Positions 1 to 64,000 are shown, counted from the first letter of the stretch. The stretch is DNA of 64,000 nucleotides from an uncultured Candidatus Saccharibacteria bacterium (GCA_964512925.1 CAZEKH010000003.1:16772-80771), one strand, 5' to 3'. Notes: generated by a model not told the origin, from the letters alone. Translations and numbers: made by a program.

Positions 1-9
1 TTTAGACAT

Positions 10-1491
10 TTAAATTAAATCTTTCTTTTGGCTATTTTTATCTTTCATTAATGGAAATACCACGGTTTCCCTGATGGATTTGTCTGATAGTACCGCAAAA
101 AGTCTTTCAGAAATGCCAAATCCCGCGGCCGGAGGCATACCGTATTCCATTGCTTCCAGATAGTCCTCATCCAGCATCTGCGCTTCTTCATCACCGGCTT
201 CTCTGAGCTTTAGCTGTTCTTCAAAACGCAAGCGCTGGTCAAGGGGGTCGTTGAGTTCGCCAAAACCTTTTCCAAGTTCTGTGCCATAAGCGATAATTTG
301 CATCCTTTGGACGAGCTTTGGATTTTTTGGGTCCCTTTTCGCCAGAGGTTCAAGTTCAATCGGTTGATCAACTAAAAATACCGGTTTTTGTGAAGGTAGA
401 TTTTTTCTAATTTGTTTAAAGATCAGGTCAATCAGCCTGCCTCGTCCGGCAAATTTCTCGTATTTTAAATGGTTTTCATCGCAATATTTTTTCAAAACTT
501 CGTCGCTTGCTGACATTAAGTCAATGCTGGTGTGTGTTTTAAAAAGTTCTATATAACTGACTTTTTCCCAGCTTCCGGACCAGTCCACGGTTTGTTCCCG
601 CGATTTTATAACCAAAGTGCCAAAAGTATCTGAGATAATTTTTTGATACATTTTCTGCACCATCTCCATCATTTGTTCAAAAGAAGCATATGCCCAATAG
701 AATTCCATTTGGGTGTAGTCCTGCAAATGTTCCGTATCAATGCCTTCATTGCGAAAAATCCTGCCTATTTCAAAAACTTTTTCATAGCCCGCAACTAGCA
801 TTTTTTTAAGTGGCAGTTCCAGGGAAATGCGTAAATAAAAGTCCTTATCAAGCGCATTGTGGTGGGTAATAAACGGCCTGGCCTCGGCTCCGCCGGTTGC
901 CGCCTCTAAAATTGGCATATCAATGTGCAGAAAACCTTGCTGTTGCAGAAAATCTCGCATCGAATTCCAAAACGCGGCCTTTTTTATAAAAATCTCTTTT
1001 GAAGCCGGGTTTAACAAGATGTCTAAATACCTTTTGCGTAAACGAGTTTCTTCATCTTCCAGTCCAAAATGTTCGGAAGGAAGCGGCAGTAAACTTTTGG
1101 CCAATATTTTATAGCCCAAAGCTTCCAAAGTTTTTTCGCCGCTTTTGGTTAAAAAAAGTTTGCCGGAAACCTGGATGAAATCACCGATGTCTATATTTTT
1201 TAAAAAAAACTTAAAAGAGTCTTCGCCTAAACCGTCTTTTTTCAGCAAAACCTGGACACGCGAGGTCTGGTCTTCGATGTGCGCAAAAATGATTTTTCCC
1301 ATATCCCGAAAAGACCTGACTCTGCCAAGTAGTGTGATTTCGCGGTCTGTCAAAGTGTCAAAATTTTCTTGAGCCTCCAAGTTGGTGTGGGTGCGTTCGG
1401 TGACAGATGGGTATGGGTCAAAACCAGAAACTTTTAAGGTGTCTAGTTTGGCTTTTCTATTTTTTACTATGTCTTCCAGTCTTTCGGACAT
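10..1491 (-). CDS. lysS: Lysyl-tRNA synthetase, class II
   Basis: 493-aa ORF; N-terminal OB anticodon-binding region followed by a class II core with motif 2 (IFRNEGIDTEHLQDYTQMEFYWAY) and motif 3 (GFGISERL); full-length collinear with bacterial LysS. Confidence 0.93.
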   Translation of the reverse strand: MSERLEDIVKNRKAKLDTLKVSGFDPYPSVTERTHTNLEAQENFDTLTDREITLLGRVRSFRDMGKIIFAHIEDQTSRVQVLLKKDGLGEDSFKFFLKNIDIGDFIQVSGKLFLTKSGEKTLEALGYKILAKSLLPLPSEHFGLEDEETRLRKRYLDILLNPASKEIFIKKAAFWNSMRDFLQQQGFLHIDMPILEAATGGAEARPFITHHNALDKDFYLRISLELPLKKMLVAGYEKVFEIGRIFRNEGIDTEHLQDYTQMEFYWAYASFEQMMEMVQKMYQKIISDTFGTLVIKSREQTVDWSGSWEKVSYIELFKTHTSIDLMSASDEVLKKYCDENHLKYEKFAGRGRLIDLIFKQIRKNLPSQKPVFLVDQPIELEPLAKRDPKNPKLVQRMQIIAYGTELGKGFGELNDPLDQRLRFEEQLKLREAGDEEAQMLDEDYLEAMEYGMPPAAGFGISERLFAVLSDKSIRETVVFPLMKDKNSQKKDLI

Positions 1492-1530
1492 AAATTTAAT
1501 TTTATGAATAAAGGATATCCCAAGTATATC

Positions 1531-1577
1531 AAAAAACAGCTGATTTTGCCAATTTTCTGGCTAAAATGAGCTGTTTT
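1531..1577 (-). terminator. Hairpin followed by a U-run on the minus strand, downstream of greA
   Basis: Minus strand reads cagctcattttagcc..ggcaaaatcagctg followed by tttttt; stem arms seen directly. Confidence 0.45.
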
Positions 1578-1583
1578 GGATTT

Positions 1584-2045
1584 TTATTCTATACTGATAA
1601 CTTCGTAAGCCATTTCCCCTGCCGGGGTTTGTACTTTGACTTTGTCTCCTGACTTATGTCCCAAAAGCGCTGTGCCGACTGAGGATTCGTTGGAGATTTT
1701 ACCTTCTTTGGGATTGGCTTCGTTTGAGCCGACAATCGTGTATTTTTTTTCTTTGCCGGAAACTTTGACCACCACAGTACAGCCAATAGTGACAGTTGAT
1801 CCGCGAGCGTGGGTAGTGATTATCTCGGCATTTTTTACCATATCTTCTATTTCCTGGATCCGGCCCTCTATAAAAGACTGTTCTTCCCGAGCCTGGGCAT
1901 AGTCAGCATTTTCCGACAAATCCCCGTGAGCCGCGGCTTCGCGAATGCGTTCAATGACTTCCGGCCTTCTTTTGGTTACCAGATCTTTCAGCTCATCGTT
2001 AAGTTTTTTTAGCCCGTCAGCAGTCAACAGATATTTTTTTGACAT
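1584..2045 (-). CDS. greA: Transcription elongation factor GreA
   Basis: 153 aa; N-terminal coiled coil (LTADGLKKLNDELKDLV..RPEVIERIREAAAHGDLSENADY) and C-terminal FKBP-like domain; typical GreA length. Confidence 0.92.
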   Translation of the reverse strand: MSKKYLLTADGLKKLNDELKDLVTKRRPEVIERIREAAAHGDLSENADYAQAREEQSFIEGRIQEIEDMVKNAEIITTHARGSTVTIGCTVVVKVSGKEKKYTIVGSNEANPKEGKISNESSVGTALLGHKSGDKVKVQTPAGEMAYEVISIE

Positions 2046-2070
2046 AGTATAGATAGTTTACGAATACGAA

Positions 2071-2088
2071 TTCCGCCAGAAGGCGGAA
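2071..2088. repeat. GC-rich palindrome TTCCGCC-N4-GGCGGAA; a related palindrome recurs in the tRNA island
   Basis: ttccgccagaaggcggaa read directly; TCCGCC-N2-3-GGCGGA copies at 15321-15335, 15461-15475, 16134-16147 and a related 14991-15016 hairpin. Confidence 0.5.
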
Positions 2089-2161
2089 CGAGATTGCGAA
2101 AAATAAATTGCTTATAAATTGCTTGTATATATTAGGTTATATTTGTTTTTGTGTCAATATT

Positions 2162-2530
2162 TTATTTGGATTCCAACAAATCGTTTTTTGATCTAATAAT
2201 ATGAATTAATTGAGTACAAATATTTTTACAATGCTGACAGTTGTCTATATGCTTTTGAGAAAGCATAAATTCAAGTAAAGGCAAATATTTTTTTCTAGAA
2301 AGTTTACCGATTCTTCTGGCATTTACTAATACGTTAGTTTCACCTTCAAGACCTATACCATGAAAGTCATGAAATGTTGCTAGCTGTTTGTGAACTCGAT
2401 TATGATCATCTGCAGAAATTTCTTTATTTTTATCCCAAACTAACAAGTCTCCTGATAGAGGCTTTTCAGCCTCATCGTCATTGTCATTTGCAAAAGGTAA
2501 AGAAAACTGTTCTTGTGAGACCGATTTCAT
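2162..2530 (-). CDS. Hypothetical protein with a C-terminal CxxC..C cluster
   Basis: 122-aa ORF in the operon gap between gyrB and greA; acidic N-terminus and a CQHCKNIC motif; no family recognised. Confidence 0.45.
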   Translation of the reverse strand: MKSVSQEQFSLPFANDNDDEAEKPLSGDLLVWDKNKEISADDHNRVHKQLATFHDFHGIGLEGETNVLVNARRIGKLSRKKYLPLLEFMLSQKHIDNCQHCKNICTQLIHIIRSKNDLLESK

Positions 2531-2560
2531 TGAGTTTATTTATACCGAATTTTATGATAC

Positions 2561-4636
<2,076 letters not shown>

Positions 4637-4698
4637 TCAAAGTTTTAGTCTCTAAATCATAGCATATTTTGTTTAAAATTACCATTAATTAAATTCTT

Positions 4699-4726
4699 AA
4701 AAAACCTCTTAATTAAGAGGTTTTTT
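4699..4726. terminator. Bidirectional rho-independent terminator downstream of pheS
   Basis: Perfect hairpin aaaaaaCCTCTTaattAAGAGGtttttt with an A-run and a T-run flanking the stem. Confidence 0.6.
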
Positions 4727-4727
4727 A

Positions 4728-5858
4728 CTATCTTAGTTCAGCATTGTATACTCTTTTAGTTTCTTCATAAAGCTTGTTATGCAGAGGCTCTACTTCTTCG
4801 ACTTTTAGCGTCCGTTCTCTGCTCCTATATACCACCCTATATGTGTAGCTCATACGGTCTTTACCGAATTTAGCATCATTTTCAAATTTGTCCAGCAGGG
4901 TTACTTCTTCTACCAAATCGCCGCCAATTTCCCGAATCAGATCAAAATAATCGTTAGGAGTAAAAGTTTTCTCAACAATGAATGAAATATCCCTAATTAC
5001 AGGCGGGTATTTACTGACCTCTACAAATTTATGTCCGAGCACGAGCTGCTTTTTGACCCTTTCGTCATCGGACCACAGGAGCCTGATATCTGGAAGTGAC
5101 ATAGAAGCAATTGCCAAACGTTCAAGTCCAAAACCAAAAGCCCAGCCATGGTAACCTTCTAGGTCGAAATTAGAAAGCACGCTCTTTCTAGCCATACCGC
5201 AGCCAAGCATTTCAATCCACTGCCCGTTTATTTCCGCTTCCATCTCAAAAGAAGGGTCAGTATAAGGAAAATTGTGGTCGTAAAATCTAAAATTTATGTC
5301 GCCAAAAATGCTTTTTGCGATCTCACTTAAAGTATTTTTCAAATCTTCGGGTGTGATATTCGCGCTATTGTCCGGTCCTAAGTAAAGTCCGCCGAATTGA
5401 TGGAAAACATTCATATGCCTGCTGTCAACTTCGTCTTTCCTATAAACTTTTCCATAACAAACAGCGCCCACAGTTTCTTTGTTCTGGATTCTTTTTTTAA
5501 CTTCCGGATCATTTAGATAGTAATACCAAAAAACCGTGTCGTGGGTTCTAAGCAAATTTTTTTCGTCTACATAATAAGTGTCAGACTTGCTCCTCGCCGG
5601 ATGTCCTTCCGGCATATTGAAAAGGTCAAATAGAATTTCAGACGGTATAATCTCAGGAATTTCTATAACGTCAAAACCCTGCAAGCTTTTGACGTTCATA
5701 GCTCTTTTTACGATTTCAAAAAGCGGGCTCTCAGGACTGCGCGATAAGTCCGGCATATCCAAATACCGCCTGATGCGCATAGCTTCAAAATCTTTTCTAT
5801 TTTCCAGCTCCTTTTTTAACTTCTCTTCTTTAGAACGATCAATATTGATATGAGACAT
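4728..5858 (-). CDS. pheS: Phenylalanyl-tRNA synthetase alpha subunit with a fused C-terminal FDX-ACB anticodon-binding domain (mitochondrial-type single-chain architecture)
   Basis: 376 aa; class II core (FNMPEGHPARS.., HMNVFHQFGGLY, FGFGLERLAIAS) followed by ~110 aa matching the FDX-ACB fold (SKYPPVIRDISFIV...EEVTLLDKFEND..KDRMSYTYRVVYRSRERTLKVEEVEP), which in bacteria normally sits at the C-terminus of PheT. Confidence 0.88.
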   Translation of the reverse strand: MSHINIDRSKEEKLKKELENRKDFEAMRIRRYLDMPDLSRSPESPLFEIVKRAMNVKSLQGFDVIEIPEIIPSEILFDLFNMPEGHPARSKSDTYYVDEKNLLRTHDTVFWYYYLNDPEVKKRIQNKETVGAVCYGKVYRKDEVDSRHMNVFHQFGGLYLGPDNSANITPEDLKNTLSEIAKSIFGDINFRFYDHNFPYTDPSFEMEAEINGQWIEMLGCGMARKSVLSNFDLEGYHGWAFGFGLERLAIASMSLPDIRLLWSDDERVKKQLVLGHKFVEVSKYPPVIRDISFIVEKTFTPNDYFDLIREIGGDLVEEVTLLDKFENDAKFGKDRMSYTYRVVYRSRERTLKVEEVEPLHNKLYEETKRVYNAELR

Positions 5859-5957
5859 GATACTGATTTACTTATTTTAATACTAATGATACTTACTATA
5901 CGGATTTAAAATATCAGTATTATTCGTATCATCCGTACTAATTCGTATATTTGTATC

Positions 5958-6383
5958 TTATAATATCATGTTATGTTTAAACTGGCTACCAAGTTTTGAG
6001 TCGGGTTTTAAAAGCAAAATTCCCGGTTCAGCCTCTTTGGAAAGTCCGAGTTCAAAAGCGGCGCAGATCATCCCCTGGCTTTCAATACCCCGGATTTTAG
6101 CTTTTTCCAGGGTAAATGGTTCATGTGTTTCGGAGTGGATGTTTTGCGCGATCTTCGCGCCAGGTAAAGCCAGGGCAACTATGTCATTTTCTTTAAAGTT
6201 AAAGGCGCCACAAACTACTGGGTAGACTTCCCTGTCCCCCAGGCTCAATCTGATTATTCTCAATCTATCGGCATTAGGGTGTTTTTCTATGCCGGTGACT
6301 TTAGCCGCAAAAATCCCAGGAAAGGTTTGTGAATTTGTATTGTTCGCAGAAAAAAGAGAAAAGATTTGTTTAATTATATTCAT
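5958..6383 (-). CDS. Standalone tRNA-binding (tRNA_bind/Trbp111/CsaA-like) domain protein, possibly a minimal PheT remnant
   Basis: 141 aa; KVTGIEKHPNADRLRIIRLSLGD..VVCGAFNF..KIRGIESQGMICAAFELGL matches the OB-fold tRNA-binding domain found at the PheT N-terminus, MetG C-terminus and CsaA; immediately upstream of pheS in the same operon. Confidence 0.8.
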   Translation of the reverse strand: MNIIKQIFSLFSANNTNSQTFPGIFAAKVTGIEKHPNADRLRIIRLSLGDREVYPVVCGAFNFKENDIVALALPGAKIAQNIHSETHEPFTLEKAKIRGIESQGMICAAFELGLSKEAEPGILLLKPDSKLGSQFKHNMIL

Positions 6384-6424
6384 TTTATCGTTACGATATT
6401 GAATGATTGAAATTATCTAATAGA

Positions 6425-7918
6425 TCAATACTCTGTGCATTCTTCTTGGTTACACATATAACCGGTGGTGCCGGATTTGGGGTTGTCAAAAAAGGATTTT
6501 AAGGTAAAAGTATCAAATTTTTCCCCGGCTTTGTATTCGTATTCCTTTTGAGTTTTGGGATCCTTGGGCAAAGCTGAGATAAAATCCGGAACCAAAGCAG
6601 ACTGTAGTTTTCCGGTTTGCGGAAAAACAAAATCGGAAGCGCTACTGGAAGGTAAATTTTTCGCCGAGTATATGAGTAACGCAGATCTCAAAGTTTCCAA
6701 ATCCGTTCTTCTAAGATTGTCGAAAATGTCCCCTTCTTCCTGAATTTTGTCTTTTTGAGCGTCCGCAAAATGTTTTTTTATCGCTTGACTGACGCTTTCG
6801 CTGAAGAAACTTAATGTGTAATCCTTGCCGTCTTCGCTGATGTTGTATGAATAAACAAAAACTCCTTGGTTTATCGGATCTTGCGGATTGGTTGCGGTTT
6901 TTACGTATGGCTTGATCTGGGTATACATTTCTTTAAAGTCCGATGTTTTGGGAAAGGATTTGTTGTCTTCATAGAAACGAACCAGTGCTATCCCAACGGT
7001 TTTTATAACAGAGCTTCTTTGGGCGTCTCTATCTTGCTTTGACTCAACAGAGTCATCAAATCCTTCGGGAGTCGAGGTAGCGGTTTTTTTCGGCACTATG
7101 GGATATTTTGGGTCGCTAAATTCATATGTGGTCAGTAAAACATCCCCAAGGCTGTCTTGGGTCGGGCTATGGAGTCCAAACTCCTTAATTTTCCCTTTAA
7201 TTACAGATAGTTCTGCAGTGGTATATTTTTTGTCTGTAACGAGGCTGAAACTGAACAGGGTTGAATCCTTGTCCGAATATTTTGGGTTTTTAGCCGTGTG
7301 GGAGTCTAGGGGGTTTCCTGAGAAAACATTAACTTCATCGCCGTCGCTTAGTCCGTCTTTGTCTGAGTCGGGGTTATTTGGGTCAGTGGACTTTTTATAT
7401 TCTTCTAAATTAGTCAGACCGTCAAAGTCCGGATCCGCCCCATCCCCGCATAACTCTGGGTTTTTGCATAACTCGTCATTGAAATATTTTAATTGCCATT
7501 CTTTTGCAATTGCTGTTAAGGGAGTCCCAGAAGCCGTCTCTGCCGTGTTTTTTACTTTTGAATTTTGATTGAGCGGAGTGTTTAGGGTATTTTCAGATAA
7601 AAGATTTTCCGTTTCTGAGTTCGAGCCGATTTTTTGGGAAATCCACCAAACCAACGGGCTAAGTATTAAAAGTGCTATGACCAAAGCTATGTATACTTTG
7701 TAAGGTTTGAGTAAAGCCATAAATTTTTGAAAACGCGACATTTCTGCCGGGGATTGAGAAACATCACTGAGTTTTGAAGCCTCTAAATTTTTAAGACCCG
7801 AGGGGTTTTGGGGCGAAGAAGAATTGTACTTTGGCATAACATTGAAAAAAAGCGGGCCTGACGCTTGGGCGGAGGGTTCGTTTTCCGGGGGGGTTGTTGG
7901 TGTTGTTTTTTCAAACAT
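6425..7918 (-). CDS. Membrane-anchored secreted protein with thrombospondin type-3-like Ca-binding repeats
   Basis: 497 aa; one TM helix (YKVYIALVIALLILSPLVWWI) and repeated DxDxDG motifs (DGADPDFDGLTNLEEY..DPNNPDSDKDGLSDGDEVN..SDKD). Confidence 0.6.
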   Translation of the reverse strand: MFEKTTPTTPPENEPSAQASGPLFFNVMPKYNSSSPQNPSGLKNLEASKLSDVSQSPAEMSRFQKFMALLKPYKVYIALVIALLILSPLVWWISQKIGSNSETENLLSENTLNTPLNQNSKVKNTAETASGTPLTAIAKEWQLKYFNDELCKNPELCGDGADPDFDGLTNLEEYKKSTDPNNPDSDKDGLSDGDEVNVFSGNPLDSHTAKNPKYSDKDSTLFSFSLVTDKKYTTAELSVIKGKIKEFGLHSPTQDSLGDVLLTTYEFSDPKYPIVPKKTATSTPEGFDDSVESKQDRDAQRSSVIKTVGIALVRFYEDNKSFPKTSDFKEMYTQIKPYVKTATNPQDPINQGVFVYSYNISEDGKDYTLSFFSESVSQAIKKHFADAQKDKIQEEGDIFDNLRRTDLETLRSALLIYSAKNLPSSSASDFVFPQTGKLQSALVPDFISALPKDPKTQKEYEYKAGEKFDTFTLKSFFDNPKSGTTGYMCNQEECTEY

Positions 7919-7928
7919 AATTTTTGTT

Positions 7929-8306
7929 TTAAATTTTTAAACTGAGAAAAATTTCCAAACATACCGCCAGAGCTATCAGGCTTAAAGCCACCCACCAATA
8001 TAAGAGTCCTTGAGAAGATAAAAACAGCAGACTTACAAACAGGAGCGAAATGAAAAAAGATTGTCTTAAACCCGCAAAAAAGTGTTTTGAAAACACCCCT
8101 TCAAAATAGCGTTGCCTGACCATTATTTGAACTATCAGGCATAAGCCTAAAATTGCCAAAAAAATACTAAAGTATAGGCCAAAAAAAATTCCTTTTGAAG
8201 ACTTTTCCGGATCCGTAAAAGAAAGTATTGAGAACGCTGAAAAGATCGACAGTATTGTACTGATTGCGAGTAAGAATAGATTCTTTTTTGCAGACTGAAG
8301 TATCAT
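7929..8306 (-). CDS. Small integral membrane protein, hypothetical
   Basis: 125 aa with 3-4 predicted hydrophobic helices; no family recognised. Confidence 0.4.
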   Translation of the reverse strand: MILQSAKKNLFLLAISTILSIFSAFSILSFTDPEKSSKGIFFGLYFSIFLAILGLCLIVQIMVRQRYFEGVFSKHFFAGLRQSFFISLLFVSLLFLSSQGLLYWWVALSLIALAVCLEIFLSLKI

Positions 8307-8338
8307 AATTTTAGCATATTATTCTTTCAAATCCAAGT

Positions 8339-11281
8339 TCATATAAATATATCAAATTCGCATTTATGTCCTGGTATGGTTTTGTCTATCTCTTTAAAGC
8401 GGTCAAAGCGTATAGTATCAATGATGGTTTCAATTTTTTTGCCTATTTCTGTTTTCAACTCAAAAAGCTCTTCGCGTGTTGCAATCGGTATAACATCTCT
8501 TTCGTTTTCTTTTAAATACCAATATTCCATACTTTCCACCTTCTTTTTCAAAAATTCTTCAGCGGCTAACTGGTATATGTAGAGCTGGCTGATATCTTTG
8601 GAAGCCTTTTTTTCAGGTTTTTTGCCGGTTTTATAATCAATTATTTTAATCCCGTCTTTGCCTTCATCAATGCGGTCAATCTTGCCGACTAAAAAGTATT
8701 CACCGACGGGAAGTTTGAAGAATTGTTCAAGAAAACTGACTTTAGGTTTTTTTACGGCAAAATCTTCAAAAAAATATTTAAGCATATGTTTGCCTAGATC
8801 AAAGTATTGATTTTTTTGTTTTTGGTCGGCGTACCATTCATCTACCCAGTATTTTTCATAAAGTTTTTCCAAGTGCTTAAAATTTAGATCTGAAATTTCT
8901 GATTTAAGCGATCCGAACAAATCAGCCTGTTTTATAGCAGATTTTTTTTGGTGCTCTTTTAAAAATATTTCAAATGTTTTATGTATGCTGTTGCCGAAAC
9001 TGAAATGTGGACTGCCGGGCAAAGGAAGTTTTAAATAATGATGGTATTTAAATTTAAGCGGACAATCAAAAAAATCATTGATTTTAGTATATGAAAATTG
9101 CTTTGGCAACTCCGTATATTTAACCGACGCATTTTTTGTCTCAGGTTTAAAAACAACTTTACCGGTTGCTTTACTGGCTTTTTCCGAAGGAACCAGGTTG
9201 GTTTCTTCTAAAAATACTGAAGGTTTTTTACCCCTAGCCCCTCCATAGTCCTTAGCCCAGCTAAAAAATATGCCGGATTTGGCTCTAGTGATCGCCACAT
9301 AGAAAAGCCTCCGCTCTTCCTGTAGATGAAAATCCCCTTCCGGTAAAATATCTTTTATCAATTCTTTCGGCAGTTCAATGCCTTCGCTTTTTTTTCTGGT
9401 GGGAAAACGTTGGTCCACCATATTGATCACAAAAACATACTCAAATTCCAAACCTTTGGAAGAATGCACAGTTAAAACTTTTAACGCCTCGGGTCCAAGA
9501 TCGGGATCTGTTTTTATGTTTCCTTGGTCACCTGCTTCCATCCGCAGGTTTAAAAGTTTTAGGAAATGATTCAGCGATTTGTCTTCATTCTCTGATTCAA
9601 AATGTTCAATTTCTTTGTAAAATTGTTCAATATTTTCGCGGGTTTGGCTGTTTTGCAAAGTATCTTCAGATATAAGTTTTTCAATCATCAGGTCCCGAAC
9701 AATCAAAATAAACATTTCCGAAGCGGTTTTGTTTTTTTTTGTTTCAGAATGTTTTTTTATCAAAGAACTTAGGGAGGAAATTTTTTTATGCCCATCAAAG
9801 GAAATTTCAGGAATTTCAGCAAACTTGAAAAAAGCGTCGAAAAGCGGTAAGGTTTTTTTGATGGAAAATTCCACAATCCGAGCAATGTCTTCGGCCGGTA
9901 TCTCAAATTGGGGCATAGATATAACTGAATAAAACGACATATGGTCGTAAAAGCGCTCCAAGAATTTAAGATAGTTTATCAGGCTTGAAACTACCGGTTT
10001 TTTATACAGGCCGGTTGAAGCTAGAAAAATGTATGGTATATTTTTGGCTGACAAGATAGGCAAAAGTGGTTCTGCGGATGAATTTGAACGCAGTAAAATC
10101 GCAAAATCATTCCAAGTGGAGTTTTTATTTTCTTTTGAATTTTTCAGAAAAAGGATTTTATCCGCAACGGCATTTAGCTCATCTGCCAGTGTTTTTCCTT
10201 CTATAACCTCAATCAGGCCTACTCTTGAGCCTTTTTTTGGACTTTTCAGCCTTTTGTCTATGCCCAGTTTGGTTTCCAAGCGGTCAGGGTTATTGGCCTG
10301 GATAAAGTTATAAGCCAAATCAAGAATATTTTGTTCGGAACGGTAATTTTCTACCAATGTAACTTGTTTAAAATTGGGAAAGTCTTCTTTGAATTTTAAA
10401 ATGTTGGACACGGACGCGCCGCGAAATTTATAGATTGATTGGTCATCGTCGCCCACCACGCAAATATTTTTTTTATCGCCGCTTAGCAGTTTGACTAATT
10501 GATACTGCGCATAGTTGGTATCCTGAAATTCGTCAACCATCAGATATTTGAAGTGTTCTTGATAGTAGCTTAAAATTTTCGGCCTTTTTTTAAAAAGTTC
10601 CAGAGTATAGCAAATTAAATCGCCAAAATCCAAAAAGTTATTGTCCGCCAAAAGTTTTTGGTATGTATGGTAGCCTGAAGCGATTTCTTCAATTCTGGAT
10701 ATTTCAGCTTCATCAATCCCCGGTTCGGCTGTTTTTACCGACTTTGTCGGCATATCCGTATTCAGCCTTAGATTTTGGGCATAACTTAAATATTCCTGAG
10801 GCGAGATAGTTTCGTCTTTACACCTGGAAAAGTGGGTTAACAGGGCTTCTATGAACTTGTTTGGGTTGCCCATTGGGCGATAATAATCAAAATCAAATTT
10901 GTCAAAATTTTGTTTGACAAAAACCCAAGCCGAGATGTCGTTTAAAAGTTTAAAGTCGTCCGGCAAGCCGATTTCCAAAGCATGATTTTTTAAAATTCTT
11001 TCGCAAAAACTGTGAAAGGTGGAAATCCAGGAATCGTAGTAGCCCAGCTCCATAAGAATATCTGCTCTTTCCTGCATCTCCCCGGCAGCTTTTTCAGTAA
11101 ATGTTAAAGCCAGTATCTGTTCCGGTTTCGCCAGCTTTTGTTCCACCAAGTATGCTATGCGCCTAGTTATAACCGTAGTCTTCCCAGTTCCCGCCCCAGC
11201 CACTATCAAAAGCGACCCGTTTGTATGGATGACAGCCTGTTTTTGTTCGGTATTTAAATTTTCTAAAAGTTTCTGCCCCAT
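8339..11281 (-). CDS. UvrD/PcrA-family SF1 helicase fused to a C-terminal PD-(D/E)xK (RecB/Cas4-like) nuclease domain
   Basis: 980 aa; Walker A AGAGTGKT, UvrD motifs (LVDEFQDTN, VVGDDDQSIYKFRGA, TVHSSKGLEFEYVF); C-terminal ~230 aa with GKIDRID and IIDYKTGKK nuclease motifs. Confidence 0.85.
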   Translation of the reverse strand: MGQKLLENLNTEQKQAVIHTNGSLLIVAGAGTGKTTVITRRIAYLVEQKLAKPEQILALTFTEKAAGEMQERADILMELGYYDSWISTFHSFCERILKNHALEIGLPDDFKLLNDISAWVFVKQNFDKFDFDYYRPMGNPNKFIEALLTHFSRCKDETISPQEYLSYAQNLRLNTDMPTKSVKTAEPGIDEAEISRIEEIASGYHTYQKLLADNNFLDFGDLICYTLELFKKRPKILSYYQEHFKYLMVDEFQDTNYAQYQLVKLLSGDKKNICVVGDDDQSIYKFRGASVSNILKFKEDFPNFKQVTLVENYRSEQNILDLAYNFIQANNPDRLETKLGIDKRLKSPKKGSRVGLIEVIEGKTLADELNAVADKILFLKNSKENKNSTWNDFAILLRSNSSAEPLLPILSAKNIPYIFLASTGLYKKPVVSSLINYLKFLERFYDHMSFYSVISMPQFEIPAEDIARIVEFSIKKTLPLFDAFFKFAEIPEISFDGHKKISSLSSLIKKHSETKKNKTASEMFILIVRDLMIEKLISEDTLQNSQTRENIEQFYKEIEHFESENEDKSLNHFLKLLNLRMEAGDQGNIKTDPDLGPEALKVLTVHSSKGLEFEYVFVINMVDQRFPTRKKSEGIELPKELIKDILPEGDFHLQEERRLFYVAITRAKSGIFFSWAKDYGGARGKKPSVFLEETNLVPSEKASKATGKVVFKPETKNASVKYTELPKQFSYTKINDFFDCPLKFKYHHYLKLPLPGSPHFSFGNSIHKTFEIFLKEHQKKSAIKQADLFGSLKSEISDLNFKHLEKLYEKYWVDEWYADQKQKNQYFDLGKHMLKYFFEDFAVKKPKVSFLEQFFKLPVGEYFLVGKIDRIDEGKDGIKIIDYKTGKKPEKKASKDISQLYIYQLAAEEFLKKKVESMEYWYLKENERDVIPIATREELFELKTEIGKKIETIIDTIRFDRFKEIDKTIPGHKCEFDIFI

Positions 11282-11468
11282 TTTTTCTTTACGTTCAAAA
11301 TTTTTTTTAAATTTATTTTACTTCTACCAGATCTTATAGTTACAAAAAATATTTTGTGTTTAAAAGCTGAATTATTCTGCCGATCGGAAGTTTAAAAAAC
11401 ATTAAATATGAAACATTAAAATTAGTCGCTGTTCAACCTGGATCTTTGCGCCGAACCTTAAATTTTTC

Positions 11469-11747
11469 TTAATGTTTTTCTGGGAAATCAGTATTTATTT
11501 CCGAGGCTTTAAATATATTTTGATTTAAACCATAAACAAATGTACGACGACTATTGGAAATTATAATAATTTTTCCTTCTCGTAGTAAAGCTTGTAGAGC
11601 ATTGTGGATTGTACTACGTGATAAACCGGTTATGTTTTCTAACATAACTCTTGTCAATCCTTGATTGTTTCTTTTAAAAATATCAAATATTGTATCTCTT
11701 GGAGTTCGTTCATTAAAAAAAATTTCAGGAATTATTCTTTCTCCCAT
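11469..11747 (-). CDS. Small winged-helix DNA-binding protein (start moved to an internal Met to remove overlap with the PIN gene)
   Basis: ORF 11469-11843; region GLTRVMLENITGLSRSTIHNALQALLREGKIIII resembles HTH plus wing; the listed N-terminus overlaps the PIN gene by 92 nt, so an internal Met start is assumed. Confidence 0.4.
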   Translation of the reverse strand: MGERIIPEIFFNERTPRDTIFDIFKRNNQGLTRVMLENITGLSRSTIHNALQALLREGKIIIISNSRRTFVYGLNQNIFKASEINTDFPEKH

Positions 11748-11751
11748 AAAA

Positions 11752-12198
11752 TTATTTGTTATTTGAAATAAAACTTGTCCACTGTTTCCAAAGATCCATG
11801 CCTTCGTCTTTGTAGCCGCTCCAGAACTGGATGGGGGTAACAATTTTTACGCGCTGGTATTCTTCCAGCTCCAAAAGAGCTCTGTCTGACGTTATGAGAA
11901 AATCAGCTTTTGCCTCAACCGCGCTTTCCAAAATTTTGTTGTCCTCTGGGTCTGATACAATCCGAATCTGCCTGCGGTTTACTACCCAATTTACCTGGGA
12001 AAAAAATTCCGAAAGTTTTTTTTCGTATTCCGGATTGTCTATCAGCTGGGAAACTATGAGCTTGTTTTCTTGCAGGGTTTGCCTATTGGCGTAAGCTTCT
12101 ATACCACCTGAGACCACTTCGTCAATGATCCGTTTTTCATACGAATAGTCGTCTTTAAAGCCGTTTATCAAGACGTTTGTGTCTAAAACAATTTTCAT
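11752..12198 (-). CDS. PIN-domain (VapC-like) putative toxin ribonuclease
   Basis: 148 aa; MKIVLDTNVLIN..KADFLITSDRALLE carries the PIN acidic residues; 4-nt overlap with the upstream small gene. Confidence 0.75.
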   Translation of the reverse strand: MKIVLDTNVLINGFKDDYSYEKRIIDEVVSGGIEAYANRQTLQENKLIVSQLIDNPEYEKKLSEFFSQVNWVVNRRQIRIVSDPEDNKILESAVEAKADFLITSDRALLELEEYQRVKIVTPIQFWSGYKDEGMDLWKQWTSFISNNK

Positions 12199-12404
12199 TT
12201 TGTTAAAATATAGTGTTGATCTGCGCCAGTTGGTTCTTTAACGATTTTTAGATAACCTTTTTCTGCCAGGGATATGAGAAGTGAAACAGAGTCTGATCCT
12301 ATTGGTGTATAGTACGTTTCTTGATTTGGTTGCAAATCAAGCCCCGCTAAAAATTCAGCTTCTACGCTTGATAAACTTTCCTGCGAAATTTTTTCTTGCG
12401 GCAT
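12195..12404 (-). CDS. Small wHTH-like protein, candidate antitoxin partner of the PIN gene
   Basis: 69 aa; ATGA-type 4-nt overlap with the PIN gene start; C-terminal SLLISLAEKGYLKIV..HYILT looks like a winged helix. Confidence 0.4.
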   Translation of the reverse strand: MPQEKISQESLSSVEAEFLAGLDLQPNQETYYTPIGSDSVSLLISLAEKGYLKIVKEPTGADQHYILTK

Positions 12405-12405
12405 A

Positions 12406-12915
12406 TTATTTTCTAATCGGCATTAAGTACTTTTTTGGATTTTCATCCAAATCTATAAAAAAGTCTGTAAGCTCTTTTATTTTATGTGAACAGGATTTGC
12501 CAAACGCCAGAGTTTCAGTAAACTGACCGGTCATTTGTAAGTATTCTAAAAGCGGGACATAGTCCCCGTCGCCGGAAGCTAGAACCACCACATCAAGCTT
12601 GTTCATCATTTTAACTATATCCATCGCAATGCCCACATCCCAGTCCCCTTTTTGGTGCCCGCCGGCAAAAGTTTGGAGTTCCTTTACTTTGACCTCGAAG
12701 CCGGCTTTCTGCAAAGCGTCAAAAAAATTTTGTTCCTCGGGCATATCTGCTTTCACCACATAAGCTATGGCGCGTATAAGTCTTCTGCCGGCCACAGCCG
12801 CGTTTAAAACCTCGTTAAACTTCACCCTGGCGTTGTAGATGTTTCTGGCAGAATAGTACAAGTTCTGCACATCGACAAACACGCCTACTCTTTGGTCCGG
12901 ATTTCGTATTGGCAT
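12406..12915 (-). CDS. NYN/LabA-like (DUF88) domain protein, predicted RNase fold
   Basis: 169 aa; VGVFVDVQNLYY, GDWDVGIAMD and VLASGDGDY are the conserved acidic motifs of the LabA/NYN family. Confidence 0.85.
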   Translation of the reverse strand: MPIRNPDQRVGVFVDVQNLYYSARNIYNARVKFNEVLNAAVAGRRLIRAIAYVVKADMPEEQNFFDALQKAGFEVKVKELQTFAGGHQKGDWDVGIAMDIVKMMNKLDVVVLASGDGDYVPLLEYLQMTGQFTETLAFGKSCSHKIKELTDFFIDLDENPKKYLMPIRK

Positions 12916-12930
12916 AAAAAAAGTTTAGAT

Positions 12931-13245
12931 TTATAAAATAGTTACTTTAAATTTTTTTTCTGGCAAAATTTCAAGAGTTAATCTGCCAGCTTTTTGTAAA
13001 TTTTCTAAGTGTGTAAGTACTAAATCCGAATATTTTTCACGTACATCAACAAGACCGCAAATTTCTTCAAGTGTATAAACTTTATTTGCAAGACTTATTA
13101 AAAGGAATTTTTTTATACGCCCATCTGCTTCGCGTTTAAATCTTTTTTCAGAAAGTTCTTGTCTAATTTCTTTTGGTAAAGATAAAAATTGGTCAGCTGC
13201 ACTTACAACTTTTAGATACATTTTTTCCGGATTTATATTTGGCAT
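12931..13245 (-). CDS. Hypothetical small protein with a wHTH-like C-terminus
   Basis: 104 aa; tightly packed between rmuC and the NYN gene; YTLEEICGLVDVREKYSDLVLTHLENLQKAGRLTLE looks like a winged helix. Confidence 0.4.
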   Translation of the reverse strand: MPNINPEKMYLKVVSAADQFLSLPKEIRQELSEKRFKREADGRIKKFLLISLANKVYTLEEICGLVDVREKYSDLVLTHLENLQKAGRLTLEILPEKKFKVTIL

Positions 13246-13246
13246 A

Positions 13247-14263
13247 TTATTGAACTAATTTTTTTTGATCAATAACCTCTGTCTCCATCTTTAAATGCGC
13301 TGCATTGGTTATGCTGTGTTGGAGTTTTGAATAGTCATTGGTTACCGTGCTCATAGTGTTGTTGGCATTGACAATGTGCTTGCCCAAAACTTCCAGGTTG
13401 CGGCCGAATTTTTCTGACTCCTGTTTGATGCCAGTGATCATTGCCAGGATTTGCTGCGCCATTTTGTTGATTTCTTGGCCGCGCAAAGAAACTACTATGT
13501 TTTGGAGGTAAATAAACAAACTGTTTGGAGAAACCGGCATCACTCTTTTTCCCCTGGCATAGATCATCACCTCTTCATCAATGATAATTTCCTGGTAAAT
13601 GCCTTCAGACGGGACATACATAAGAGAAAAGTCAAAAGTTCCTTCTTGGGGTAAAATATATTTTTTATGAATTTCATCAATTCGTTTTTTTACATCTTTT
13701 AAAAACGCTTTGCGCAAAACTTCGGCCGATTCGTCACTTTTAGCTTCTTTCATCAGTCTGAAATTTTCCATACTGAATTTGGAGTCGATCGGGAGTATAT
13801 TTTCACCGACTCTTATGATCGAATCCACAGTCTCACCATTTTTAAATTTATATTGCATCTGGTAGCCGCCCTGAGGTAGGATTTGGGCGAGCATATTTTC
13901 CAGCATTTCCTCGCCGAAGTTGCCACGCATTTTTGGGCTAGCCAAAGTCTCGGTCAGTCTTTTGATGTCAGGGCCTATTTGAGACATCTGCCCCAGTTCT
14001 TTACCCAGGGCGCCGATGTATTTAGCCGCGTTGTCCAGCCTTTCATTGATAGCTTTTTGAGTTTCGTCCAGGGTTTTTTGCATCCCTTCCCGGGTGGACT
14101 CGGTTGACTGCTTCATTTCGCGCATCCATTCCATCATAATCTTTTGAGCTTGGTCTTCCTGGGGCTTTTCCAGACTTTTTTTCAGATTAAGTAAGAAAAA
14201 TACCAAAGCGGCAAAACCAAGAAATATTATTGTGGAAAAAATGTATAAGTAAGTAGAATTCAT
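13247..14263 (-). CDS. rmuC: DNA recombination protein RmuC family (membrane-anchored predicted nuclease)
   Basis: 338 aa; N-terminal TM, coiled coil, then RmuC core (NILPIDSKFSMENF, KKYILPQEGTFDFSLMYVPSEGIYQEI, RVMPVSPNSLFIYLQNIV). Confidence 0.82.
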   Translation of the reverse strand: MNSTYLYIFSTIIFLGFAALVFFLLNLKKSLEKPQEDQAQKIMMEWMREMKQSTESTREGMQKTLDETQKAINERLDNAAKYIGALGKELGQMSQIGPDIKRLTETLASPKMRGNFGEEMLENMLAQILPQGGYQMQYKFKNGETVDSIIRVGENILPIDSKFSMENFRLMKEAKSDESAEVLRKAFLKDVKKRIDEIHKKYILPQEGTFDFSLMYVPSEGIYQEIIIDEEVMIYARGKRVMPVSPNSLFIYLQNIVVSLRGQEINKMAQQILAMITGIKQESEKFGRNLEVLGKHIVNANNTMSTVTNDYSKLQHSITNAAHLKMETEVIDQKKLVQ

Positions 14264-14312
14264 ATCAAAATTATAACAGATTTAGGGTTTTTTAGGAAAA
14301 TTCACCTAAGTC

Positions 14313-14346
14313 TTGACAATTATCACTCTCGGGTGTAGAGTGATAA
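14313..14346 (+). promoter_or_regulatory. hsp20 promoter (-35 TTGACA, 17-bp spacer, -10 TAGAGT) overlapped by a CIRCE-like inverted repeat TTATCACTC-N9-GAGTGATAA
   Basis: Read directly: ttgaca at 14313-14318; inverted repeat 14320-14346 with a 9-bp spacer differs from the HrcA CIRCE consensus TTAGCACTC-N9-GAGTGCTAA at one symmetric position per arm. Confidence 0.6.
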
Positions 14347-14471
14347 TATAAAAAGAATTAACGCCCGATTGGCATCCTGCGTTTAGAGGGGGGAAAAGTA
14401 GCGCAAAGTTTTCGCGAAGTCTATCCCTCCTTTAGCCACAGAGAGCCAATATCGGGCAAGAAAGGAAATGT

Positions 14472-14879
14472 ATGGTAAATTTAGTGCCAAGTTCTTTCTT
14501 TAATTTTCCTAGAGTTCCTTCACTCTGGGATGAAGACGAGGATTTTTGGAGTATGTCCTCTACCCCCTCAGGGTTGACTGTTTCCGAGGATGAAAAGAAT
14601 GTATATATAGAAGCCCAGGTTCCGGGCATTGATCCAGACAAGGTGGAAGTTACTTATGACAAAGGTGTGTTGTGGGTCAGGGGTCAAGAGGAACAGGAAG
14701 AAAAACAAAAGAAGTTTTATAGGAAAGCGGCTTCTTCGTTCTCCTACCGCGTTGCGGTTCCAGGAGATGTAGATGAAAATCAGGAGCCAACAGCCACCCA
14801 CAAAAACGGAGTTATGCGTATAACCTTTCACAAACGCCCTGAAATCCAGCCAAAGAAAATTACGGTCAGGAAAGAGTAA
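14472..14879 (+). CDS. Hsp20/alpha-crystallin family small heat shock protein
   Basis: 135 aa; alpha-crystallin domain (DEKNVYIEAQVPGIDPDKVEVTYDKGVLWVRGQ....FSYRVAVPGDVD..ATHKNGVMRITFHK). Confidence 0.9.
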   Translation: MVNLVPSSFFNFPRVPSLWDEDEDFWSMSSTPSGLTVSEDEKNVYIEAQVPGIDPDKVEVTYDKGVLWVRGQEEQEEKQKKFYRKAASSFSYRVAVPGDVDENQEPTATHKNGVMRITFHKRPEIQPKKITVRKE

Positions 14880-14887
14880 AAAACTTT

Positions 14888-14916
14888 AAAACCCAGGATA
14901 AATTCTGGGTTTTAAT
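14888..14916 (+). terminator. Rho-independent terminator downstream of hsp20
   Basis: aaaACCCAGgataaattCTGGGTtttaat; stem plus T-rich tail read directly. Confidence 0.55.
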
Positions 14917-14923
14917 AAACTTC

Positions 14924-15047
14924 CTCGTCCCTTTACTATTCTACAGAAAGAAATTGCCCCACTTTTTTGCAAAGTGAGGCACTTTCTTTATGGCGGACTT
15001 CAGCGGACTTCCGCCAGAGGCGAATAAACATCTCGTCCCTTTACTAT
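14924..15047. repeat. Short element bounded by 16-bp direct repeats (ctcgtccctttactat at 14924-14939 and 15032-15047), containing a hairpin and a palindromic tRNA-3'-end-like motif
   Basis: Direct repeats read directly; internal hairpin gccccacttttttgcaaagtgaggc (14956-14980); palindrome tggcggacttcagcggacttccgcca (14991-15016) whose arms equal the tRNA-Asp 3' end AGTCCGCCA. Confidence 0.5.
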
Positions 15048-15093
15048 CAAGCAATAATAAAATACCTAAGCACTAAGCCAAGGTATTTTATTA

Positions 15094-15170
15094 TGGCGGA
15101 CTGAACGGGACTCGAACCCGCGACCTCTCCCGTGACAGGGGAGCGCTCTAACCAACTGAGCTACCAGTCC
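15094..15170 (-). tRNA. tRNA-Asp (anticodon GTC), CCA encoded
   Basis: Minus strand GGACTGGTAGCTCAGTTGGTTAGAGCGCTCCCCTGTCACGGGAGAGGTCGCGGGTTCGAGTCCCGTTCAGTCCGCCA folds as a canonical cloverleaf: 7-bp acceptor, D-stem GCTC/GAGC, anticodon loop CUGUCAC, T-loop TTCGAGT. Confidence 0.9.
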
Positions 15171-15290
15171 GTATTTATTTTTAATGGCTGTGCCATGAAC
15201 TTGAGCAAGCTATATACAGCCCTGAACTACTCACCATAAATGTCTCTAGTATAGGGCATAAACTATCCTAAAAGATTTGCGAATAGTTTA

Positions 15291-15335
15291 TGGTGCCGGG
15301 AAAGGGAATTGCACCCCTGATCCGCCTATGGCGGA
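15291..15335 (-). pseudogene. Decayed tRNA fragment (T-arm plus acceptor 3' strand and CCA) fused to a TCCGCC-TAT-GGCGGA palindrome
   Basis: Minus strand ..CAGGGGTGCAATTCCCTTTCCCGGCACCA has a T-arm and CCA end but no complementary 5' acceptor strand; it shares the unusual T-loop TGCAATT with the tRNA-Met at 15370-15446. Confidence 0.45.
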
Positions 15336-15369
15336 CTTATGTACCCCGCTAAAAGAATTGTTTTCTTTT

Positions 15370-15446
15370 TGGTAGCGGAGAGTGGAATTGCACCACTGAC
15401 CTTGGGCTTATGAGTCCCACGCTCTAACTAACTGAGCTACTCCGCC
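15370..15446 (-). tRNA. tRNA-Met (anticodon CAT), elongator type or possibly tRNA-Ile2; unusual T-loop
   Basis: Minus strand GGCGGAGTAGCTCAGTTAGTTAGAGCGTGGGACTCATAAGCCCAAGGTCAGTGGTGCAATTCCACTCTCCGCTACCA; acceptor with G1-U72, D-stem GCTC/GAGC, anticodon loop CUCAUAA, T-stem AGTGG/CCACT; T-loop TGCAATT has G at position 55. Confidence 0.78.
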
Positions 15447-15475
15447 AAAAAATTTACTAATCCGCCTCTGGCGGA

Positions 15476-15513
15476 CTATGAGTCCCACGCTCTAACTAAC
15501 TGAGCTACTCCGG
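15476..15513 (-). pseudogene. Partial duplicate of the tRNA-Met 5' half (acceptor 5' strand to anticodon loop), preceded by a TCCGCC-TCT-GGCGGA palindrome at 15461-15475
   Basis: ctatgagtcccacgctctaactaactgagctactccgg nearly identical to 15400-15446 of the intact tRNA-Met but lacks the 3' half. Confidence 0.5.
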
Positions 15514-15532
15514 CTCTCATAAAATAACTAAC

Positions 15533-15568
15533 AAAAAACCTGCGGACAGCAGGAAAAGGCTGTCACAA
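15533..15568 (-). terminator. Rho-independent terminator downstream of tRNA-fMet
   Basis: Minus strand ..gacagccttttCCTGCtgtccGCAGGtttttt: stem CCTGC/GCAGG followed by a T6 run. Confidence 0.5.
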
Positions 15569-15575
15569 TAATTTT

Positions 15576-15879
15576 TGGTTGCGGGACCCGGACTCGAACC
15601 GGGAATCTCAAGGTTATGCATACCACTACAATTTTCATTGCTTTGCTTGGCAAATTTGTGGTCTGGACTTTATCTTCACCATAGCTTTTTGCTTTAGGTG
15701 TCTGCCATTAAGTCTCTACGCCTTTCCCAAAAATATTTTGGGACTTGGTTCGGGATTACCATTTTACAGGCTTCCCCGAATTTGACAGAATTCACGGCTA
15801 AATTTCTTATGCCGCAGCCCATTGCGAGATTAAAATCTCTAACTCGAGCCTTGCGAGATGCCAATTTCTCTATCCCGCG
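15576..15879 (-). tRNA. Initiator tRNA-fMet (anticodon CAT) interrupted by a 228-nt group I intron between positions 33 and 34
   Basis: 5' exon (minus, 15879-15847) CGCGGGATAGAGAAATTGGCATCTCGCAAGGCT; 3' exon (15618-15576) CATAACCTTGAGATTCCCGGTTCGAGTCCGGGTCCCGCAACCA. The spliced product has a perfect cloverleaf with a C1xA72 mismatch and an A11:U24 pair (bacterial initiator determinants), anticodon loop CUCAUAA, T-loop TTCGAGT and CCA. Confidence 0.8.
15619..15846 (-). ncRNA. Group I self-splicing intron in the tRNA-fMet anticodon loop
   Basis: Intron follows exon U33 and ends in a terminal G (..GUGGUAUG). Recognisable conserved elements in canonical order: P-like AAUUCGGGGAAGCC, Q-like AAUCCCGAAC, R-like GUAGAGACUUAA, S-like AAGAUAAAGUCC; P7 pairing GACUU/AAGUC. 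No ORF inside. Confidence 0.7.
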
Positions 15880-16117
15880 ATACAGCAATTTTTAGGTATT
15901 GCCTACCTGCGCCAGTCTTAAAATATTTTTCCCTGATCTTAGCTTCTTTTAAAGTTTTAAATTCTTCAAAATAAACCAATTTCCAAGGACCTTTATTTCT
16001 AGTGTAGGAAGGAAAATCAATATTAGTATTATGTTGTTCCAGTCGTTTTATAACATTAGAGGATACCCCTTTGTATAGTAAACCTTGTGGATTTTGAATT
16101 ACATAAGCAGTAAACAT
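15839..16117 (-). CDS. Small GIY-YIG nuclease superfamily protein (YhbQ/UPF0213-like), read-through C-terminus overlaps the tRNA-fMet 5' exon
   Basis: 92 aa; AYVIQNPQGLLYKGVSSNVIKRLEQHN...WKLVYFEEF..EAKIREKYFKTGAGRQYL matches the GIY-YIG catalytic core; the last ~13 codons lie over tRNA-fMet positions 1-33. Confidence 0.72.
   Translation of the reverse strand: MFTAYVIQNPQGLLYKGVSSNVIKRLEQHNTNIDFPSYTRNKGPWKLVYFEEFKTLKEAKIREKYFKTGAGRQYLKIAVSRDREIGISQGSS
15855..15882. repeat. 28-bp direct repeat copy 1 (tRNA-fMet positions 1-25 plus 3 nt of 5' flank)
   Basis: gagatgccaatttctctatcccgcgata; identical copy at 16148-16175 on the other side of the GIY-YIG gene. Confidence 0.8.
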
Positions 16118-16147
16118 AATTTAAAAATTACGATCCGCCATGGCGGA

Positions 16148-16175
16148 GAGATGCCAATTTCTCTATCCCGCGATA
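16148..16175. repeat. 28-bp direct repeat copy 2: orphan duplicate of the tRNA-fMet 5' end (acceptor plus D-arm), abutting the palindrome tccgccatggcgga (16134-16147)
   Basis: Exact 28/28 match to 15855-15882, read directly. Confidence 0.8.
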
Positions 16176-16221
16176 TTTTTCTCACCTCAATAATTATACA
16201 GTATTATTAATTTTTTTGCAA

Positions 16222-16256
16222 CATAAAACCACTTCAGTTTTGGAAGTGGTTTTATG
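16222..16256. other. Long perfect hairpin (14-bp stem)
   Basis: cataaaaccacttcagttttggaagtggttttatg; T-run precedes rather than follows the stem, so not a canonical terminator. Confidence 0.4.
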
Positions 16257-16290
16257 TTCTCGCGTATAGCGGGAAAGTGCAAAGCGAAGC

Positions 16291-16365
16291 TTAGCGCTTC
16301 TTTTTCTTGGCGCCGCCTTTTTTCTTGGCGACTTTCTTCTTTGCAGTTTTTTTCTTGGTAGCCAT
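16291..16365 (-). CDS. Possible 24-aa lysine-rich peptide MATKKKTAKKKVAKKKGGAKKKKR
   Basis: ATG preceded by AGGGAGA (spacing ~12 nt) and an in-frame upstream stop; 14 of 24 residues Lys. Below the ORF-track size cutoff. In an AT-rich genome it could be spurious. Confidence 0.25.
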   Translation of the reverse strand: MATKKKTAKKKVAKKKGGAKKKKR

Positions 16366-16523
16366 TTTGGGCTAGTCTCCCTGGAGTCTTAACTGAATTT
16401 TGGCTAAGCTCCATTAATTTTCTACAGCTCGGATATAAATTCCGAAGGAGTAGCTGATTTAGATTTTTCTTTTGCTCTGATTTATTTTCGTTTCTGTAAA
16501 GAAATATTATATTGCAGCTTTCT

Positions 16524-17252
16524 TTATATATTGTAAGAACTTTTGAAATGTTTGTCAAGCAAATTTTTGTCAACCAAAATATTTTTTAACAATAATTTAT
16601 TTTTTTTTGATTTTAGTTTTTCAATTTCCTCTGCTATTTTATTTTTACTAATATATTTTTGTAACAAATCAAAACTATTTTTTATTTGTAAAAATGCCGT
16701 AGGATCTAAATTTAAACCCAGTTCCAAACTCAACCTTAGAGCCCTAAGCATCCGTAAAGGGTCTTGCAATATCCTATTTTTTGGATTTCCTACAAACTTA
16801 ATTGTTTTATTTTTTATATCTTTAACCCCGCCGTAAAAGTCCAGAATTTTTTGGTTTTTTGGGCTGAAATATAAGGAATTTATAGTAAAATCCCGCCGGC
16901 TTGAATCTGTTTTTGCGGATGTAACGAATTTTATTTGAGGAAACCTACTGCCTGTATAGGTTTCCGATCTAAATGTGGCAATTGCGGCTGTAAGTTTTTC
17001 AGATAGAGCCACTATTACCCCGAAATTTTTATAACCTGAATTAAAATTAATAAAATATTTTTTCAAAATAAAAGCAACCTCTTCCGGGGTTGCGGATGTA
17101 GCTATATCAATGTCCTTTGCGGTTTTTAAAAGAAGAAAATCCCTGGTTGTGCCACCGACAAAGTAGGTCTCAGGAAAGTTTTCCACAAGCGCCGAATAAA
17201 TATTGAAGCCGAATTTTTCCAGTTTTGTTTTTGGTTTGAAAGAAAATTTCAT
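16524..17252 (-). CDS. Minimal tRNA nucleotidyltransferase (CCA-adding enzyme family, head/neck domains only)
   Basis: 242 aa; Pol-beta NTase motifs GGTTRDFLL..DIDIAT, RRDFTINSLY, DPLRMLRALRL. Much shorter than the ~400-aa bacterial CCA enzymes. Confidence 0.78.
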   Translation of the reverse strand: MKFSFKPKTKLEKFGFNIYSALVENFPETYFVGGTTRDFLLLKTAKDIDIATSATPEEVAFILKKYFINFNSGYKNFGVIVALSEKLTAAIATFRSETYTGSRFPQIKFVTSAKTDSSRRDFTINSLYFSPKNQKILDFYGGVKDIKNKTIKFVGNPKNRILQDPLRMLRALRLSLELGLNLDPTAFLQIKNSFDLLQKYISKNKIAEEIEKLKSKKNKLLLKNILVDKNLLDKHFKSSYNI

Positions 17253-17332
17253 ATATCAAATATACGGATGAAGAGAAATATATGAATAATATTTATTACA
17301 ATCCGAAATTTGTTTAATCTGTAAATTTGATA

Positions 17333-17785
17333 TTATTGTTTAAATACGCCTTCCCCTGTCAGAGGATTTTTTCGGTGGCTGTGTTTTTTTGCAAAATTCA
17401 ATCTGGAAAGCGATTTTTCTAAAGCAGCTGCTACTTTAGCGTACTCAGCATCATTGGTTTTTACTTCGGAAATGGCCTTCTGAGCTCTTTGTTTGGCATT
17501 TTCAGCTCTTTGCGCGTCCAGTTCATAAAAATGTTCAGCCGCATCGGCCAGAACTATAACCTCAGAGTTAGTTTTGACTTGGACAAACCCGCCTGACACG
17601 TGGATAAAAAAGTCATCAGCGCCGGTTTTAGCGTGAAGTTCGCCTGGAACTAAATTGGCAACCAAAGGTTCGTGGTTTGGCAGAATGGTTATTTGTCCCA
17701 AGCTTGTCGGACAGCTTAAAGAAGCCAGTTCTTGGGAAAGCACGGTGCGTTCGGGGGTAACTAGTTTGAAAGTTATAAAGTTCAT
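17333..17785 (-). CDS. atpC: F1 ATP synthase epsilon subunit
   Basis: 150 aa; N-terminal beta-sandwich (FKLVTPERTVLSQELASLSCPTSLGQITILPNHEPLVANL) and C-terminal helices; last gene of the atp operon. Confidence 0.88.
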   Translation of the reverse strand: MNFITFKLVTPERTVLSQELASLSCPTSLGQITILPNHEPLVANLVPGELHAKTGADDFFIHVSGGFVQVKTNSEVIVLADAAEHFYELDAQRAENAKQRAQKAISEVKTNDAEYAKVAAALEKSLSRLNFAKKHSHRKNPLTGEGVFKQ

Positions 17786-17830
17786 AAAGTCTATTGCTCT
17801 ACTAAATACTAAATTAACTAAAGTACTAAA

Positions 17831-18220
17831 CTACAAATTTACAAGCCTTTTAAATTTAACACCTGAATTTGTAAAATTTGCTAAAATACCAAGCTTGATT
17901 TTAGAAGCTTTTAAATAATCGTTAACTTGTTTGATATTTTTTAAACCAAAATTTTCGTTCTTTTTTATCTCAAGTATTATTTGAGCTCCAGCAATTTGTA
18001 TCAGGAAATCTAAATAGTATATACCAATGTATTTTTCTTCATAGTATATTTTTATTGGAACTTGTTCTTTGAACTCAACACCTGCATTTTTCAAACCGAC
18101 TGCAACAGCTTTTTGGTAATGCTTTTCAAGCAAATTTCCTCCAAGTTCCTTATAGACATTATACAAAATGCCAACTATTCTGTAACATTCATCTTTATAA
18201 ACTAAATCCACTTTATTCAT
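17831..18220 (-). CDS. GxxExxY family protein inserted between atpD and atpC
   Basis: 129 aa; YRIVGILYNVYKELGGNLLEKHYQKAVAVGLKNAGVEF matches the invariant GxxExxY motif and the length (~125 aa) of that family. Confidence 0.7.
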   Translation of the reverse strand: MNKVDLVYKDECYRIVGILYNVYKELGGNLLEKHYQKAVAVGLKNAGVEFKEQVPIKIYYEEKYIGIYYLDFLIQIAGAQIILEIKKNENFGLKNIKQVNDYLKASKIKLGILANFTNSGVKFKRLVNL

Positions 18221-18256
18221 TTTAGTATTTTAGCGGTTTTAGTATTTAGTAGAAGG

Positions 18257-19696
<1,440 letters not shown>

Positions 19697-19757
19697 TTAA
19701 TAAAATTATTTAAAATTATAAATTTACTAAAAATTGAAAATTTAAAATTATAAAATT

Positions 19758-20708
19758 TTATTCGAGCGCTATTCTGCCTGCTGTAATTTCAGCGAGTTCA
19801 GTAGTGATTTTGCCTTGCCTCAACTGGTTGAAGGTTAATGTTAAGTCGGATATTAGGTCGCCGGCGGCTTCGGTTGCGTTCTTCATCATCACCATTCTAG
19901 CGGAGTGTTCTGAAGCGTCTGACTCCAGTATGGCTTCGTAAACTTGGCTTTCTAGTATTCTGGGAAGCAAGTGTTCTAAAACTTGTTCGGGCGTTGGTTC
20001 AAAAGCATATTCCAGATAGCCTCCCTCCCCAATGCTTGGTGAGGGCTGGGGAGAGGTTTGATGATTTAAAAATGGAAGTAGTTGCTTTATCATTGGCTTT
20101 TGAGCCAGGGTTGAAACAAAATGGTTATAGACTAAATAAATGCTTTTATATTGACCGGTTAAGTAAACTTGAGTTATGTTTTGAACTAAAGGATAAACTT
20201 CTTCAGCTGAAATTGTTCTTTCCGGTTTGGGAAAGTCAGCAATCATATTTTTTCCCATCCGAGCCATAGCTTGCGATGCTTTTTTTCCGAATGTGATAAT
20301 TTCAAAACTCATTGTTTTAGTTTTGAAATTATCATCCTGAGCGGATGCGCTGGCAAGCGGAGAAGCCGAAGGATCCCTTTGCTCTAACTCTTTTAGCTTG
20401 TTCACCAAATTTGTATTTAAACTCCCTACCAGACCTTTATTAGAGCTTATAACAACAACGCCGATTTTATTTTGACTGCCTTTTGTTTCCATTTTCTGCT
20501 CAGAGTTTAAAAGTGGATGGCTCATAGATTCAATCCCCCCCAAATCCTCTATAAGTTCCCAAGCTAAAGAAGCGTATGTTCTACTGTTTAAAGCCGCTTG
20601 CTGGCTCTTGCGCATTTTCGCGGCCGAAACCATCTGCATAGCTTTGGTTATCTTCCGCGTGCTGGAAACGCTTTTTATTCGGTTTTTCAGTTCCTTGATT
20701 CCGGGCAT
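19758..20708 (-). CDS. atpG: F1 ATP synthase gamma subunit
   Basis: 316 aa; N-terminal IKELKNRIKSVSSTRKITKAMQMVSAAKMRKSQ and C-terminal helix ..ITTELAEITAG. Confidence 0.93.
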   Translation of the reverse strand: MPGIKELKNRIKSVSSTRKITKAMQMVSAAKMRKSQQAALNSRTYASLAWELIEDLGGIESMSHPLLNSEQKMETKGSQNKIGVVVISSNKGLVGSLNTNLVNKLKELEQRDPSASPLASASAQDDNFKTKTMSFEIITFGKKASQAMARMGKNMIADFPKPERTISAEEVYPLVQNITQVYLTGQYKSIYLVYNHFVSTLAQKPMIKQLLPFLNHQTSPQPSPSIGEGGYLEYAFEPTPEQVLEHLLPRILESQVYEAILESDASEHSARMVMMKNATEAAGDLISDLTLTFNQLRQGKITTELAEITAGRIALE

Positions 20709-20759
20709 GTGTTTGTATCTTGTATTATGTATTTAGCTTAATACTAAATACATAATACT

Positions 20760-22262
20760 TTATACTATCTGATTGCTTTCTAAGAAATTCTTAATCGCTT
20801 CTTTAAGCTTGTTTTCTGTGTCTTCTTTCAGTTCTTTCTGTTCACGGATTGCGTCCAGCACTTCTTTACCTTGAACCTTCATATACTGGTGGAACTGTTT
20901 TTCTATAATTTGCATTTTTTCCGCGGGCAACTGGTTAAAGTAACCGTTGTTTACGGCATATAAAATAGTTACCTGTTCTTCCAAGGAGAGCGGGCTGTAT
21001 TGGGGCTGTTTTAGAATTTCATTCATTCGTCTGCCTAGTTCCAGGGTTTGTTTGGTTGTTTCGTCCAAATCCGAACCGAACTGGGCAAAGGCTTCTAGCT
21101 CTCGGAATTGAGCAAGCTGAAGTTTGAGCTTGCCAGCGACTTTTTTCATAGCTTTGGTTTGAGCCGAGGAGCCTACGCGCGAAACTGAAATACCGACGTT
21201 TAAAGCCGGCCTTACGCCTTTGTAAAAAAGATCAGATTCCAGGAAGATTTGACCGTCTGTGATGGAGATAACATTGGTGGGAATGTATGCCGAAACATCG
21301 CCTGCTTGCGTTTCTATGATTGGTAATGCTGTAAGTGACCCGCCACCATAGTCTTCGTTAAGTTTGGCGGCTCGCTCTAAAAGGCGGGAATGTAAATAAA
21401 ATACATCACCTGGGTATGCTTCCCTGCCGGGCGGCCTTCTAAGAAGTAAAGAAATTTCACGGTATGCCACGGCTTGTTTGGACAGGTCGTCGTACACAAC
21501 AAGCACATCTTTACCCTGGTCCATAAAATATTCACCCATAGCGCAGCCAGCGTATGGAGCTATATAAGAAAGAGCGGCTGGTTCTGAAGCTGAAGCTGAA
21601 ACCACTATTGTGTAGTCCATTGCGCCATTTTTTTCAAGTTCAGCGACAATTTTTGCAATCTTTGATTCTTTTTGACCAATGGCAACATAAATACAAATCA
21701 TATTTTGCCCCTTTTGGTTTATGATTGTATCAACTGCTACTGCGGTTTTTCCAGTTTGACGGTCGCCGATTATAAGTTCCCTTTGGCCTCTTCCGATAGG
21801 TATGAGGGCATCAATTGCTTTAATGCCCGTTTGTACGGGTTCTTTTACCGATTTGCGGGTAATGACGCCAGGCGCAATTTTTTCTACCGGGTAGTATTTT
21901 GAAGATTTAATGTCGCCTTTGCCATCTTTTGGTTGTCCCAAGGCTGAAACAGTCCTGCCTATCAGTCCTTCACCTACCGGTACTGATAAAATTTTTCCAG
22001 TTGCCCGGACAGTATCGCCAACTTTTATTTTTGAATAATCCCCAAGAACAATACTCCCAATCAAATTTTCTTCCAAGTTTAGGGCTACGCCTGAGATCCC
22101 GTTAAAATCCAGCATCTCCATACTGGAAACCTGGGTTAGTCCGGATACGCGCGCAACGCCGTCAGCTACTTCCAAAACCGTTCCGACTTTTTCAACTTCA
22201 GCTTTGGGTTGGAATTCTAAAATTTTGTTTTTTAACTGCGTAACCAGATTTGTATTGGGCAT
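20760..22262 (-). CDS. atpA: F1 ATP synthase alpha subunit
   Basis: 500 aa; Walker [10 protein letters not shown], conserved alpha core. Confidence 0.97.
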
Positions 22263-22365
22263 ATGTCAGTTTTTTAAACCCCCACCCCTTTATAAGCGGA
22301 GTAGAATGTCAAAAGTTAATAAAATATTATTTTTTTCTATTTAATATAACGCTATCCAAACTAAA

Positions 22366-22854
22366 CTAATTTTCTAAAATTTTGAAATAATAACTAGTGT
22401 CGCCGTATATTGTATAAGATGTTTTGTCAAAATCATTTTTTTCACCATAAAATTCTGCATTTTTTCCTACATAGATTGACAAATTTGGCTCATTTTCGTC
22501 AAGACCAATAATACTACCTCTGGGCGCGTCCAACCGATTTGGGGGTAAGCCGCCTATTGTTAAAATAATTTGTTTTCCTGAAAGTTCAACAATAAAATTT
22601 CCGTCATAAGGCAATTCGTTTTTTATATTGGTAATTTTTCCTGAAAATTTGATTTTACTAGTCTGCGCGAAATCAGAATTTACTGAAGTTGGAGTAATGG
22701 TGATGGAAGGTGCTGGGTTCGGCTGAACAATATCTTTTTTAATAGCATTTAAATTTTGAGGGTCGCAAGCAGCTGCAATAAGGACAATGCTGCATATAAC
22801 CAAAAAAAATTTGCTTGCGTATTTTGTTATTTTTTGTGATGGATTTTGTCGCAT
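22366..22854 (-). CDS. Small secreted/lipoprotein-like protein inserted between atpA and atpH
   Basis: 162 aa; signal-like FFLVICSIVLIAAAC then a hydrophilic domain; no family recognised. Confidence 0.45.
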   Translation of the reverse strand: MRQNPSQKITKYASKFFLVICSIVLIAAACDPQNLNAIKKDIVQPNPAPSITITPTSVNSDFAQTSKIKFSGKITNIKNELPYDGNFIVELSGKQIILTIGGLPPNRLDAPRGSIIGLDENEPNLSIYVGKNAEFYGEKNDFDKTSYTIYGDTSYYFKILEN

Positions 22855-22856
22855 AT

Positions 22857-23243
22857 TTATTGTTTTAATTCCTGGTTCAAATTATCAAGCTGGGTTTTTA
22901 TACTTCCGTCTATCAAGGTGTCGTCTACCCGTACTACAACTCCGCCGATTATATCTTCTTTGATCTTAGAGCTGTACTGGGGTTTGCCTTGGATGACGGA
23001 ATTTAAACCCTCAAGTATTTTTGTGTTGCGCTCTGCGGCAAAAGTTGCTTTTACATCTTTTACCCCTTTTTCCAAATTTTGAAGCGCCAAATACTCAGCT
23101 TCAATTTGTTCAACCTTGTTTAAATCCCCATTCTGCGAAAGAATTGTTACCAGGTTATCTAAAACCTTGTCCTGGTCCTTTGGGTTTGTTTCTTGAATGC
23201 TCTCGTAGAGAGCTTGCGCGTATTGTTTTGCAGATGTCTTCAT
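22857..23243 (-). CDS. atpH: F1 ATP synthase delta (OSCP) subunit, short form
   Basis: 128 aa; YAQALYES N-terminus and C-terminal IGGVVVRVDDTLIDGSIKTQLDNL typical of delta; 4-nt overlap with atpF. Confidence 0.78.
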   Translation of the reverse strand: MKTSAKQYAQALYESIQETNPKDQDKVLDNLVTILSQNGDLNKVEQIEAEYLALQNLEKGVKDVKATFAAERNTKILEGLNSVIQGKPQYSSKIKEDIIGGVVVRVDDTLIDGSIKTQLDNLNQELKQ

Positions 23244-23806
23244 TGTTTGTTGTGGCTAATTTCCTCAACGGTTTTTTTGATCAGTTCAATATCGTGCTTG
23301 TCGTCAAGTTTTTTCTTTAAAACTTTTTCAGTCGCCATTGTTACCATATCCGCAACTTCAGATTTTATCTCCGCCAGGGATTGTTTTTGGTCAGACTCAA
23401 TTTGAGCTCTCGCCTGACTGATATATTTATCCTGTTCTTCCTTGGTCTTTTTTAAAACCATATCTTTTGCTGTCAAAGCATCTTGCTCGGCTTTGGTTAA
23501 AATCTCTGAAGCTTTCTGTCTGGCTTGCTTTACTTCTTCGGCTTTCCAAAGTTCAAATTCAGTTTTTTGTTTTTCCACATCCTCAGCGTCTTTCAGCGCT
23601 TGTTCTATTTTTTGAGATCTTTCAGCAAGCTTTAAAGATATGGGTTTAAACACAAACCGGTTTAAAATATAAAAAATTATCCCAAAGTTAATTAACTGGG
23701 CTAAAAATAGTTTCCAGTTCAAACCTAAAGTTGAAACCAAACTTGTTTCTTGCTCAATGTTTGCCGCAGTTTCCGCAGCTTTTGCAATATGTATAAATTC
23801 AATCAT
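23240..23806 (-). CDS. atpF: Fo ATP synthase subunit b (start set to an internal Met; ORF track extends to 23926 and would overlap atpE)
   Basis: TM helix LAQLINFGIIFYILNRFVFKPI then long charged coiled coil; the extended N-terminus in the ORF track overlaps atpE, so the MIEFIH start is assumed. Confidence 0.78.
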   Translation of the reverse strand: MIEFIHIAKAAETAANIEQETSLVSTLGLNWKLFLAQLINFGIIFYILNRFVFKPISLKLAERSQKIEQALKDAEDVEKQKTEFELWKAEEVKQARQKASEILTKAEQDALTAKDMVLKKTKEEQDKYISQARAQIESDQKQSLAEIKSEVADMVTMATEKVLKKKLDDKHDIELIKKTVEEISHNKQ

Positions 23807-23876
23807 TTTTTTAAAAATTAATTTCCAGCTATCTCCACGTGCAAATAAGCATATGGAGATAAGTTGAAATTGATTC

Positions 23877-24143
<267 letters not shown>

Positions 24144-24182
24144 TTAAAGTCTGAACTAAACCTTAATTATTTATAAATAAAT

Positions 24183-25052
24183 TTAATGCGCCTCTGAACC
24201 GTGAGGTTCTAGGGTAGCCATATTCAGGTAAACTAAAGTTAACATTGAAAAAACCACAGCTTGTATAAGTCCAACAATTATTTCCAAACCCATAAACGGA
24301 AGTGGGAGAAAAAATGCGAGTAATGAAGCTAGTACAGTAAGCAGAACTTCGCCGGCAAAAATATTGCCGTAGAGCCTGAGGGACAAGGAAACCATTTTTG
24401 CTATTTCGGAAAATACCTCAATTATGCCGACAAAAAATTCTATGACTGCCACTAAAATTTTAACTGGGTTAAAAGATATTATGGCCTTAAACAAATCCTT
24501 CAGTTTGATAAATTTGTTAACATATCGGAAAAAACCTATAGCCGCAATGCCAAAAAAATGTGAACCCATTACCGCTATAACCGCCATTGACAATGTCATA
24601 TTTAAATCCGAGTTGGCAGGCCTTAAAAAAGGAAAAATATGAAAATTTTCTGAAAATCCCGAACAATATTTGTAAGCAACAAATACTTGGTTGTGATGGT
24701 CAAAACACCTGGCAATGGAGCCGGTCCCCGGCATTAAACCCATCCAGTTTGAAACAACTATAAAGAGAAAAAATGTTCCGACAATGGGCAGGAATTTATA
24801 GCTTCTTTTTCTGTCCCCTGTCACTTGATCAAAATATCCTAGCATAAATTCTAACAGTCCTTCGGCAAAATTTAGAATTCCTTTTGGTACAGAAAGACCT
24901 TGATAATATTTTTTTACACCTCTTTGAACAAAAATTGCAAAAATCAAAAAAAACACCAAGGCAATGCTTGAATTGATGTGCGAATTGGTAACTGGAAATG
25001 AGCCAATATTGAACATTGTTTCCGCGGCTAGCGGAGGCAAGGCTACGATCAT
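24183..25052 (-). CDS. atpB: Fo ATP synthase subunit a
   Basis: 289 aa polytopic; conserved LSLRLYGNIFAGEVLL (essential Arg helix). Confidence 0.9.
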   Translation of the reverse strand: MIVALPPLAAETMFNIGSFPVTNSHINSSIALVFFLIFAIFVQRGVKKYYQGLSVPKGILNFAEGLLEFMLGYFDQVTGDRKRSYKFLPIVGTFFLFIVVSNWMGLMPGTGSIARCFDHHNQVFVAYKYCSGFSENFHIFPFLRPANSDLNMTLSMAVIAVMGSHFFGIAAIGFFRYVNKFIKLKDLFKAIISFNPVKILVAVIEFFVGIIEVFSEIAKMVSLSLRLYGNIFAGEVLLTVLASLLAFFLPLPFMGLEIIVGLIQAVVFSMLTLVYLNMATLEPHGSEAH

Positions 25053-25390
25053 TTTTTTATGAGTTCTTTAAGTTTTTTAATCTGCTTATAAATCCCCATA
25101 CTGCTGATGGTTATTGCAAGAACTAAACCCAAAACAACAAAATACTTGGTTTGATATCTGTTGTCCAACCATTTGCCGATATAAACCAAAACTATCAAAG
25201 GAAGCGCGATAATAAGGCCAAAATCAGTGGCAGCGCTGAACATTGACATCGCATTTATGATTTTTTTGCTTTTCGGCACCAGCTTGCTGGCATCTTTAGC
25301 TTCCCGAAGCTCTTTTTGCTCTTTATGCAGTTGATCTAAAGAGACTCTGCCCGGCACTAAATATTCATCATTTGGTTCTTTATCAGACAT
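25049..25390 (-). CDS. AtpZ/AtpI-like small membrane protein at the head of the atp operon
   Basis: 113 aa, two TM helices (GLIIALPLIVLVYIG.., VVLGLVLAITISSMGIY); position and topology typical of ATPase_gene1 proteins; 4-nt overlap with atpB. Confidence 0.55.
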   Translation of the reverse strand: MSDKEPNDEYLVPGRVSLDQLHKEQKELREAKDASKLVPKSKKIINAMSMFSAATDFGLIIALPLIVLVYIGKWLDNRYQTKYFVVLGLVLAITISSMGIYKQIKKLKELIKK

Positions 25391-25434
25391 AAAATTTTAT
25401 TTTTGACATTAAAATGTCCCAAAAAACATCTTAA

Positions 25435-25463
25435 ATATAACAATTTCTGCTTATTTGTGTCAA
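25435..25463 (-). promoter_or_regulatory. Candidate sigma70-type promoter for the atp operon (-35 TTGACA, 17-bp spacer, -10 TTATAT)
   Basis: Minus strand cTTGACAcaaataagcagaaattgTTATATttaag about 40 nt upstream of the atpZ start. Confidence 0.4.
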
Positions 25464-25506
25464 GACTCTAAGACATTGACTGAAATAATAAATTATGTTA
25501 TTGGCG

Positions 25507-25538
25507 CCATTGCTCCCCGCCTGCCTACCGCCTGGAGC
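25507..25538. repeat. 32-bp direct repeat A (copy 1) ending in a tRNA-Thr 3'-end-like tggagc
   Basis: ccattgctccccgcctgcctaccgcctggagc; 31/32 match to 25641-25672, which overlaps the true tRNA-Thr 3' end. Confidence 0.7.
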
Positions 25539-25593
25539 TCCGACGTAAAGTCGGAGTAAACCGGCGATCGGAAACGGGTTTATTCAGCACCTT

Positions 25594-25642
25594 TGGAGCC
25601 GACGATCGGAGTTGAACCGATAACCTATGGTTTACGATACCA
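25594..25642 (-). pseudogene. Diverged partial copy of the tRNA-Thr 3' half (CCA, acceptor, T-arm, anticodon stem-loop)
   Basis: tggagccgacgatcggagttgaaccgataacctatggtttacgatacc parallels the genuine 3' half tggagccgaaagtgggacttgaacccacaacctgcggtttacgatacc. Confidence 0.55.
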
Positions 25643-25672
25643 TTGCTCCCCGCCTGCCTATCGCCTGGAGCC
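25641..25672. repeat. 32-bp direct repeat A (copy 2), overlapping the 3' end of tRNA-Thr
   Basis: ccattgctccccgcctgcctatcgcctggagc. Confidence 0.7.
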
Positions 25673-25742
25673 GAAAGTGGGACTTGAACCCACAACCTGC
25701 GGTTTACGATACCGCTGCTCTACCAATTGAGCTATTTCGGCG
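25667..25742 (-). tRNA. tRNA-Thr (anticodon CGT), CCA encoded
   Basis: Minus strand GCCGAAATAGCTCAATTGGTAGAGCAGCGGTATCGTAAACCGCAGGTTGTGGGTTCAAGTCCCACTTTCGGCTCCA; perfect 7-bp acceptor, D-stem GCTC/GAGC, anticodon stem GCGGT/ACCGC, loop AUCGUAA, T-loop TTCAAGT. Confidence 0.9.
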
Positions 25743-25770
25743 CTAGGCGACTGGCGGGCTGGTGCCTAAT

Positions 25771-25815
25771 CCCGACGCACTTTAGGGGTCGGGACCCCGA
25801 CCTAGTGTCGGGGTT
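25771..25815. other. Two tandem GC-rich hairpins sharing a CCCGAC/GTCGGG stem core, between murI and tRNA-Thr
   Basis: tcccgacgcactttaggggtcggga and ccccgacctagtgtcgggg read directly; no U-tract. Confidence 0.4.
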
Positions 25816-25845
25816 GAGCTACGTCGGCTTATATAAGCTGAGGTA

Positions 25846-26646
25846 TCAGATTTTTATTTGTCTAAAATCAATTTTTTTGCCAAATAAAAATTTTGCTACT
25901 GCTTCAAAATTTTTACCTTTTTTTGTTACGCAGAAATCTTTGTTGCCACCCCTGCCCAATGTTTTAGAAATTTCTTTGTGCTTTTGCAGATACTGCCCAA
26001 GTTTTTTTGGAATTATTTCGTCCTGCGAAATAATTTTTACACTACTGCCTGCAAATTTGCGAGCAGATTTTTTTAACAGCGCATAATGAGTACAACCAAA
26101 AATAATCGCTTTAACTTTTTTGTTTTTTAGCGATTCTGTATAGTATTTTATAGCACTTTCAGCTTTAAGTAAAGAATTATTTTCAATCAAATCAACCAGC
26201 TCAGGAGCCGCGAGTTCATATATTTTGGGGTTTGAAGTTAGTTTTTCCAATTCTTTTTTATACTTATGAGACTGTACTGTACTTTTGGTGGCGATGACCC
26301 CAATTGAGTCTATTTTTTTGTTTTGAGCTATTTCTTCAAGAGTTGGGATAATGACCCCCAAAATTCTCCGATCCGGGTATTTATTTAATAAATAATTTTG
26401 CTGAACTTCCCTTAAGGCCCAAGCAGTGGATGTATTACAAGCGATAATGACCAATGAACAATTTTGTTTAAACAAAAAATCAACAGCTTTTCGCGTTCGG
26501 GTTTTTATTACGCCGGGAGACTTTTCCCCATAAGGCAGAAAAGCCGTGTCGCCCAGATATGCATAGTTAAACCAAGGAAATTTTTTGAAAATTGCCTTAG
26601 TGATTACAAGTCCCCCAAGCCCAGAGTCAAAAATACCAATTTTCAT
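25846..26646 (-). CDS. murI: Glutamate racemase
   Basis: 266 aa; MKIGIFDSGLGGL, VIIACNTSTA, GCTHYALL motifs of Asp/Glu racemase. Confidence 0.92.
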   Translation of the reverse strand: MKIGIFDSGLGGLVITKAIFKKFPWFNYAYLGDTAFLPYGEKSPGVIKTRTRKAVDFLFKQNCSLVIIACNTSTAWALREVQQNYLLNKYPDRRILGVIIPTLEEIAQNKKIDSIGVIATKSTVQSHKYKKELEKLTSNPKIYELAAPELVDLIENNSLLKAESAIKYYTESLKNKKVKAIIFGCTHYALLKKSARKFAGSSVKIISQDEIIPKKLGQYLQKHKEISKTLGRGGNKDFCVTKKGKNFEAVAKFLFGKKIDFRQIKI

Positions 26647-28730
26647 TATTGTATTCCTGCTTCAGTTAACACCCTTTTTCCAGCAGAATACCCGCCAATT
26701 TCAGCGCCTAAACAGAAAGAAAATTCGTATTTGCTCGCGTTGATTTTTTTGTAAATATATTTATTATCTTCTTCGCTACAAGTCCCGTCTGCTGGGGTTG
26801 GGCTTTCTGGCAAAATTCCTAGGTAGTTGGGGATAAAATTTTGAGGCATTCCATCTTGGCTATCTGGATATTTGTTGTAGTCATTAAAATACAACTCTAA
26901 AGCAGATGCAAATTGCCTTGCATCAGCAAGTCTTTTCGCGTCTCTGGATTTAGATCGCGCTAAGTTTAGGCTTTCAATAATATCAAAAGCATTTTCCGGA
27001 GCTGTTAGCTCTTGCGTTTTTCCAAAATCAAAATATTCAGACTCAATGGACAAAACCCCATCAAATTTAAGTTCCGAGACAATTTTTTTAATATTATCTT
27101 CCATTGAAGTATCTGTGATAAAATCGGGATTTACGCACTGTTCAGGAGTTCCTGGGCAAACTATATTCTCAATTCCTGCCGAACTTAGTTTTAAAACACC
27201 GGCTTTGTAGCCACCAGTATCAGCTCCCAGACAAAAAGTCATTTCATAATCACTATAAACTGTTTTCCCATTTAAACCCTTTAATTTTTGACCCTTTGGA
27301 GTGTACCAATAGTTATTAAAGTACTCAGTACATTGACCGGAAGTTTTTGGAGCTGTGGGAAAAATGCCTATATATAATGGACTTATGTCCACTGGCTTTC
27401 CGTTTTCCCCCGCAGGATAACCTTGGTTGTCGTTAAAATATAATTCGTATGCGGAAGCTAACTGTCTTACATCAGCCAGCCTTTTTGCGTCAGAATTTGT
27501 AAAATCATTTTCTGATGTTCGACTTGCTACCTCAGTAAGGGAAACCAAAGAAGGGAAATTACTCTCAAATTTTACTTTGTATAACCTACCGTCTTTAACC
27601 CCAACCCAAGTTTCCATTGTTTTTACTTCCATTTTATCAACCAGGGCATTTACGGCGGTTTTGATCTGCTGTACATCGCTTTCTTTTACAACTTCGCCTG
27701 AATCCTTGACAGCGCCACTGATTTTTTCAACGTATTTAGTGAAAGCATCCTTAATCCCCTGTTTATCCAGGGAATTTTTTAAGTGTAAAACTGATTGTTT
27801 CCCGATTTTTTCATTACCCAGACTTTTTTCAAGTTTAACAAAAGTGGAGTCAGACCAAATCTTGCTTAATTCTTCTTTTAGTGAGCTGTTTAAAATTGCG
27901 TTTACTTGTTTTGCACCCTTAGGTGAAGTAAGCATTTCTTTTTCGAGCTCATCAAAATCTATTTTCAACCATTCGGTTTTTCCCTCGGTATTTGCAATTC
28001 CCGCCAAAGCCGAGAAAATTGGGTTTTCACCGATATTGAAATATAAAACTTTTCCCAAGAAAAAATATTTAAAGGAAGTTGAAAAACTGCTATTGCCGCT
28101 GCCGGCTGTATATTTAACCACTGACGAAGACTTTGGATTTTGGCTGTCTGTGGTATCAACATAGTATTGTCCGTCAAAATCTAAAAAAACGTTGGAAAAA
28201 TTAAACAAAAGACCTGAAGTTGAGCTGGCGCTCGAAATACCGTTATCTTTGTAACTTATCTTAAATTTGTTGGAATAGACTGAGTCAAGCGGAGTTTGTT
28301 TATATTTATTCCAAATTTTTTGAGGCGACCCATAAATTACCGAATCTAAAAGTCCGAAAAAGTAAGCGGCTGCGCCTGTTGAAAGAAAAAAGACAAGCAA
28401 TATAAATAAAAGAATTTTGTTTATATTCCGACCTGTGTTTGCCGGGGCTTTGTAAGTTTGCCCTACTGTTGTTTGGGATGAAAGATTGCTTGAAACTTTT
28501 ATTTCTGCAGCGTTAGGGGTTCTGGCAGGGTTTTTCAAAGAAGTTTGTTCTAATTTCAGATCTTCATCTTTATTTGTAGCCGGCTTATGTTCATCCGCAA
28601 ACGCGTGTTTGACAGCCTCCTCTATTTCCACGCCCTCCCAGCCCTCGGTAATGAGGTTTTGTTTTATCTCAGCGGTGGTTAAACCGTGTTTGTGGGCTTC
28701 TACAACATAATTTACCAGATCTTTATTCAT
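26646..28730 (-). CDS. Membrane-anchored protein with two C-terminal type IV pilin-like (pseudopilin globular) domains
   Basis: 694 aa; one TM (ILLFILLVFFLSTGAAAYFF); two repeats resembling the post-helix region of CPR type IV pilins (DAKRLADVRQLASAYELYFNDNQGYP...FCLGADTGGY and DAKRLADARQFASALELYFNDYNKYP...FCLGAEIGGY). Confidence 0.55.
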   Translation of the reverse strand: MNKDLVNYVVEAHKHGLTTAEIKQNLITEGWEGVEIEEAVKHAFADEHKPATNKDEDLKLEQTSLKNPARTPNAAEIKVSSNLSSQTTVGQTYKAPANTGRNINKILLFILLVFFLSTGAAAYFFGLLDSVIYGSPQKIWNKYKQTPLDSVYSNKFKISYKDNGISSASSTSGLLFNFSNVFLDFDGQYYVDTTDSQNPKSSSVVKYTAGSGNSSFSTSFKYFFLGKVLYFNIGENPIFSALAGIANTEGKTEWLKIDFDELEKEMLTSPKGAKQVNAILNSSLKEELSKIWSDSTFVKLEKSLGNEKIGKQSVLHLKNSLDKQGIKDAFTKYVEKISGAVKDSGEVVKESDVQQIKTAVNALVDKMEVKTMETWVGVKDGRLYKVKFESNFPSLVSLTEVASRTSENDFTNSDAKRLADVRQLASAYELYFNDNQGYPAGENGKPVDISPLYIGIFPTAPKTSGQCTEYFNNYWYTPKGQKLKGLNGKTVYSDYEMTFCLGADTGGYKAGVLKLSSAGIENIVCPGTPEQCVNPDFITDTSMEDNIKKIVSELKFDGVLSIESEYFDFGKTQELTAPENAFDIIESLNLARSKSRDAKRLADARQFASALELYFNDYNKYPDSQDGMPQNFIPNYLGILPESPTPADGTCSEEDNKYIYKKINASKYEFSFCLGAEIGGYSAGKRVLTEAGIQ

Positions 28731-28738
28731 AAAATTAT

Positions 28739-29602
28739 TTATATTATTTTAAATAATGTGACTTTAATCTCGCTTTTTTGATTTTTTATCCAGGTATCAA
28801 AATTATTTGATTTGAGCATAATGATTTTTATGTCAAATAAATTATTTTCCGAGGTTTTTTTTGCATCTTCAAGTTTTACCAAAAAAGCTCCATTTCTGGA
28901 AAATACAGTTTGAATTTCTCCGGTGTTAAGATTGGCTAGCGTGTCCAAAACTTCAGGATACAAGTTTTCAATTCTAACTTCGCCCAAGTCTCCAAAAAAA
29001 ATTTTTGAAGCATCATCTTGGCTAAAATCAGCGGCTAACAGTTGAAATGATGCCCCCTCCTTAATTTTATTGTATATCATCTCAGCTTCTTTGTAAGACT
29101 CAGGGTTTGTTGTGGGAGACTGAAAAAATTTAATTTTTATTCTATCTTCCAAAATTCTTGGAAGAAAAATATTTTTTAAAAAAACTTTTTTTTCCAAACC
29201 GGATTTTTTTTCCGCGAATTCCAAGGCTTTTATTTCCTCACCGTTCAGCTGATTTAATATCCGGTCGAGCTCTGCTTCATATTCAGTATCGCTGGGAATC
29301 GCGTTGACTTTTTCCGCTATCTGCCATAATTTGAGATCATTGACACTGGAGTTTTCAGCCGCAGAATAAATATCCTTGCCGCTTATGCCCAAGATTTTGG
29401 CGAAACTGGAAATGCTTTTATATTTTTGGATTGCTGATTTGCTAGTCAGATTTTTTTCCCCCACCTTACCGATCGGGAGGGGAAAATTTTCCAGAAAAAA
29501 GTCTTTTATTTTACCGTTTGGGAAAAAAACTATGGCGCAAGCAGTAGTCAATCCAATGAATAAAATCAGAGAAAGGATTTTAAAAAATTTGATTTTTTTC
29601 AT
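28739..29602 (-). CDS. Parvulin-type peptidyl-prolyl cis-trans isomerase (PrsA/SurA-like), secreted
   Basis: 287 aa; signal/TM then C-terminal rotamase domain (ASFQLLAADFSQDDASKIFFGDLGEV..GEIQTVFSRNGAFLVKL). Confidence 0.68.
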   Translation of the reverse strand: MKKIKFFKILSLILFIGLTTACAIVFFPNGKIKDFFLENFPLPIGKVGEKNLTSKSAIQKYKSISSFAKILGISGKDIYSAAENSSVNDLKLWQIAEKVNAIPSDTEYEAELDRILNQLNGEEIKALEFAEKKSGLEKKVFLKNIFLPRILEDRIKIKFFQSPTTNPESYKEAEMIYNKIKEGASFQLLAADFSQDDASKIFFGDLGEVRIENLYPEVLDTLANLNTGEIQTVFSRNGAFLVKLEDAKKTSENNLFDIKIIMLKSNNFDTWIKNQKSEIKVTLFKII

Positions 29603-29616
29603 TTGCTATCGGAATT

Positions 29617-30042
29617 TTAGGGGTAAAAATACTTTCTCCATTTCGTAAAATTGCTTTGGCTGTTTTTTTCGGCCGAAACCGCATTTTCAGGTTGATTATT
29701 TTCGGCAAAAAAATATACTTCCTCGCCATCTTGCTTAAAACCCATCTGCCCTTTGGCGAGCCTATCTTTATAGTCAATTGAATTAAAATACTTAATCGAG
29801 TTAAATAACTGGGAATTTTTTTTCTCCATAGCGTCAGTTTGCTCGGAGATTTTTTCTTTTTCTAGAAAAATGGCTTTTTTGTTTAAAAATTGCTTATATT
29901 GAGAAAAGCCTAAAAAACCCGCAAAAAAAATTAAACCTGTAAGTGAAACTGCGAAAACCCAGTCAAAGTTTCGTTTTTTTATTTTTTTTGCCGATATAAT
30001 CATATAATCAGTCTTCCGTAGAGGAGTTTGTTTGGTAGCCAA
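29617..30042 (-). CDS. Septum formation initiator (FtsB/DivIC-like) protein
   Basis: 141 aa; TM (WVFAVSLTGLIFFAGFLGF), coiled coil, and a YKDRLAKGQMGFKQDGEEVYFF motif similar to the FtsB/DivIC C-terminus. Confidence 0.55.
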   Translation of the reverse strand: MATKQTPLRKTDYMIISAKKIKKRNFDWVFAVSLTGLIFFAGFLGFSQYKQFLNKKAIFLEKEKISEQTDAMEKKNSQLFNSIKYFNSIDYKDRLAKGQMGFKQDGEEVYFFAENNQPENAVSAEKNSQSNFTKWRKYFYP

Positions 30043-30589
30043 TTTTTTTTTGGATGTCCGGTAAACTCTCTTTGGTTATGTAAGGATTTTGCCCGGTAAT
30101 TTCGTTATGGATTTTCCATAAATAATCCTTGGTTTTAGCCGGCCTGGAAATTTTGGAAAAAACAAGAGGTTCGGTTAATCCGACAATTTGAACATAGATA
30201 TCGCCGTAATTAAATATCGCTGGAAATATGCCTTTGGTTTCAAAAGAAATATTTAATATTCTATCAAGCGGAGTTTCTATTACCCGCTTGTGAACTGTAT
30301 TGTAGAATTGGAGATTGATTAGTCTTTTGTCGGTTAAAATATATGAATTGAGCCTCCATAGCATATAGCGGTGAAAAAAATAAAATATACAAAGCAATGT
30401 CCAAATCCAAAGTCCTTGGCTGAATTTTTCACTCAAACCGTAATTTGAAAGAAAACGCCAGGGAACTAAAATACCGAGAAAAACCAAAAAAACATACTTA
30501 AACAACACAATTTTTGTTTGCCTGTATACTTTGATTATCTTTTCATTTTCTTGAATTTCCGCTTTAAACATATAGTTTTTAGAGAGCAA
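30008..30589 (-). CDS. Membrane protein with a bacterial PH (bPH_2/YdbT-like) domain
   Basis: 193 aa; two TM helices then YILTDKRLINLQFYN..LDRILNISFE.. resembling the bPH fold. Confidence 0.5.
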   Translation of the reverse strand: MLSKNYMFKAEIQENEKIIKVYRQTKIVLFKYVFLVFLGILVPWRFLSNYGLSEKFSQGLWIWTLLCIFYFFHRYMLWRLNSYILTDKRLINLQFYNTVHKRVIETPLDRILNISFETKGIFPAIFNYGDIYVQIVGLTEPLVFSKISRPAKTKDYLWKIHNEITGQNPYITKESLPDIQKKIGYQTNSSTED

Positions 30590-30703
30590 AGCCTAAGCCA
30601 AAAGTGGTAATAACCATACTTAATATAATTATTATCGCCACAAAATACATTATGCGGTTTATTAGTTTTCTATTTTGAAACATCGCCAGGTATAAGATTA
30701 AAT

Positions 30704-31324
30704 TTAATTACATTTTAAAGCGCTCAGGCAGGCGGCTTTTTGATCAGCGGGAGCTTGGTCGCAGGCTTGGCATTGGAGCGTTTTTGTATCCATTGTTCCG
30801 GCTGACCCGGCGCCGGGCAGTGTTTGGGTTACTGAAGATAAATCTTTAAATTCAATATTTTTAGGCAACTCAAAAATTGACCTGTCTTCGTCCCACTCTT
30901 CGCAGGAGTAATCAATTTTTTGCTCAGCATCGGTTTGCCCTTTTTGAGTGTTTGAATTTTGATCTTTTGCATTTACTTCGGCTTTAAAACCCATATTACT
31001 TTGGTCAGTCCAGCTATACATAAAGTCGCCGTCTATCAGCATATTTGATTTTATATTTTTTCCTTCTACTTTTGTATTAAAAGAGCTTGCTAATTTTCCT
31101 TTTGAAGAATATATAGTCCCTTGAGTTTCTGAGCCCTGGGACATAAATTTGGCTTCGCATTTTAAGTTTTTTCCCAACATTGCCAACTCTTTAAAGCTTT
31201 TTTGACCCTTTTCCGACTGTTTTGTTTCGGTTTTTTCATAATTTGTCTTAACAGTTGTTTTGTTTCCGCAACTTGCTCCAAGCAGGAGTATGCCAGCTAA
31301 AACCAGCAAAAGTTTATTTTTCAT
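30704..31324 (-). CDS. Lipoprotein, hypothetical, Cys-rich C-terminus
   Basis: 206 aa; signal plus lipobox LLGASC; C-terminal CQACDQAPADQKAACLSALKCN. Confidence 0.55.
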   Translation of the reverse strand: MKNKLLLVLAGILLLGASCGNKTTVKTNYEKTETKQSEKGQKSFKELAMLGKNLKCEAKFMSQGSETQGTIYSSKGKLASSFNTKVEGKNIKSNMLIDGDFMYSWTDQSNMGFKAEVNAKDQNSNTQKGQTDAEQKIDYSCEEWDEDRSIFELPKNIEFKDLSSVTQTLPGAGSAGTMDTKTLQCQACDQAPADQKAACLSALKCN

Positions 31325-31424
31325 AAGTTTGATCCTTAATTTATTACGAATTTATTATACCATAATTATAAATAAATAAAAAACCCTTTACAGAAGATGT
31401 AAAAGGTTTTAAAAAGTCGCCTAT

Positions 31425-31742
31425 TTAAAAGTTCATTGGCGGGTATTTATCAGTAAGCCCCATCATATAAGCGCTAACCCGGGTATTCCATCTGGTATAA
31501 CCGACCACAAAGTTAAAAAGCGTTTTGGGATATTTACCTGTAAAGAGGACGGCAAATTGTGCAATCACCCAAGCAAGCAGACCTACAAATCCCAAAAAGT
31601 ACAAAATAACCAAGTGAGGCAGTAAAATTAAGAGCCTTGGGAGGAAAAATAATATAGTTGCCAAAGCCAAAAGCCTCGAGGACTTTTCCGGATATTGAAC
31701 TTCGACAGTTACCGGATACTGTTCAACCGACTGTGTTTGCAA
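31425..31742 (-). CDS. Small membrane protein (DUF4389-like)
   Basis: 105 aa; two hydrophobic helices and a conserved-looking YPPMNF tail. Confidence 0.45.
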   Translation of the reverse strand: MQTQSVEQYPVTVEVQYPEKSSRLLALATILFFLPRLLILLPHLVILYFLGFVGLLAWVIAQFAVLFTGKYPKTLFNFVVGYTRWNTRVSAYMMGLTDKYPPMNF

Positions 31743-31786
31743 GTTTTGTTCTATAATATTTTATTAAAAAATTAATATTTTAATAT

Positions 31787-33574
31787 TTATTTCTTTAAAA
31801 CAGCTAAAAACGCCTCTTGGGGAATTTCCACTTTCCCTATTTGCTTCATCCGTTTTTTACCCTTTTTTTGTTTGTTCAAAAGTTTCATCTTACGCGTAAC
31901 ATCGCCGCCATATAAGTAGCCTGTCACATCTTTCCTTAGCGCTGAAATGGTTTCTCTTGCAACCACCTTGCCGCCTATGGCTGCTTGGATGGCGATTTCA
32001 AACTGGTGGCGCGGAATGAGTTTTTTAAGGTTCTCCACCAGTTCTTTGCCTTCCTGGTGCGCGCTTATGCGGTGCATTATGGCTGACAAAGCCTCAACTT
32101 TTTCTCCTGCCACTAAAATATCCACCTTGACCAAATCCCCCACCCGTTCTTCTATAAACTCATAGTTCAAAGACGCGTAGCCTGCGGAAACTGATTTCAA
32201 TTTATCGTAAAAATCAATAATAATATTGGCCAAAGGCATTTCAAAACTCATATCAACCCTCTCTTGGCCCAAATATTTTATTTCTTTTGAAACCGCTCTT
32301 CTTTGGGTCGCAATTTCCATTATGGGTCCGATGTGTGATGCCGGGGTTAAAATATTGACTGCCATCCAGGGTTCGTAAATATGTTTTATTACGCTCGGGT
32401 CTGGAAATTCCGAAGGATTGTGGATGTAAAAATTTTCCCCGTTGGTTTTTTCAATTTTATAAGCGACTGAAGGCGCGGTTAAAACCAGGTCCAGATCGTA
32501 TTCGCGGGACAACCTTTCCTGAACAATATCCATATGCAGTAAACCCAAAAAGCCGGTTCTAAAGCCAAAACCGATAGAAGGGATATTTATAGGCTCAAAT
32601 TCCAAAGCCGCGTCTGAAAGTTTCAACTTGTCCATCGCGTCGCGCAAAACCGGGTAATCATCGCCTGAAACCGGAAAAATAGTGGCATAAACCATAGGCT
32701 TAACTTGCTTGTAACCAGGTAATATTTCAACGGAATTTTTTGCAGACAAAAGCGTGACAGTATCTCCCACGCGGGCTTTGGACACGTCGCGCAGTCCGGT
32801 TACAATATAGCCAACTTCCCCGGTTTTAATCTCGTCGCAAGGATCAAATTTTGGCTTGAAATATCCAACTTCAAGGCTTTCAGCTTCGGTTTTACTGCCA
32901 ATGGTATAAATTTTCTGACGGTTCTTTAATTCACCATCAATTGCCCTGACAAAAACAACCACTCCTCTGTGTATATCATACAGGGAGTCAAATATCAGTC
33001 CGCGGAAAGGCTTCTGGGGACTTCCTTTTGGCGAAGGGAGTCTTTCTATTACGGCTTTTAAAATATTCTCCACTCCCTCGCCGGTTTTACCAGAAGCATA
33101 AAGAATTTCTTCATCTTTAAAACCAAAGGCGGCCTTGAGTTCATCCGCGGTTTTTTTGCGATCAGAATTCGGCAAGTCAATTTTATTAACTACTGGGATC
33201 AAAACCAAATCGTGTTCCATTGCCAGATAAACATTGGCTAGAGTTTGAGCTTCTATGCCTTGGGTTGAGTCAACAACTAAAATCGCGCCTTCGCAGCAGG
33301 CCAATGACCTTGAAACTTCATAGGTGAAATCCACATGTCCTGGCGTATCAATCAGGTTGAGGATATAGGGCGTAGAATTTAGCGTGTAGTTCATCCGCAC
33401 TGGTTGCAGTTTGATGGTTATGCCTCGTTCCCGCTCCAAATCCATCTGATCTAAAAGCTGGGATTTCATCTCCCGAAGGGAGACAGTTTTTGTAACTTCC
33501 AAAAGTCGATCCGCCAGCGTGGATTTACCGTGGTCAATATGGGCAATAATGCAAAAATTTCTTATGTTATTCAT
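31787..33574 (-). CDS. lepA: Elongation factor 4 (LepA)
   Basis: 595 aa; G-domain NFCIIAHIDHGKSTLADRLL, DTPGHVDF, C-terminal LepA-specific domain. Confidence 0.97.
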   Translation of the reverse strand: MNNIRNFCIIAHIDHGKSTLADRLLEVTKTVSLREMKSQLLDQMDLERERGITIKLQPVRMNYTLNSTPYILNLIDTPGHVDFTYEVSRSLACCEGAILVVDSTQGIEAQTLANVYLAMEHDLVLIPVVNKIDLPNSDRKKTADELKAAFGFKDEEILYASGKTGEGVENILKAVIERLPSPKGSPQKPFRGLIFDSLYDIHRGVVVFVRAIDGELKNRQKIYTIGSKTEAESLEVGYFKPKFDPCDEIKTGEVGYIVTGLRDVSKARVGDTVTLLSAKNSVEILPGYKQVKPMVYATIFPVSGDDYPVLRDAMDKLKLSDAALEFEPINIPSIGFGFRTGFLGLLHMDIVQERLSREYDLDLVLTAPSVAYKIEKTNGENFYIHNPSEFPDPSVIKHIYEPWMAVNILTPASHIGPIMEIATQRRAVSKEIKYLGQERVDMSFEMPLANIIIDFYDKLKSVSAGYASLNYEFIEERVGDLVKVDILVAGEKVEALSAIMHRISAHQEGKELVENLKKLIPRHQFEIAIQAAIGGKVVARETISALRKDVTGYLYGGDVTRKMKLLNKQKKGKKRMKQIGKVEIPQEAFLAVLKK

Positions 33575-35162
33575 TTTTCTTCAACATTCTCCAAATTTCT
33601 TCCGCCTCGCGTAATTTTAGCTTAATTGCCACAAAAATGAAAGCCGCAATCCCGACCGCGCTTGAGGTGATGGATTGGAACAAAATTCCTGTTGCGGTTT
33701 GCGTATCCACCAAAGGCCCGATAATTTTTAGGGATAAATATGAAACTTCAGCCAAAATGAAGCTGGCGCAAATAATTTTTAGAGCGGAGCTTAAAATTTT
33801 TGCATTAAAAACTTTAAAATGAACGTCGGAAAAACCTTTCAGCCTTTGGCGGAGCAAAAAAAATAAAACCGTAAATCCGCTGATGCTGGCAATGGTAAAC
33901 GCCGCGGCTAAACCCGGTAGAGCAAAGGCATAAATTTTCGTAAAAACATAAGCGCAACAAATATTTATGGCAATAGCTATAGAGTTTGCAAAGACCGGAA
34001 TCTTAGTATTTTGCGTGGCATAAAAAGCTCTGGCAAATAAAGGCATTACTCCCTGTGAAAAGAGGCTAAAACAGAAAATGCCCAGCGCTGTAAAAGTTAA
34101 GCGGGTGTCATTCCAATCAAATTCTCCCCTGCCAAAACCGAGTCTTACAACATATGAGCGCATCAAAAACAGTAAAACGGAAATAGGAATTAAAAAAAAT
34201 AAAACTTTAATAGTGGAATCCTCCAGGGTTTTAAAAAATGCCGGAAAATTTCTTTCTGCGTAGTATTGGGACAAGGCAGGAAAAGCCGCAACAGAAACGG
34301 AATATCCAAAAATACCCAAAGGCACAGCAGCCAAGTCAAGGGCTAAATTGAATATTGAGATTGTGCCCGAAGTTAGAGTTGAGCCGACAATGGTTGCTAT
34401 TATTAAACTTACATTAGCCAGATCTATGCCGAAAATCCTAGGTAAAAACAGAAGAAAAATTTTTTTTAGAGCTGTCTCCTTAAACAGGATTATGGCTTGA
34501 TATTTATAGCCTAAACTTATGACCTGGGGTATTTGGGCGGCAATATGAAGAAGTGATCCCAAAATAACCCCTAACCCCCAGCCTAAAAATCCAAATTTTG
34601 GGAAAAGGTATAGAAATCCAAAAATAATCCCCAGATTATATAAGATGGGAGACAAGCTTGCGGCAAGAAACTTTTTTTGCGAATTCAAAATAGAGCTGAG
34701 TATGCTGGAAATGGTAAAAAGTACAGGTGTTATGAGCAGGAGCCTTGTTAAAAATACTGTACTCCAAAATTTTTCGCCATAAAATCCCGGCGTCAGCATT
34801 TTTACCAGTTCAGGAGCAAAAATGGCCAGGCTGCCGCAGATTACCACCATAACAGCAACTGCGCAATTCATTACAGAGTTGGCAATTTTATAGGCGTTTT
34901 TGGAATTTTTTTTAAATTCATCAACAAAAACCGGTATAAAGGAAACGGATAAAGTTCCCAAAATCATTAAATTAAAAACCAGATCGGGAATCCGAAAGGC
35001 GGCATAATAAATATCCAATTTGTCCCCTGGACCTAATAGAGAGGCAAATAACGCGCTTCTGACAAAGCCCGTCAGCCTGGAAAAAATGGTAAAAAAGCCG
35101 ATTAGAGCCGCAGCTTTTCCCACAGAAAAATTTTTTTCAAGATTTTTTAAAGTATTTATCAT
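33567..35162 (-). CDS. murJ: Lipid II flippase MurJ (MviN family)
   Basis: 531 aa, ~14 TM; MOP-superfamily pattern; 8-nt overlap with lepA. Confidence 0.88.
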   Translation of the reverse strand: MINTLKNLEKNFSVGKAAALIGFFTIFSRLTGFVRSALFASLLGPGDKLDIYYAAFRIPDLVFNLMILGTLSVSFIPVFVDEFKKNSKNAYKIANSVMNCAVAVMVVICGSLAIFAPELVKMLTPGFYGEKFWSTVFLTRLLLITPVLFTISSILSSILNSQKKFLAASLSPILYNLGIIFGFLYLFPKFGFLGWGLGVILGSLLHIAAQIPQVISLGYKYQAIILFKETALKKIFLLFLPRIFGIDLANVSLIIATIVGSTLTSGTISIFNLALDLAAVPLGIFGYSVSVAAFPALSQYYAERNFPAFFKTLEDSTIKVLFFLIPISVLLFLMRSYVVRLGFGRGEFDWNDTRLTFTALGIFCFSLFSQGVMPLFARAFYATQNTKIPVFANSIAIAINICCAYVFTKIYAFALPGLAAAFTIASISGFTVLFFLLRQRLKGFSDVHFKVFNAKILSSALKIICASFILAEVSYLSLKIIGPLVDTQTATGILFQSITSSAVGIAAFIFVAIKLKLREAEEIWRMLKKNE

Positions 35163-37306
35163 TTACTTGAAAATATTATGCCGAAAAATTTGTCAGATTC
35201 TTCTTCTGTTTCAAACGACAAGAAACTTGAATCCAATTTTTGCGGTTTAAAATTCATCCATTCTATGGTTTTACCTGGAAATTTAACCGCGTATGACAAC
35301 GTTTGTTTTTGAGCTCCCGGCTGTTTTTGCCATAACAGAGTAAAACGGTCTGTTAAAGCAAGTTTAAACGGCAGTTTGTATTTAATGTTTATAGATTTGC
35401 TCTCGCCACCTTTAAGATTCATCCAGTTTCCAAAATACGTCTTGTTCGCTTCTTTGCCGATCAGAGTGCCGGTTAAAACATCCTTAACCGCGGATTTTTC
35501 CCAAGCCAGAATGTCGCTGTCCGATTTAAAGGCATTGTCGCGGGGCATCTCTCCGATATTTTTATAGTCAAAGCCGGAAATTGATATTAATTCCGAATTT
35601 TCAGGGACAAAAACCCGTATAAACGATAAATTAAACGCGTATTCCAAGTTCGGCAGGTTATTTTTTCTTGTTATTTTTAAATTGTTTACTATACTTCCGT
35701 CTTCTAAAAATTCCGTTTCAAGTTCTAAGTTTTGCGCGATATGGAGATCGGTTTTTGTTCCGCCTAAATTCGCCGTCGCAACGCCTAAAAAATCCCTGTC
35801 AGTGGTATGAACAGAACCATCCCACCCGAATTCTTTAAAAGTATTTTGCATTTGTTGGTTTGGGCTGTAAAACATAATTTGTTTGCCAGCCGTTTGCTTC
35901 TGATAACTTTCTAGCGCCAGAAGCTTTTCAGAAACACTCAGAGTTGATATTTTTTCCAGCAAAATGGGAAATAAATCCGCTAGGATTTGTTTTGGAAGGT
36001 TTTCAGCCTTGTCTTGGCTTAAGGTTGATTGGGCTTCAATTTGTTCGGAAAAATTTTCTGCGTCTATATCCACATTTTGAGACCTAATACTAACAGTTCC
36101 GGTCAAATTTAAAAGGTCTTTTACCAATTCCGGAGTCATTGCGATTAAAAGATCCGGTGTTTCGTTACCTTCTTTCTCGTAAAATGAAATGGCTTTTTTA
36201 GCATTCGAGGGAAAATCAAAAAACCAGTTGCTATCACGCAAAAACCAACGGTTGTTAACGTTATATAAGGGGTGGGGAGGAAAAATTTCTTCAGTTAACT
36301 GGCCGTCCAAATCATAAATACTGCTGATTTTCTGCTGTTTGATTTGACCGTCTTCAATTAAAAATTTTCCATATGTCCCGATAAACCCGCCTCCGGGCCT
36401 GAGTTCGTTGTTATTTAAAAACAAAATCAATATATGTTTTTTACCGGTTAGGATCTGCCTGGTCAATCCAAACAACAAATTCAGGTTTTTAAAATCCTCA
36501 GAGGCTTGCGCGGTTATAAATTTTACTTTTAAAAACAGGTCTTGTTGGTTTTTGGGCAAAAAACCAACATTGACCTTGGACAGACTTAAGTCAGCCGCAA
36601 TGAAATACGCTTGAATTTTTTGAAAGGAAGGTTCTATTTTCGCAAATATTTCAGGGAGAGTCGGTTCCGAATACACGCCGCCGGGCGTAACTTTTATTTT
36701 AGAAATTTGTTCTAAAATTTGCGAACTTTCATAACCGGCCCCGGCCAAGGTTTTTGACGCATAAAGCAGATTTTCAGCCGTTTTTGATTGCGGTGTTAAA
36801 TCAAAAATTTTTTTTGAATCTTTAGAGGCTTGTTTTAAATCATTTTCAGCGCTGGAAAAAGTTTGAACAGCTTTGTAAAAACTTTTTTGGGCATTTACAG
36901 AATCTAAATTTGAAAGGTTTTTGCCTGCTATGCTTGTCTGGCTGATACCTAGTACGGCTTTTTCCTTAAGTCTATCTTTTACCGACAACCCATATGCGGC
37001 TAATCCGAAAAACTTCAAAGCGCCCAGGAGGGCAAAAGAAACTAGAATAAACAAACTAAAATTTGCCACAAATTTTAGTTTAAAAAATTCTTTGCTCCGT
37101 AGTCTTGCTGAATGTAAAAATCTGCGTCTTTCCCAATCCAAAAATTTAACCGTGCCGATAAACAGGTTTAAAACCATCAGGCCGAAAAAATAGCAAAGGT
37201 TAAAAATCGGTTTCCAAAAAAACGCAAAGCCGGACCCAGCTTTTAAATGGCTTGGTTTATAAAGCCCTTTTTTAAAATATAATCTGGTAATTTTTTTGTT
37301 GCTCAT
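35159..37306 (-). CDS. Large membrane-anchored hypothetical protein (DUF4012-like extracytoplasmic domain); start moved to the internal MSNKKI to give a 4-nt overlap with ftsW
   Basis: ORF 35159-37462; TM helices near the N-terminus, ~600-aa extracytoplasmic region (..RPGGGFIGTYGKFLIEDGQI..); occupies the dcw-cluster slot where murG often sits. Confidence 0.55.
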   Translation of the reverse strand: MSNKKITRLYFKKGLYKPSHLKAGSGFAFFWKPIFNLCYFFGLMVLNLFIGTVKFLDWERRRFLHSARLRSKEFFKLKFVANFSLFILVSFALLGALKFFGLAAYGLSVKDRLKEKAVLGISQTSIAGKNLSNLDSVNAQKSFYKAVQTFSSAENDLKQASKDSKKIFDLTPQSKTAENLLYASKTLAGAGYESSQILEQISKIKVTPGGVYSEPTLPEIFAKIEPSFQKIQAYFIAADLSLSKVNVGFLPKNQQDLFLKVKFITAQASEDFKNLNLLFGLTRQILTGKKHILILFLNNNELRPGGGFIGTYGKFLIEDGQIKQQKISSIYDLDGQLTEEIFPPHPLYNVNNRWFLRDSNWFFDFPSNAKKAISFYEKEGNETPDLLIAMTPELVKDLLNLTGTVSIRSQNVDIDAENFSEQIEAQSTLSQDKAENLPKQILADLFPILLEKISTLSVSEKLLALESYQKQTAGKQIMFYSPNQQMQNTFKEFGWDGSVHTTDRDFLGVATANLGGTKTDLHIAQNLELETEFLEDGSIVNNLKITRKNNLPNLEYAFNLSFIRVFVPENSELISISGFDYKNIGEMPRDNAFKSDSDILAWEKSAVKDVLTGTLIGKEANKTYFGNWMNLKGGESKSINIKYKLPFKLALTDRFTLLWQKQPGAQKQTLSYAVKFPGKTIEWMNFKPQKLDSSFLSFETEEESDKFFGIIFSSK

Positions 37307-38418
37307 TTGGAATTTTTCGCAATACTCATAATTATACCCGCCGCAAACATATTCATTATTAGCGCTGAACTTCCATAGCTGAAAAAAGGCAGAGGAATGC
37401 CCGTTAGCGGCACCAGTCTGAGCATAGCTGCTATATTGATTATAACTTGTATTGCAATCCAAGACATAATTCCAAATGCCAGCATTTTTCCAAAGCGGTC
37501 TTTTGCCGATTTCGCTATACTCGCCATACTTAAGATAAAAGCCGTATATAAAGCTAAAATGCCAGATGATCTTAAAAAACCCAACTCTTCGGCCGTAACC
37601 GCAAAAATTGAATCATTCATCACTTCGGGCAGATAATTGTGTTTCTGCCTTGAAAGCCCATATCCATAACCCCAAAATTTCCCTGATCCGACAGCCAACA
37701 TTGCTTGGTTGATGTGATAGCTGATGCCTTTTGGATCATCCTGAGGGTTTAAAAATGCGTTGATTCTGTTTGCGCGATAGGGTTCAAAATGCACAAAACC
37801 AGCCAGAAATACAATACTAGTCAAAGCAGACCAAAAAAAATATTTCCAACTTATACCTGCGGTAAAAAGCATAGAGGCGGCAATACCTCCTAAAACCAGA
37901 GCGCTGCCCAAGTCAGGCTGCCAAAGGATTAAAAAACAAAGCAACCCCGTAACAACAATCGGCGGGAGCAAGCCAAAATAAAAATCATTGATTCGGCTTT
38001 CTTTTTTTTCTGCCCAGGAAGCCAAATAAAATATCAAAGCTATTTTTGCAAGTTCTGAAGGCTGAAAAGTAAAAATACCCAAATTCAGCCAGCGCGTTGC
38101 GCCACCGGAACTGATACCCAAGCTGGAAATTTTGACAGCTAGAAGTGAAAGCAGGGCTACCACCACCACCAACCCGAGGTATTTATGCCAAAGTCTGTAT
38201 GGCACTTTCCAGCCGAGAAAAAAAGCCATTAAGCCTAAAATTAAGCCGAATGTAAACTGATGGATAATATAATAGGTTGTGGTGCCTGCCACCCGGTAAG
38301 AGTCAACGGTTGACGCGGAATATAGCGAAACAAAACCGATTGCTAAAAGTCCCGCCAGGGTAATTATAAATCCCCAGCTATTTTTTAACCCCGGGTTTGT
38401 GAGCGAATTTTTTTGCAT
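37303..38418 (-). CDS. ftsW: Peptidoglycan glycosyltransferase FtsW/RodA (SEDS family)
   Basis: 371 aa polytopic; conserved SEDS motifs (QPSELAKIALIFYLASW, QPDLGSALVL, GSGKFWGYGYGLSRQKHNYLPE). Confidence 0.9.
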   Translation of the reverse strand: MQKNSLTNPGLKNSWGFIITLAGLLAIGFVSLYSASTVDSYRVAGTTTYYIIHQFTFGLILGLMAFFLGWKVPYRLWHKYLGLVVVVALLSLLAVKISSLGISSGGATRWLNLGIFTFQPSELAKIALIFYLASWAEKKESRINDFYFGLLPPIVVTGLLCFLILWQPDLGSALVLGGIAASMLFTAGISWKYFFWSALTSIVFLAGFVHFEPYRANRINAFLNPQDDPKGISYHINQAMLAVGSGKFWGYGYGLSRQKHNYLPEVMNDSIFAVTAEELGFLRSSGILALYTAFILSMASIAKSAKDRFGKMLAFGIMSWIAIQVIINIAAMLRLVPLTGIPLPFFSYGSSALIMNMFAAGIIMSIAKNSK

Positions 38419-39793
38419 ATTTTATAAATTGTTCTCCGCGGTCCTTGTAATTTTTAAACATTCCAAATGACGCGCACGCCGGACTTAGAAGCACAACATC
38501 GCCGCGGACCGCCACATTTTTTATTTGCTTGAAAACATCTGACATTGTTGAGGCGCCTTCTTGCAGATTTAAGCTGTTTTTAAACCGGTTAATTTCCGTT
38601 TTGATTTTTTTAGCTTCTTGGCCGATCAGTATTATGGACTTGATATAAGGCGATTCTGAAACGGTTTTTGCCAACATTGAAAAGTCGGAATCTTTAACTG
38701 AGCCGCCTAAAATCAGTATTATGGGCTTAGAAAAACAGGAGATGGCGGCAATGGCTGATTCAGGAACAGTTGAGAAAGAATCATTATAAAACAATATTCC
38801 CTGCTTTTTTGCTACGAGCTGCATTCTGTGCTTTAAGCCGCGGAAGTTTTTAACAGATTTTGCGATAGCTTTTTTTTCACAGCCGGCCGCCAAAGCGGCA
38901 GCTGAGGCTGCCATAATATTTTCCAAATTATATTCCCCTATGAGCCCAACTTCGTTTCTGTTAACTAATTCAATATCTTTTACTTTATTTGATTTGTATA
39001 TGATAGAATCTTTGCTCAAAAAAATATTGTTATTAAAATAATTTTTACTTCCAAAAAAAATTTTGCTAGCTTTTGTAAGCGTGTGAAAGCCAAGCGAATT
39101 TTTATTGTCTGAATTTACAATGCAAAAATCATTTTTTTTCTGAAACCTGACAATATTACTTTTAGCATTTAGATATTCGGAAAAAGTCTTGTGATAGTTT
39201 AAATGTTCAGGCGCGAGCATTAAAACAACCGCAATGTGCGGGCTTTTATGCAAATCCGCAAGTTGATAGCTGGATAGTTCATAAACTACCCAATCATCCG
39301 GTTTTAATTTATTCAAAATTTTAAATGGTGAAATTCCTCCAATATTACCGGTTATGTAGATATTGTTTTTTTTGAATTTTTTACTTGACTTTAAAATCTT
39401 ATAGATTAATGTGGCTGTTGTGCCCTTGCCTTTTGTGCCTGTTACGCCGATTATTTTACACGGACATAAGTCAAAAAAAAATTTTGTTTGGCTGGAAAAT
39501 ACCAAACCTTTGCGGGCTGCGGATTTCAGAGCTGGATCATTTAAGTTAATACCAGGTGATCGGAAAGCCAGATCAAATCCAGGAAGTTCAAGAAAAGCAT
39601 CTATACCAAAAATGAAATTTAAGCGCAAAGATTTGACCGCGTTTTTTTCAGGGGTTGAAAATTCGCTCCATGGTCTTTGGTCAAAAAGCACGGGTTTAAG
39701 CCCGTGCTGCAACAAATATCGGGCTGTTTCCATTCCTTCTTTTCCGGCCCCTAAAACCGCTATAAGTTTGTTTTGCAAGGCTGTAAAATTCAT
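38378..39793 (-). CDS. murD: UDP-N-acetylmuramoylalanine--D-glutamate ligase
   Basis: 471 aa; Rossmann N-terminus IAVLGAGKEG, Mur ligase P-loop GVTGTKGKGTT, C-terminal domain. Confidence 0.9.
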   Translation of the reverse strand: MNFTALQNKLIAVLGAGKEGMETARYLLQHGLKPVLFDQRPWSEFSTPEKNAVKSLRLNFIFGIDAFLELPGFDLAFRSPGINLNDPALKSAARKGLVFSSQTKFFFDLCPCKIIGVTGTKGKGTTATLIYKILKSSKKFKKNNIYITGNIGGISPFKILNKLKPDDWVVYELSSYQLADLHKSPHIAVVLMLAPEHLNYHKTFSEYLNAKSNIVRFQKKNDFCIVNSDNKNSLGFHTLTKASKIFFGSKNYFNNNIFLSKDSIIYKSNKVKDIELVNRNEVGLIGEYNLENIMAASAAALAAGCEKKAIAKSVKNFRGLKHRMQLVAKKQGILFYNDSFSTVPESAIAAISCFSKPIILILGGSVKDSDFSMLAKTVSESPYIKSIILIGQEAKKIKTEINRFKNSLNLQEGASTMSDVFKQIKNVAVRGDVVLLSPACASFGMFKNYKDRGEQFIKYAKKFAHKPGVKK

Positions 39794-41361
39794 ATTTTTT
39801 TTGTAAGAAAATGCCCGTGTAGTTTTGTTTGCCGTTGTCCTTGAAATATAGCCGGTTCTCCATTAACAAACACATATTCAATCCCCTTTCCGGTTTTGTA
39901 GGGGTTTTTGTAGTCCGACAAATCTTTCATATTTTGGGGCTCAAAGATGACCAAATCCGCAAAAAAACCAGGTTTGATCTGACCGCGTTTTTTCAGGCCG
40001 ATTTTTTTTGCCGGCGCTGATGTTAATTTTTTAATAGCGGTATGCAAGTTGAATTTGCTTTCTGAAACCAGCTCAAAAAATTTATATACTGCGCCGAAAC
40101 ATCTTGGGTGGACCAGTTTGTTTTTTTCTGAATTCTTTTCGGAAAATCCCGCCCCGTCCGAAGCGATTATAGACAGTGGGTGAAAAATAAAGTTTTTAAC
40201 TTGTTCGGAATTTAAATTCTTGTCAAATACCATTATTTCCGTGCCGCCATTTTCTAATATATGCAAAAGAGCTTGTTCTGAAGAACACTCCAGATTTTTT
40301 GCAATCATTGAAATTGTTTTTCCGGCAAAATGAAAATCCGAGGAGGTTGAAGCGACAAACAAGGAAGGAATGTCGGATTCGGAGTTGTTTAGATAACTAA
40401 GTATTTTGTTTTTTTGGACCGGATCGGAAAAATGCTTAAGCATTAAAGTTCGACCCCCCTCAATCGCCCATTTAGGAAGGTATGAATAAAGGACTTGCCA
40501 GACTGTGTCATAAGGATACGCGTCAAATGACACATTTATACCCCGATGATGGGAAGTTTCCAGTTTTTGAACAACCTCGTCAAATTTATGCCAATTCTTT
40601 TTTCCGCGAATTTTTAAATGGGAAATTTTAAGATTTACTTCTGTGGTTCTGGCAATGTTTAAAGCTTCTTCCAGAGCCTCTATTATTTCCTCGGATTCGT
40701 TTCTCAGGTGGATGGAAAACATTCCCGAATATTCTTTAACGATTTTGGCCAATTCGTATAATTCTATTTCCGATATGCTTATTTCGTGTGAATATGACAA
40801 CCCGGAAGACAAGCCAAAAGAGCCGGCGGACAAACTTTCTTTAAGTTTTTCTTTTAAAATATTTAATTCATCCTGCTCTAACCCCCTGATACTATCCCCT
40901 ACAATCCCCCTCCTTAGGGTTGAATACCCGGTTAAGCTGCCTATATTGCAACCGAACTTGCGCTTTTGCAGCACGCTTGCGAATTCGGCGAAGCTTTGCC
41001 AATTAATATTCAAACCTTGCAAGTTGTGCCATTTTTGGATAGATAAAATAGCATCAGGGCTAAGCAAAGGAGCCAGGCTGGCGCCGCAATTCCCCAAGAT
41101 GGCGGTGGTAAAACCCTGGCTGACCATACCATCCAAATCAGGATTGTCAAAGATTTGCCAATATACATCGCTATGATTTTGCAGGTCAACGAATCCGGGA
41201 CAAAGGGCTTTACCAGTCGCGTCAATAGTAGTTAATGCATCTTTTGGCAAATTTTTGCCGATTGCCACAATCTGATCGCCCTCGCAGGCAACGTCAAAAC
41301 TTTCCCCGTTTATTTCATCGCCGTCGTATAGGTTTGCGTTTTTAATAAGCAATGAGTACAT
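39790..41361 (-). CDS. Amidohydrolase-3 family protein (N-acyl-D-amino-acid deacylase-like) embedded in the dcw cluster
   Basis: 523 aa; N-terminal beta-sandwich IKNANLYDG..QIVAIGKNLP..IDATGKALCPGFVDLQNHSD metal-binding HxH-type start, TIM-barrel core. Confidence 0.75.
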   Translation of the reverse strand: MYSLLIKNANLYDGDEINGESFDVACEGDQIVAIGKNLPKDALTTIDATGKALCPGFVDLQNHSDVYWQIFDNPDLDGMVSQGFTTAILGNCGASLAPLLSPDAILSIQKWHNLQGLNINWQSFAEFASVLQKRKFGCNIGSLTGYSTLRRGIVGDSIRGLEQDELNILKEKLKESLSAGSFGLSSGLSYSHEISISEIELYELAKIVKEYSGMFSIHLRNESEEIIEALEEALNIARTTEVNLKISHLKIRGKKNWHKFDEVVQKLETSHHRGINVSFDAYPYDTVWQVLYSYLPKWAIEGGRTLMLKHFSDPVQKNKILSYLNNSESDIPSLFVASTSSDFHFAGKTISMIAKNLECSSEQALLHILENGGTEIMVFDKNLNSEQVKNFIFHPLSIIASDGAGFSEKNSEKNKLVHPRCFGAVYKFFELVSESKFNLHTAIKKLTSAPAKKIGLKKRGQIKPGFFADLVIFEPQNMKDLSDYKNPYKTGKGIEYVFVNGEPAIFQGQRQTKLHGHFLTKKI

Positions 41362-41372
41362 AGTTTATGTTT

Positions 41373-42416
41373 TTAGGATATAAAGTGAATAATAACTCCC
41401 ACAATACTGGTCACAGTCGCGATAATCCAAAACCGCATAGTAATTTTAGATTCCTGCCAGCCCAATGCTTGAAAATGATGGTGTATGGGGCTTGCCAAGA
41501 ATATTTTTTTTCCCAGATATTTTTTTGAAAAAATTTGTAATATTGTTGATAAGCTTTCTAAAAAAAATATTGACCCGATCAACGGAATAAGCAGAGGCTC
41601 GTTGGTTAAAAAAGCCACAATAGCTAAAAGAACTCCCATACCCATTGAACCAGTATCTCCCATAAAAAACCTCGCCGGATGAACATTAAACCATAAAAAA
41701 GCCAAAAGGCTGCCGGATATTACCCCAAGCAATGAAGCTAGCTCAGTTTTTCCTTCTGTCAGGGCTATGAGTCCATAACCAAAAAAAGCCAAAAGCAGAG
41801 TTCCGCCCGCAAGCCCGTCAAGCCCGTCAGTTTGATTGACCGCAAAACCCGTAGCAATCACAACAAATATAAAAAATGGTATAAACCATAACCCGATGTC
41901 TAAATTACCGGAATCCATAAACGGGATATTGACTGAAGAAAAACCAAGTTTAAAATAAAACCACCAGGCCCCGATCGTCGCAACTGCGGCATAGAGCCAA
42001 AATTTATGGCGAAAACGCAAACCTCTTTTGTTAAAACCTTTTTTTTTCGCGTCCAGCCAGTCATCTAAAAGTCCGACCAAAGAAGCTCCAAAAAATGCGC
42101 CTAAGGGTAGTAAAGTCTCCTTTCTTGAAACGAAATTTAGCTGATTAAATTCTTCAATACCTAAAACTTTAGAACAAAACCAGAATAATCCGGCAAAAAA
42201 AATAGTGGTTCCCCAGATTAAAATTCCTCCCATTGTTGGGGTCCCTTCCTTGGATTTATGTAATGCGGAAAAAATTGGGGTATCGCCAGAATTTCTAATT
42301 TGTTTGCCCAGGCCTTTCTTAAAAAGGAAATTTTCCAAGATCGGGGTAAAAAACAAAGCAGAAATAAACGACAAAGATGTTAAAATAAATATTTTTGTCA
42401 ATTGATCTGAAATCAT
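41373..42416 (-). CDS. mraY: Phospho-N-acetylmuramoyl-pentapeptide transferase
   Basis: 347 aa polytopic; conserved DDWLD.., NQTDGLDGLAGG, FMGDTGS, IHHHFQ motifs. Confidence 0.93.
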   Translation of the reverse strand: MISDQLTKIFILTSLSFISALFFTPILENFLFKKGLGKQIRNSGDTPIFSALHKSKEGTPTMGGILIWGTTIFFAGLFWFCSKVLGIEEFNQLNFVSRKETLLPLGAFFGASLVGLLDDWLDAKKKGFNKRGLRFRHKFWLYAAVATIGAWWFYFKLGFSSVNIPFMDSGNLDIGLWFIPFFIFVVIATGFAVNQTDGLDGLAGGTLLLAFFGYGLIALTEGKTELASLLGVISGSLLAFLWFNVHPARFFMGDTGSMGMGVLLAIVAFLTNEPLLIPLIGSIFFLESLSTILQIFSKKYLGKKIFLASPIHHHFQALGWQESKITMRFWIIATVTSIVGVIIHFIS

Positions 42417-42443
42417 AATGTAATTATACCATAAAATTGAGAA

Positions 42444-43370
42444 TTAAAAAACTTGCTTTTTCAATTCTTTGATAGTAAAAATCACATCGGATTCGCGGTC
42501 CGGGCTGTTTAGAATAATAACTACCACAGGTTGATTTGATAGCATAAACCTGCAGATTATATTTTCTCCCGAGCCCGGCGTTTTGCCAGTTTTGATAGAC
42601 TGGATTTCGGGATTAGAATTTATCAGTGTATTACTGGCAAATATTTTGTGTTTTTCTTTCGTGACTGAAACAAACTCATAGGTTTTGAATTTTGCCAGAT
42701 TCCTGAAAGCGGAAAGTTTCTGGGTTTTTTCCGTTAAAATTTTTAGGTCCCAGGCGGTGGAAAAATTTTCAGCTGAGTCAAAACCGACCGGATTGCTAAA
42801 ATGGCTATTTTCCATCCCGATATCGTAAGCTGTTTTATTCATTAAATCAGTAAATTTGTGTTTTTTTTCTTGCGAAACATAATTTGCCAGAGCTAATGCA
42901 GCGTCATTGGCGGAACCAACAACCATTGACGAAAATAGATCTGAAATTTTAATCTGCTCTCCCGGCTTTAAACCCAAAATCGGTTTCACATTCAAAGTAT
43001 CTTCGATTAAAATTTGCTTTTGACTGTTTAAATCCGCTTCTGTATAAACAACCAGACCTGTTAAAAGTTTAGTAAGACTTCCGATTTGAAGTTTTTTACT
43101 GGAATTTTTTTCAAAAATAACAGTGCCGGAATTTTCCAAATATATAAGAGCGCTTTCAGCTTTTATCTTTGAAAAATCCGAGGATGTTTCTGTATTTATT
43201 CCCAAAATTTTTGTTTTTTTCAACATTTCGCTTCCGCGAAGCTGTACACTTGCCCGCCTTTCAATAGGTAGCGCCTCTGATTTGGCATTGTTTGAAATTG
43301 TAAAGATATGAATAAAAAATGCAATCCCGAATAAATATGTTATGAGCAATTTTGTTTTTATTTCTTTCAT
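42444..43370 (-). CDS. dacA: D-alanyl-D-alanine carboxypeptidase (S11, PBP5/6-like)
   Basis: 308 aa; signal/TM, SxxK (GSLTKLLT), SxN (SANDAA) and KTG (KTGKTPGSG). Confidence 0.85.
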   Translation of the reverse strand: MKEIKTKLLITYLFGIAFFIHIFTISNNAKSEALPIERRASVQLRGSEMLKKTKILGINTETSSDFSKIKAESALIYLENSGTVIFEKNSSKKLQIGSLTKLLTGLVVYTEADLNSQKQILIEDTLNVKPILGLKPGEQIKISDLFSSMVVGSANDAALALANYVSQEKKHKFTDLMNKTAYDIGMENSHFSNPVGFDSAENFSTAWDLKILTEKTQKLSAFRNLAKFKTYEFVSVTKEKHKIFASNTLINSNPEIQSIKTGKTPGSGENIICRFMLSNQPVVVIILNSPDRESDVIFTIKELKKQVF

Positions 43371-43404
43371 ATCTTCCTAATAGTATAGCTTAGAAAAAGT
43401 TGGA

Positions 43405-43433
43405 TTGACAAAATTTTGTGTTGTGGATATCAT
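43405..43433 (+). promoter_or_regulatory. trxA promoter (-35 TTGACA, 17-bp spacer, -10 TATCAT)
   Basis: ttgacaaaattttgtgttgtggatatcat read directly; the ORF-track start at 43405 coincides with the -35 box, so the real start codon must be downstream. Confidence 0.5.
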
Positions 43434-43473
43434 TTATATATGTTTATTAAATAATATGAAAAGCATAACAAAT

Positions 43474-43794
43474 ATGAGCGAAATTATACTGTCTGAAAAG
43501 ACCTTTGAGCAAGAAGTTTTAAAGTCAAATGAACTGGTGATGGTAGATTTTTGGGCAATTTGGTGCGGACCTTGTAAAGCCCTTAGCCCTATCGTTTCCG
43601 AGCTGGCTTCAGAGTATGAAAAAAAAATTAAGGTGGGTAAGGTCAATGTTGATGAAAACAATAATTTAGCTATGCAATACGGAGTAATGAGTATTCCCAC
43701 ATTGAAATTTTTCAAAAATGGTAAAGTTGTAGGAGAAATGATAGGCGCCGCGCCAAAACAAGCGATTGTGGATGAAATAAACAAACATCTCTAA
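43474..43794 (+). CDS. trxA: Thioredoxin
   Basis: WCGPCK active site; MSEIILSEKTFEQEVLKSNELVMVDFWAIWCGPCK; start taken at MSEII (ORF track 43405 is the promoter). Confidence 0.9.
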   Translation: MSEIILSEKTFEQEVLKSNELVMVDFWAIWCGPCKALSPIVSELASEYEKKIKVGKVNVDENNNLAMQYGVMSIPTLKFFKNGKVVGEMIGAAPKQAIVDEINKHL

Positions 43795-43814
43795 AAATTT
43801 CGGTTTTTATAACA

Positions 43815-43849
43815 AAAAACCACGCCATAAGCTTGAGGCAGTGGTTTTT
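43815..43849. terminator. Bidirectional terminator between trxA (+) and the ATPase gene (-)
   Basis: aaaaaCCACGCCataagcttgaGGCAGTGGttttt; stem with one bulge, flanked by an A-run and a T-run. Confidence 0.5.
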
Positions 43850-43883
43850 GTTTGTTTTAAATCACAATGTTTGAAGCCGTAAA

Positions 43884-45638
43884 TTAAAACTTGCGGCTTT
43901 CTCCTGGCTTTAGAACAATTTGAGGGGTTTTTTGTTTTTCGGCAGGCACGGATTTTTCCGTGGTTTCAAAATCATCGCTAGCAATTTTATCCGGTTCGGA
44001 AATTTTTTGTTTTTGCAATTTTAACACTGATTCCCAAATTGGGTGCTGGGGTTTTTTTTGATGTTCGTTTTTGGTTTGGTTTGGCTTTTTATGTCGATCA
44101 TTTCGCTCGTTCTTTGACCATTTATTTTCACTTGATTCTTTTTTCGGGAGGTTTTTCGAATTATTGATGAAATTGCGCGTATCACTCAAAACTGGCTTGT
44201 TTAAAGCAGTTTTCACCAAAGTGTTTTCACTTTCCGGTTTTTTAACAATAACTTCAGAATCCAAATATTTGCCATTGTCAGTTGTTTCTGGTTCTAATTC
44301 GGAATCTTGAGACATTATATTTGCGCTATCTTGGTGAAATTCCGCGCCCATCCATTTGGAAATTTTCTCTTCAACTAAAGAAACTGAGTTACTGTACCTT
44401 TCTCTGGAAACTTTTATGACTTTTTCCGCATTACCCGTAAAATAGTCGGGGCTAGCGGGTATGGTGATGGCTGAAAAAGGTTCGCTGGCAACTCCGTTAA
44501 TCATTAATTTTAAAATTATATTGTATTTAGGCAGGTTTACCATATCGTTCGGGGTAAAAATCGGATCAAATTCAGTTTCAAGGTATTCCGCATCAGCCGC
44601 GCCGATTCTAAACAGAACTATGGTTCCCACGTTGCCGAAAATCGCATCCCTGACTTTAGTGCTTTTTTCCTGCTCCAGCTGGGCAATATACTGGTGGCCT
44701 ACGATCAAATTAAGCCTGTATTTTCTCGCCTCGCTCAATATTGTGGCAAAACTTTCCGTGGCAAAATTTTGAAACTCGTCTACATATAAATAAAAATCTT
44801 TTCTGTCTTCCTCGGCTATATCCGTCCTGGACATCGCAGCTAGTTGCAGTTTAGTTACAATCATAGCGCCAAGCAAGGCGCTGTTGTCTTCACCGACTTT
44901 TCCTTTGGATAAATCCATTATCAAAATTTTGCGGTTATCCATTATATCCCTCAAATCTATGGTGCTCTTGGGCTGACCTACGATGTTTCTAACAATTCCG
45001 GAAGATAAAAATTGTCCGACTTTATTTTGGATAGGCGCAATGGCTTCGGTGCGGTACTTTTCGTTATAATTGGCAAATTCATCTGTCCAAAAGGCGCGCA
45101 CCATCGGGTCTTTGATGTTGTCAACGATTTTTTTCCGATACTTTTTGTCGACATACATCCTGGTAATACCGAGCAAAGTGTTGCCAGGACTTTCCAGCAA
45201 GGCCAAGATTGTATTGTTTAAAATATATTCCATTCTGGCTGACCAGACATTTGACCAAATTTTGGTAAATACGCCCATAAGTCCGGAAGCGACTAAATGT
45301 TTGTATTTTGTATCCACAGCTTCCAAAATGTTGAAGGCTATCGGGTAATCCAAGTCAGCAGGGTTAAAATACACCACATCGTTAATCCTAGATGGAGGCA
45401 CAGAGTTTAAAATTCTTTGGATGGAATCCCCGTGCGGGTCTAAAAAAGCGATTCCGTGACCGTTGCGAATATCTTGAATAGCCATACTTTCCATCATTGA
45501 GGTTTTTCCCATCCCAGTTTTACCGATCAAGTACATATGACGTCTGCGGTCATCGGCTTTGATGCCAAAAGGCACTTCTTTGTTTCGGAAGTTGGTTTTA
45601 GCAAAAATAGTTATGGGTTCTTTTTTGGTTTCGTTCAT
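43884..45638 (-). CDS. VirD4/TraD/TraG-like (type IV coupling-protein-like) P-loop ATPase lacking its own TM segment; Lys/Glu-rich low-complexity C-terminal tail
   Basis: 584 aa; Walker A LIGKTGMGKTS, FLDPHGDS, Walker B FYLYVDEFQNF, then ARKYRLNLIVGHQYIAQL resembling the TraG-D_C/TrwB C-terminal region; last ~150 aa low complexity. Confidence 0.65.
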   Translation of the reverse strand: MNETKKEPITIFAKTNFRNKEVPFGIKADDRRRHMYLIGKTGMGKTSMMESMAIQDIRNGHGIAFLDPHGDSIQRILNSVPPSRINDVVYFNPADLDYPIAFNILEAVDTKYKHLVASGLMGVFTKIWSNVWSARMEYILNNTILALLESPGNTLLGITRMYVDKKYRKKIVDNIKDPMVRAFWTDEFANYNEKYRTEAIAPIQNKVGQFLSSGIVRNIVGQPKSTIDLRDIMDNRKILIMDLSKGKVGEDNSALLGAMIVTKLQLAAMSRTDIAEEDRKDFYLYVDEFQNFATESFATILSEARKYRLNLIVGHQYIAQLEQEKSTKVRDAIFGNVGTIVLFRIGAADAEYLETEFDPIFTPNDMVNLPKYNIILKLMINGVASEPFSAITIPASPDYFTGNAEKVIKVSRERYSNSVSLVEEKISKWMGAEFHQDSANIMSQDSELEPETTDNGKYLDSEVIVKKPESENTLVKTALNKPVLSDTRNFINNSKNLPKKESSENKWSKNERNDRHKKPNQTKNEHQKKPQHPIWESVLKLQKQKISEPDKIASDDFETTEKSVPAEKQKTPQIVLKPGESRKF

Positions 45639-45644
45639 AAAAAT

Positions 45645-46976
45645 CTAGTCTTCAGCTATCGGCAAATCCACCGGTGGCTGATATTTTTTACTTTCTGTTT
45701 TTTCTATAGCTGTTGCTACAGTAGCATCTTTTGCGGTTATTGGAAAATGGTAGAGAGTCGCCAGTTCTTCGGTGTTAAATATTTGCCCGCCTATACCAAT
45801 TAAAAAATCCCTGTCTTTATAACCTTTAAACATCTTTCTTTTTCTTTGCTTTAAAACATATTCCAGGTAAGGTCCTTCAAAATCTTTTGAAAACATATAA
45901 TCAACACCAGTCCAATGTTTTGTATCAGGTTTTAATTTGTTAGTCATCGCGCTACCCAAATTTCTAAATGCCCCAAAAAACATATTTCTTTTAGTCGGGT
46001 CATACTGGGCTTTGGGCGCGATATAAAGGATTCGAATTTTTGTTTTATATCCGGGTTTGCCAATTTTGCTTTCAATCAAACCAACCCGTGTTTTTTGTGT
46101 GTCAGTCAAACTCATCCAGTCATTTTTTTGGCTTTTTTCGGACGCTTCCCCGTGTCCGTGGCCTCCGCCGAGCAGGCTGTCTTTAAAACTAAAATTTGCC
46201 GCTTTATTTATTGGCGACATTAAAACATCGGAAAACTTCACATCGTGGGGAACATCTTCGCCTATCATTTTCTTTACTATCATTTCCCCTCTTGGCTTCC
46301 ATTCGTCATCATCAACCGGCCTGATAAGCAGTTGAATGCCAACAAATTCGTGCTCTTTGACTTTCATCAAAGATTCAAACAGATTGGACAAAGGATCAAT
46401 AACTGTTTCTTCAGCAGCTTGATGCTCAAAGTCTTTATATGTTTTAAGAGGTATTACCTCATCGTCGACGACTTTCAGTTCGGTGCCAAAAATTTCAACA
46501 TCGGAATTTTCCGGATCATAGCTGAAATTTTTCATATAATCTTCAATTTCTGTAATTTCAGCTTGCGGGTATTGGGAGTAAAAAGCGGCTTCCACCAAAT
46601 CTCTCATTTTTTTTGGTATCCTTAAAACAAAAGATACCTTGCCGCCTAAACTGATAAGTTCAAGACTGTACCAGAGCTGGCTTTGGCCTTCCACGTAGAT
46701 GTCAGCAAAAGTTTTACCGCCGTGCAGCGCGTGCATTTGACCAAATACGGTTTCAACAGCCAAGGTGCTGGCTAAATTGATTTTTGGAACTTTTATCTGT
46801 AAAAACTCCCACTCCTGCTGATGAATATACTGGTGCATAATTTCGTGCTTATAACTGAAGTACAGCATATAAATGACGCCTGCCACAAAAATCAGCCATC
46901 CATACCAATCAAAAAAGACTGTCCAAAAAATTTTGAACAATTCGCCAAACTCTGGAAATATTTGCGTAAAATCCAT
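45645..46976 (-). CDS. Membrane-anchored hypothetical protein, immediately upstream of the coupling-protein-like ATPase
   Basis: 443 aa; single N-terminal TM (WLIFVAGVIYMLYF) and a large soluble domain containing GGGHGHGE; 6-nt gap to the ATPase gene. Confidence 0.5.
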   Translation of the reverse strand: MDFTQIFPEFGELFKIFWTVFFDWYGWLIFVAGVIYMLYFSYKHEIMHQYIHQQEWEFLQIKVPKINLASTLAVETVFGQMHALHGGKTFADIYVEGQSQLWYSLELISLGGKVSFVLRIPKKMRDLVEAAFYSQYPQAEITEIEDYMKNFSYDPENSDVEIFGTELKVVDDEVIPLKTYKDFEHQAAEETVIDPLSNLFESLMKVKEHEFVGIQLLIRPVDDDEWKPRGEMIVKKMIGEDVPHDVKFSDVLMSPINKAANFSFKDSLLGGGHGHGEASEKSQKNDWMSLTDTQKTRVGLIESKIGKPGYKTKIRILYIAPKAQYDPTKRNMFFGAFRNLGSAMTNKLKPDTKHWTGVDYMFSKDFEGPYLEYVLKQRKRKMFKGYKDRDFLIGIGGQIFNTEELATLYHFPITAKDATVATAIEKTESKKYQPPVDLPIAED

Positions 46977-47015
46977 TTTAATTTTATTTCAAAATCGCTT
47001 TAAAAGCCCAGCCTT

Positions 47016-48104
47016 TTAGACTGCTTGAAAAGTATAGGAATTTTTCCCTACTTTTTTAAACAAAGCTTTATTGGACAATCCGACCAAGATTGTATTTTTC
47101 TTGACCATTCTTTTTTTCATAACTTCCGAAATAATTTGGTCTTTTTCCATAGGTTTTCCGGCTTTTTTTAAAACTTCAATAATTACATCCGCAACAACGC
47201 CAGGCTTAAAACCCCACTCTGAAAGAGCATATATGCCTCTGCCTATCAAAATAAATCTTGAATCTTTTATCAGTTCGTTATGCACGGTTTCTTTGTAAGC
47301 CACTCTCTCGTCAAATTTGGCTTCGTTAATCATATCCGTGATTTTAGAGTAATGTTCCGGCTGTTTGTGATATTTCATAACCAAAAAAGCTTTATCGCCC
47401 ACATCTTTTGGACGAATTTCTTTCCAGGATTTAATCCCCCAGTGCCCGTAAACATTTTTTTCTATTTCAATCGCCAAATGCAAAAAATTTAAAAGCACTT
47501 TATCCGGCAACTTTTCTTGGTGTTCCAAATAAAATTCGGTTTTTTTGAAATGTTCTAAAAATTCTTCGGATTTTAATGGTTGGTTGTTTTGGCTTAAAAT
47601 ATTTTTTCCAGTTTCAACAGCTTTATGTAAAATATTTTCATCAAACAATACCGCAACCCAGCTTTTTTTATAATTTTGATTGATAAAATACTCCAATTCC
47701 TCAACAAGATGAAGTAAAAAAATAATTGAATTTTTTTCAACCTCATCTTTTAAATTCAAATGCAAAAACAGATTTTCTTCAGCGATAATTCTGCCGTGCT
47801 CGTTGATGATATTGAGCAAAAAATCTTTTGTAGCGTTGAATGAGGCTACTTTAGAGCTGTTTTTACGCAAGTTTTTTATAATATCTTTTTCTATCTGCCT
47901 TACTCTTTCGCGGGTCAGATTGTGTTGTTTTCCGATTGCTGCTAAAGTAATAATTTTGTTTCCCGCCAAGCCATACCTATTTTGCAATATTTGTTTTTCC
48001 CGATCTTTTAGCAAATCTAAAACATCCCTCACAATTTCCGAGGGCTTAAATTGTTTCAATGTTTCAGTATTTTTTGTGCTGATAATCGCGTCTAAAATTC
48101 CCAT
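47016..48104 (-). CDS. Sigma-70 region 4-like HTH domain protein with a C-terminal HARE-HTH-like domain
   Basis: 362 aa; N-terminal KDREKQILQNRYGLAGNKIITLAAIGKQHNLTRERVRQIEKDIIKNLRK resembles RpoD region 4; C-terminal ..HYSKITDMINEAKFDERVAYKETVHNELIKDSRFILIGRGIYALSEW is wHTH-like. Confidence 0.55.
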   Translation of the reverse strand: MGILDAIISTKNTETLKQFKPSEIVRDVLDLLKDREKQILQNRYGLAGNKIITLAAIGKQHNLTRERVRQIEKDIIKNLRKNSSKVASFNATKDFLLNIINEHGRIIAEENLFLHLNLKDEVEKNSIIFLLHLVEELEYFINQNYKKSWVAVLFDENILHKAVETGKNILSQNNQPLKSEEFLEHFKKTEFYLEHQEKLPDKVLLNFLHLAIEIEKNVYGHWGIKSWKEIRPKDVGDKAFLVMKYHKQPEHYSKITDMINEAKFDERVAYKETVHNELIKDSRFILIGRGIYALSEWGFKPGVVADVIIEVLKKAGKPMEKDQIISEVMKKRMVKKNTILVGLSNKALFKKVGKNSYTFQAV

Positions 48105-48186
48105 ATACTATTTAGTAAAATCAATTTCTCACAGTATAGCATAAAGATTATTTATTGTCAATTTATGGTATAATCAATAAATATTT

Positions 48187-48214
48187 AAAATCCCTCTTGT
48201 ATAAGAGGGATTTT
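48187..48214. terminator. Rho-independent terminator downstream of secF
   Basis: aaaaTCCCTCTTgtatAAGAGGGAtttt perfect hairpin. Confidence 0.6.
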
Positions 48215-48224
48215 AAAAACAATT

Positions 48225-49109
48225 TTACTTTTTCAATTTCTGAAACAAAACCAATATGGGGCTAGCTATGAATATTGAAGAGTAAGTTCCAACAATAACA
48301 CCTATAAATAAGGCTAAAACAAAGTAACGGATAGTTTCGCCTCCGAAAAGCAACAGGGATAAAAGTACAAACAGCACGGTCAAACTGGTATTTAATGACC
48401 TGACTATAGTTTGCGCAATACTATGATTAACTACCCAACTCATATTTTGACCAGCGAAAACCCTCAAATTTTCGCGAATTCGGTCAAATACAACAATGGT
48501 ATCGTGAACAGAAAATCCTAAAACAGTCAGAATGGCAGTGACAAACAAACTATCAACCTCTACCCCTTTAAAATGACCTAACAAAGAAAAAACTCCGAGT
48601 ACAAAAAGCAGATCGTGAAGAAGAGCTATGACTGCAGCCCAGCCAAACTGCCAAGAAGTAACAGGCTTAGTTACCCGTCTAAAGGCATATGCTAAATATA
48701 AAATAATACCCAATGAAACCAAACCCAGCTGATATCCAGCTTTGGTTTTTAGTTCTTTTCCAACCGTCGGGCCAATAGATTCAAATTGAATTTCAGAAAA
48801 CTGCCCGACTGATTGTCTGATGTCGGAAAAAATTTGATCAATCTGGCTTTTGTTTAAAACTTCGGTTTTAAGGATCAGGCCGTTGTTTTGGGCGGATTGC
48901 AACTGGTATGGGGTTTTCAAAGACTTTTCAATAGCGGTTTTAACCGAAGAAATATCATAGGATTTTTCTAATTTTATTTCGGTAAGGGTACCGCCTTTAA
49001 AGTCAATCCCCAATTTTAAACCAAATATGGCAAGAGAAATTATTCCAAACAGAAGTATTGTTCCTGAAATCAAAAACCAAAATTTGTAATACTTTAAAAT
49101 ATTTAACAT
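48225..49109 (-). CDS. secF: Protein translocase subunit SecF
   Basis: 294 aa, 6 TM, SecD/SecF family pattern. Confidence 0.92.
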   Translation of the reverse strand: MLNILKYYKFWFLISGTILLFGIISLAIFGLKLGIDFKGGTLTEIKLEKSYDISSVKTAIEKSLKTPYQLQSAQNNGLILKTEVLNKSQIDQIFSDIRQSVGQFSEIQFESIGPTVGKELKTKAGYQLGLVSLGIILYLAYAFRRVTKPVTSWQFGWAAVIALLHDLLFVLGVFSLLGHFKGVEVDSLFVTAILTVLGFSVHDTIVVFDRIRENLRVFAGQNMSWVVNHSIAQTIVRSLNTSLTVLFVLLSLLLFGGETIRYFVLALFIGVIVGTYSSIFIASPILVLFQKLKK

Positions 49110-49114
49110 AAAAA

Positions 49115-50590
49115 TTATTTAGAGTTTTTTAATTTTGAAACCCCGTACAGCCACGGATGCCGTAGCATATCGCTGCCTAAAAATAACCTTAAAAAAGTTC
49201 TGGTTACCGTTATAGCTGTAAACATTGAAATCAAGATACCGATGGCTAAGGTTATGGAAAATCCTTTAATGCTAGGACTGCCGAAATAATACAATATGGC
49301 GGTTGTTATCAAGCTTGAAACGTTACTGTCACGGATAGACAGCCAAGCTCTTTGGAATCCGTCGTCCAAGGATTTTTCAATATTTTTTCCAGCACGGATT
49401 TCTTCTTTTACCCTTTCAAAAATCAATATATTGGCATCAACAGCCATACCTATTGAAAGAATGAACCCGGCTATGCCAGCCAAAGTTAAAGTTACGGGGG
49501 ACAACGCTCCTACTAGCATTAAAAGTATATAACTGACTAAAGACATCAGTCCAAACCACGGATTTACTGTTAAACCCAAAAGGAAAAATGCTCCGACTAA
49601 TGCAACAGCTGTAAAAGAAATGCCGATTTTAAAGACAGCAATTGAAATAAGAGCATAGATAAGGAGGGCTGCCACGGCTAAAAGTCCAGGCAAACGGTAG
49701 TAACTAACCATAAATATGGCGATTAAAATAAGTCCAATAAGTCCGGCTAAAAGCGATTTTTGAATGGATTCTTTTCCCAAAGTTGCCCCGACATTTTGTT
49801 GGGAAAGAAGGTTAATCGGAACCGGTAACGCTCCGCTGTTTAGTCTCGTTGCCATAAGTTTGGCCTGATCAACAGTGAAATTTCCTGACACGATTGCCAC
49901 CCCATCAGTTATTGCAGTTTGTACGGTAGGGGCGCTAACCATCTGTCCGTCTAAAAAAATTGCTACCTGCTTGCCCACATTTGCCTGAGTTATTTCAGCA
50001 AATAAATTTTTTCCGTCTTCGTTAAATTCCAGCCTGACTACAGGCTCGCCCATTCCAACACCGCTGTTAAAATCCACCGAGGCTTTTTTTAACTGGGTAC
50101 CTGAAAGTCCTGTTACTTGCCAGGCCTCGTTTGCGTCTATGGTTACATTGCCATTTTTGTCTGGAACGGCTTGCTGTAATGCCTGGCTTTCGGTTTTAAA
50201 TTCTAAACGCGGTGTTTGCCCGATTTGCTCAATTGCTTCGTCAATATTTTTAATTCCGGGAAGCTCTATTACTATCCTGTCTTGACCAGAAACCGCCACC
50301 TGCGGTTCGGCCACTCCAAAGCTATTAACCCGCCTTTCAATCACGTCACGAATGGCATTTAGAGCATCTGCCCGATCTTCCGGTTTAATGTCTTTAAAAT
50401 CAGCCTGATAAACCAAATGCGATCCGCCTTGCAAGTCTAAGCCAAGTTTAATGCTGAATTCTTTAACATAATTGATTTTCAGCTTTTTTAAGCTGATTTT
50501 TGAACCTTTTGGGTAAACTATCCAAGCCGCGGACATAGCCAATACCAGGATGGCTAGAAAAGAAAGCAGGAGTTTATTTTTTGATGTCAT
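49115..50590 (-). CDS. secD: Protein translocase subunit SecD
   Basis: 491 aa; N-terminal TM, large periplasmic domain, C-terminal 5 TM; adjacent to secF. Confidence 0.92.
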   Translation of the reverse strand: MTSKNKLLLSFLAILVLAMSAAWIVYPKGSKISLKKLKINYVKEFSIKLGLDLQGGSHLVYQADFKDIKPEDRADALNAIRDVIERRVNSFGVAEPQVAVSGQDRIVIELPGIKNIDEAIEQIGQTPRLEFKTESQALQQAVPDKNGNVTIDANEAWQVTGLSGTQLKKASVDFNSGVGMGEPVVRLEFNEDGKNLFAEITQANVGKQVAIFLDGQMVSAPTVQTAITDGVAIVSGNFTVDQAKLMATRLNSGALPVPINLLSQQNVGATLGKESIQKSLLAGLIGLILIAIFMVSYYRLPGLLAVAALLIYALISIAVFKIGISFTAVALVGAFFLLGLTVNPWFGLMSLVSYILLMLVGALSPVTLTLAGIAGFILSIGMAVDANILIFERVKEEIRAGKNIEKSLDDGFQRAWLSIRDSNVSSLITTAILYYFGSPSIKGFSITLAIGILISMFTAITVTRTFLRLFLGSDMLRHPWLYGVSKLKNSK

Positions 50591-50682
50591 GAGTTTATTG
50601 AAAGATTACTTAAATTTTGGTTAAATAAAAAAATTGAGAAGGTCAAAATCCTAACAATTATACTTCAAGTATAAAATATTGT

Positions 50683-53229
50683 CTAATCCCGCATATTCAT
50701 ACCAAACCAACTCTGAAGGTTTTTCGATTCTGCCGTTTTCCAGACAGAGTTTGAGCGGATTTTTTCTAAAACTTGGCTTAAAGTTCTTTGTGCGGCTTTG
50801 ATAGGATGTTTTTTAAAAAACTTTTCAATCTCCTCAGCCTTGTCCTCGGCAGCGAAACTTGAGCTGGCTGACAGCATTCTGGCAACCAAACCTAAACCAG
50901 CGTCATAGCGTCGGGTAAAAAAACCGTAGTTTTTGACAAAAAAATTCCAGGCTAAATCCCGTCCAAACGGTTTTTGAAAAATCCATGCCACAATAAAAAT
51001 GCTATCTTGCGGCTTTACATCTTTGGATATTGCGAAACGCAAAGTTTGCTTAACAAGCTTGGGGTCGGCGAAATTTGCCAGGGCCCTTGCAATCCTTTCT
51101 TTTTCTTCAGCCATTGGCTCCGATATGTACAAAGAGATAAATTTTTTATATAATTTTACATTTCCATATCTGGTGGCAATATTATAAACTGCTGACCTCA
51201 CATCAATAGAAATTTTGTGTTTTTGATCCACGAGCTTTTTCGCGATTTTTATAGTTTCACTGTGGCCTGCATTGCCTAGCATTTGCAAAACCAATCCCCT
51301 GAGCATTTTTTGGCTTTCAGGTTCCTTGGTTTTTTCTTTAAAGCCTAATTTTTTTGCTATAGGTAAATATAAATCAACAATAAACTTATTTAGCTCCGTT
51401 ATAAATTTTTCGCCATAAAAAATAGACCCTAGTTTAGAAAGACTTCCGGAAATTTCTTCCCAAACCGCCAGCTCAGTTTCTTGCCTGTATGCCTGAACAA
51501 AATTTAAAAACTGAACTGTTGGCAGCTGTCCGCTTTCAGCAAAGGCAAAAGCATCTCGGATCAGACCCAAGCGGTCTTCAGGGGGAATTTTTTTTGTTTT
51601 AACCAATGGTATAAACAAGCTTAACATCTGAGCTGGATAATCCGTTCTAAAAAGGGAGGTTTCCCCTGGGTTAAACTTTTTAATACCTTTGGATTTTGGA
51701 ATAAAAATTTCTTTGGTACTAAACAAATATTTTTTGCCGTTAAAATTTACCGGAATGCTCCAAGCCTGTTTTGACTTCAGATTTTTTCTACTAAGCCTGC
51801 TGGAAAAAAATCTCGCCTGAACTAGTTTTAAGCCTTTTGGTTTTTCTACTACTTGAACATACGGATAACCCGGCAGTTTGGTCCAAGAATCCATTATTTT
51901 TCGGATCGGTTTTTTGGATACTTTTTCTAAAGACTCCCACAAATCTTCGGTAATTGTATTTTTATAAGAATGTTTTTTCAAATAATGCCTTAGCCCATCC
52001 CTGAAATTTTTTGCCCCTACATATTCTGCTATCATCCTAATAACAACAGAGCCTTTGGCATAAGATATGGAATCAAAAATTTCACTTATCTCGTGCGGAT
52101 GATTGACTGGGACTTCTATCGGATGTGTGGTATTTAAAGCGTCTAAATTTAAAGCCAAAGCAAAACGGCCGGAAACATACTGAGTCCAGATTTTCCACTC
52201 AGGAAACATATGATTAACGCACAAATACTCCATATATGAAGCAAAACCTTCGTTCAGCCAAAGATGCGTCCACCATTTCATAGTAACTAGGTTTCCAAAC
52301 CACTGGTGAGCCAACTCGTGAGCCACAACAATAGCCACCCATTGTTTAGTGTCCGCGGAAGAGTTTTCTTTATCAACCAACAAAGCGGTTTCCCTGTATG
52401 TGACAGCGCCCCAGTTTTCCATAGCCGCAGAAGCAAAGTCTGGCAGAGCAATCAGGTCTAAGACCGGCAACGGATAGTGAATGTCAAAATAGTTTTCATA
52501 AAATTCCAGAGCTTTAATGGCGCAGTGTAAGGCAAATTTACCCTGGTCCTTTTTCCCAGGGGTGGTAAAAATCCTAACTACTATCCCCCTCTTGGTCTGG
52601 GCTTGTATAAACTCAAAATTTCCAACTATAAAGGCTGCCAAATATGTTGACATCTTTGGGGTTTGAGCGAACTTTATAAGCTTATATCCGGCTCCGTGTT
52701 CAGGCACTTCTGAAATTTGTTCTTCAATGGTATTGGAAATTGCCACGCTGCCCGGCGGAGTGATAATGGAAATATCAAAAACCGCTTTAGCCTCAGGTTC
52801 GTCAAAGCATGGGAAAGCCCTTCTAGCGTCCGTTGCTTCAAACTGGGTGGTTGCTAAAAATTTTTCTTTGCCGTTGTGCTTATAACTGCTTCTGTAAAAC
52901 CCCCTCATCTGGTCATTGAGTATTCCTTTAAATTTTAAACTTAACTCAGCCTTGCCTTTAGGCAGTTTCTTTTTAAAAATAAAGGTTATTGTTTCTGATT
53001 TTATATTGGGTATTTGTTTAGAAATTCGAAATTCGAAATTCGAAATTTTAATTTTTACGTTAGAAATATCCAATTCTTTTGCATGAAGAGTAATCTGTGT
53101 AGTAGATTTTTTTAGTTCTAAGAAAATGGTTTCTTCGCCTTCAAAAACAAACTTTTCCAAATCCGGCTTAACCAAAATTTGGTATCTTTCAGGCACTATA
53201 TATTTTGGCAATAAAACTTTATTTTTCAT
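50683..53229 (-). CDS. pepN: Aminopeptidase N (M1 family)
   Basis: 848 aa; GAMEN (AAMENWGA), HELAHQWFGN...E zinc motif, ERAP1-like C-terminal domain. Confidence 0.92.
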   Translation of the reverse strand: MKNKVLLPKYIVPERYQILVKPDLEKFVFEGEETIFLELKKSTTQITLHAKELDISNVKIKISNFEFRISKQIPNIKSETITFIFKKKLPKGKAELSLKFKGILNDQMRGFYRSSYKHNGKEKFLATTQFEATDARRAFPCFDEPEAKAVFDISIITPPGSVAISNTIEEQISEVPEHGAGYKLIKFAQTPKMSTYLAAFIVGNFEFIQAQTKRGIVVRIFTTPGKKDQGKFALHCAIKALEFYENYFDIHYPLPVLDLIALPDFASAAMENWGAVTYRETALLVDKENSSADTKQWVAIVVAHELAHQWFGNLVTMKWWTHLWLNEGFASYMEYLCVNHMFPEWKIWTQYVSGRFALALNLDALNTTHPIEVPVNHPHEISEIFDSISYAKGSVVIRMIAEYVGAKNFRDGLRHYLKKHSYKNTITEDLWESLEKVSKKPIRKIMDSWTKLPGYPYVQVVEKPKGLKLVQARFFSSRLSRKNLKSKQAWSIPVNFNGKKYLFSTKEIFIPKSKGIKKFNPGETSLFRTDYPAQMLSLFIPLVKTKKIPPEDRLGLIRDAFAFAESGQLPTVQFLNFVQAYRQETELAVWEEISGSLSKLGSIFYGEKFITELNKFIVDLYLPIAKKLGFKEKTKEPESQKMLRGLVLQMLGNAGHSETIKIAKKLVDQKHKISIDVRSAVYNIATRYGNVKLYKKFISLYISEPMAEEKERIARALANFADPKLVKQTLRFAISKDVKPQDSIFIVAWIFQKPFGRDLAWNFFVKNYGFFTRRYDAGLGLVARMLSASSSFAAEDKAEEIEKFFKKHPIKAAQRTLSQVLEKIRSNSVWKTAESKNLQSWFGMNMRD
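53020..53046. repeat. (GAAATTC) x3.8 heptanucleotide tandem repeat inside pepN
   Basis: gaaattcgaaattcgaaattcgaaatt read directly; encodes ..NFEFRISNFE.. Confidence 0.7.
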
Positions 53230-54209
53230 GAAACTGCTCTTTTAAGTTTATCAAGTATCGTACTGCCAAACCCTCCAGCTGGGGGTTTTGGCGCTATTAT
53301 TATATCAAGCTTTTTTGTGTCTAAGTAACGCAAGCCTTTGTATAAATTTTTTGCCAGCTGTTTTGTATTGTTAAAGTCTCCCCAATTAAAGACTTCCGCT
53401 GATTTTGGATATAAAGTCTGCCAATTTTTTGGTAACATAATGCCAATTTTCTTTTTTTTATTCTTGTTTATTTTTTTCTGCAAATCCTTGGGTGTGCCCT
53501 CGCAGGTTACAAGCTTGGTTTTGGGAGAATAATGTTTTTTGAAAGCTCCGGGCGAAGCTTTTTTTGAAGCATTTTTCGTAAGCAATACTTTTCCTAAAAG
53601 TTTTTCTAGCTGTTCTTGTGTTACGCCACCCTGCCTAAGAATAGTTGGCGTTTTGGTTGTTAAATCCAAAACAGTGGATTCAACACCCACAGCTGAGTCG
53701 CCGCCATCCAGTATCAGCTCAATTCTGCCGTTTAAATCCTCTAAAACGTGATTGGCTGAGGTTGGACTGGGTCTGGAAAAAAGGTTGGCACTAGGGGCGG
53801 CAATAGGAGTTTTTGAGGCTTTTATCAGATCTAAGGCAATCTTGTTGCTTGGCATTCGTATAACCACAGTATCAAGTCCGGCAGTTACCACTTTCGGAAT
53901 TTTTGCAGATTTATATAATCTCAATGACAAAGGTCCTGGCCAAAATTTTTCAATAAGTTTATAAGCAACATTGGGAACATTTTTTGTTAGCATTTCCAAA
54001 TCTTTTTTGTCGGCAATATGCACTAAAATAGGATCCCAAAACGGCCTCTTTTTTACCAGAAATATTTTCTTTACCGCTCTTGGGTTTAAAGCGTCTGCGC
54101 CTAAACCATAAACTGTTTCAGTGGGAAATGCTACAAGACCGCCGGCTTGTATGATGCCGGCGGCTTTGTGAATAGACTCTTTTGAAGCTTTTAGAACTTT
54201 AGTTTGCAT
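53226..54209 (-). CDS. tsaC: L-threonylcarbamoyladenylate synthase (TsaC/Sua5, long form with Sua5 C-terminal domain)
   Basis: 327 aa; YrdC core GGLVAFPTETVYGLGADA, then Sua5 domain. Confidence 0.88.
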   Translation of the reverse strand: MQTKVLKASKESIHKAAGIIQAGGLVAFPTETVYGLGADALNPRAVKKIFLVKKRPFWDPILVHIADKKDLEMLTKNVPNVAYKLIEKFWPGPLSLRLYKSAKIPKVVTAGLDTVVIRMPSNKIALDLIKASKTPIAAPSANLFSRPSPTSANHVLEDLNGRIELILDGGDSAVGVESTVLDLTTKTPTILRQGGVTQEQLEKLLGKVLLTKNASKKASPGAFKKHYSPKTKLVTCEGTPKDLQKKINKNKKKKIGIMLPKNWQTLYPKSAEVFNWGDFNNTKQLAKNLYKGLRYLDTKKLDIIIAPKPPAGGFGSTILDKLKRAVS

Positions 54210-54489
54210 TCTCTTGTATGGTTTCAGCTTTTTCCGTTTCCTCTGGCTTTTTTGCTGCTTCCAGCTTTTTTATCTCTTCATTGATCTTTTCTCCAAACTC
54301 TTTGGAGGCATCTTCGTCAACTAAAGCCTTAGCCAAGTCTTCGGCCTTAAGGTTCATCAGCCTGCCTAAAGCCAAAAACTGCCCAGCCAAAGAATATAGC
54401 CTTCTTTCCAAAAGCTGTTGGTTCATCATTATGTCATACATCATTTTCTCGGTTTTAGTCGGCTCTTTTTTCAAAAAATCTTTTCCCAT
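54199..54489 (-). CDS. Hypothetical coiled-coil protein
   Basis: 96 aa, charged/helical; 11-nt overlap with tsaC start. Confidence 0.35.
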   Translation of the reverse strand: MGKDFLKKEPTKTEKMMYDIMMNQQLLERRLYSLAGQFLALGRLMNLKAEDLAKALVDEDASKEFGEKINEEIKKLEAAKKPEETEKAETIQENAN

Positions 54490-54552
54490 ATTTTTCCTTT
54501 TTCAATACTTGCATACTTGTAGGTATTTCGGTATTGCGTAAATAATTTTTAG

Positions 54553-54789
54553 TTATGCTATATATTTAAATCTCGGACCTATATAACCGTTTTTATCCAT
54601 CTCTTCTAAAAACATTGGAAGCGGACGGACCCAAAGTTTTCCCTCGTGATCATAAACTACAAACTCTTCTGTCGGATTTTCCGTGTGCCTGGCAACACCC
54701 AAAACTTTTACGCTGTGACCTTTAAAGTGCATATAACTCCCAAGCTTTAGGTTTTGCGCTTTTTCAGATAGCGGATCATTGTTATTCAT
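54553..54789 (-). CDS. DUF1653 domain protein
   Basis: 78 aa; YMHFKGHSVKVLGVARHTE..FVVYDHEGKLWVRPLPMFLE..GYIGPRFKY pattern. Confidence 0.6.
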   Translation of the reverse strand: MNNNDPLSEKAQNLKLGSYMHFKGHSVKVLGVARHTENPTEEFVVYDHEGKLWVRPLPMFLEEMDKNGYIGPRFKYIA

Positions 54790-55201
54790 AATACTTCTCC
54801 CCGGTTTTTATGGATTCTAAAGCTAATATTACTGGAAAAAAGAGTTCGCCTGGAAGATTGTTTAAGTCATACCAGCCCAAGCCTTCCTTTTTGTCCGGCT
54901 CAGCATTTTTCAACTCGCCTGAAATAATATCACCTGTAAAAACAGTATCCAAATAACATTGCTGATCATAAAGTTTAAAAGCGGAGTATAAAAATTTGAG
55001 GTTTCCGGCTTCAATTCCTAACTCTTCCCTTGCTTCCCTGATAGCTGCTTGTTTAGGAGTTTCACCTATCTCAATATGTCCTCCGCAAGAACCCCAAGTA
55101 TTTTTGCCCAGCTCGCTCTTTCTTTTTGCCAGCAAAATTTTATTGTCTTTGATGAAAATTATACCGGTTGATAATTTTGGCAATTGCAGATTGTTTTGCA
55201 T
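54782..55201 (-). CDS. NUDIX hydrolase
   Basis: 139 aa; Nudix box GGHIEIGETPKQAAIREAREELGIE. Confidence 0.85.
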   Translation of the reverse strand: MQNNLQLPKLSTGIIFIKDNKILLAKRKSELGKNTWGSCGGHIEIGETPKQAAIREAREELGIEAGNLKFLYSAFKLYDQQCYLDTVFTGDIISGELKNAEPDKKEGLGWYDLNNLPGELFFPVILALESIKTGEKYYE

Positions 55202-55227
55202 AAGATGATTCTAAACTGAAATAAAAC

Positions 55228-55938
55228 CTAGTCTTTTATTAAATCTTTACTATATCCCACAGCGACCAATTTTTCATAAGCTTCCGATACATCGGTCGGA
55301 ATAGTTTGACCTATTTGAAAACCTTTTTCAGGATATAATTTGATTCGCTGCAGATCCCCAACCATTGCATTTATGGTGGTTTCAATCGTTATTTGGCCGT
55401 TACAATAATCTTCAAAAGGAATTTGCGGGGAAGTTACAATACATTCTATTTGTGGCCAAATTTTTTTAAAAGTAGCATAAGTCCGTCTCTCCATATACGG
55501 CTTTTGCACTACAATCACTTTTTTTAAATTTATCCCATTCTTTTCCAACAGCTCTTTTGTGAATAAAATATTTTCTCCGGTGTTTGTTGATTTATTTTCA
55601 ACAATAATCTTGTTTTCTGGCACGCCCATTTTAATTGCGATATCAGCAAACATTTCCGCTTCCGATTTTGGCCAAATTCCCAAAGTTAATCTGCCAAAAC
55701 CGCCAGAAAAAACTAAAAGTGGGGCAAAACCTGCTAAAAACAACTCCGCACCCCGCTCAGCCACCCTGGTATCATTGCTTCCCAACACAATTATGCAATC
55801 AGCAGGTAAAAGCTTGTGATTTAAATGATGATAATCCCAAACTTTCTTTGCCCATCTTTTTATTTCAATCAAATGAGCTAAATTATTTTCCATGGCACTT
55901 CTTATATTTTTTCCCGCTGCCACACGGGCAGGGATCAT
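55228..55938 (-). CDS. DUF218/YdcF (SanA/ElyC-family) protein
   Basis: 236 aa; CIIVLGSND..LLVFSGGFG..GENILFTKELL pattern; N-terminus overlaps the secA 3' end, true start probably an internal Met. Confidence 0.72.
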   Translation of the reverse strand: MIPARVAAGKNIRSAMENNLAHLIEIKRWAKKVWDYHHLNHKLLPADCIIVLGSNDTRVAERGAELFLAGFAPLLVFSGGFGRLTLGIWPKSEAEMFADIAIKMGVPENKIIVENKSTNTGENILFTKELLEKNGINLKKVIVVQKPYMERRTYATFKKIWPQIECIVTSPQIPFEDYCNGQITIETTINAMVGDLQRIKLYPEKGFQIGQTIPTDVSEAYEKLVAVGYSKDLIKD

Positions 55939-58585
55939 TTCGGCCAGGGCTTTCTGATTTACTGATTATCTGTTTGCCTGATTTACTCACCTGCTCATTG
56001 GTTACCATTTTTATAGGTTGCGGCTCTTCTGCTCTGGGCTGGACATTGATTTTAAATATAGTATAAACCATTTGCTTGTTGATTTCAGCAATCATCCTTT
56101 GGAACATTGAAAAGCCTTCTTTTTTGTATTCCACCAAAGGATCGCGCTGTCCGTAGCCGCGAAGACGCACGGAATCGCGCAAATGATCCATGGTATCCAG
56201 ATGCTCCATCCAAAGTTCGTCTAAAGACTGGAGCGCGACAAAACGCATAGCTCCGTCAAAGACCGACGCGCCCATTTCTTTTTCCTTTTTCTCAAAAGCT
56301 TCCACAGCAGATTTATAAATGGCGTCAGCCGAGGCAAACTCGGAATCAGCTGCGTTTTCCATAGCTTGCTCAATATTTTTCCTCAAGTTTTCAGGAATCG
56401 GAAAAATGGCAGCTGCCTGCTTAGCCAAATCCGAAGCGTTTGGATTTTCTGAAGAAAGAAAATACATTTTAACCAAAGCATCAATTTCTTCTCTAAGAAT
56501 GCTTAAAAATTCCTGCTTTAGAGCATTTTCATCGCCGGCTTTAAGTTCAACTCCGGGCAAATATTTGCGTCTGCGTTTGTAGATGACATTGCGTTGGTGG
56601 TTTAAAACATCGTCAAATTCCAGCACGTGCTTTCTGGTGTCAAAATTCAGACCCTCAATTTTTTTCTGCGCCTGCTCAATGCTTTTTGACACCATACCCG
56701 CTTCTATGGGCTGGTCTTCGGGCATATTGAAAACATCCATCATTTTTTTCATCCGGTCGCCGCCAAAAAGCCTCATCAAATCGTCTTCCATCGAAACAAA
56801 AAACTGGGTAGAACCCGGGTCGCCCTGCCTGCCGCTTCGGCCGCGTAGCTGGTTGTCTATGCGCCTGGACTCGTGCCGTTCACTGCCTATGACATGAAGA
56901 CCTCCGGCCTTGCGCACTATTTCAGCTTCGTCTGGGTCAACAGGATTTCCGCCTAAAAGTATATCCACGCCGCGTCCGGCAATGTTGGTAGCCAAAGTAA
57001 CCGCTCCCGGTCGCCCAGCTTGGGCAATTATCTGAGCTTCTCGTTCGTGATTTTTAGCGTTTAGAGTTTCAAAAGGCACTCCGGTTTTTTTTAAAAACTC
57101 AGCCAAAATCTCGTTTTTAGCAATGCTTACAGTACCAAGCAAAACTGGCTGCCGGTTTTGATACCTCTGTTTTACTTCCTGTGCTATGGCTTGAAACTTG
57201 GCTTTTTCGGTTTTGTAAACCAGATCCGACCCATCTTTTCTAACAAGAGGTTTGTTGGTTGGTATGACCTCGACTTGCAACTTGTAAATTTTGAAAAATT
57301 CTTCTTCTTCGGTTAAAGCAGTGCCTGTCATACCGGATAAATAAGCATATAATCGAAACAAATTTTGAAAAGTGATGGTTGCCAGAGTTTTGCTTTCAGC
57401 CTGAATTTTTACTCCTTCTTTGGCTTCTATGGCCTGGTGAAGTCCCTGGCTGTACCTCCTGCCAAACATCATCCTTCCCGTAAATTCGTCGACAATAACA
57501 ATCTCCCCTTCTTTGGCAACGTAGTCGCGGTCTTTTTTATATAGAGTTTTTGCTCTCAGAGCCTGTTCAATATGGTGAATAGTAGCCACTCCTTTGGAGG
57601 TATCATAAATATTTGGGACTTTTAAAAGTTCTTCGATTTTACCTATTCCATCATCTGTTAAATTTACGCTTTTATGCTTTTCATCGATAACAAAATGCTT
57701 TGTTTCTTCCAAGTGTTCTACCAATTTGGCAAAATCATAATATTTTTGTGTAGGCTCTGCGTCTGGAGCGGAAATTATAAGAGGAGTTCTGGCTTCATCT
57801 ATCAAAATTGAGTCCACTTCATCCACGATGGCAAAAAACAAATCGCGTTGGGACATTTGAGAAAAATGCTGCGCCATATTGTCGCGTAGGTAATCAAAAC
57901 CAAACTCATTGTTGGTGCCGTAAGTAATATCGGCAGAATAAGCCTCTTTTCGGCTGATCGGCCTCATATGCTTAACATCCATAACTAGCCCCTGGGTTTG
58001 CTTTTCTAACTCGGCAATTTCCGCGTCTTCAGGCTGGTAAGCCGGATCATAGAAAAAAGACGCTTCGTGCTGGATAGAAGAGGTTGTCAGTCCCAGATAG
58101 TGAAAAATTTTTCCCATTTGGCTCGCCTGCCATCTTGCCAAATAATCATTTACGGTGACTAAATGAGCGCCTTTGCCCGCCAATGCGTATAGAACTAAAG
58201 GTAAAGTTGCCGTAAGGGTTTTACCTTCCCCTGTTTTCATTTCAGCAATTCTATTTTCAGCCAAGGCAAAACCTCCTGCAAGCTGGACTTCATAATGAAA
58301 CTGACCTATGGTTCGGCTTGCCGCTTCTCTGGTTAAAGCAAAAACCCTCGGGGCTTTTTTAAAAAGAGTTTTTGAAAATTCCTGTTTTTTTTCAAACTCG
58401 TCACCCTGCAAACTTTCGAAGAATTCAGAAAAATACTTTCTAATTTCAGAAATCTCATTTTTTATCTGATCTTCGGTAAATGATTTAATTTCCGCCGAAT
58501 ATGAATTTGTTTCTTGTATTAAATCTTTATATTTTTCTAATGGCGATCTTTTTTTGAACAAATTGGCAAAAATATTCATATGCAA
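55883..58585 (-). CDS. secA: Preprotein translocase ATPase SecA
   Basis: 900 aa; DEAD-like motor, PPXD, C-terminal zinc finger CPCGSGKKYKKCHG. Confidence 0.97.
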   Translation of the reverse strand: MHMNIFANLFKKRSPLEKYKDLIQETNSYSAEIKSFTEDQIKNEISEIRKYFSEFFESLQGDEFEKKQEFSKTLFKKAPRVFALTREAASRTIGQFHYEVQLAGGFALAENRIAEMKTGEGKTLTATLPLVLYALAGKGAHLVTVNDYLARWQASQMGKIFHYLGLTTSSIQHEASFFYDPAYQPEDAEIAELEKQTQGLVMDVKHMRPISRKEAYSADITYGTNNEFGFDYLRDNMAQHFSQMSQRDLFFAIVDEVDSILIDEARTPLIISAPDAEPTQKYYDFAKLVEHLEETKHFVIDEKHKSVNLTDDGIGKIEELLKVPNIYDTSKGVATIHHIEQALRAKTLYKKDRDYVAKEGEIVIVDEFTGRMMFGRRYSQGLHQAIEAKEGVKIQAESKTLATITFQNLFRLYAYLSGMTGTALTEEEEFFKIYKLQVEVIPTNKPLVRKDGSDLVYKTEKAKFQAIAQEVKQRYQNRQPVLLGTVSIAKNEILAEFLKKTGVPFETLNAKNHEREAQIIAQAGRPGAVTLATNIAGRGVDILLGGNPVDPDEAEIVRKAGGLHVIGSERHESRRIDNQLRGRSGRQGDPGSTQFFVSMEDDLMRLFGGDRMKKMMDVFNMPEDQPIEAGMVSKSIEQAQKKIEGLNFDTRKHVLEFDDVLNHQRNVIYKRRRKYLPGVELKAGDENALKQEFLSILREEIDALVKMYFLSSENPNASDLAKQAAAIFPIPENLRKNIEQAMENAADSEFASADAIYKSAVEAFEKKEKEMGASVFDGAMRFVALQSLDELWMEHLDTMDHLRDSVRLRGYGQRDPLVEYKKEGFSMFQRMIAEINKQMVYTIFKINVQPRAEEPQPIKMVTNEQVSKSGKQIISKSESPGRNDPCPCGSGKKYKKCHGK

Positions 58586-58603
58586 AATATATCAATAAAA
58601 TAG

Positions 58604-61600
58604 CTACTTGATAATTCTCGGATCATTTTTTACCATAATTGGTAAAACCGGTCCTTTTTTAATGGCTGAAATATCGGTTTGATTGGCTTTAACAATAGGC
58701 AAGTTTGTTGTTTGCCTATTACTGTTTAATACTTCTAAAGAAGGTGCCGGTATGTATCCTTCCGGATGAAAATAATAAACGCTTTTTCCTATTCTTACCC
58801 AGCTTCCCCAAGGATGTTCCGTCCTGGGAGAAATAAAACCATAAACTTCGGGTAACTTATAACCGGTCAAGTCAGCTTTGATTACATTTTTTAAAGAGTA
58901 TCCCAGACCAGAAAATATAGAAAAGGAAGGAAATGGTATTTTACTGTTTTCATAAATATAATAAACAGTTTTGTTTTGAATAGCTAAAGATCCGGTTGGC
59001 AAGTATATGGACGGTTTAGGATTATAATTCACCGGATCGGCTTTTGTCTCAACAAGCCTGGCAAAAATCTCCATTTTTGTGAATTTACCCGGATTGTCAT
59101 TTATGATTTTAATATCGTTTTTAACCGTGCTTTGGTACGCTAACAGACTGTTTAGACTGTCAAAAGGGTATAACCCTTCAATTTTTACCAAATAAACAGT
59201 GGGATATCCGGAAAATTTCAAAACCTCGCCTTCTCTGCTGTTAAATGGCAATACTATTAAACTTAAATTTGGATTATTGCTGTTTACAGGCGGATTATTT
59301 TCCTCTGGGGCAGGGGTGGGAGTTGGAGTAGTACTTATGATTTGCGGATTAGAAGTTGGTGTTGGGGTGGGAGTTAGAGTATTAGGAACACCGCTACCAC
59401 CAGAAGAAACCTGGGTTGGAGTTGGTGTTGAATTGTTTTCCGGGGTCGGGGTAGGTGAAGCGGTGGGCGTTGGGGTTGGAGTTGGTGTAGGTGTTACAGA
59501 GGGTTCAGATAAATTCATCTGGTTATTTTCATAAGCAATTCCAAGCTGGCTGGACACGACTGAATTTAGTGAATTTAAATATTCAACTTTATAGTAAGCA
59601 ATTCGAAGGGGTATCAAAGGCAAATAAATTGTACAAGAAGTTGCGCAACTTGCATTTGCATACGAATCAGAATTTTCAAAAAAATACGTTTTATATGTGG
59701 CAGTGGAAGTTGCGGTCGCTACGCAAGATTCCCTTCTACCGTAACAAAAATAATCCGTTGGGCTTCCGTTTTCAACATAACCAAATTTTACCCTTGCCTG
59801 CGTGATGCCCATACCTGTTGGCGCTGTTAGGCTTAAGGCTGCCGGAATAAATGTTTTTCTGTCAATTCCGTCAGCTGTATAAGCAGGCGGATTTTTTATC
59901 ATCCAAATATCAGTCCTCTGCCCATTACCCCAGGTAATACCGGACATAAGCCAAGATCCGTCCGGGATCGGGGTTGCGTTAGAGTATGTGTCTGCCCAAT
60001 TGTATTTTTCCAATTTTTGTGTTAGGTGAACAGGCGAAGACGACCCTGAAGAAGCATAATATTTTGCAATGCCCAAAGAAGCGGCGGGCATAGAAAAGAA
60101 GCACGGCTTGGTGTAATCATAAGACCAACCGCAGTAACCGTCCAAGTAAAGCCCCGGCGCGTTAAAATATACGTCTCCAGCCGATGATCCGGCATAACAT
60201 TCACCAGCCTGATAAACATAACAAAATTTCCAATTGTCAGAATCAGCTGAGGTTATAGAAGAGTTGTATCCGCTAATATCTCCGAGTAATTTGCGACCGG
60301 CAAAAAACACCTGGGGCAAAGTTTTGTAACTTGTCGGAGTGGTTTTGTTTGCCGAGGCTATTTTATATAAATTGCCTGAAATTTGAGTAACGCCGCTTTG
60401 TGTCCACAAACCCCAATCCCCGCCTGATTGTCCGGCCAAGGGGGTTCCATCAAAATAAAAATTAGCTTCTTCGCCAGTGGCATTTACCTGCCTCCAAGAT
60501 GGATGGGTTTGGATATATTGCCCGGCCAGGCTGGTATTGTTTACATCTATCCTGTCAAAACCATAAACTCCGCGTTGAAGCGTGCTGGAAACCGCTGCTA
60601 AAGTTGTTGTTGACCAATTCGGCCATATATCATTTCTAAACGTGTTATATACGCCGTCATATGAGGACATAATAACACCTAAACTAATATCGCCGTGCTG
60701 CGCGGATTGAAGCGTTCTAAATGGCAGCATATTGTCTCCGTGCAAATCATCTCCTTTCCACGCAACATAACCGGCTCCTGTGCACGACTGACATGCCATT
60801 TCAATCTGCCATGTCCCAGAGAATGAGCGTTTTCCAAATGGATGCCAGGGATAATCCAAAGTTGCGGAATGATATTTTTTATAATCCCTTAAAATTACCC
60901 ATTGGTTTCCGCCTAACGATTTGACAAACAATATGCCTTCCTTGGTTCCCCCGCTGTCTGCCGCCTGAGCCTGGTCGCCAACCTGGATATCCATTGTGGG
61001 CGTGGTTGCAGCTGAATTTAGCTGGACTTTTGAAGCATCCCAAGTGCAATCTAAAAGATTTGAGCTTTCCCATGAATTCGGGTTTGCTTTACAAGGCTCT
61101 CCCTGAACAGTGATTGTCGCGCAGTTAGAGCCAGTAGCTCCATCATCCTTATAAACCTGATCTATATCCGAAGGGCAAGTTTCTGTATAAGTGTTAGACA
61201 TTGTGGAAGTGCCGGTTGAACCCACCTGAGTAACGCCGACTTTGTAAGTATCGCCCTGCAAATCTTTGGAAACCCAAAAATTGTATTGATCATTGCCTGC
61301 ATTTTGAAAAGTGTGTGCACCCGACCACCTATGAGGAGCTTTTGAAAAACTGTCAGAGCCTGAAGTTAAAAGACCGGTTGCGGCATTGACAGCGATTAAA
61401 TACGAAGGGTAATCTTGCCCCGCCCAACAACCTACATATATATAAGTTCCTTGCTGAGAGTATGAGCAATAAGGATATCTTGCTGTGTCATAACCATTTG
61501 GATCATTCGCTTCAGCCTGCTGCCAAAGACCTGTTCCTGACGAAGGCTTTGTTAATCTAACTATAGTTTTATATAGCATTGAACCGTCAGAGGTAGTTGA

Positions 61601-63304
61601 AGTCTGATAATTTCCTGTGTAAGTGATTTCCGTAAGGCTAGGGCCATATCCATTTTCAGATGCTTCTCCTACATAACATAAAAACTTGTTCGGATTGGTC
61701 GGATGAAACATCAAATTTGCCCCACAGTCTCCTACTGCTGTCTGGTCAATAGTTGTTGTTGGTGAGAAATAATTAAAAGGAACTTGTATAAAACCCAAAT
61801 ACACGCTTCTTTCCAAAGAAGGTATCCATTCAAAAACCTGACTATTTTTCTTGCACATATAGGCAGTCACCCCTAAATTCGGGTCAGTAAACGAATTGGT
61901 ATTACAGGGAAAATACGAACCATTTGCAGGAGTTTGAAATTGGTCAGAAGCAGCATATCGCATTTTAACTCCATCAACACTCAAAGTGTCTGAAGCGGCG
62001 CTACTTTTTCGAATTAACAGTCCTGTGTTGTTTGCTAAATATGAAGCGCCTGTCTGAGTGCCGGCAGATGAAGACAAAGTCAAAGATTTATTGTGATTAT
62101 AGGAGCTGATAGTATATTCGACTCCGCCAATAGTAATTTTCGTTCCCGCTGTCCAAACCGGGGGAAATGTGTTTCCAGAAATCCAGGTTACAGAAGTGCC
62201 TGAAGTATTTACAGTTCCGGTTTTTGTAGCCAAATCTGGTCTACCTGGGGGGTTTGGAAATCCAACGCCTTTCCAGCCATTTAGCATTGGGGTAGCAAAA
62301 TTGGAAGGAAAAGTTGTTGTTGAGGCTGAGCTGCCAACCGTAATGGATTTCCAGGCGGTTGAACAGGAAATTCCATTAACCGAAATGCAAATTTGAGCAT
62401 TTTGATCATCTGGATTATATGCTTTGATCTGAACTTCAATATCATCTAAAGATTTGCCGATAGTTGTCCATTTTGAATCATTTTGGCAATTACTGTTTGG
62501 GCAAATGGTATCAAATCTTACAAATAAAGGAGAAGTTGTGGATGTTACTGTGGCGTACGAACCATCTATTAAATTTCCATTTGAATCAGAAGACCAGCCG
62601 CCGTTTGGCGCATATGCTACAAGCGAGCTGGTAGCAGTAGTGGTACTTACACCGTAAGTTTGGGGGCGAGTAAAAGGCACCAGTTTCACTCCGGTGTGAG
62701 GGTCATAAAAACTGAAAGATGAGGAGGAAAAATCAATTGTAGGGAAAGCATAATTATCCGGCGCGTTGGAATCATATATTTGCGGCTCGCCGAAATCCGA
62801 CGGTTGCAAGGTATCCGTAGTAAAAGTTCCTGTAGAAATATCTCCGTCGCAATTTATGCGAAAATAGTGCAGAGTATTGTTTTGTAAAGCCCTGGAATAA
62901 TAATTCCCATCGACTCCGGCCTCAGCCTTCCTTTTTCCGATTACAATCATTCTTGACGTGGAGGTGGCCAAACTGGTATCTCTTAAGATATCTATATTTG
63001 AATTGGAAAACAAAGATCCGTTTACATCATTGACGACTGGGGTGTATGAAGAACTTTCACTGACCTCCAAAGTACAGGCTGTTAAATCATCAGTTTCATA
63101 ACTGAGCACGGCCTGAGTGGGCGTGGTTAAAGATACGGTAATAGAACTGTTTAAGCCCAAAATTTGGCCGATTTTGCGACCAATTTGAGTTTCCGAAACC
63201 AGAATTGCGGAACAAGAAACCGCCCCAAATATAAAAATCGCCATTAAAATGATAAAATAATGGTGATTTTTATTATTCAGATAAATTTTGAGCTGATTTA
63301 GCAT
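58604..63304 (-). CDS. Giant (1566 aa) secreted/surface protein with an N-terminal signal-anchor, a large Ser/Thr/Gly/Asn/Tyr/Trp-rich beta-type ectodomain, a Pro-Thr linker and a C-terminal domain
   Basis: Single uninterrupted ORF; N-terminal hydrophobic segment FIILMAIFIFGAVSCSA; PTPTPTPTPTASPTPTPENNSTPTPT...TPTPTPAPEENNPP linker; no family recognised. Confidence 0.7.
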   Translation of the reverse strand: MLNQLKIYLNNKNHHYFIILMAIFIFGAVSCSAILVSETQIGRKIGQILGLNSSITVSLTTPTQAVLSYETDDLTACTLEVSESSSYTPVVNDVNGSLFSNSNIDILRDTSLATSTSRMIVIGKRKAEAGVDGNYYSRALQNNTLHYFRINCDGDISTGTFTTDTLQPSDFGEPQIYDSNAPDNYAFPTIDFSSSSFSFYDPHTGVKLVPFTRPQTYGVSTTTATSSLVAYAPNGGWSSDSNGNLIDGSYATVTSTTSPLFVRFDTICPNSNCQNDSKWTTIGKSLDDIEVQIKAYNPDDQNAQICISVNGISCSTAWKSITVGSSASTTTFPSNFATPMLNGWKGVGFPNPPGRPDLATKTGTVNTSGTSVTWISGNTFPPVWTAGTKITIGGVEYTISSYNHNKSLTLSSSAGTQTGASYLANNTGLLIRKSSAASDTLSVDGVKMRYAASDQFQTPANGSYFPCNTNSFTDPNLGVTAYMCKKNSQVFEWIPSLERSVYLGFIQVPFNYFSPTTTIDQTAVGDCGANLMFHPTNPNKFLCYVGEASENGYGPSLTEITYTGNYQTSTTSDGSMLYKTIVRLTKPSSGTGLWQQAEANDPNGYDTARYPYCSYSQQGTYIYVGCWAGQDYPSYLIAVNAATGLLTSGSDSFSKAPHRWSGAHTFQNAGNDQYNFWVSKDLQGDTYKVGVTQVGSTGTSTMSNTYTETCPSDIDQVYKDDGATGSNCATITVQGEPCKANPNSWESSNLLDCTWDASKVQLNSAATTPTMDIQVGDQAQAADSGGTKEGILFVKSLGGNQWVILRDYKKYHSATLDYPWHPFGKRSFSGTWQIEMACQSCTGAGYVAWKGDDLHGDNMLPFRTLQSAQHGDISLGVIMSSYDGVYNTFRNDIWPNWSTTTLAAVSSTLQRGVYGFDRIDVNNTSLAGQYIQTHPSWRQVNATGEEANFYFDGTPLAGQSGGDWGLWTQSGVTQISGNLYKIASANKTTPTSYKTLPQVFFAGRKLLGDISGYNSSITSADSDNWKFCYVYQAGECYAGSSAGDVYFNAPGLYLDGYCGWSYDYTKPCFFSMPAASLGIAKYYASSGSSSPVHLTQKLEKYNWADTYSNATPIPDGSWLMSGITWGNGQRTDIWMIKNPPAYTADGIDRKTFIPAALSLTAPTGMGITQARVKFGYVENGSPTDYFCYGRRESCVATATSTATYKTYFFENSDSYANASCATSCTIYLPLIPLRIAYYKVEYLNSLNSVVSSQLGIAYENNQMNLSEPSVTPTPTPTPTPTASPTPTPENNSTPTPTQVSSGGSGVPNTLTPTPTPTSNPQIISTTPTPTPAPEENNPPVNSNNPNLSLIVLPFNSREGEVLKFSGYPTVYLVKIEGLYPFDSLNSLLAYQSTVKNDIKIINDNPGKFTKMEIFARLVETKADPVNYNPKPSIYLPTGSLAIQNKTVYYIYENSKIPFPSFSIFSGLGYSLKNVIKADLTGYKLPEVYGFISPRTEHPWGSWVRIGKSVYYFHPEGYIPAPSLEVLNSNRQTTNLPIVKANQTDISAIKKGPVLPIMVKNDPRIIK
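59270..59500. repeat. Low-complexity GGTGTTGG/GGAGTTGG-type nucleotide repeats encoding the Pro-Thr linker of the giant protein
   Basis: Reiterated ggggtgggagttggagt..gttggtgttggggtgggagtt..ggggttggagttggtgtaggtgtt read directly; coding, not a CRISPR array. Confidence 0.75.
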
Positions 63305-63364
63305 TTGCGAAAAATTTCTAAAATATTATCTCATAAATTTAAAAGCTTGTCAATTTTAAAATCG

Positions 63365-63682
63365 CTACTTACCTCTTCTTTTAAGTGAAATTTTCTTGTC
63401 TTTATTTTTTGCTAGTTGCTCCTTAATTTTTAAGATTGCCGAGTCTAAAGCTGTATAAAAATCCGGCCCCCAAGAATCCGCATAATAACCTCTTGGCTGT
63501 AAGTCTATTTCTGCCCGATGAACTAGCCCACTTTGGTGTTTTTTTGACACTTCAAGCTCTACGCGCACTTTGTCTTCACTTTTCAAAAACTTTTGTATAG
63601 TGCTGATTTTATCTTCTATAAACTCCCTGATTGGCGGTGTTAATGTTGTATTGGTAGCTTTGATTGTTATTGGATTTTTCAT
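63365..63682 (-). CDS. hpf: Ribosome hibernation promoting factor (HPF/RaiA, short form)
   Basis: 105 aa; ITIKATNTTLTPPIREFIEDKISTIQKFL..VRVELEVSKKHQSGLVHRAEI typical HPF fold sequence. Confidence 0.88.
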   Translation of the reverse strand: MKNPITIKATNTTLTPPIREFIEDKISTIQKFLKSEDKVRVELEVSKKHQSGLVHRAEIDLQPRGYYADSWGPDFYTALDSAILKIKEQLAKNKDKKISLKRRGK

Positions 63683-63719
63683 ACTGTAAAAATTAATTAT
63701 TAATAATATTATAACATAG

Positions 63720-64000
63720 TCATAGTTTTGTTTTGTCTATGCCGAGAAACTCCGGTTCTATCTGAAGTTTTATACCGGTTTGGTTAAAAACAGACTCAAT
63801 AACCAACTTGGCTAAATTTAATACATCTGAGCTTGAAGCCTGCCCAGTGCTGTTGATTATAACCAAAGGCTGGTTGGAATTTATCTTTGCTCCTCCAGAT
63901 TTTAGGTTTTTTAGTCCGCAAATTTCTATCAAATACGCGGAAGGAATTTTTACGATTCGTTCTTCACGAAAAATTTTTGATTCCAAATCATCAGCTTTCG
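63720..64000 (-). CDS. murB: UDP-N-acetylenolpyruvoylglucosamine reductase, C-terminal part (gene runs off the window edge)
   Basis: C-terminal MurB domain (ERIVKIPSAYLIEICGLKNLKSGGAKINSNQPLVIINSTGQASSSDVLNLAKLVIESV); the ORF is open to the end of the window. Confidence 0.8.
   Translation of the reverse strand, partial: KADDLESKIFREERIVKIPSAYLIEICGLKNLKSGGAKINSNQPLVIINSTGQASSSDVLNLAKLVIESVFNQTGIKLQIEPEFLGIDKTKL

Follow-up and report, generated by a model that had tools for sequence, protein, structure and literature searches.

What role does a coupling-protein-like ATPase play when no T4SS gene lies near it, and what holds it at the membrane when it has no transmembrane segment of its own? 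The 64,000-nt stretch analysed here (the window) encodes such an ATPase as part of three ORFs, all of which are present on the minus strand (Table 1). By direction of transcription, the order is the HTH gene, the DUF8128 gene, and the ATPase gene. The first-pass annotation had placed the HTH gene downstream of the ATPase; as it is transcribed first, it is therefore upstream and heads the trio. It was right that only 6 nt ('attttt') lie between the stop codon of the 443-aa membrane protein (TAG, 45647-45645) and the ATG of the ATPase (45638). The explanation that we favor, and consider probable with considerable reservation, is that the three genes form a vertically inherited operon on the chromosome of a Patescibacteria (Doudnabacteria-like) genome, and that this operon encodes a two-piece type IV coupling protein (T4CP) and a DNA-binding protein.

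Table 1. Genes, domains, motifs, and candidate signals of the three-gene locus (positions in the window).
Feature	Position	Strand	Basis
Gene 1: 362-aa sigma-70 region-4 + HARE-HTH protein	47016..48104	-	ORF translation, Pfam
Sigma70_r4 (aa 28-81)	47862..48023	-	Pfam E=1e-12
HARE-HTH winged-helix (aa 238-297)	47214..47393	-	Pfam E=9e-11; two stretches, the second weaker and after the first
Gene 2: 443-aa DUF8128 membrane partner, approximately the N-terminal half of a split T4CP	45645..46976	-	PF26449, hhalign
N-terminal hydrophobic membrane anchor (~aa 20-42)	46851..46919	-	Hydropathy; AF2 helices aa 8-53
Junction motif EELATLYHFP (aa 403-412), invariant	45741..45770	-	Alignment
Gene 3: 584-aa soluble T4CP-type ATPase	43884..45638 (stop codon included)	-	
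Walker A GKTGMGKT (aa 39-46)	45501..45524	-	Invariant in homologue alignment
Walker B YLYVDE (aa 283-288), within the TraG-D_C match	44775..44792	-	Aligns with the TrwB and DotL Walker B region
Helical insertion separating the two Walker motifs (~aa 98-225), presumed all-alpha domain	44964..45347	-	AF2 and TrwB_AAD_bind span
Low-complexity Lys/Glu/Ser/Asn tail (aa 446-584)	43887..44303	-	Composition; sequence not conserved
C-terminal tip motif VLKPGESRKF (aa 575-584)	43887..43916	-	Motif count in CPR orthologues
Promoter-like TTGACA-17-TATACT with TG ahead of the -10, 11/12 matches	48133..48161	-	28 nt 5' of the HTH start codon
Terminator-like hairpin, 15 pairs then a T-rich run	48184..48217	-	Just past the secF stop; consensus match only

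The ATPase matches four Pfam families above their gathering cut-offs, namely TrwB_AAD_bind (50.6 bits, cut-off 20.5, aligned over aa 28-348), DUF87, which is the HerA central domain (36.5 bits, 7e-9), TraG-D_C (32.3 bits), and T4SS-DNA_transf (24.6 bits), and the same scan returned no FtsK_SpoIIIE, AAA_10, CagE, or TraC match. The closest PDB sequences are DotL and TrwB. Foldseek with the AF2 model, which is moderately confident overall (pLDDT 61.9), retrieved DotL (1.8e-11), Cag-beta (8e-11), and TrwB (1e-10), with HerA (~1e-9) and VirB4 (1.6e-7) as weaker matches; the NCBIfam model CD1115 scored 42 bits against a cut-off of 250. As judged by profiles, PDB sequences, and predicted fold, the protein is a T4CP, in line with the first-pass annotation, and not a HerA/FtsK ATPase. 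Both Walker motifs are present and invariant in 36 homologues, no reading frame is broken, and 35 close homologues share 79-87% identity in the core. The TraG-D_C/TrwB-like region had been assigned to the C-terminus; the match is real, but it lies in the nucleotide-binding domain (aa 283-352). The insertion between the Walker motifs is modelled entirely as helices, but poorly (pLDDT mostly <55), and no hydrophobic 19-mer was found by hydropathy, consistent with a protein that lacks a membrane segment.

The last 139 aa contain 24 K, 16 E, 13 S, and 12 N, and tblastn matches beyond close relatives stop at ~aa 430-450. This low-complexity tail had been called unusual; it exists, but T4CPs are recognised to vary in their C-terminal domain (PMC7434980), so that such a tail is nothing out of the ordinary in this family. 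What is notable in the tail sequence is its conserved tip: the pattern xG[EDQKR]..x[FLI], a regular expression composed after inspection of the data, occurs in the last 14 aa of 37 of 65 CPR orthologues, compared to a mean of 0.18 for shuffled tails.

The 443-aa protein carries PF26449 (DUF8128) according to precomputed Pfam matches. Hydropathy identified one hydrophobic segment only, in agreement with the single-pass partner proposed earlier, and an N-terminal segment of this kind is shared by 45 of 56 family members. The net charge across the family is -0.6 ahead of the segment and +1.1 behind it, a bias that suggests an N-out/C-in orientation. Invariant columns are E403, E404, A406, H410, P435, and P439. 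After the junction motif comes a KKxQPPxxLP end that is conserved and disordered and that forms, in fused homologues, the linker into the ATPase domain.

These fused homologues identify the partner. In hhalign profile comparisons, the N-terminal domain of single-chain T4CPs on Bacillaceae conjugative plasmids proves to be a homologue of DUF8128: the DUF8128 profile matches residues 46-313 of a Niallia plasmid protein (WP_338473401.1, 867 aa; 98.7%, E=4e-16), directly N-terminal to its P-loop, and a Peribacillus protein (WP_051387410.1, 870 aa; 93.9%). It is also collinear with an Embleya T4CP (WP_331738717.1, 812 aa; E=8e-4). The split VirD4-like architecture that had been proposed holds because of this homology, and a haloarchaeal plasmid provides a separate homologue of the partner. 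The fused proteins are annotated as 'DUF87 / type IV secretory system conjugative DNA transfer' T4CPs of monoderm conjugative plasmids and have the same order as the window pair, a DUF8128-like N-domain ending in 'EELAxLxHxP' directly ahead of a TrwB/TraG-D_C ATPase that is 26-30% identical to the window ATPase. Yet they are single polypeptides, plasmid-borne, and adjoin Replic_Relax (relaxase-like), VirB3-like, TcpE/PrgI, and AAA_10 VirB4 genes, whereas the window system comprises two chromosomal genes plus the HTH gene, without MOB or MPF genes nearby. The Haloterrigena plasmid pHTS138 is likewise split: the gene for a 399-aa DUF8128 homologue (WP_204749458.1; hhalign 96.3%, E=1.5e-9) is immediately upstream of, and overlaps the start of, the gene for a T4CP-like protein (WP_204749459.1, 1034 aa) with 26% identity to the window ATPase over 415 aa (E=5e-38). 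It differs in being a conjugative-type plasmid with another large conjugal transfer protein beside the pair, in a ~500-aa C-terminal extension of the T4CP, and in having no sigma4/HARE-HTH gene.

A split T4CP is not unprecedented, because T4CPs that lack a TMD are a recognised class in which a separate membrane protein brings the soluble ATPase to the membrane (PMC7434980, PMC12857230), e.g., TraJ with TraI (pIP501) and TrsK with TrsJ (pSK41). Unlike DUF8128, the partner in that subfamily is a small protein (~150 aa) that has two TM segments but lacks a globular domain; DUF8128 has no similarity to TrsJ, and the window ATPase has marginal similarity to TrsK (E=0.004). Canonical VirD4/TrwB/TraD proteins share the nucleotide-binding fold and motifs, the Walker A-B insertion, and the variable C-terminal tail, but are only ~15% identical, have linked relaxase and T4SS genes, and bear a two-helix TMD of their own immediately N-terminal to the nucleotide-binding domain.

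The product of the first gene combines an RpoD region-4-like HTH with a HARE-HTH domain, as first described, and both Pfam domains were matched. Its PDB sequence matches are sigma region 4 without exception, and the 362-aa protein lacks sigma region 2. Among 51 orthologues, Sigma70_r4 occurs in all 51 and HARE-HTH in 48. The promoter-like site ahead of this gene is only suggestive because the region as a whole shows no excess of such sites (16 found, 18.9 expected). The terminator-like hairpin, a consensus match only, may split secDF off from the trio.

The trio is widespread. Among GTDB species genomes, at least 560, every one labelled CPR, encode a DUF8128 protein. The ATPase gene adjoins it in 73 of 78 testable loci and the HTH gene lies <1 kb upstream in 69 of 79, counts that are conditional on the loci having been picked by DUF8128 similarity; median intergenic gaps are 23.5 nt and 35 nt, the latter being that of the HTH gene. 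Usually the trio follows secDF (secF is upstream in 51 loci), and its synteny spans CPR classes. In Doudnabacteria, division and cell-wall genes neighbor the trio. Median identities in distant CPR loci are 62% for the ATPase, 46% for SecD, 35% for the HTH protein, and 31% for DUF8128; the ATPase core is thus more conserved than SecD, and the motor is under very strong purifying selection. Five loci contain a solitary DUF8128 paralogue. The DUF8128 profile matches 2545 representatives of 50%-identity clusters, of which the best 150 include no ATPase fusion, and a search of 2.9 million viral contigs found no relative. Inheritance of the trio in the Patescibacteria is vertical, with conservation in hundreds of CPR species. 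The neighbors are conserved together and the ATPase does not fall into another P-loop family, so both outcomes that would have spoken against the original reading are absent.

Pfam scans of 33 ORFs, out of 42 ORFs of at least 150 aa in the window, detected neither T4SS nor relaxase families; five of the scanned ORFs have no Pfam match, and most of the nine others are identifiable from their translation. The lack of relaxase, VirB4, or other T4SS genes nearby, pointed out in the first-pass annotation, thus holds for the window and extends to ~6-kb flanks in relatives; integrase, NurA, and nuclease genes are also missing near the trio. The available text of Quinonero-Coronel et al. 2025 (PMC12102498) describes a similar situation for VirD4-type homologues in Patescibacteria, which occur in 2918 of 3035 genomes (96%, compared to ~80% for VirB4) and are almost never near virB4 (148 of 5713), with relaxases rare and exaptation suggested. 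These homologues are probably the same genes as the window ATPase family, or include it as a subset or are a subset of it. In S. epibionticum, the same text reports a T4CP homologue, not necessarily an orthologue of the window ATPase, as non-essential and T4SS genes as essential. Because T4CPs are commoner than VirB4 and this homologue is non-essential, the data in that text allow a T4SS-independent role.

In the two-piece coupling protein that we favor, DUF8128 would provide one membrane anchor, at its N-terminus, and a cytoplasmic alpha/beta domain whose predicted fold resembles VirB4, and the ATPase the soluble motor, with a TrwB/VirD4-type P-loop domain, the helical insertion, and a disordered Lys/Glu tail ending in the tip motif. 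The ATPase may hexamerise and dock on membrane-bound DUF8128, possibly by contact of its own conserved N-terminal strands with the conserved 'EELAxxYHFP...PPxxLP' end of the partner; this would rebuild a single-chain T4CP non-covalently. ATP hydrolysis would then power recruitment or translocation of a substrate, protein or DNA, at the membrane. In the TraD-TraM pair, the tail tip of the coupling protein is a docking peptide for its partner, and by analogy the tip motif may dock a partner here. The most likely role would be that of substrate receptor or motor for a monoderm-type T4SS encoded elsewhere in most Patescibacteria, following domestication of a conjugative coupling protein; we infer this coupling, as no T4SS gene is linked to the operon. 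The sigma-region-4/HARE-HTH protein may regulate the operon, or tether DNA or RNA polymerase to the motor.

A less probable reading, which nonetheless deserves some weight, is an autonomous, T4SS-independent membrane DNA pump made of the DUF8128 anchor, a hexameric ATPase, and HARE-HTH as winged-helix DNA reader, which together would be the counterpart of FtsK/SpoIIIE or of Ced-type importers in archaea and serve DNA uptake, export, or chromosome handling. DNA uptake or translocation was also the possible role put forward in the first-pass annotation, and is speculative. The three components resemble those of FtsK, with an anchor, a motor, and a winged-helix domain, linkage of the HTH gene is tight, T4CPs bind DNA non-specifically (PMC7434980), their homologues are in more Patescibacteria genomes than VirB4 (available text of PMC12102498), and NCBIfam CedD, a DNA-translocating ATPase, matches weakly and within the P-loop region only (E=6e-6). 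The division and cell-wall neighbors in Doudnabacteria would also fit, but the downstream cell-wall context is not conserved outside that group. Direct evidence for DNA as substrate is lacking, and sigma region 4 with HARE-HTH also fits an RNA-polymerase-associated or regulatory protein. Nor is there an obvious gap for such a pump to fill, because ftsK is annotated in one or more CPR bacteria, namely in TM7x (PMC10768705), and competence based on ComEC has been described (PMC12857230).

The predicted fold of DUF8128 raises the improbable reading of a second VirB4-like assembly ATPase, with DUF8128 as VirB4-type N-domain and the ATPase powering T4SS or pilus biogenesis instead of substrate recruitment. 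Foldseek with the DUF8128 model (pLDDT 75.8) gave TrwK/VirB4 as all top 13 PDB matches and as the only significant ones, with probabilities of 0.95-1.0 yet low TM-scores (0.33-0.36); the resemblance to VirB4 is thus one of predicted fold. By position, DUF8128 is to the ATPase what the VirB4 N-domain is to the VirB4 C-terminal ATPase domain and TrsD is to VirB4. According to the available text of PMC12102498, patescibacterial TrsD is a separate protein, remotely like the VirB4 N-terminus and encoded next to VirB4, which makes split ATPases a theme in this group. Against this reading, sequence and profile searches found no similarity of DUF8128 to any PDB entry, to TrsD, or to VirB4 and its N-termini. 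Moreover, the scores of the ATPase are those of a T4CP, with a Foldseek VirB4 value four orders of magnitude weaker, and the closest fused relatives share plasmid clusters with bona fide AAA_10 VirB4 while holding the T4CP position beside the relaxase-like gene. A defence module against phages that uses a soluble T4CP/HerA-like ATPase, like MADS (mad8) or MZA, is more improbable still. PADLOC mad8 matches the ATPase (3.3e-16), MzaA matches the HTH protein (PADLOC 1.7e-12, NCBIfam 4e-16), and ATPase relatives occur in 138 Pseudomonas plasmid records, but the MzaA matches are confined to generic sigma region 4, further components of MADS or MZA are absent, and a fixed housekeeping position in hundreds of species with conservation beyond SecD is the opposite of patchy, fast-evolving defence islands. 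We give least credence to a helicase of the HerA/FtsK type that acts in repair or recombination, or to what is left of an integrated conjugative element in decay. The DUF87 match, the HerA structures in Foldseek, and the plasmid-borne relatives point that way, but T4CP families score higher, the gene neighborhood offers no NurA, nuclease, integrase, or relaxase, and the intact frames, invariant catalytic motifs, synteny across CPR classes, and a GC content and base composition resembling the surroundings also count against this reading.

Orphan T4CPs in Patescibacteria and TMD-less T4CPs are already published. The identity of the partner, the operon, and the C-terminal tip motif appear to be novel; the available text of PMC12102498 makes no mention of a DUF8128 partner, the split/fused relation, the HTH gene, secDF synteny, or the level of conservation. 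As the trio is conserved in hundreds of CPR bacteria, far from visible secretion or plasmid genes, an old plasmid-transfer motor has seemingly become a core component of the cells of these tiny bacteria.

The coupling-protein-like ATPase, its membrane partner, and an HTH protein combining sigma-70 region 4 with a HARE-HTH domain are encoded by three consecutive genes, and all three open reading frames (ORFs) of the first-pass annotation were found, every one on the minus strand. That annotation had put the HTH gene downstream; read on the minus strand it is the first of the trio, so that transcription runs from the HTH protein through the membrane protein to the ATPase, across intergenic gaps of 39 nt and 6 nt. 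The secF stop codon is followed by a hairpin of 15 pairs with a T-run, and beyond it a near-consensus TTGACA-17-TG-TATACT site is located 28 nt ahead of the HTH start codon; these are consensus matches only, and together they suggest a promoter dedicated to the trio. The window, a stretch of core chromosome, encodes secDF, an aminopeptidase, a Sua5-type protein, and secA, as well as gyrB, pheS, an aspartyl/lysyl-type tRNA synthetase, a UvrD/PD-(D/E)XK helicase-nuclease, rmuC, F-type ATP synthase genes, lepA, murJ, ftsW, murD, mraY, a D-Ala-D-Ala carboxypeptidase, and thioredoxin. One strand carries nearly all of these genes, and the GC content of the locus is that of its surroundings.

Coordinates of the trio and of other features in the window (ORF starts are those of the longest ORF throughout)
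Feature	Position	Strand	Length
HTH protein gene	48104..47016	minus	362 aa ORF
DUF8128 membrane partner gene	46976..45645	minus	443 aa ORF
ATPase gene	45638..43884	minus	584 aa ORF
Intron-split tRNA gene	15576-15879	minus	
Group I intron match (Rfam RF00028)	15648-15867		
tRNA-Thr(CGT), first call	25594-25668	minus	
tRNA-Thr(CGT), second call	25666-25741	minus	
Large ORF without Pfam family	58604-63304	minus	1566 aa
Large ORF without Pfam family	6425-7918	minus	497 aa
Large ORF without Pfam family	26646-28730	minus	694 aa
DUF4012 protein gene	35159-37462		767 aa

Elsewhere in the window, a tRNA gene that adjoins tRNA-Met and tRNA-Asp is interrupted in its anticodon loop by an approximately 228-nt group I intron (64.1 bits). 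ARAGORN, with introns allowed, calls one tRNA across this intron, which could be Ser(cga) or Cys(gca) depending on the splice point. Two tRNA-Thr(CGT) calls overlap, and the first, whose 31.9 bits only just exceed the Rfam threshold, is possibly a degenerate tandem copy. Three large ORFs have no Pfam family, the 694-aa one resembling T2SSG (pilin-like) only weakly, close to the C-terminus (E=0.0025), and a DUF4012 protein is encoded next to murJ and ftsW.

The membrane partner is assigned to PF26449/DUF8128 by precomputed Pfam annotation, as are most of its listed homologues. It has a single N-terminal hydrophobic anchor (about aa 20-42), such a segment being present in 45 of 56 family members, and charge bias suggests an N-out/C-in orientation. 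Foldseek comparison of its AlphaFold2 model (pLDDT 75.8, pTM 0.72) with the PDB returned TrwK, the VirB4 of R388, as all of the best 13 matches (E 2.9e-5 to 2.3e-3, probability 0.95-1.0), followed by unrelated structures with E of at least 0.02. Because the TM-scores are low (0.33-0.36) and the aligned part of VirB4 is not given in the output, we keep this predicted VirB4-like fold as a fold-level lead only. The DUF8128 profile showed no similarity to three VirB4 proteins, among them the VirB4-like proteins of Embleya and Niallia, to TrsD, TrsE, and TrsJ of pSK41, or to the N-terminal parts of T4CP-like proteins (T4CP, type IV coupling protein) from Sulfolobus pMGB1 and Bradyrhizobium, and gave noise only against all PDB sequences.

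Screening plasmids with the ATPase by tblastn yielded 503 records, and several matches were the C-terminal half of a far longer protein. In Niallia and Peribacillus plasmids, this is a "DUF87" protein of 867 or 870 aa, whose gene lies between those for a primase and for Replic_Relax (relaxase-like), after which come conjugal-transfer genes, TcpE, and an AAA_10 VirB4 (E=1.7e-118). An Embleya plasmid encodes PrgI (VirB3-like) and a VirB4-like ATPase, then an 812-aa T4CP, then Replic_Relax and an NlpC/P60 hydrolase. A DUF8128 profile of 56 sequences matched residues 46-313 of the Niallia protein, directly ahead of the P-loop (98.7%, E=4e-16), and was collinear with the N-terminus of the Embleya T4CP over 292 columns (E=8e-4); a narrower profile of 29 sequences matched the Peribacillus protein with 93.9% probability. 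All three proteins share with DUF8128 an "EELAxLxHxP" motif right ahead of the ATPase domain. The haloarchaeal plasmid pHTS138 instead carries a separate 399-aa ORF that overlaps the start of a 1034-aa T4CP-like gene; the former encodes a DUF8128 homologue (96.3%, E=1.5e-9, 308 columns), and the product of the latter shares 26% identity with the window ATPase across 415 aa (E=5e-38). DUF8128-like megaplasmid loci from Priestia (fused) and Pontibacillus (split), detected by tblastn, likewise adjoin ATPase relatives. Given the profile matches to fused T4CP N-domains and to the pHTS138 partner, sequence homology shows that DUF8128 and this ATPase are one evolutionary module, which occurs as a fusion on plasmids of Bacillaceae and actinomycetes and in two pieces on the haloarchaeal plasmid, the Pontibacillus plasmid, and in genomes of the candidate phyla radiation (CPR). 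The split VirD4-like architecture first proposed from gene adjacency is thus supported by homology as well, and extended.

The ATPase coding sequence beside the DUF8128-like gene of Priestia megaterium pFDU301A (record L088, 8929-12588) and of the Pontibacillus plasmid (L086, 8713-12696) falls into 3-4 tblastn pieces with breaks at the same relative positions, which could be inteins or insertions, or parallel decay. Outside the CPR, the ATPase has its closest relative on a Sulfitobacter mediterraneus plasmid (L082, 7938-9125): a soluble protein of 395 aa (38-39% identity, E about 1e-93 to 1e-96), solitary, encoded beside recombinase and transposase genes and with no DUF8128-like gene nearby.

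Four Pfam families score above their curated cut-offs in the ATPase: TrwB_AAD_bind (50.6 bits), DUF87 (36.5), TraG-D_C (32.3), and T4SS-DNA_transf (24.6); FtsK_SpoIIIE and AAA_10 are absent from the same scan, and the TraD and VirD4-like models of NCBIfam are all sub-threshold. DotL and TrwB are the top PDB sequences. The AlphaFold2 model of aa 1-450, of moderate confidence (pLDDT 61.9), most closely resembles DotL (1.8e-11), followed by Cag-beta and TrwB (about 1e-10) and, more weakly, HerA (about 1e-9) and VirB4 (1.6e-7). Walker A (GKTGMGKT) and Walker B (YLYVDE) are both invariant. Pfam families, PDB sequences, fold, and motifs all identify a T4CP-type P-loop nucleotide-binding domain, as the initial coupling-protein assignment had it, and the claim that the ATPase has no membrane segments of its own also stands: it lacks any hydrophobic segment, and DUF8128, the product of a separate gene, provides the anchor. 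Between Walker A and B, some 130 aa (aa 98-225, pLDDT mostly <55) are predicted to form a helical insertion, a candidate for the all-alpha domain of T4CPs, and the Pfam alignment spans it. The last 139 aa form a Lys/Glu/Ser/Asn-rich tail whose low-complexity sequence is not conserved, whereas its tip is. Of 65 orthologues, 37 have a tail ending in an "L.PGE..KF"-type motif, where shuffled tails gave a mean of 0.18, for a regular expression composed after data inspection; nine other orthologues end in an "LRKxLxE" motif.

The HTH protein contains sigma region 4 only (aa 28-81), lacks region 2, which serves -10 recognition and core binding, and does not qualify as a sigma-70 family sigma factor; the NCBIfam sigma models are all far below their cut-offs. 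Sigma70_r4 was detected in 51/51 orthologues tested and HARE-HTH in 48/51. The delta subunit of RNA polymerase (RpoE) has an N-terminal HARE-HTH and an acidic tail, whereas in the HTH protein the HARE-HTH is C-terminal and an acidic tail is missing (TIGR04567, 29.8 bits vs a cut-off of 42). A sigma-like gene near the Pontibacillus DUF8128/ATPase pair was compared and is not homologous; the HTH linkage is thus specific to the CPR.

DUF8128 relatives occur in at least 560 GTDB species-representative genomes (560 of the 600 pattern matches listed were confirmed). Among the matches listed, the informative labels are from Patescibacteria only and comprise Doudna-, Moranii-, Komeili-, Sung-, Terry-, Magasanik-, Azam-, Harrison-, Nealson-, and Uhrbacteria, Paceibacterota, and Minisyncoccales; some TPA_asm MAGs are labelled "Saccharibacteria" or "Gammaproteobacteria", names that were judged unreliable and excluded from the taxonomy. 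Many MAGs so labelled (L002-L081) have loci 45-60% identical to the Doudnabacteria-type DUF8128 with the same synteny, and "uncultured Candidatus Saccharibacteria" and "Gammaproteobacteria" look like default or mis-assigned taxonomy here. The DUF8128 profile matched 2545 representatives of 50%-identity clusters, 795 of them at E <=1e-30, and none of the best 150 of these 2545 had the length of an ATPase fusion. The IMG/VR viral contigs yielded no relative of DUF8128, and a phage origin is unsupported.

The three-gene neighbourhood, a point on which the first-pass annotation had called for comparison with related genomes, is retained in most of them. Among 80 retrieved loci, and conditional on their having been picked by DUF8128 similarity, the ATPase gene lies within 1 kb downstream of DUF8128 in 73 of 78 testable cases and the HTH gene within 1 kb upstream in 69 of 79, with median gaps of 23.5 nt (DUF8128-ATPase) and 35 nt (HTH-DUF8128); in 51 loci secF is upstream of the HTH gene. 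Five loci have a DUF8128 paralogue without the ATPase, one of them as an HTH and DUF8128 pair. Solitary paralogues come directly after dnaJ (L044, L067) or after a small membrane protein (L069, L072), and L047 keeps HTH and DUF8128 with nusA in the place of the ATPase. Compared with the window proteins, those of the 60 most distant loci have median identities of 62% for the ATPase, 46% for SecD, 43% for SecF, 35% for the HTH protein, and 31% for DUF8128, so the motor, judged by these values, is under stronger constraint than a Sec component. Plasmid T4CPs differ in this respect, their sequence similarity being described as lower than expected (PMC7434980).

Canonical T4CPs have their transmembrane domain (TMD) on the same polypeptide and are linked to relaxase and/or T4SS (MPF) genes, whereas the window ATPase has no TMD and the trio shows no such linkage within the window. 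T4CPs that lack a TMD are also distinct: pSK41 TrsK has marginal similarity to the ATPase (BLASTP E=0.004 over 79 aa), the ATPase falls outside the CD1115/TrsK family (NF045973, 42 bits vs a cut-off of 250), and the TrsJ-type partner is small and only membrane-spanning, whereas the 443-aa DUF8128 partner has a globular domain and no TrsJ similarity. Patescibacteria represent a large part of bacterial diversity. A recent survey (Quinonero-Coronel et al. 2025, PMC12102498) reports that 2,918 of 3,035 Patescibacteria genomes together encode 5,713 VirD4-type T4CP homologues, of which only 148 are near virB4, and that VirB4 is present in 2,417 genomes and relaxases in 103; it nests the patescibacterial T4SS in the monoderm/archaeal MPF-FATA class, and considers T4CP exaptation possible because the S. 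epibionticum homologue is non-essential whereas the T4SS genes are essential. An essential T4SS cluster without recognisable coupling and relaxase proteins has been described (Wang et al. 2023, PMC10633639), and no T4SS before that of Patescibacteria had been shown to be essential to the bacterium carrying it (PMC12857230). Orphan T4CPs in Patescibacteria (PMC12102498) and a "T4CP lacking TMD" subfamily with small membrane partners (reviewed in PMC7434980) are already known. Our search for papers on PF26449 or DUF8128 came back empty. Nor did we find a published description of the DUF8128 partner with its homology to fused T4CP N-domains and its VirB4-like fold, of an HTH-DUF8128-ATPase operon that follows secDF, of the motor being so highly conserved, or of the motif at the tip of its tail.

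We propose that DUF8128 is anchored in the membrane and exposes its globular domain to the cytoplasm, where an ATPase hexamer would dock on it. The contact would be formed by the disordered, conserved DUF8128 C-terminal "EELAxxYHFP...KKxQPPxxLP" and the invariant N-terminal strands of the ATPase, rebuilding the single-chain protein non-covalently, and ATP hydrolysis would drive substrate recruitment or translocation. The C-terminus of TraD binds TraM, and by analogy the tail tip of the ATPase may be a docking peptide. The most economical role would be that of a coupling protein for an MPF-FATA-like T4SS encoded elsewhere.

The first-pass annotation had noted that relaxase, VirB4, and other T4SS genes are missing nearby, and 33 of the 42 window ORFs of at least 150 aa, scanned against Pfam, indeed gave no match to T4SS, relaxase, or integrase families (five had no Pfam match at all); an ICE remnant is a less likely reading of this setting. 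VirB4, Replic_Relax, PrgI, and TcpE queries had no tblastn match in 955 kb of CPR loci, at the low sensitivity of such distant queries. The main alternative to a coupling protein serving a distant T4SS is a DNA pump that acts autonomously, in which the HARE-HTH protein would read the DNA. We consider it unlikely that the trio is a CPR-wide domesticated, T4SS-free coupling machine, in which a membrane-tethered hexameric motor and a sigma4/HARE-HTH DNA reader would move DNA across or along the membrane (e.g., host DNA import or chromosome handling) and the N-domain would be an ancestral VirB4-like module; if true, that N-domain would link the origins of both T4SS ATPases.

Other identities of the motor are less likely. 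A second VirB4 would agree with the predicted TrwK-like fold of DUF8128, but the ATPase has none of the VirB4 signatures in Pfam (AAA_10, CagE_TrbE_VirB, TraC) and DUF8128 no VirB4 profile similarity. HerA-type repair, or an FtsK-SpoIIIE translocase, finds just the generic DUF87 on its side; FtsK_SpoIIIE is missing, HerA structures rank below T4CPs, and no nuclease gene is adjacent. That the module stands in for an absent FtsK was discarded as a general explanation, since ftsK is annotated in TM7x. A defence module would draw on mad8-like and MzaA region-4 matches, but these are the only MADS/MZA matches, no multi-gene system is present, and the neighbours are housekeeping genes. The ATPase matches PADLOC mad8 of the MADS defence system (3.3e-16) and has relatives in 138 Pseudomonas plasmid records, which suggests that soluble T4CP-like ATPases were recruited to defence systems elsewhere.

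Under the coupling-protein reading, DUF8128 gains a putative role as N-terminal half and membrane anchor of a T4CP subfamily. The analysis also delimits a compact operon of three genes, open to deletion, tagging, and modelling, and names the DUF8128 junction motif and the ATPase C-terminal tip motif as candidate docking elements. The VirB4-like fold of the T4CP N-domain, if confirmed, would bear on the divergence of the two T4SS ATPases. The trio may bear on the cargo of the Patescibacteria T4SS and on the role of the unlinked, near-universal T4CP homologues (PMC12102498). Should the motor prove independent of a T4SS, ultra-small bacteria would have in it a new core translocase for DNA or protein.
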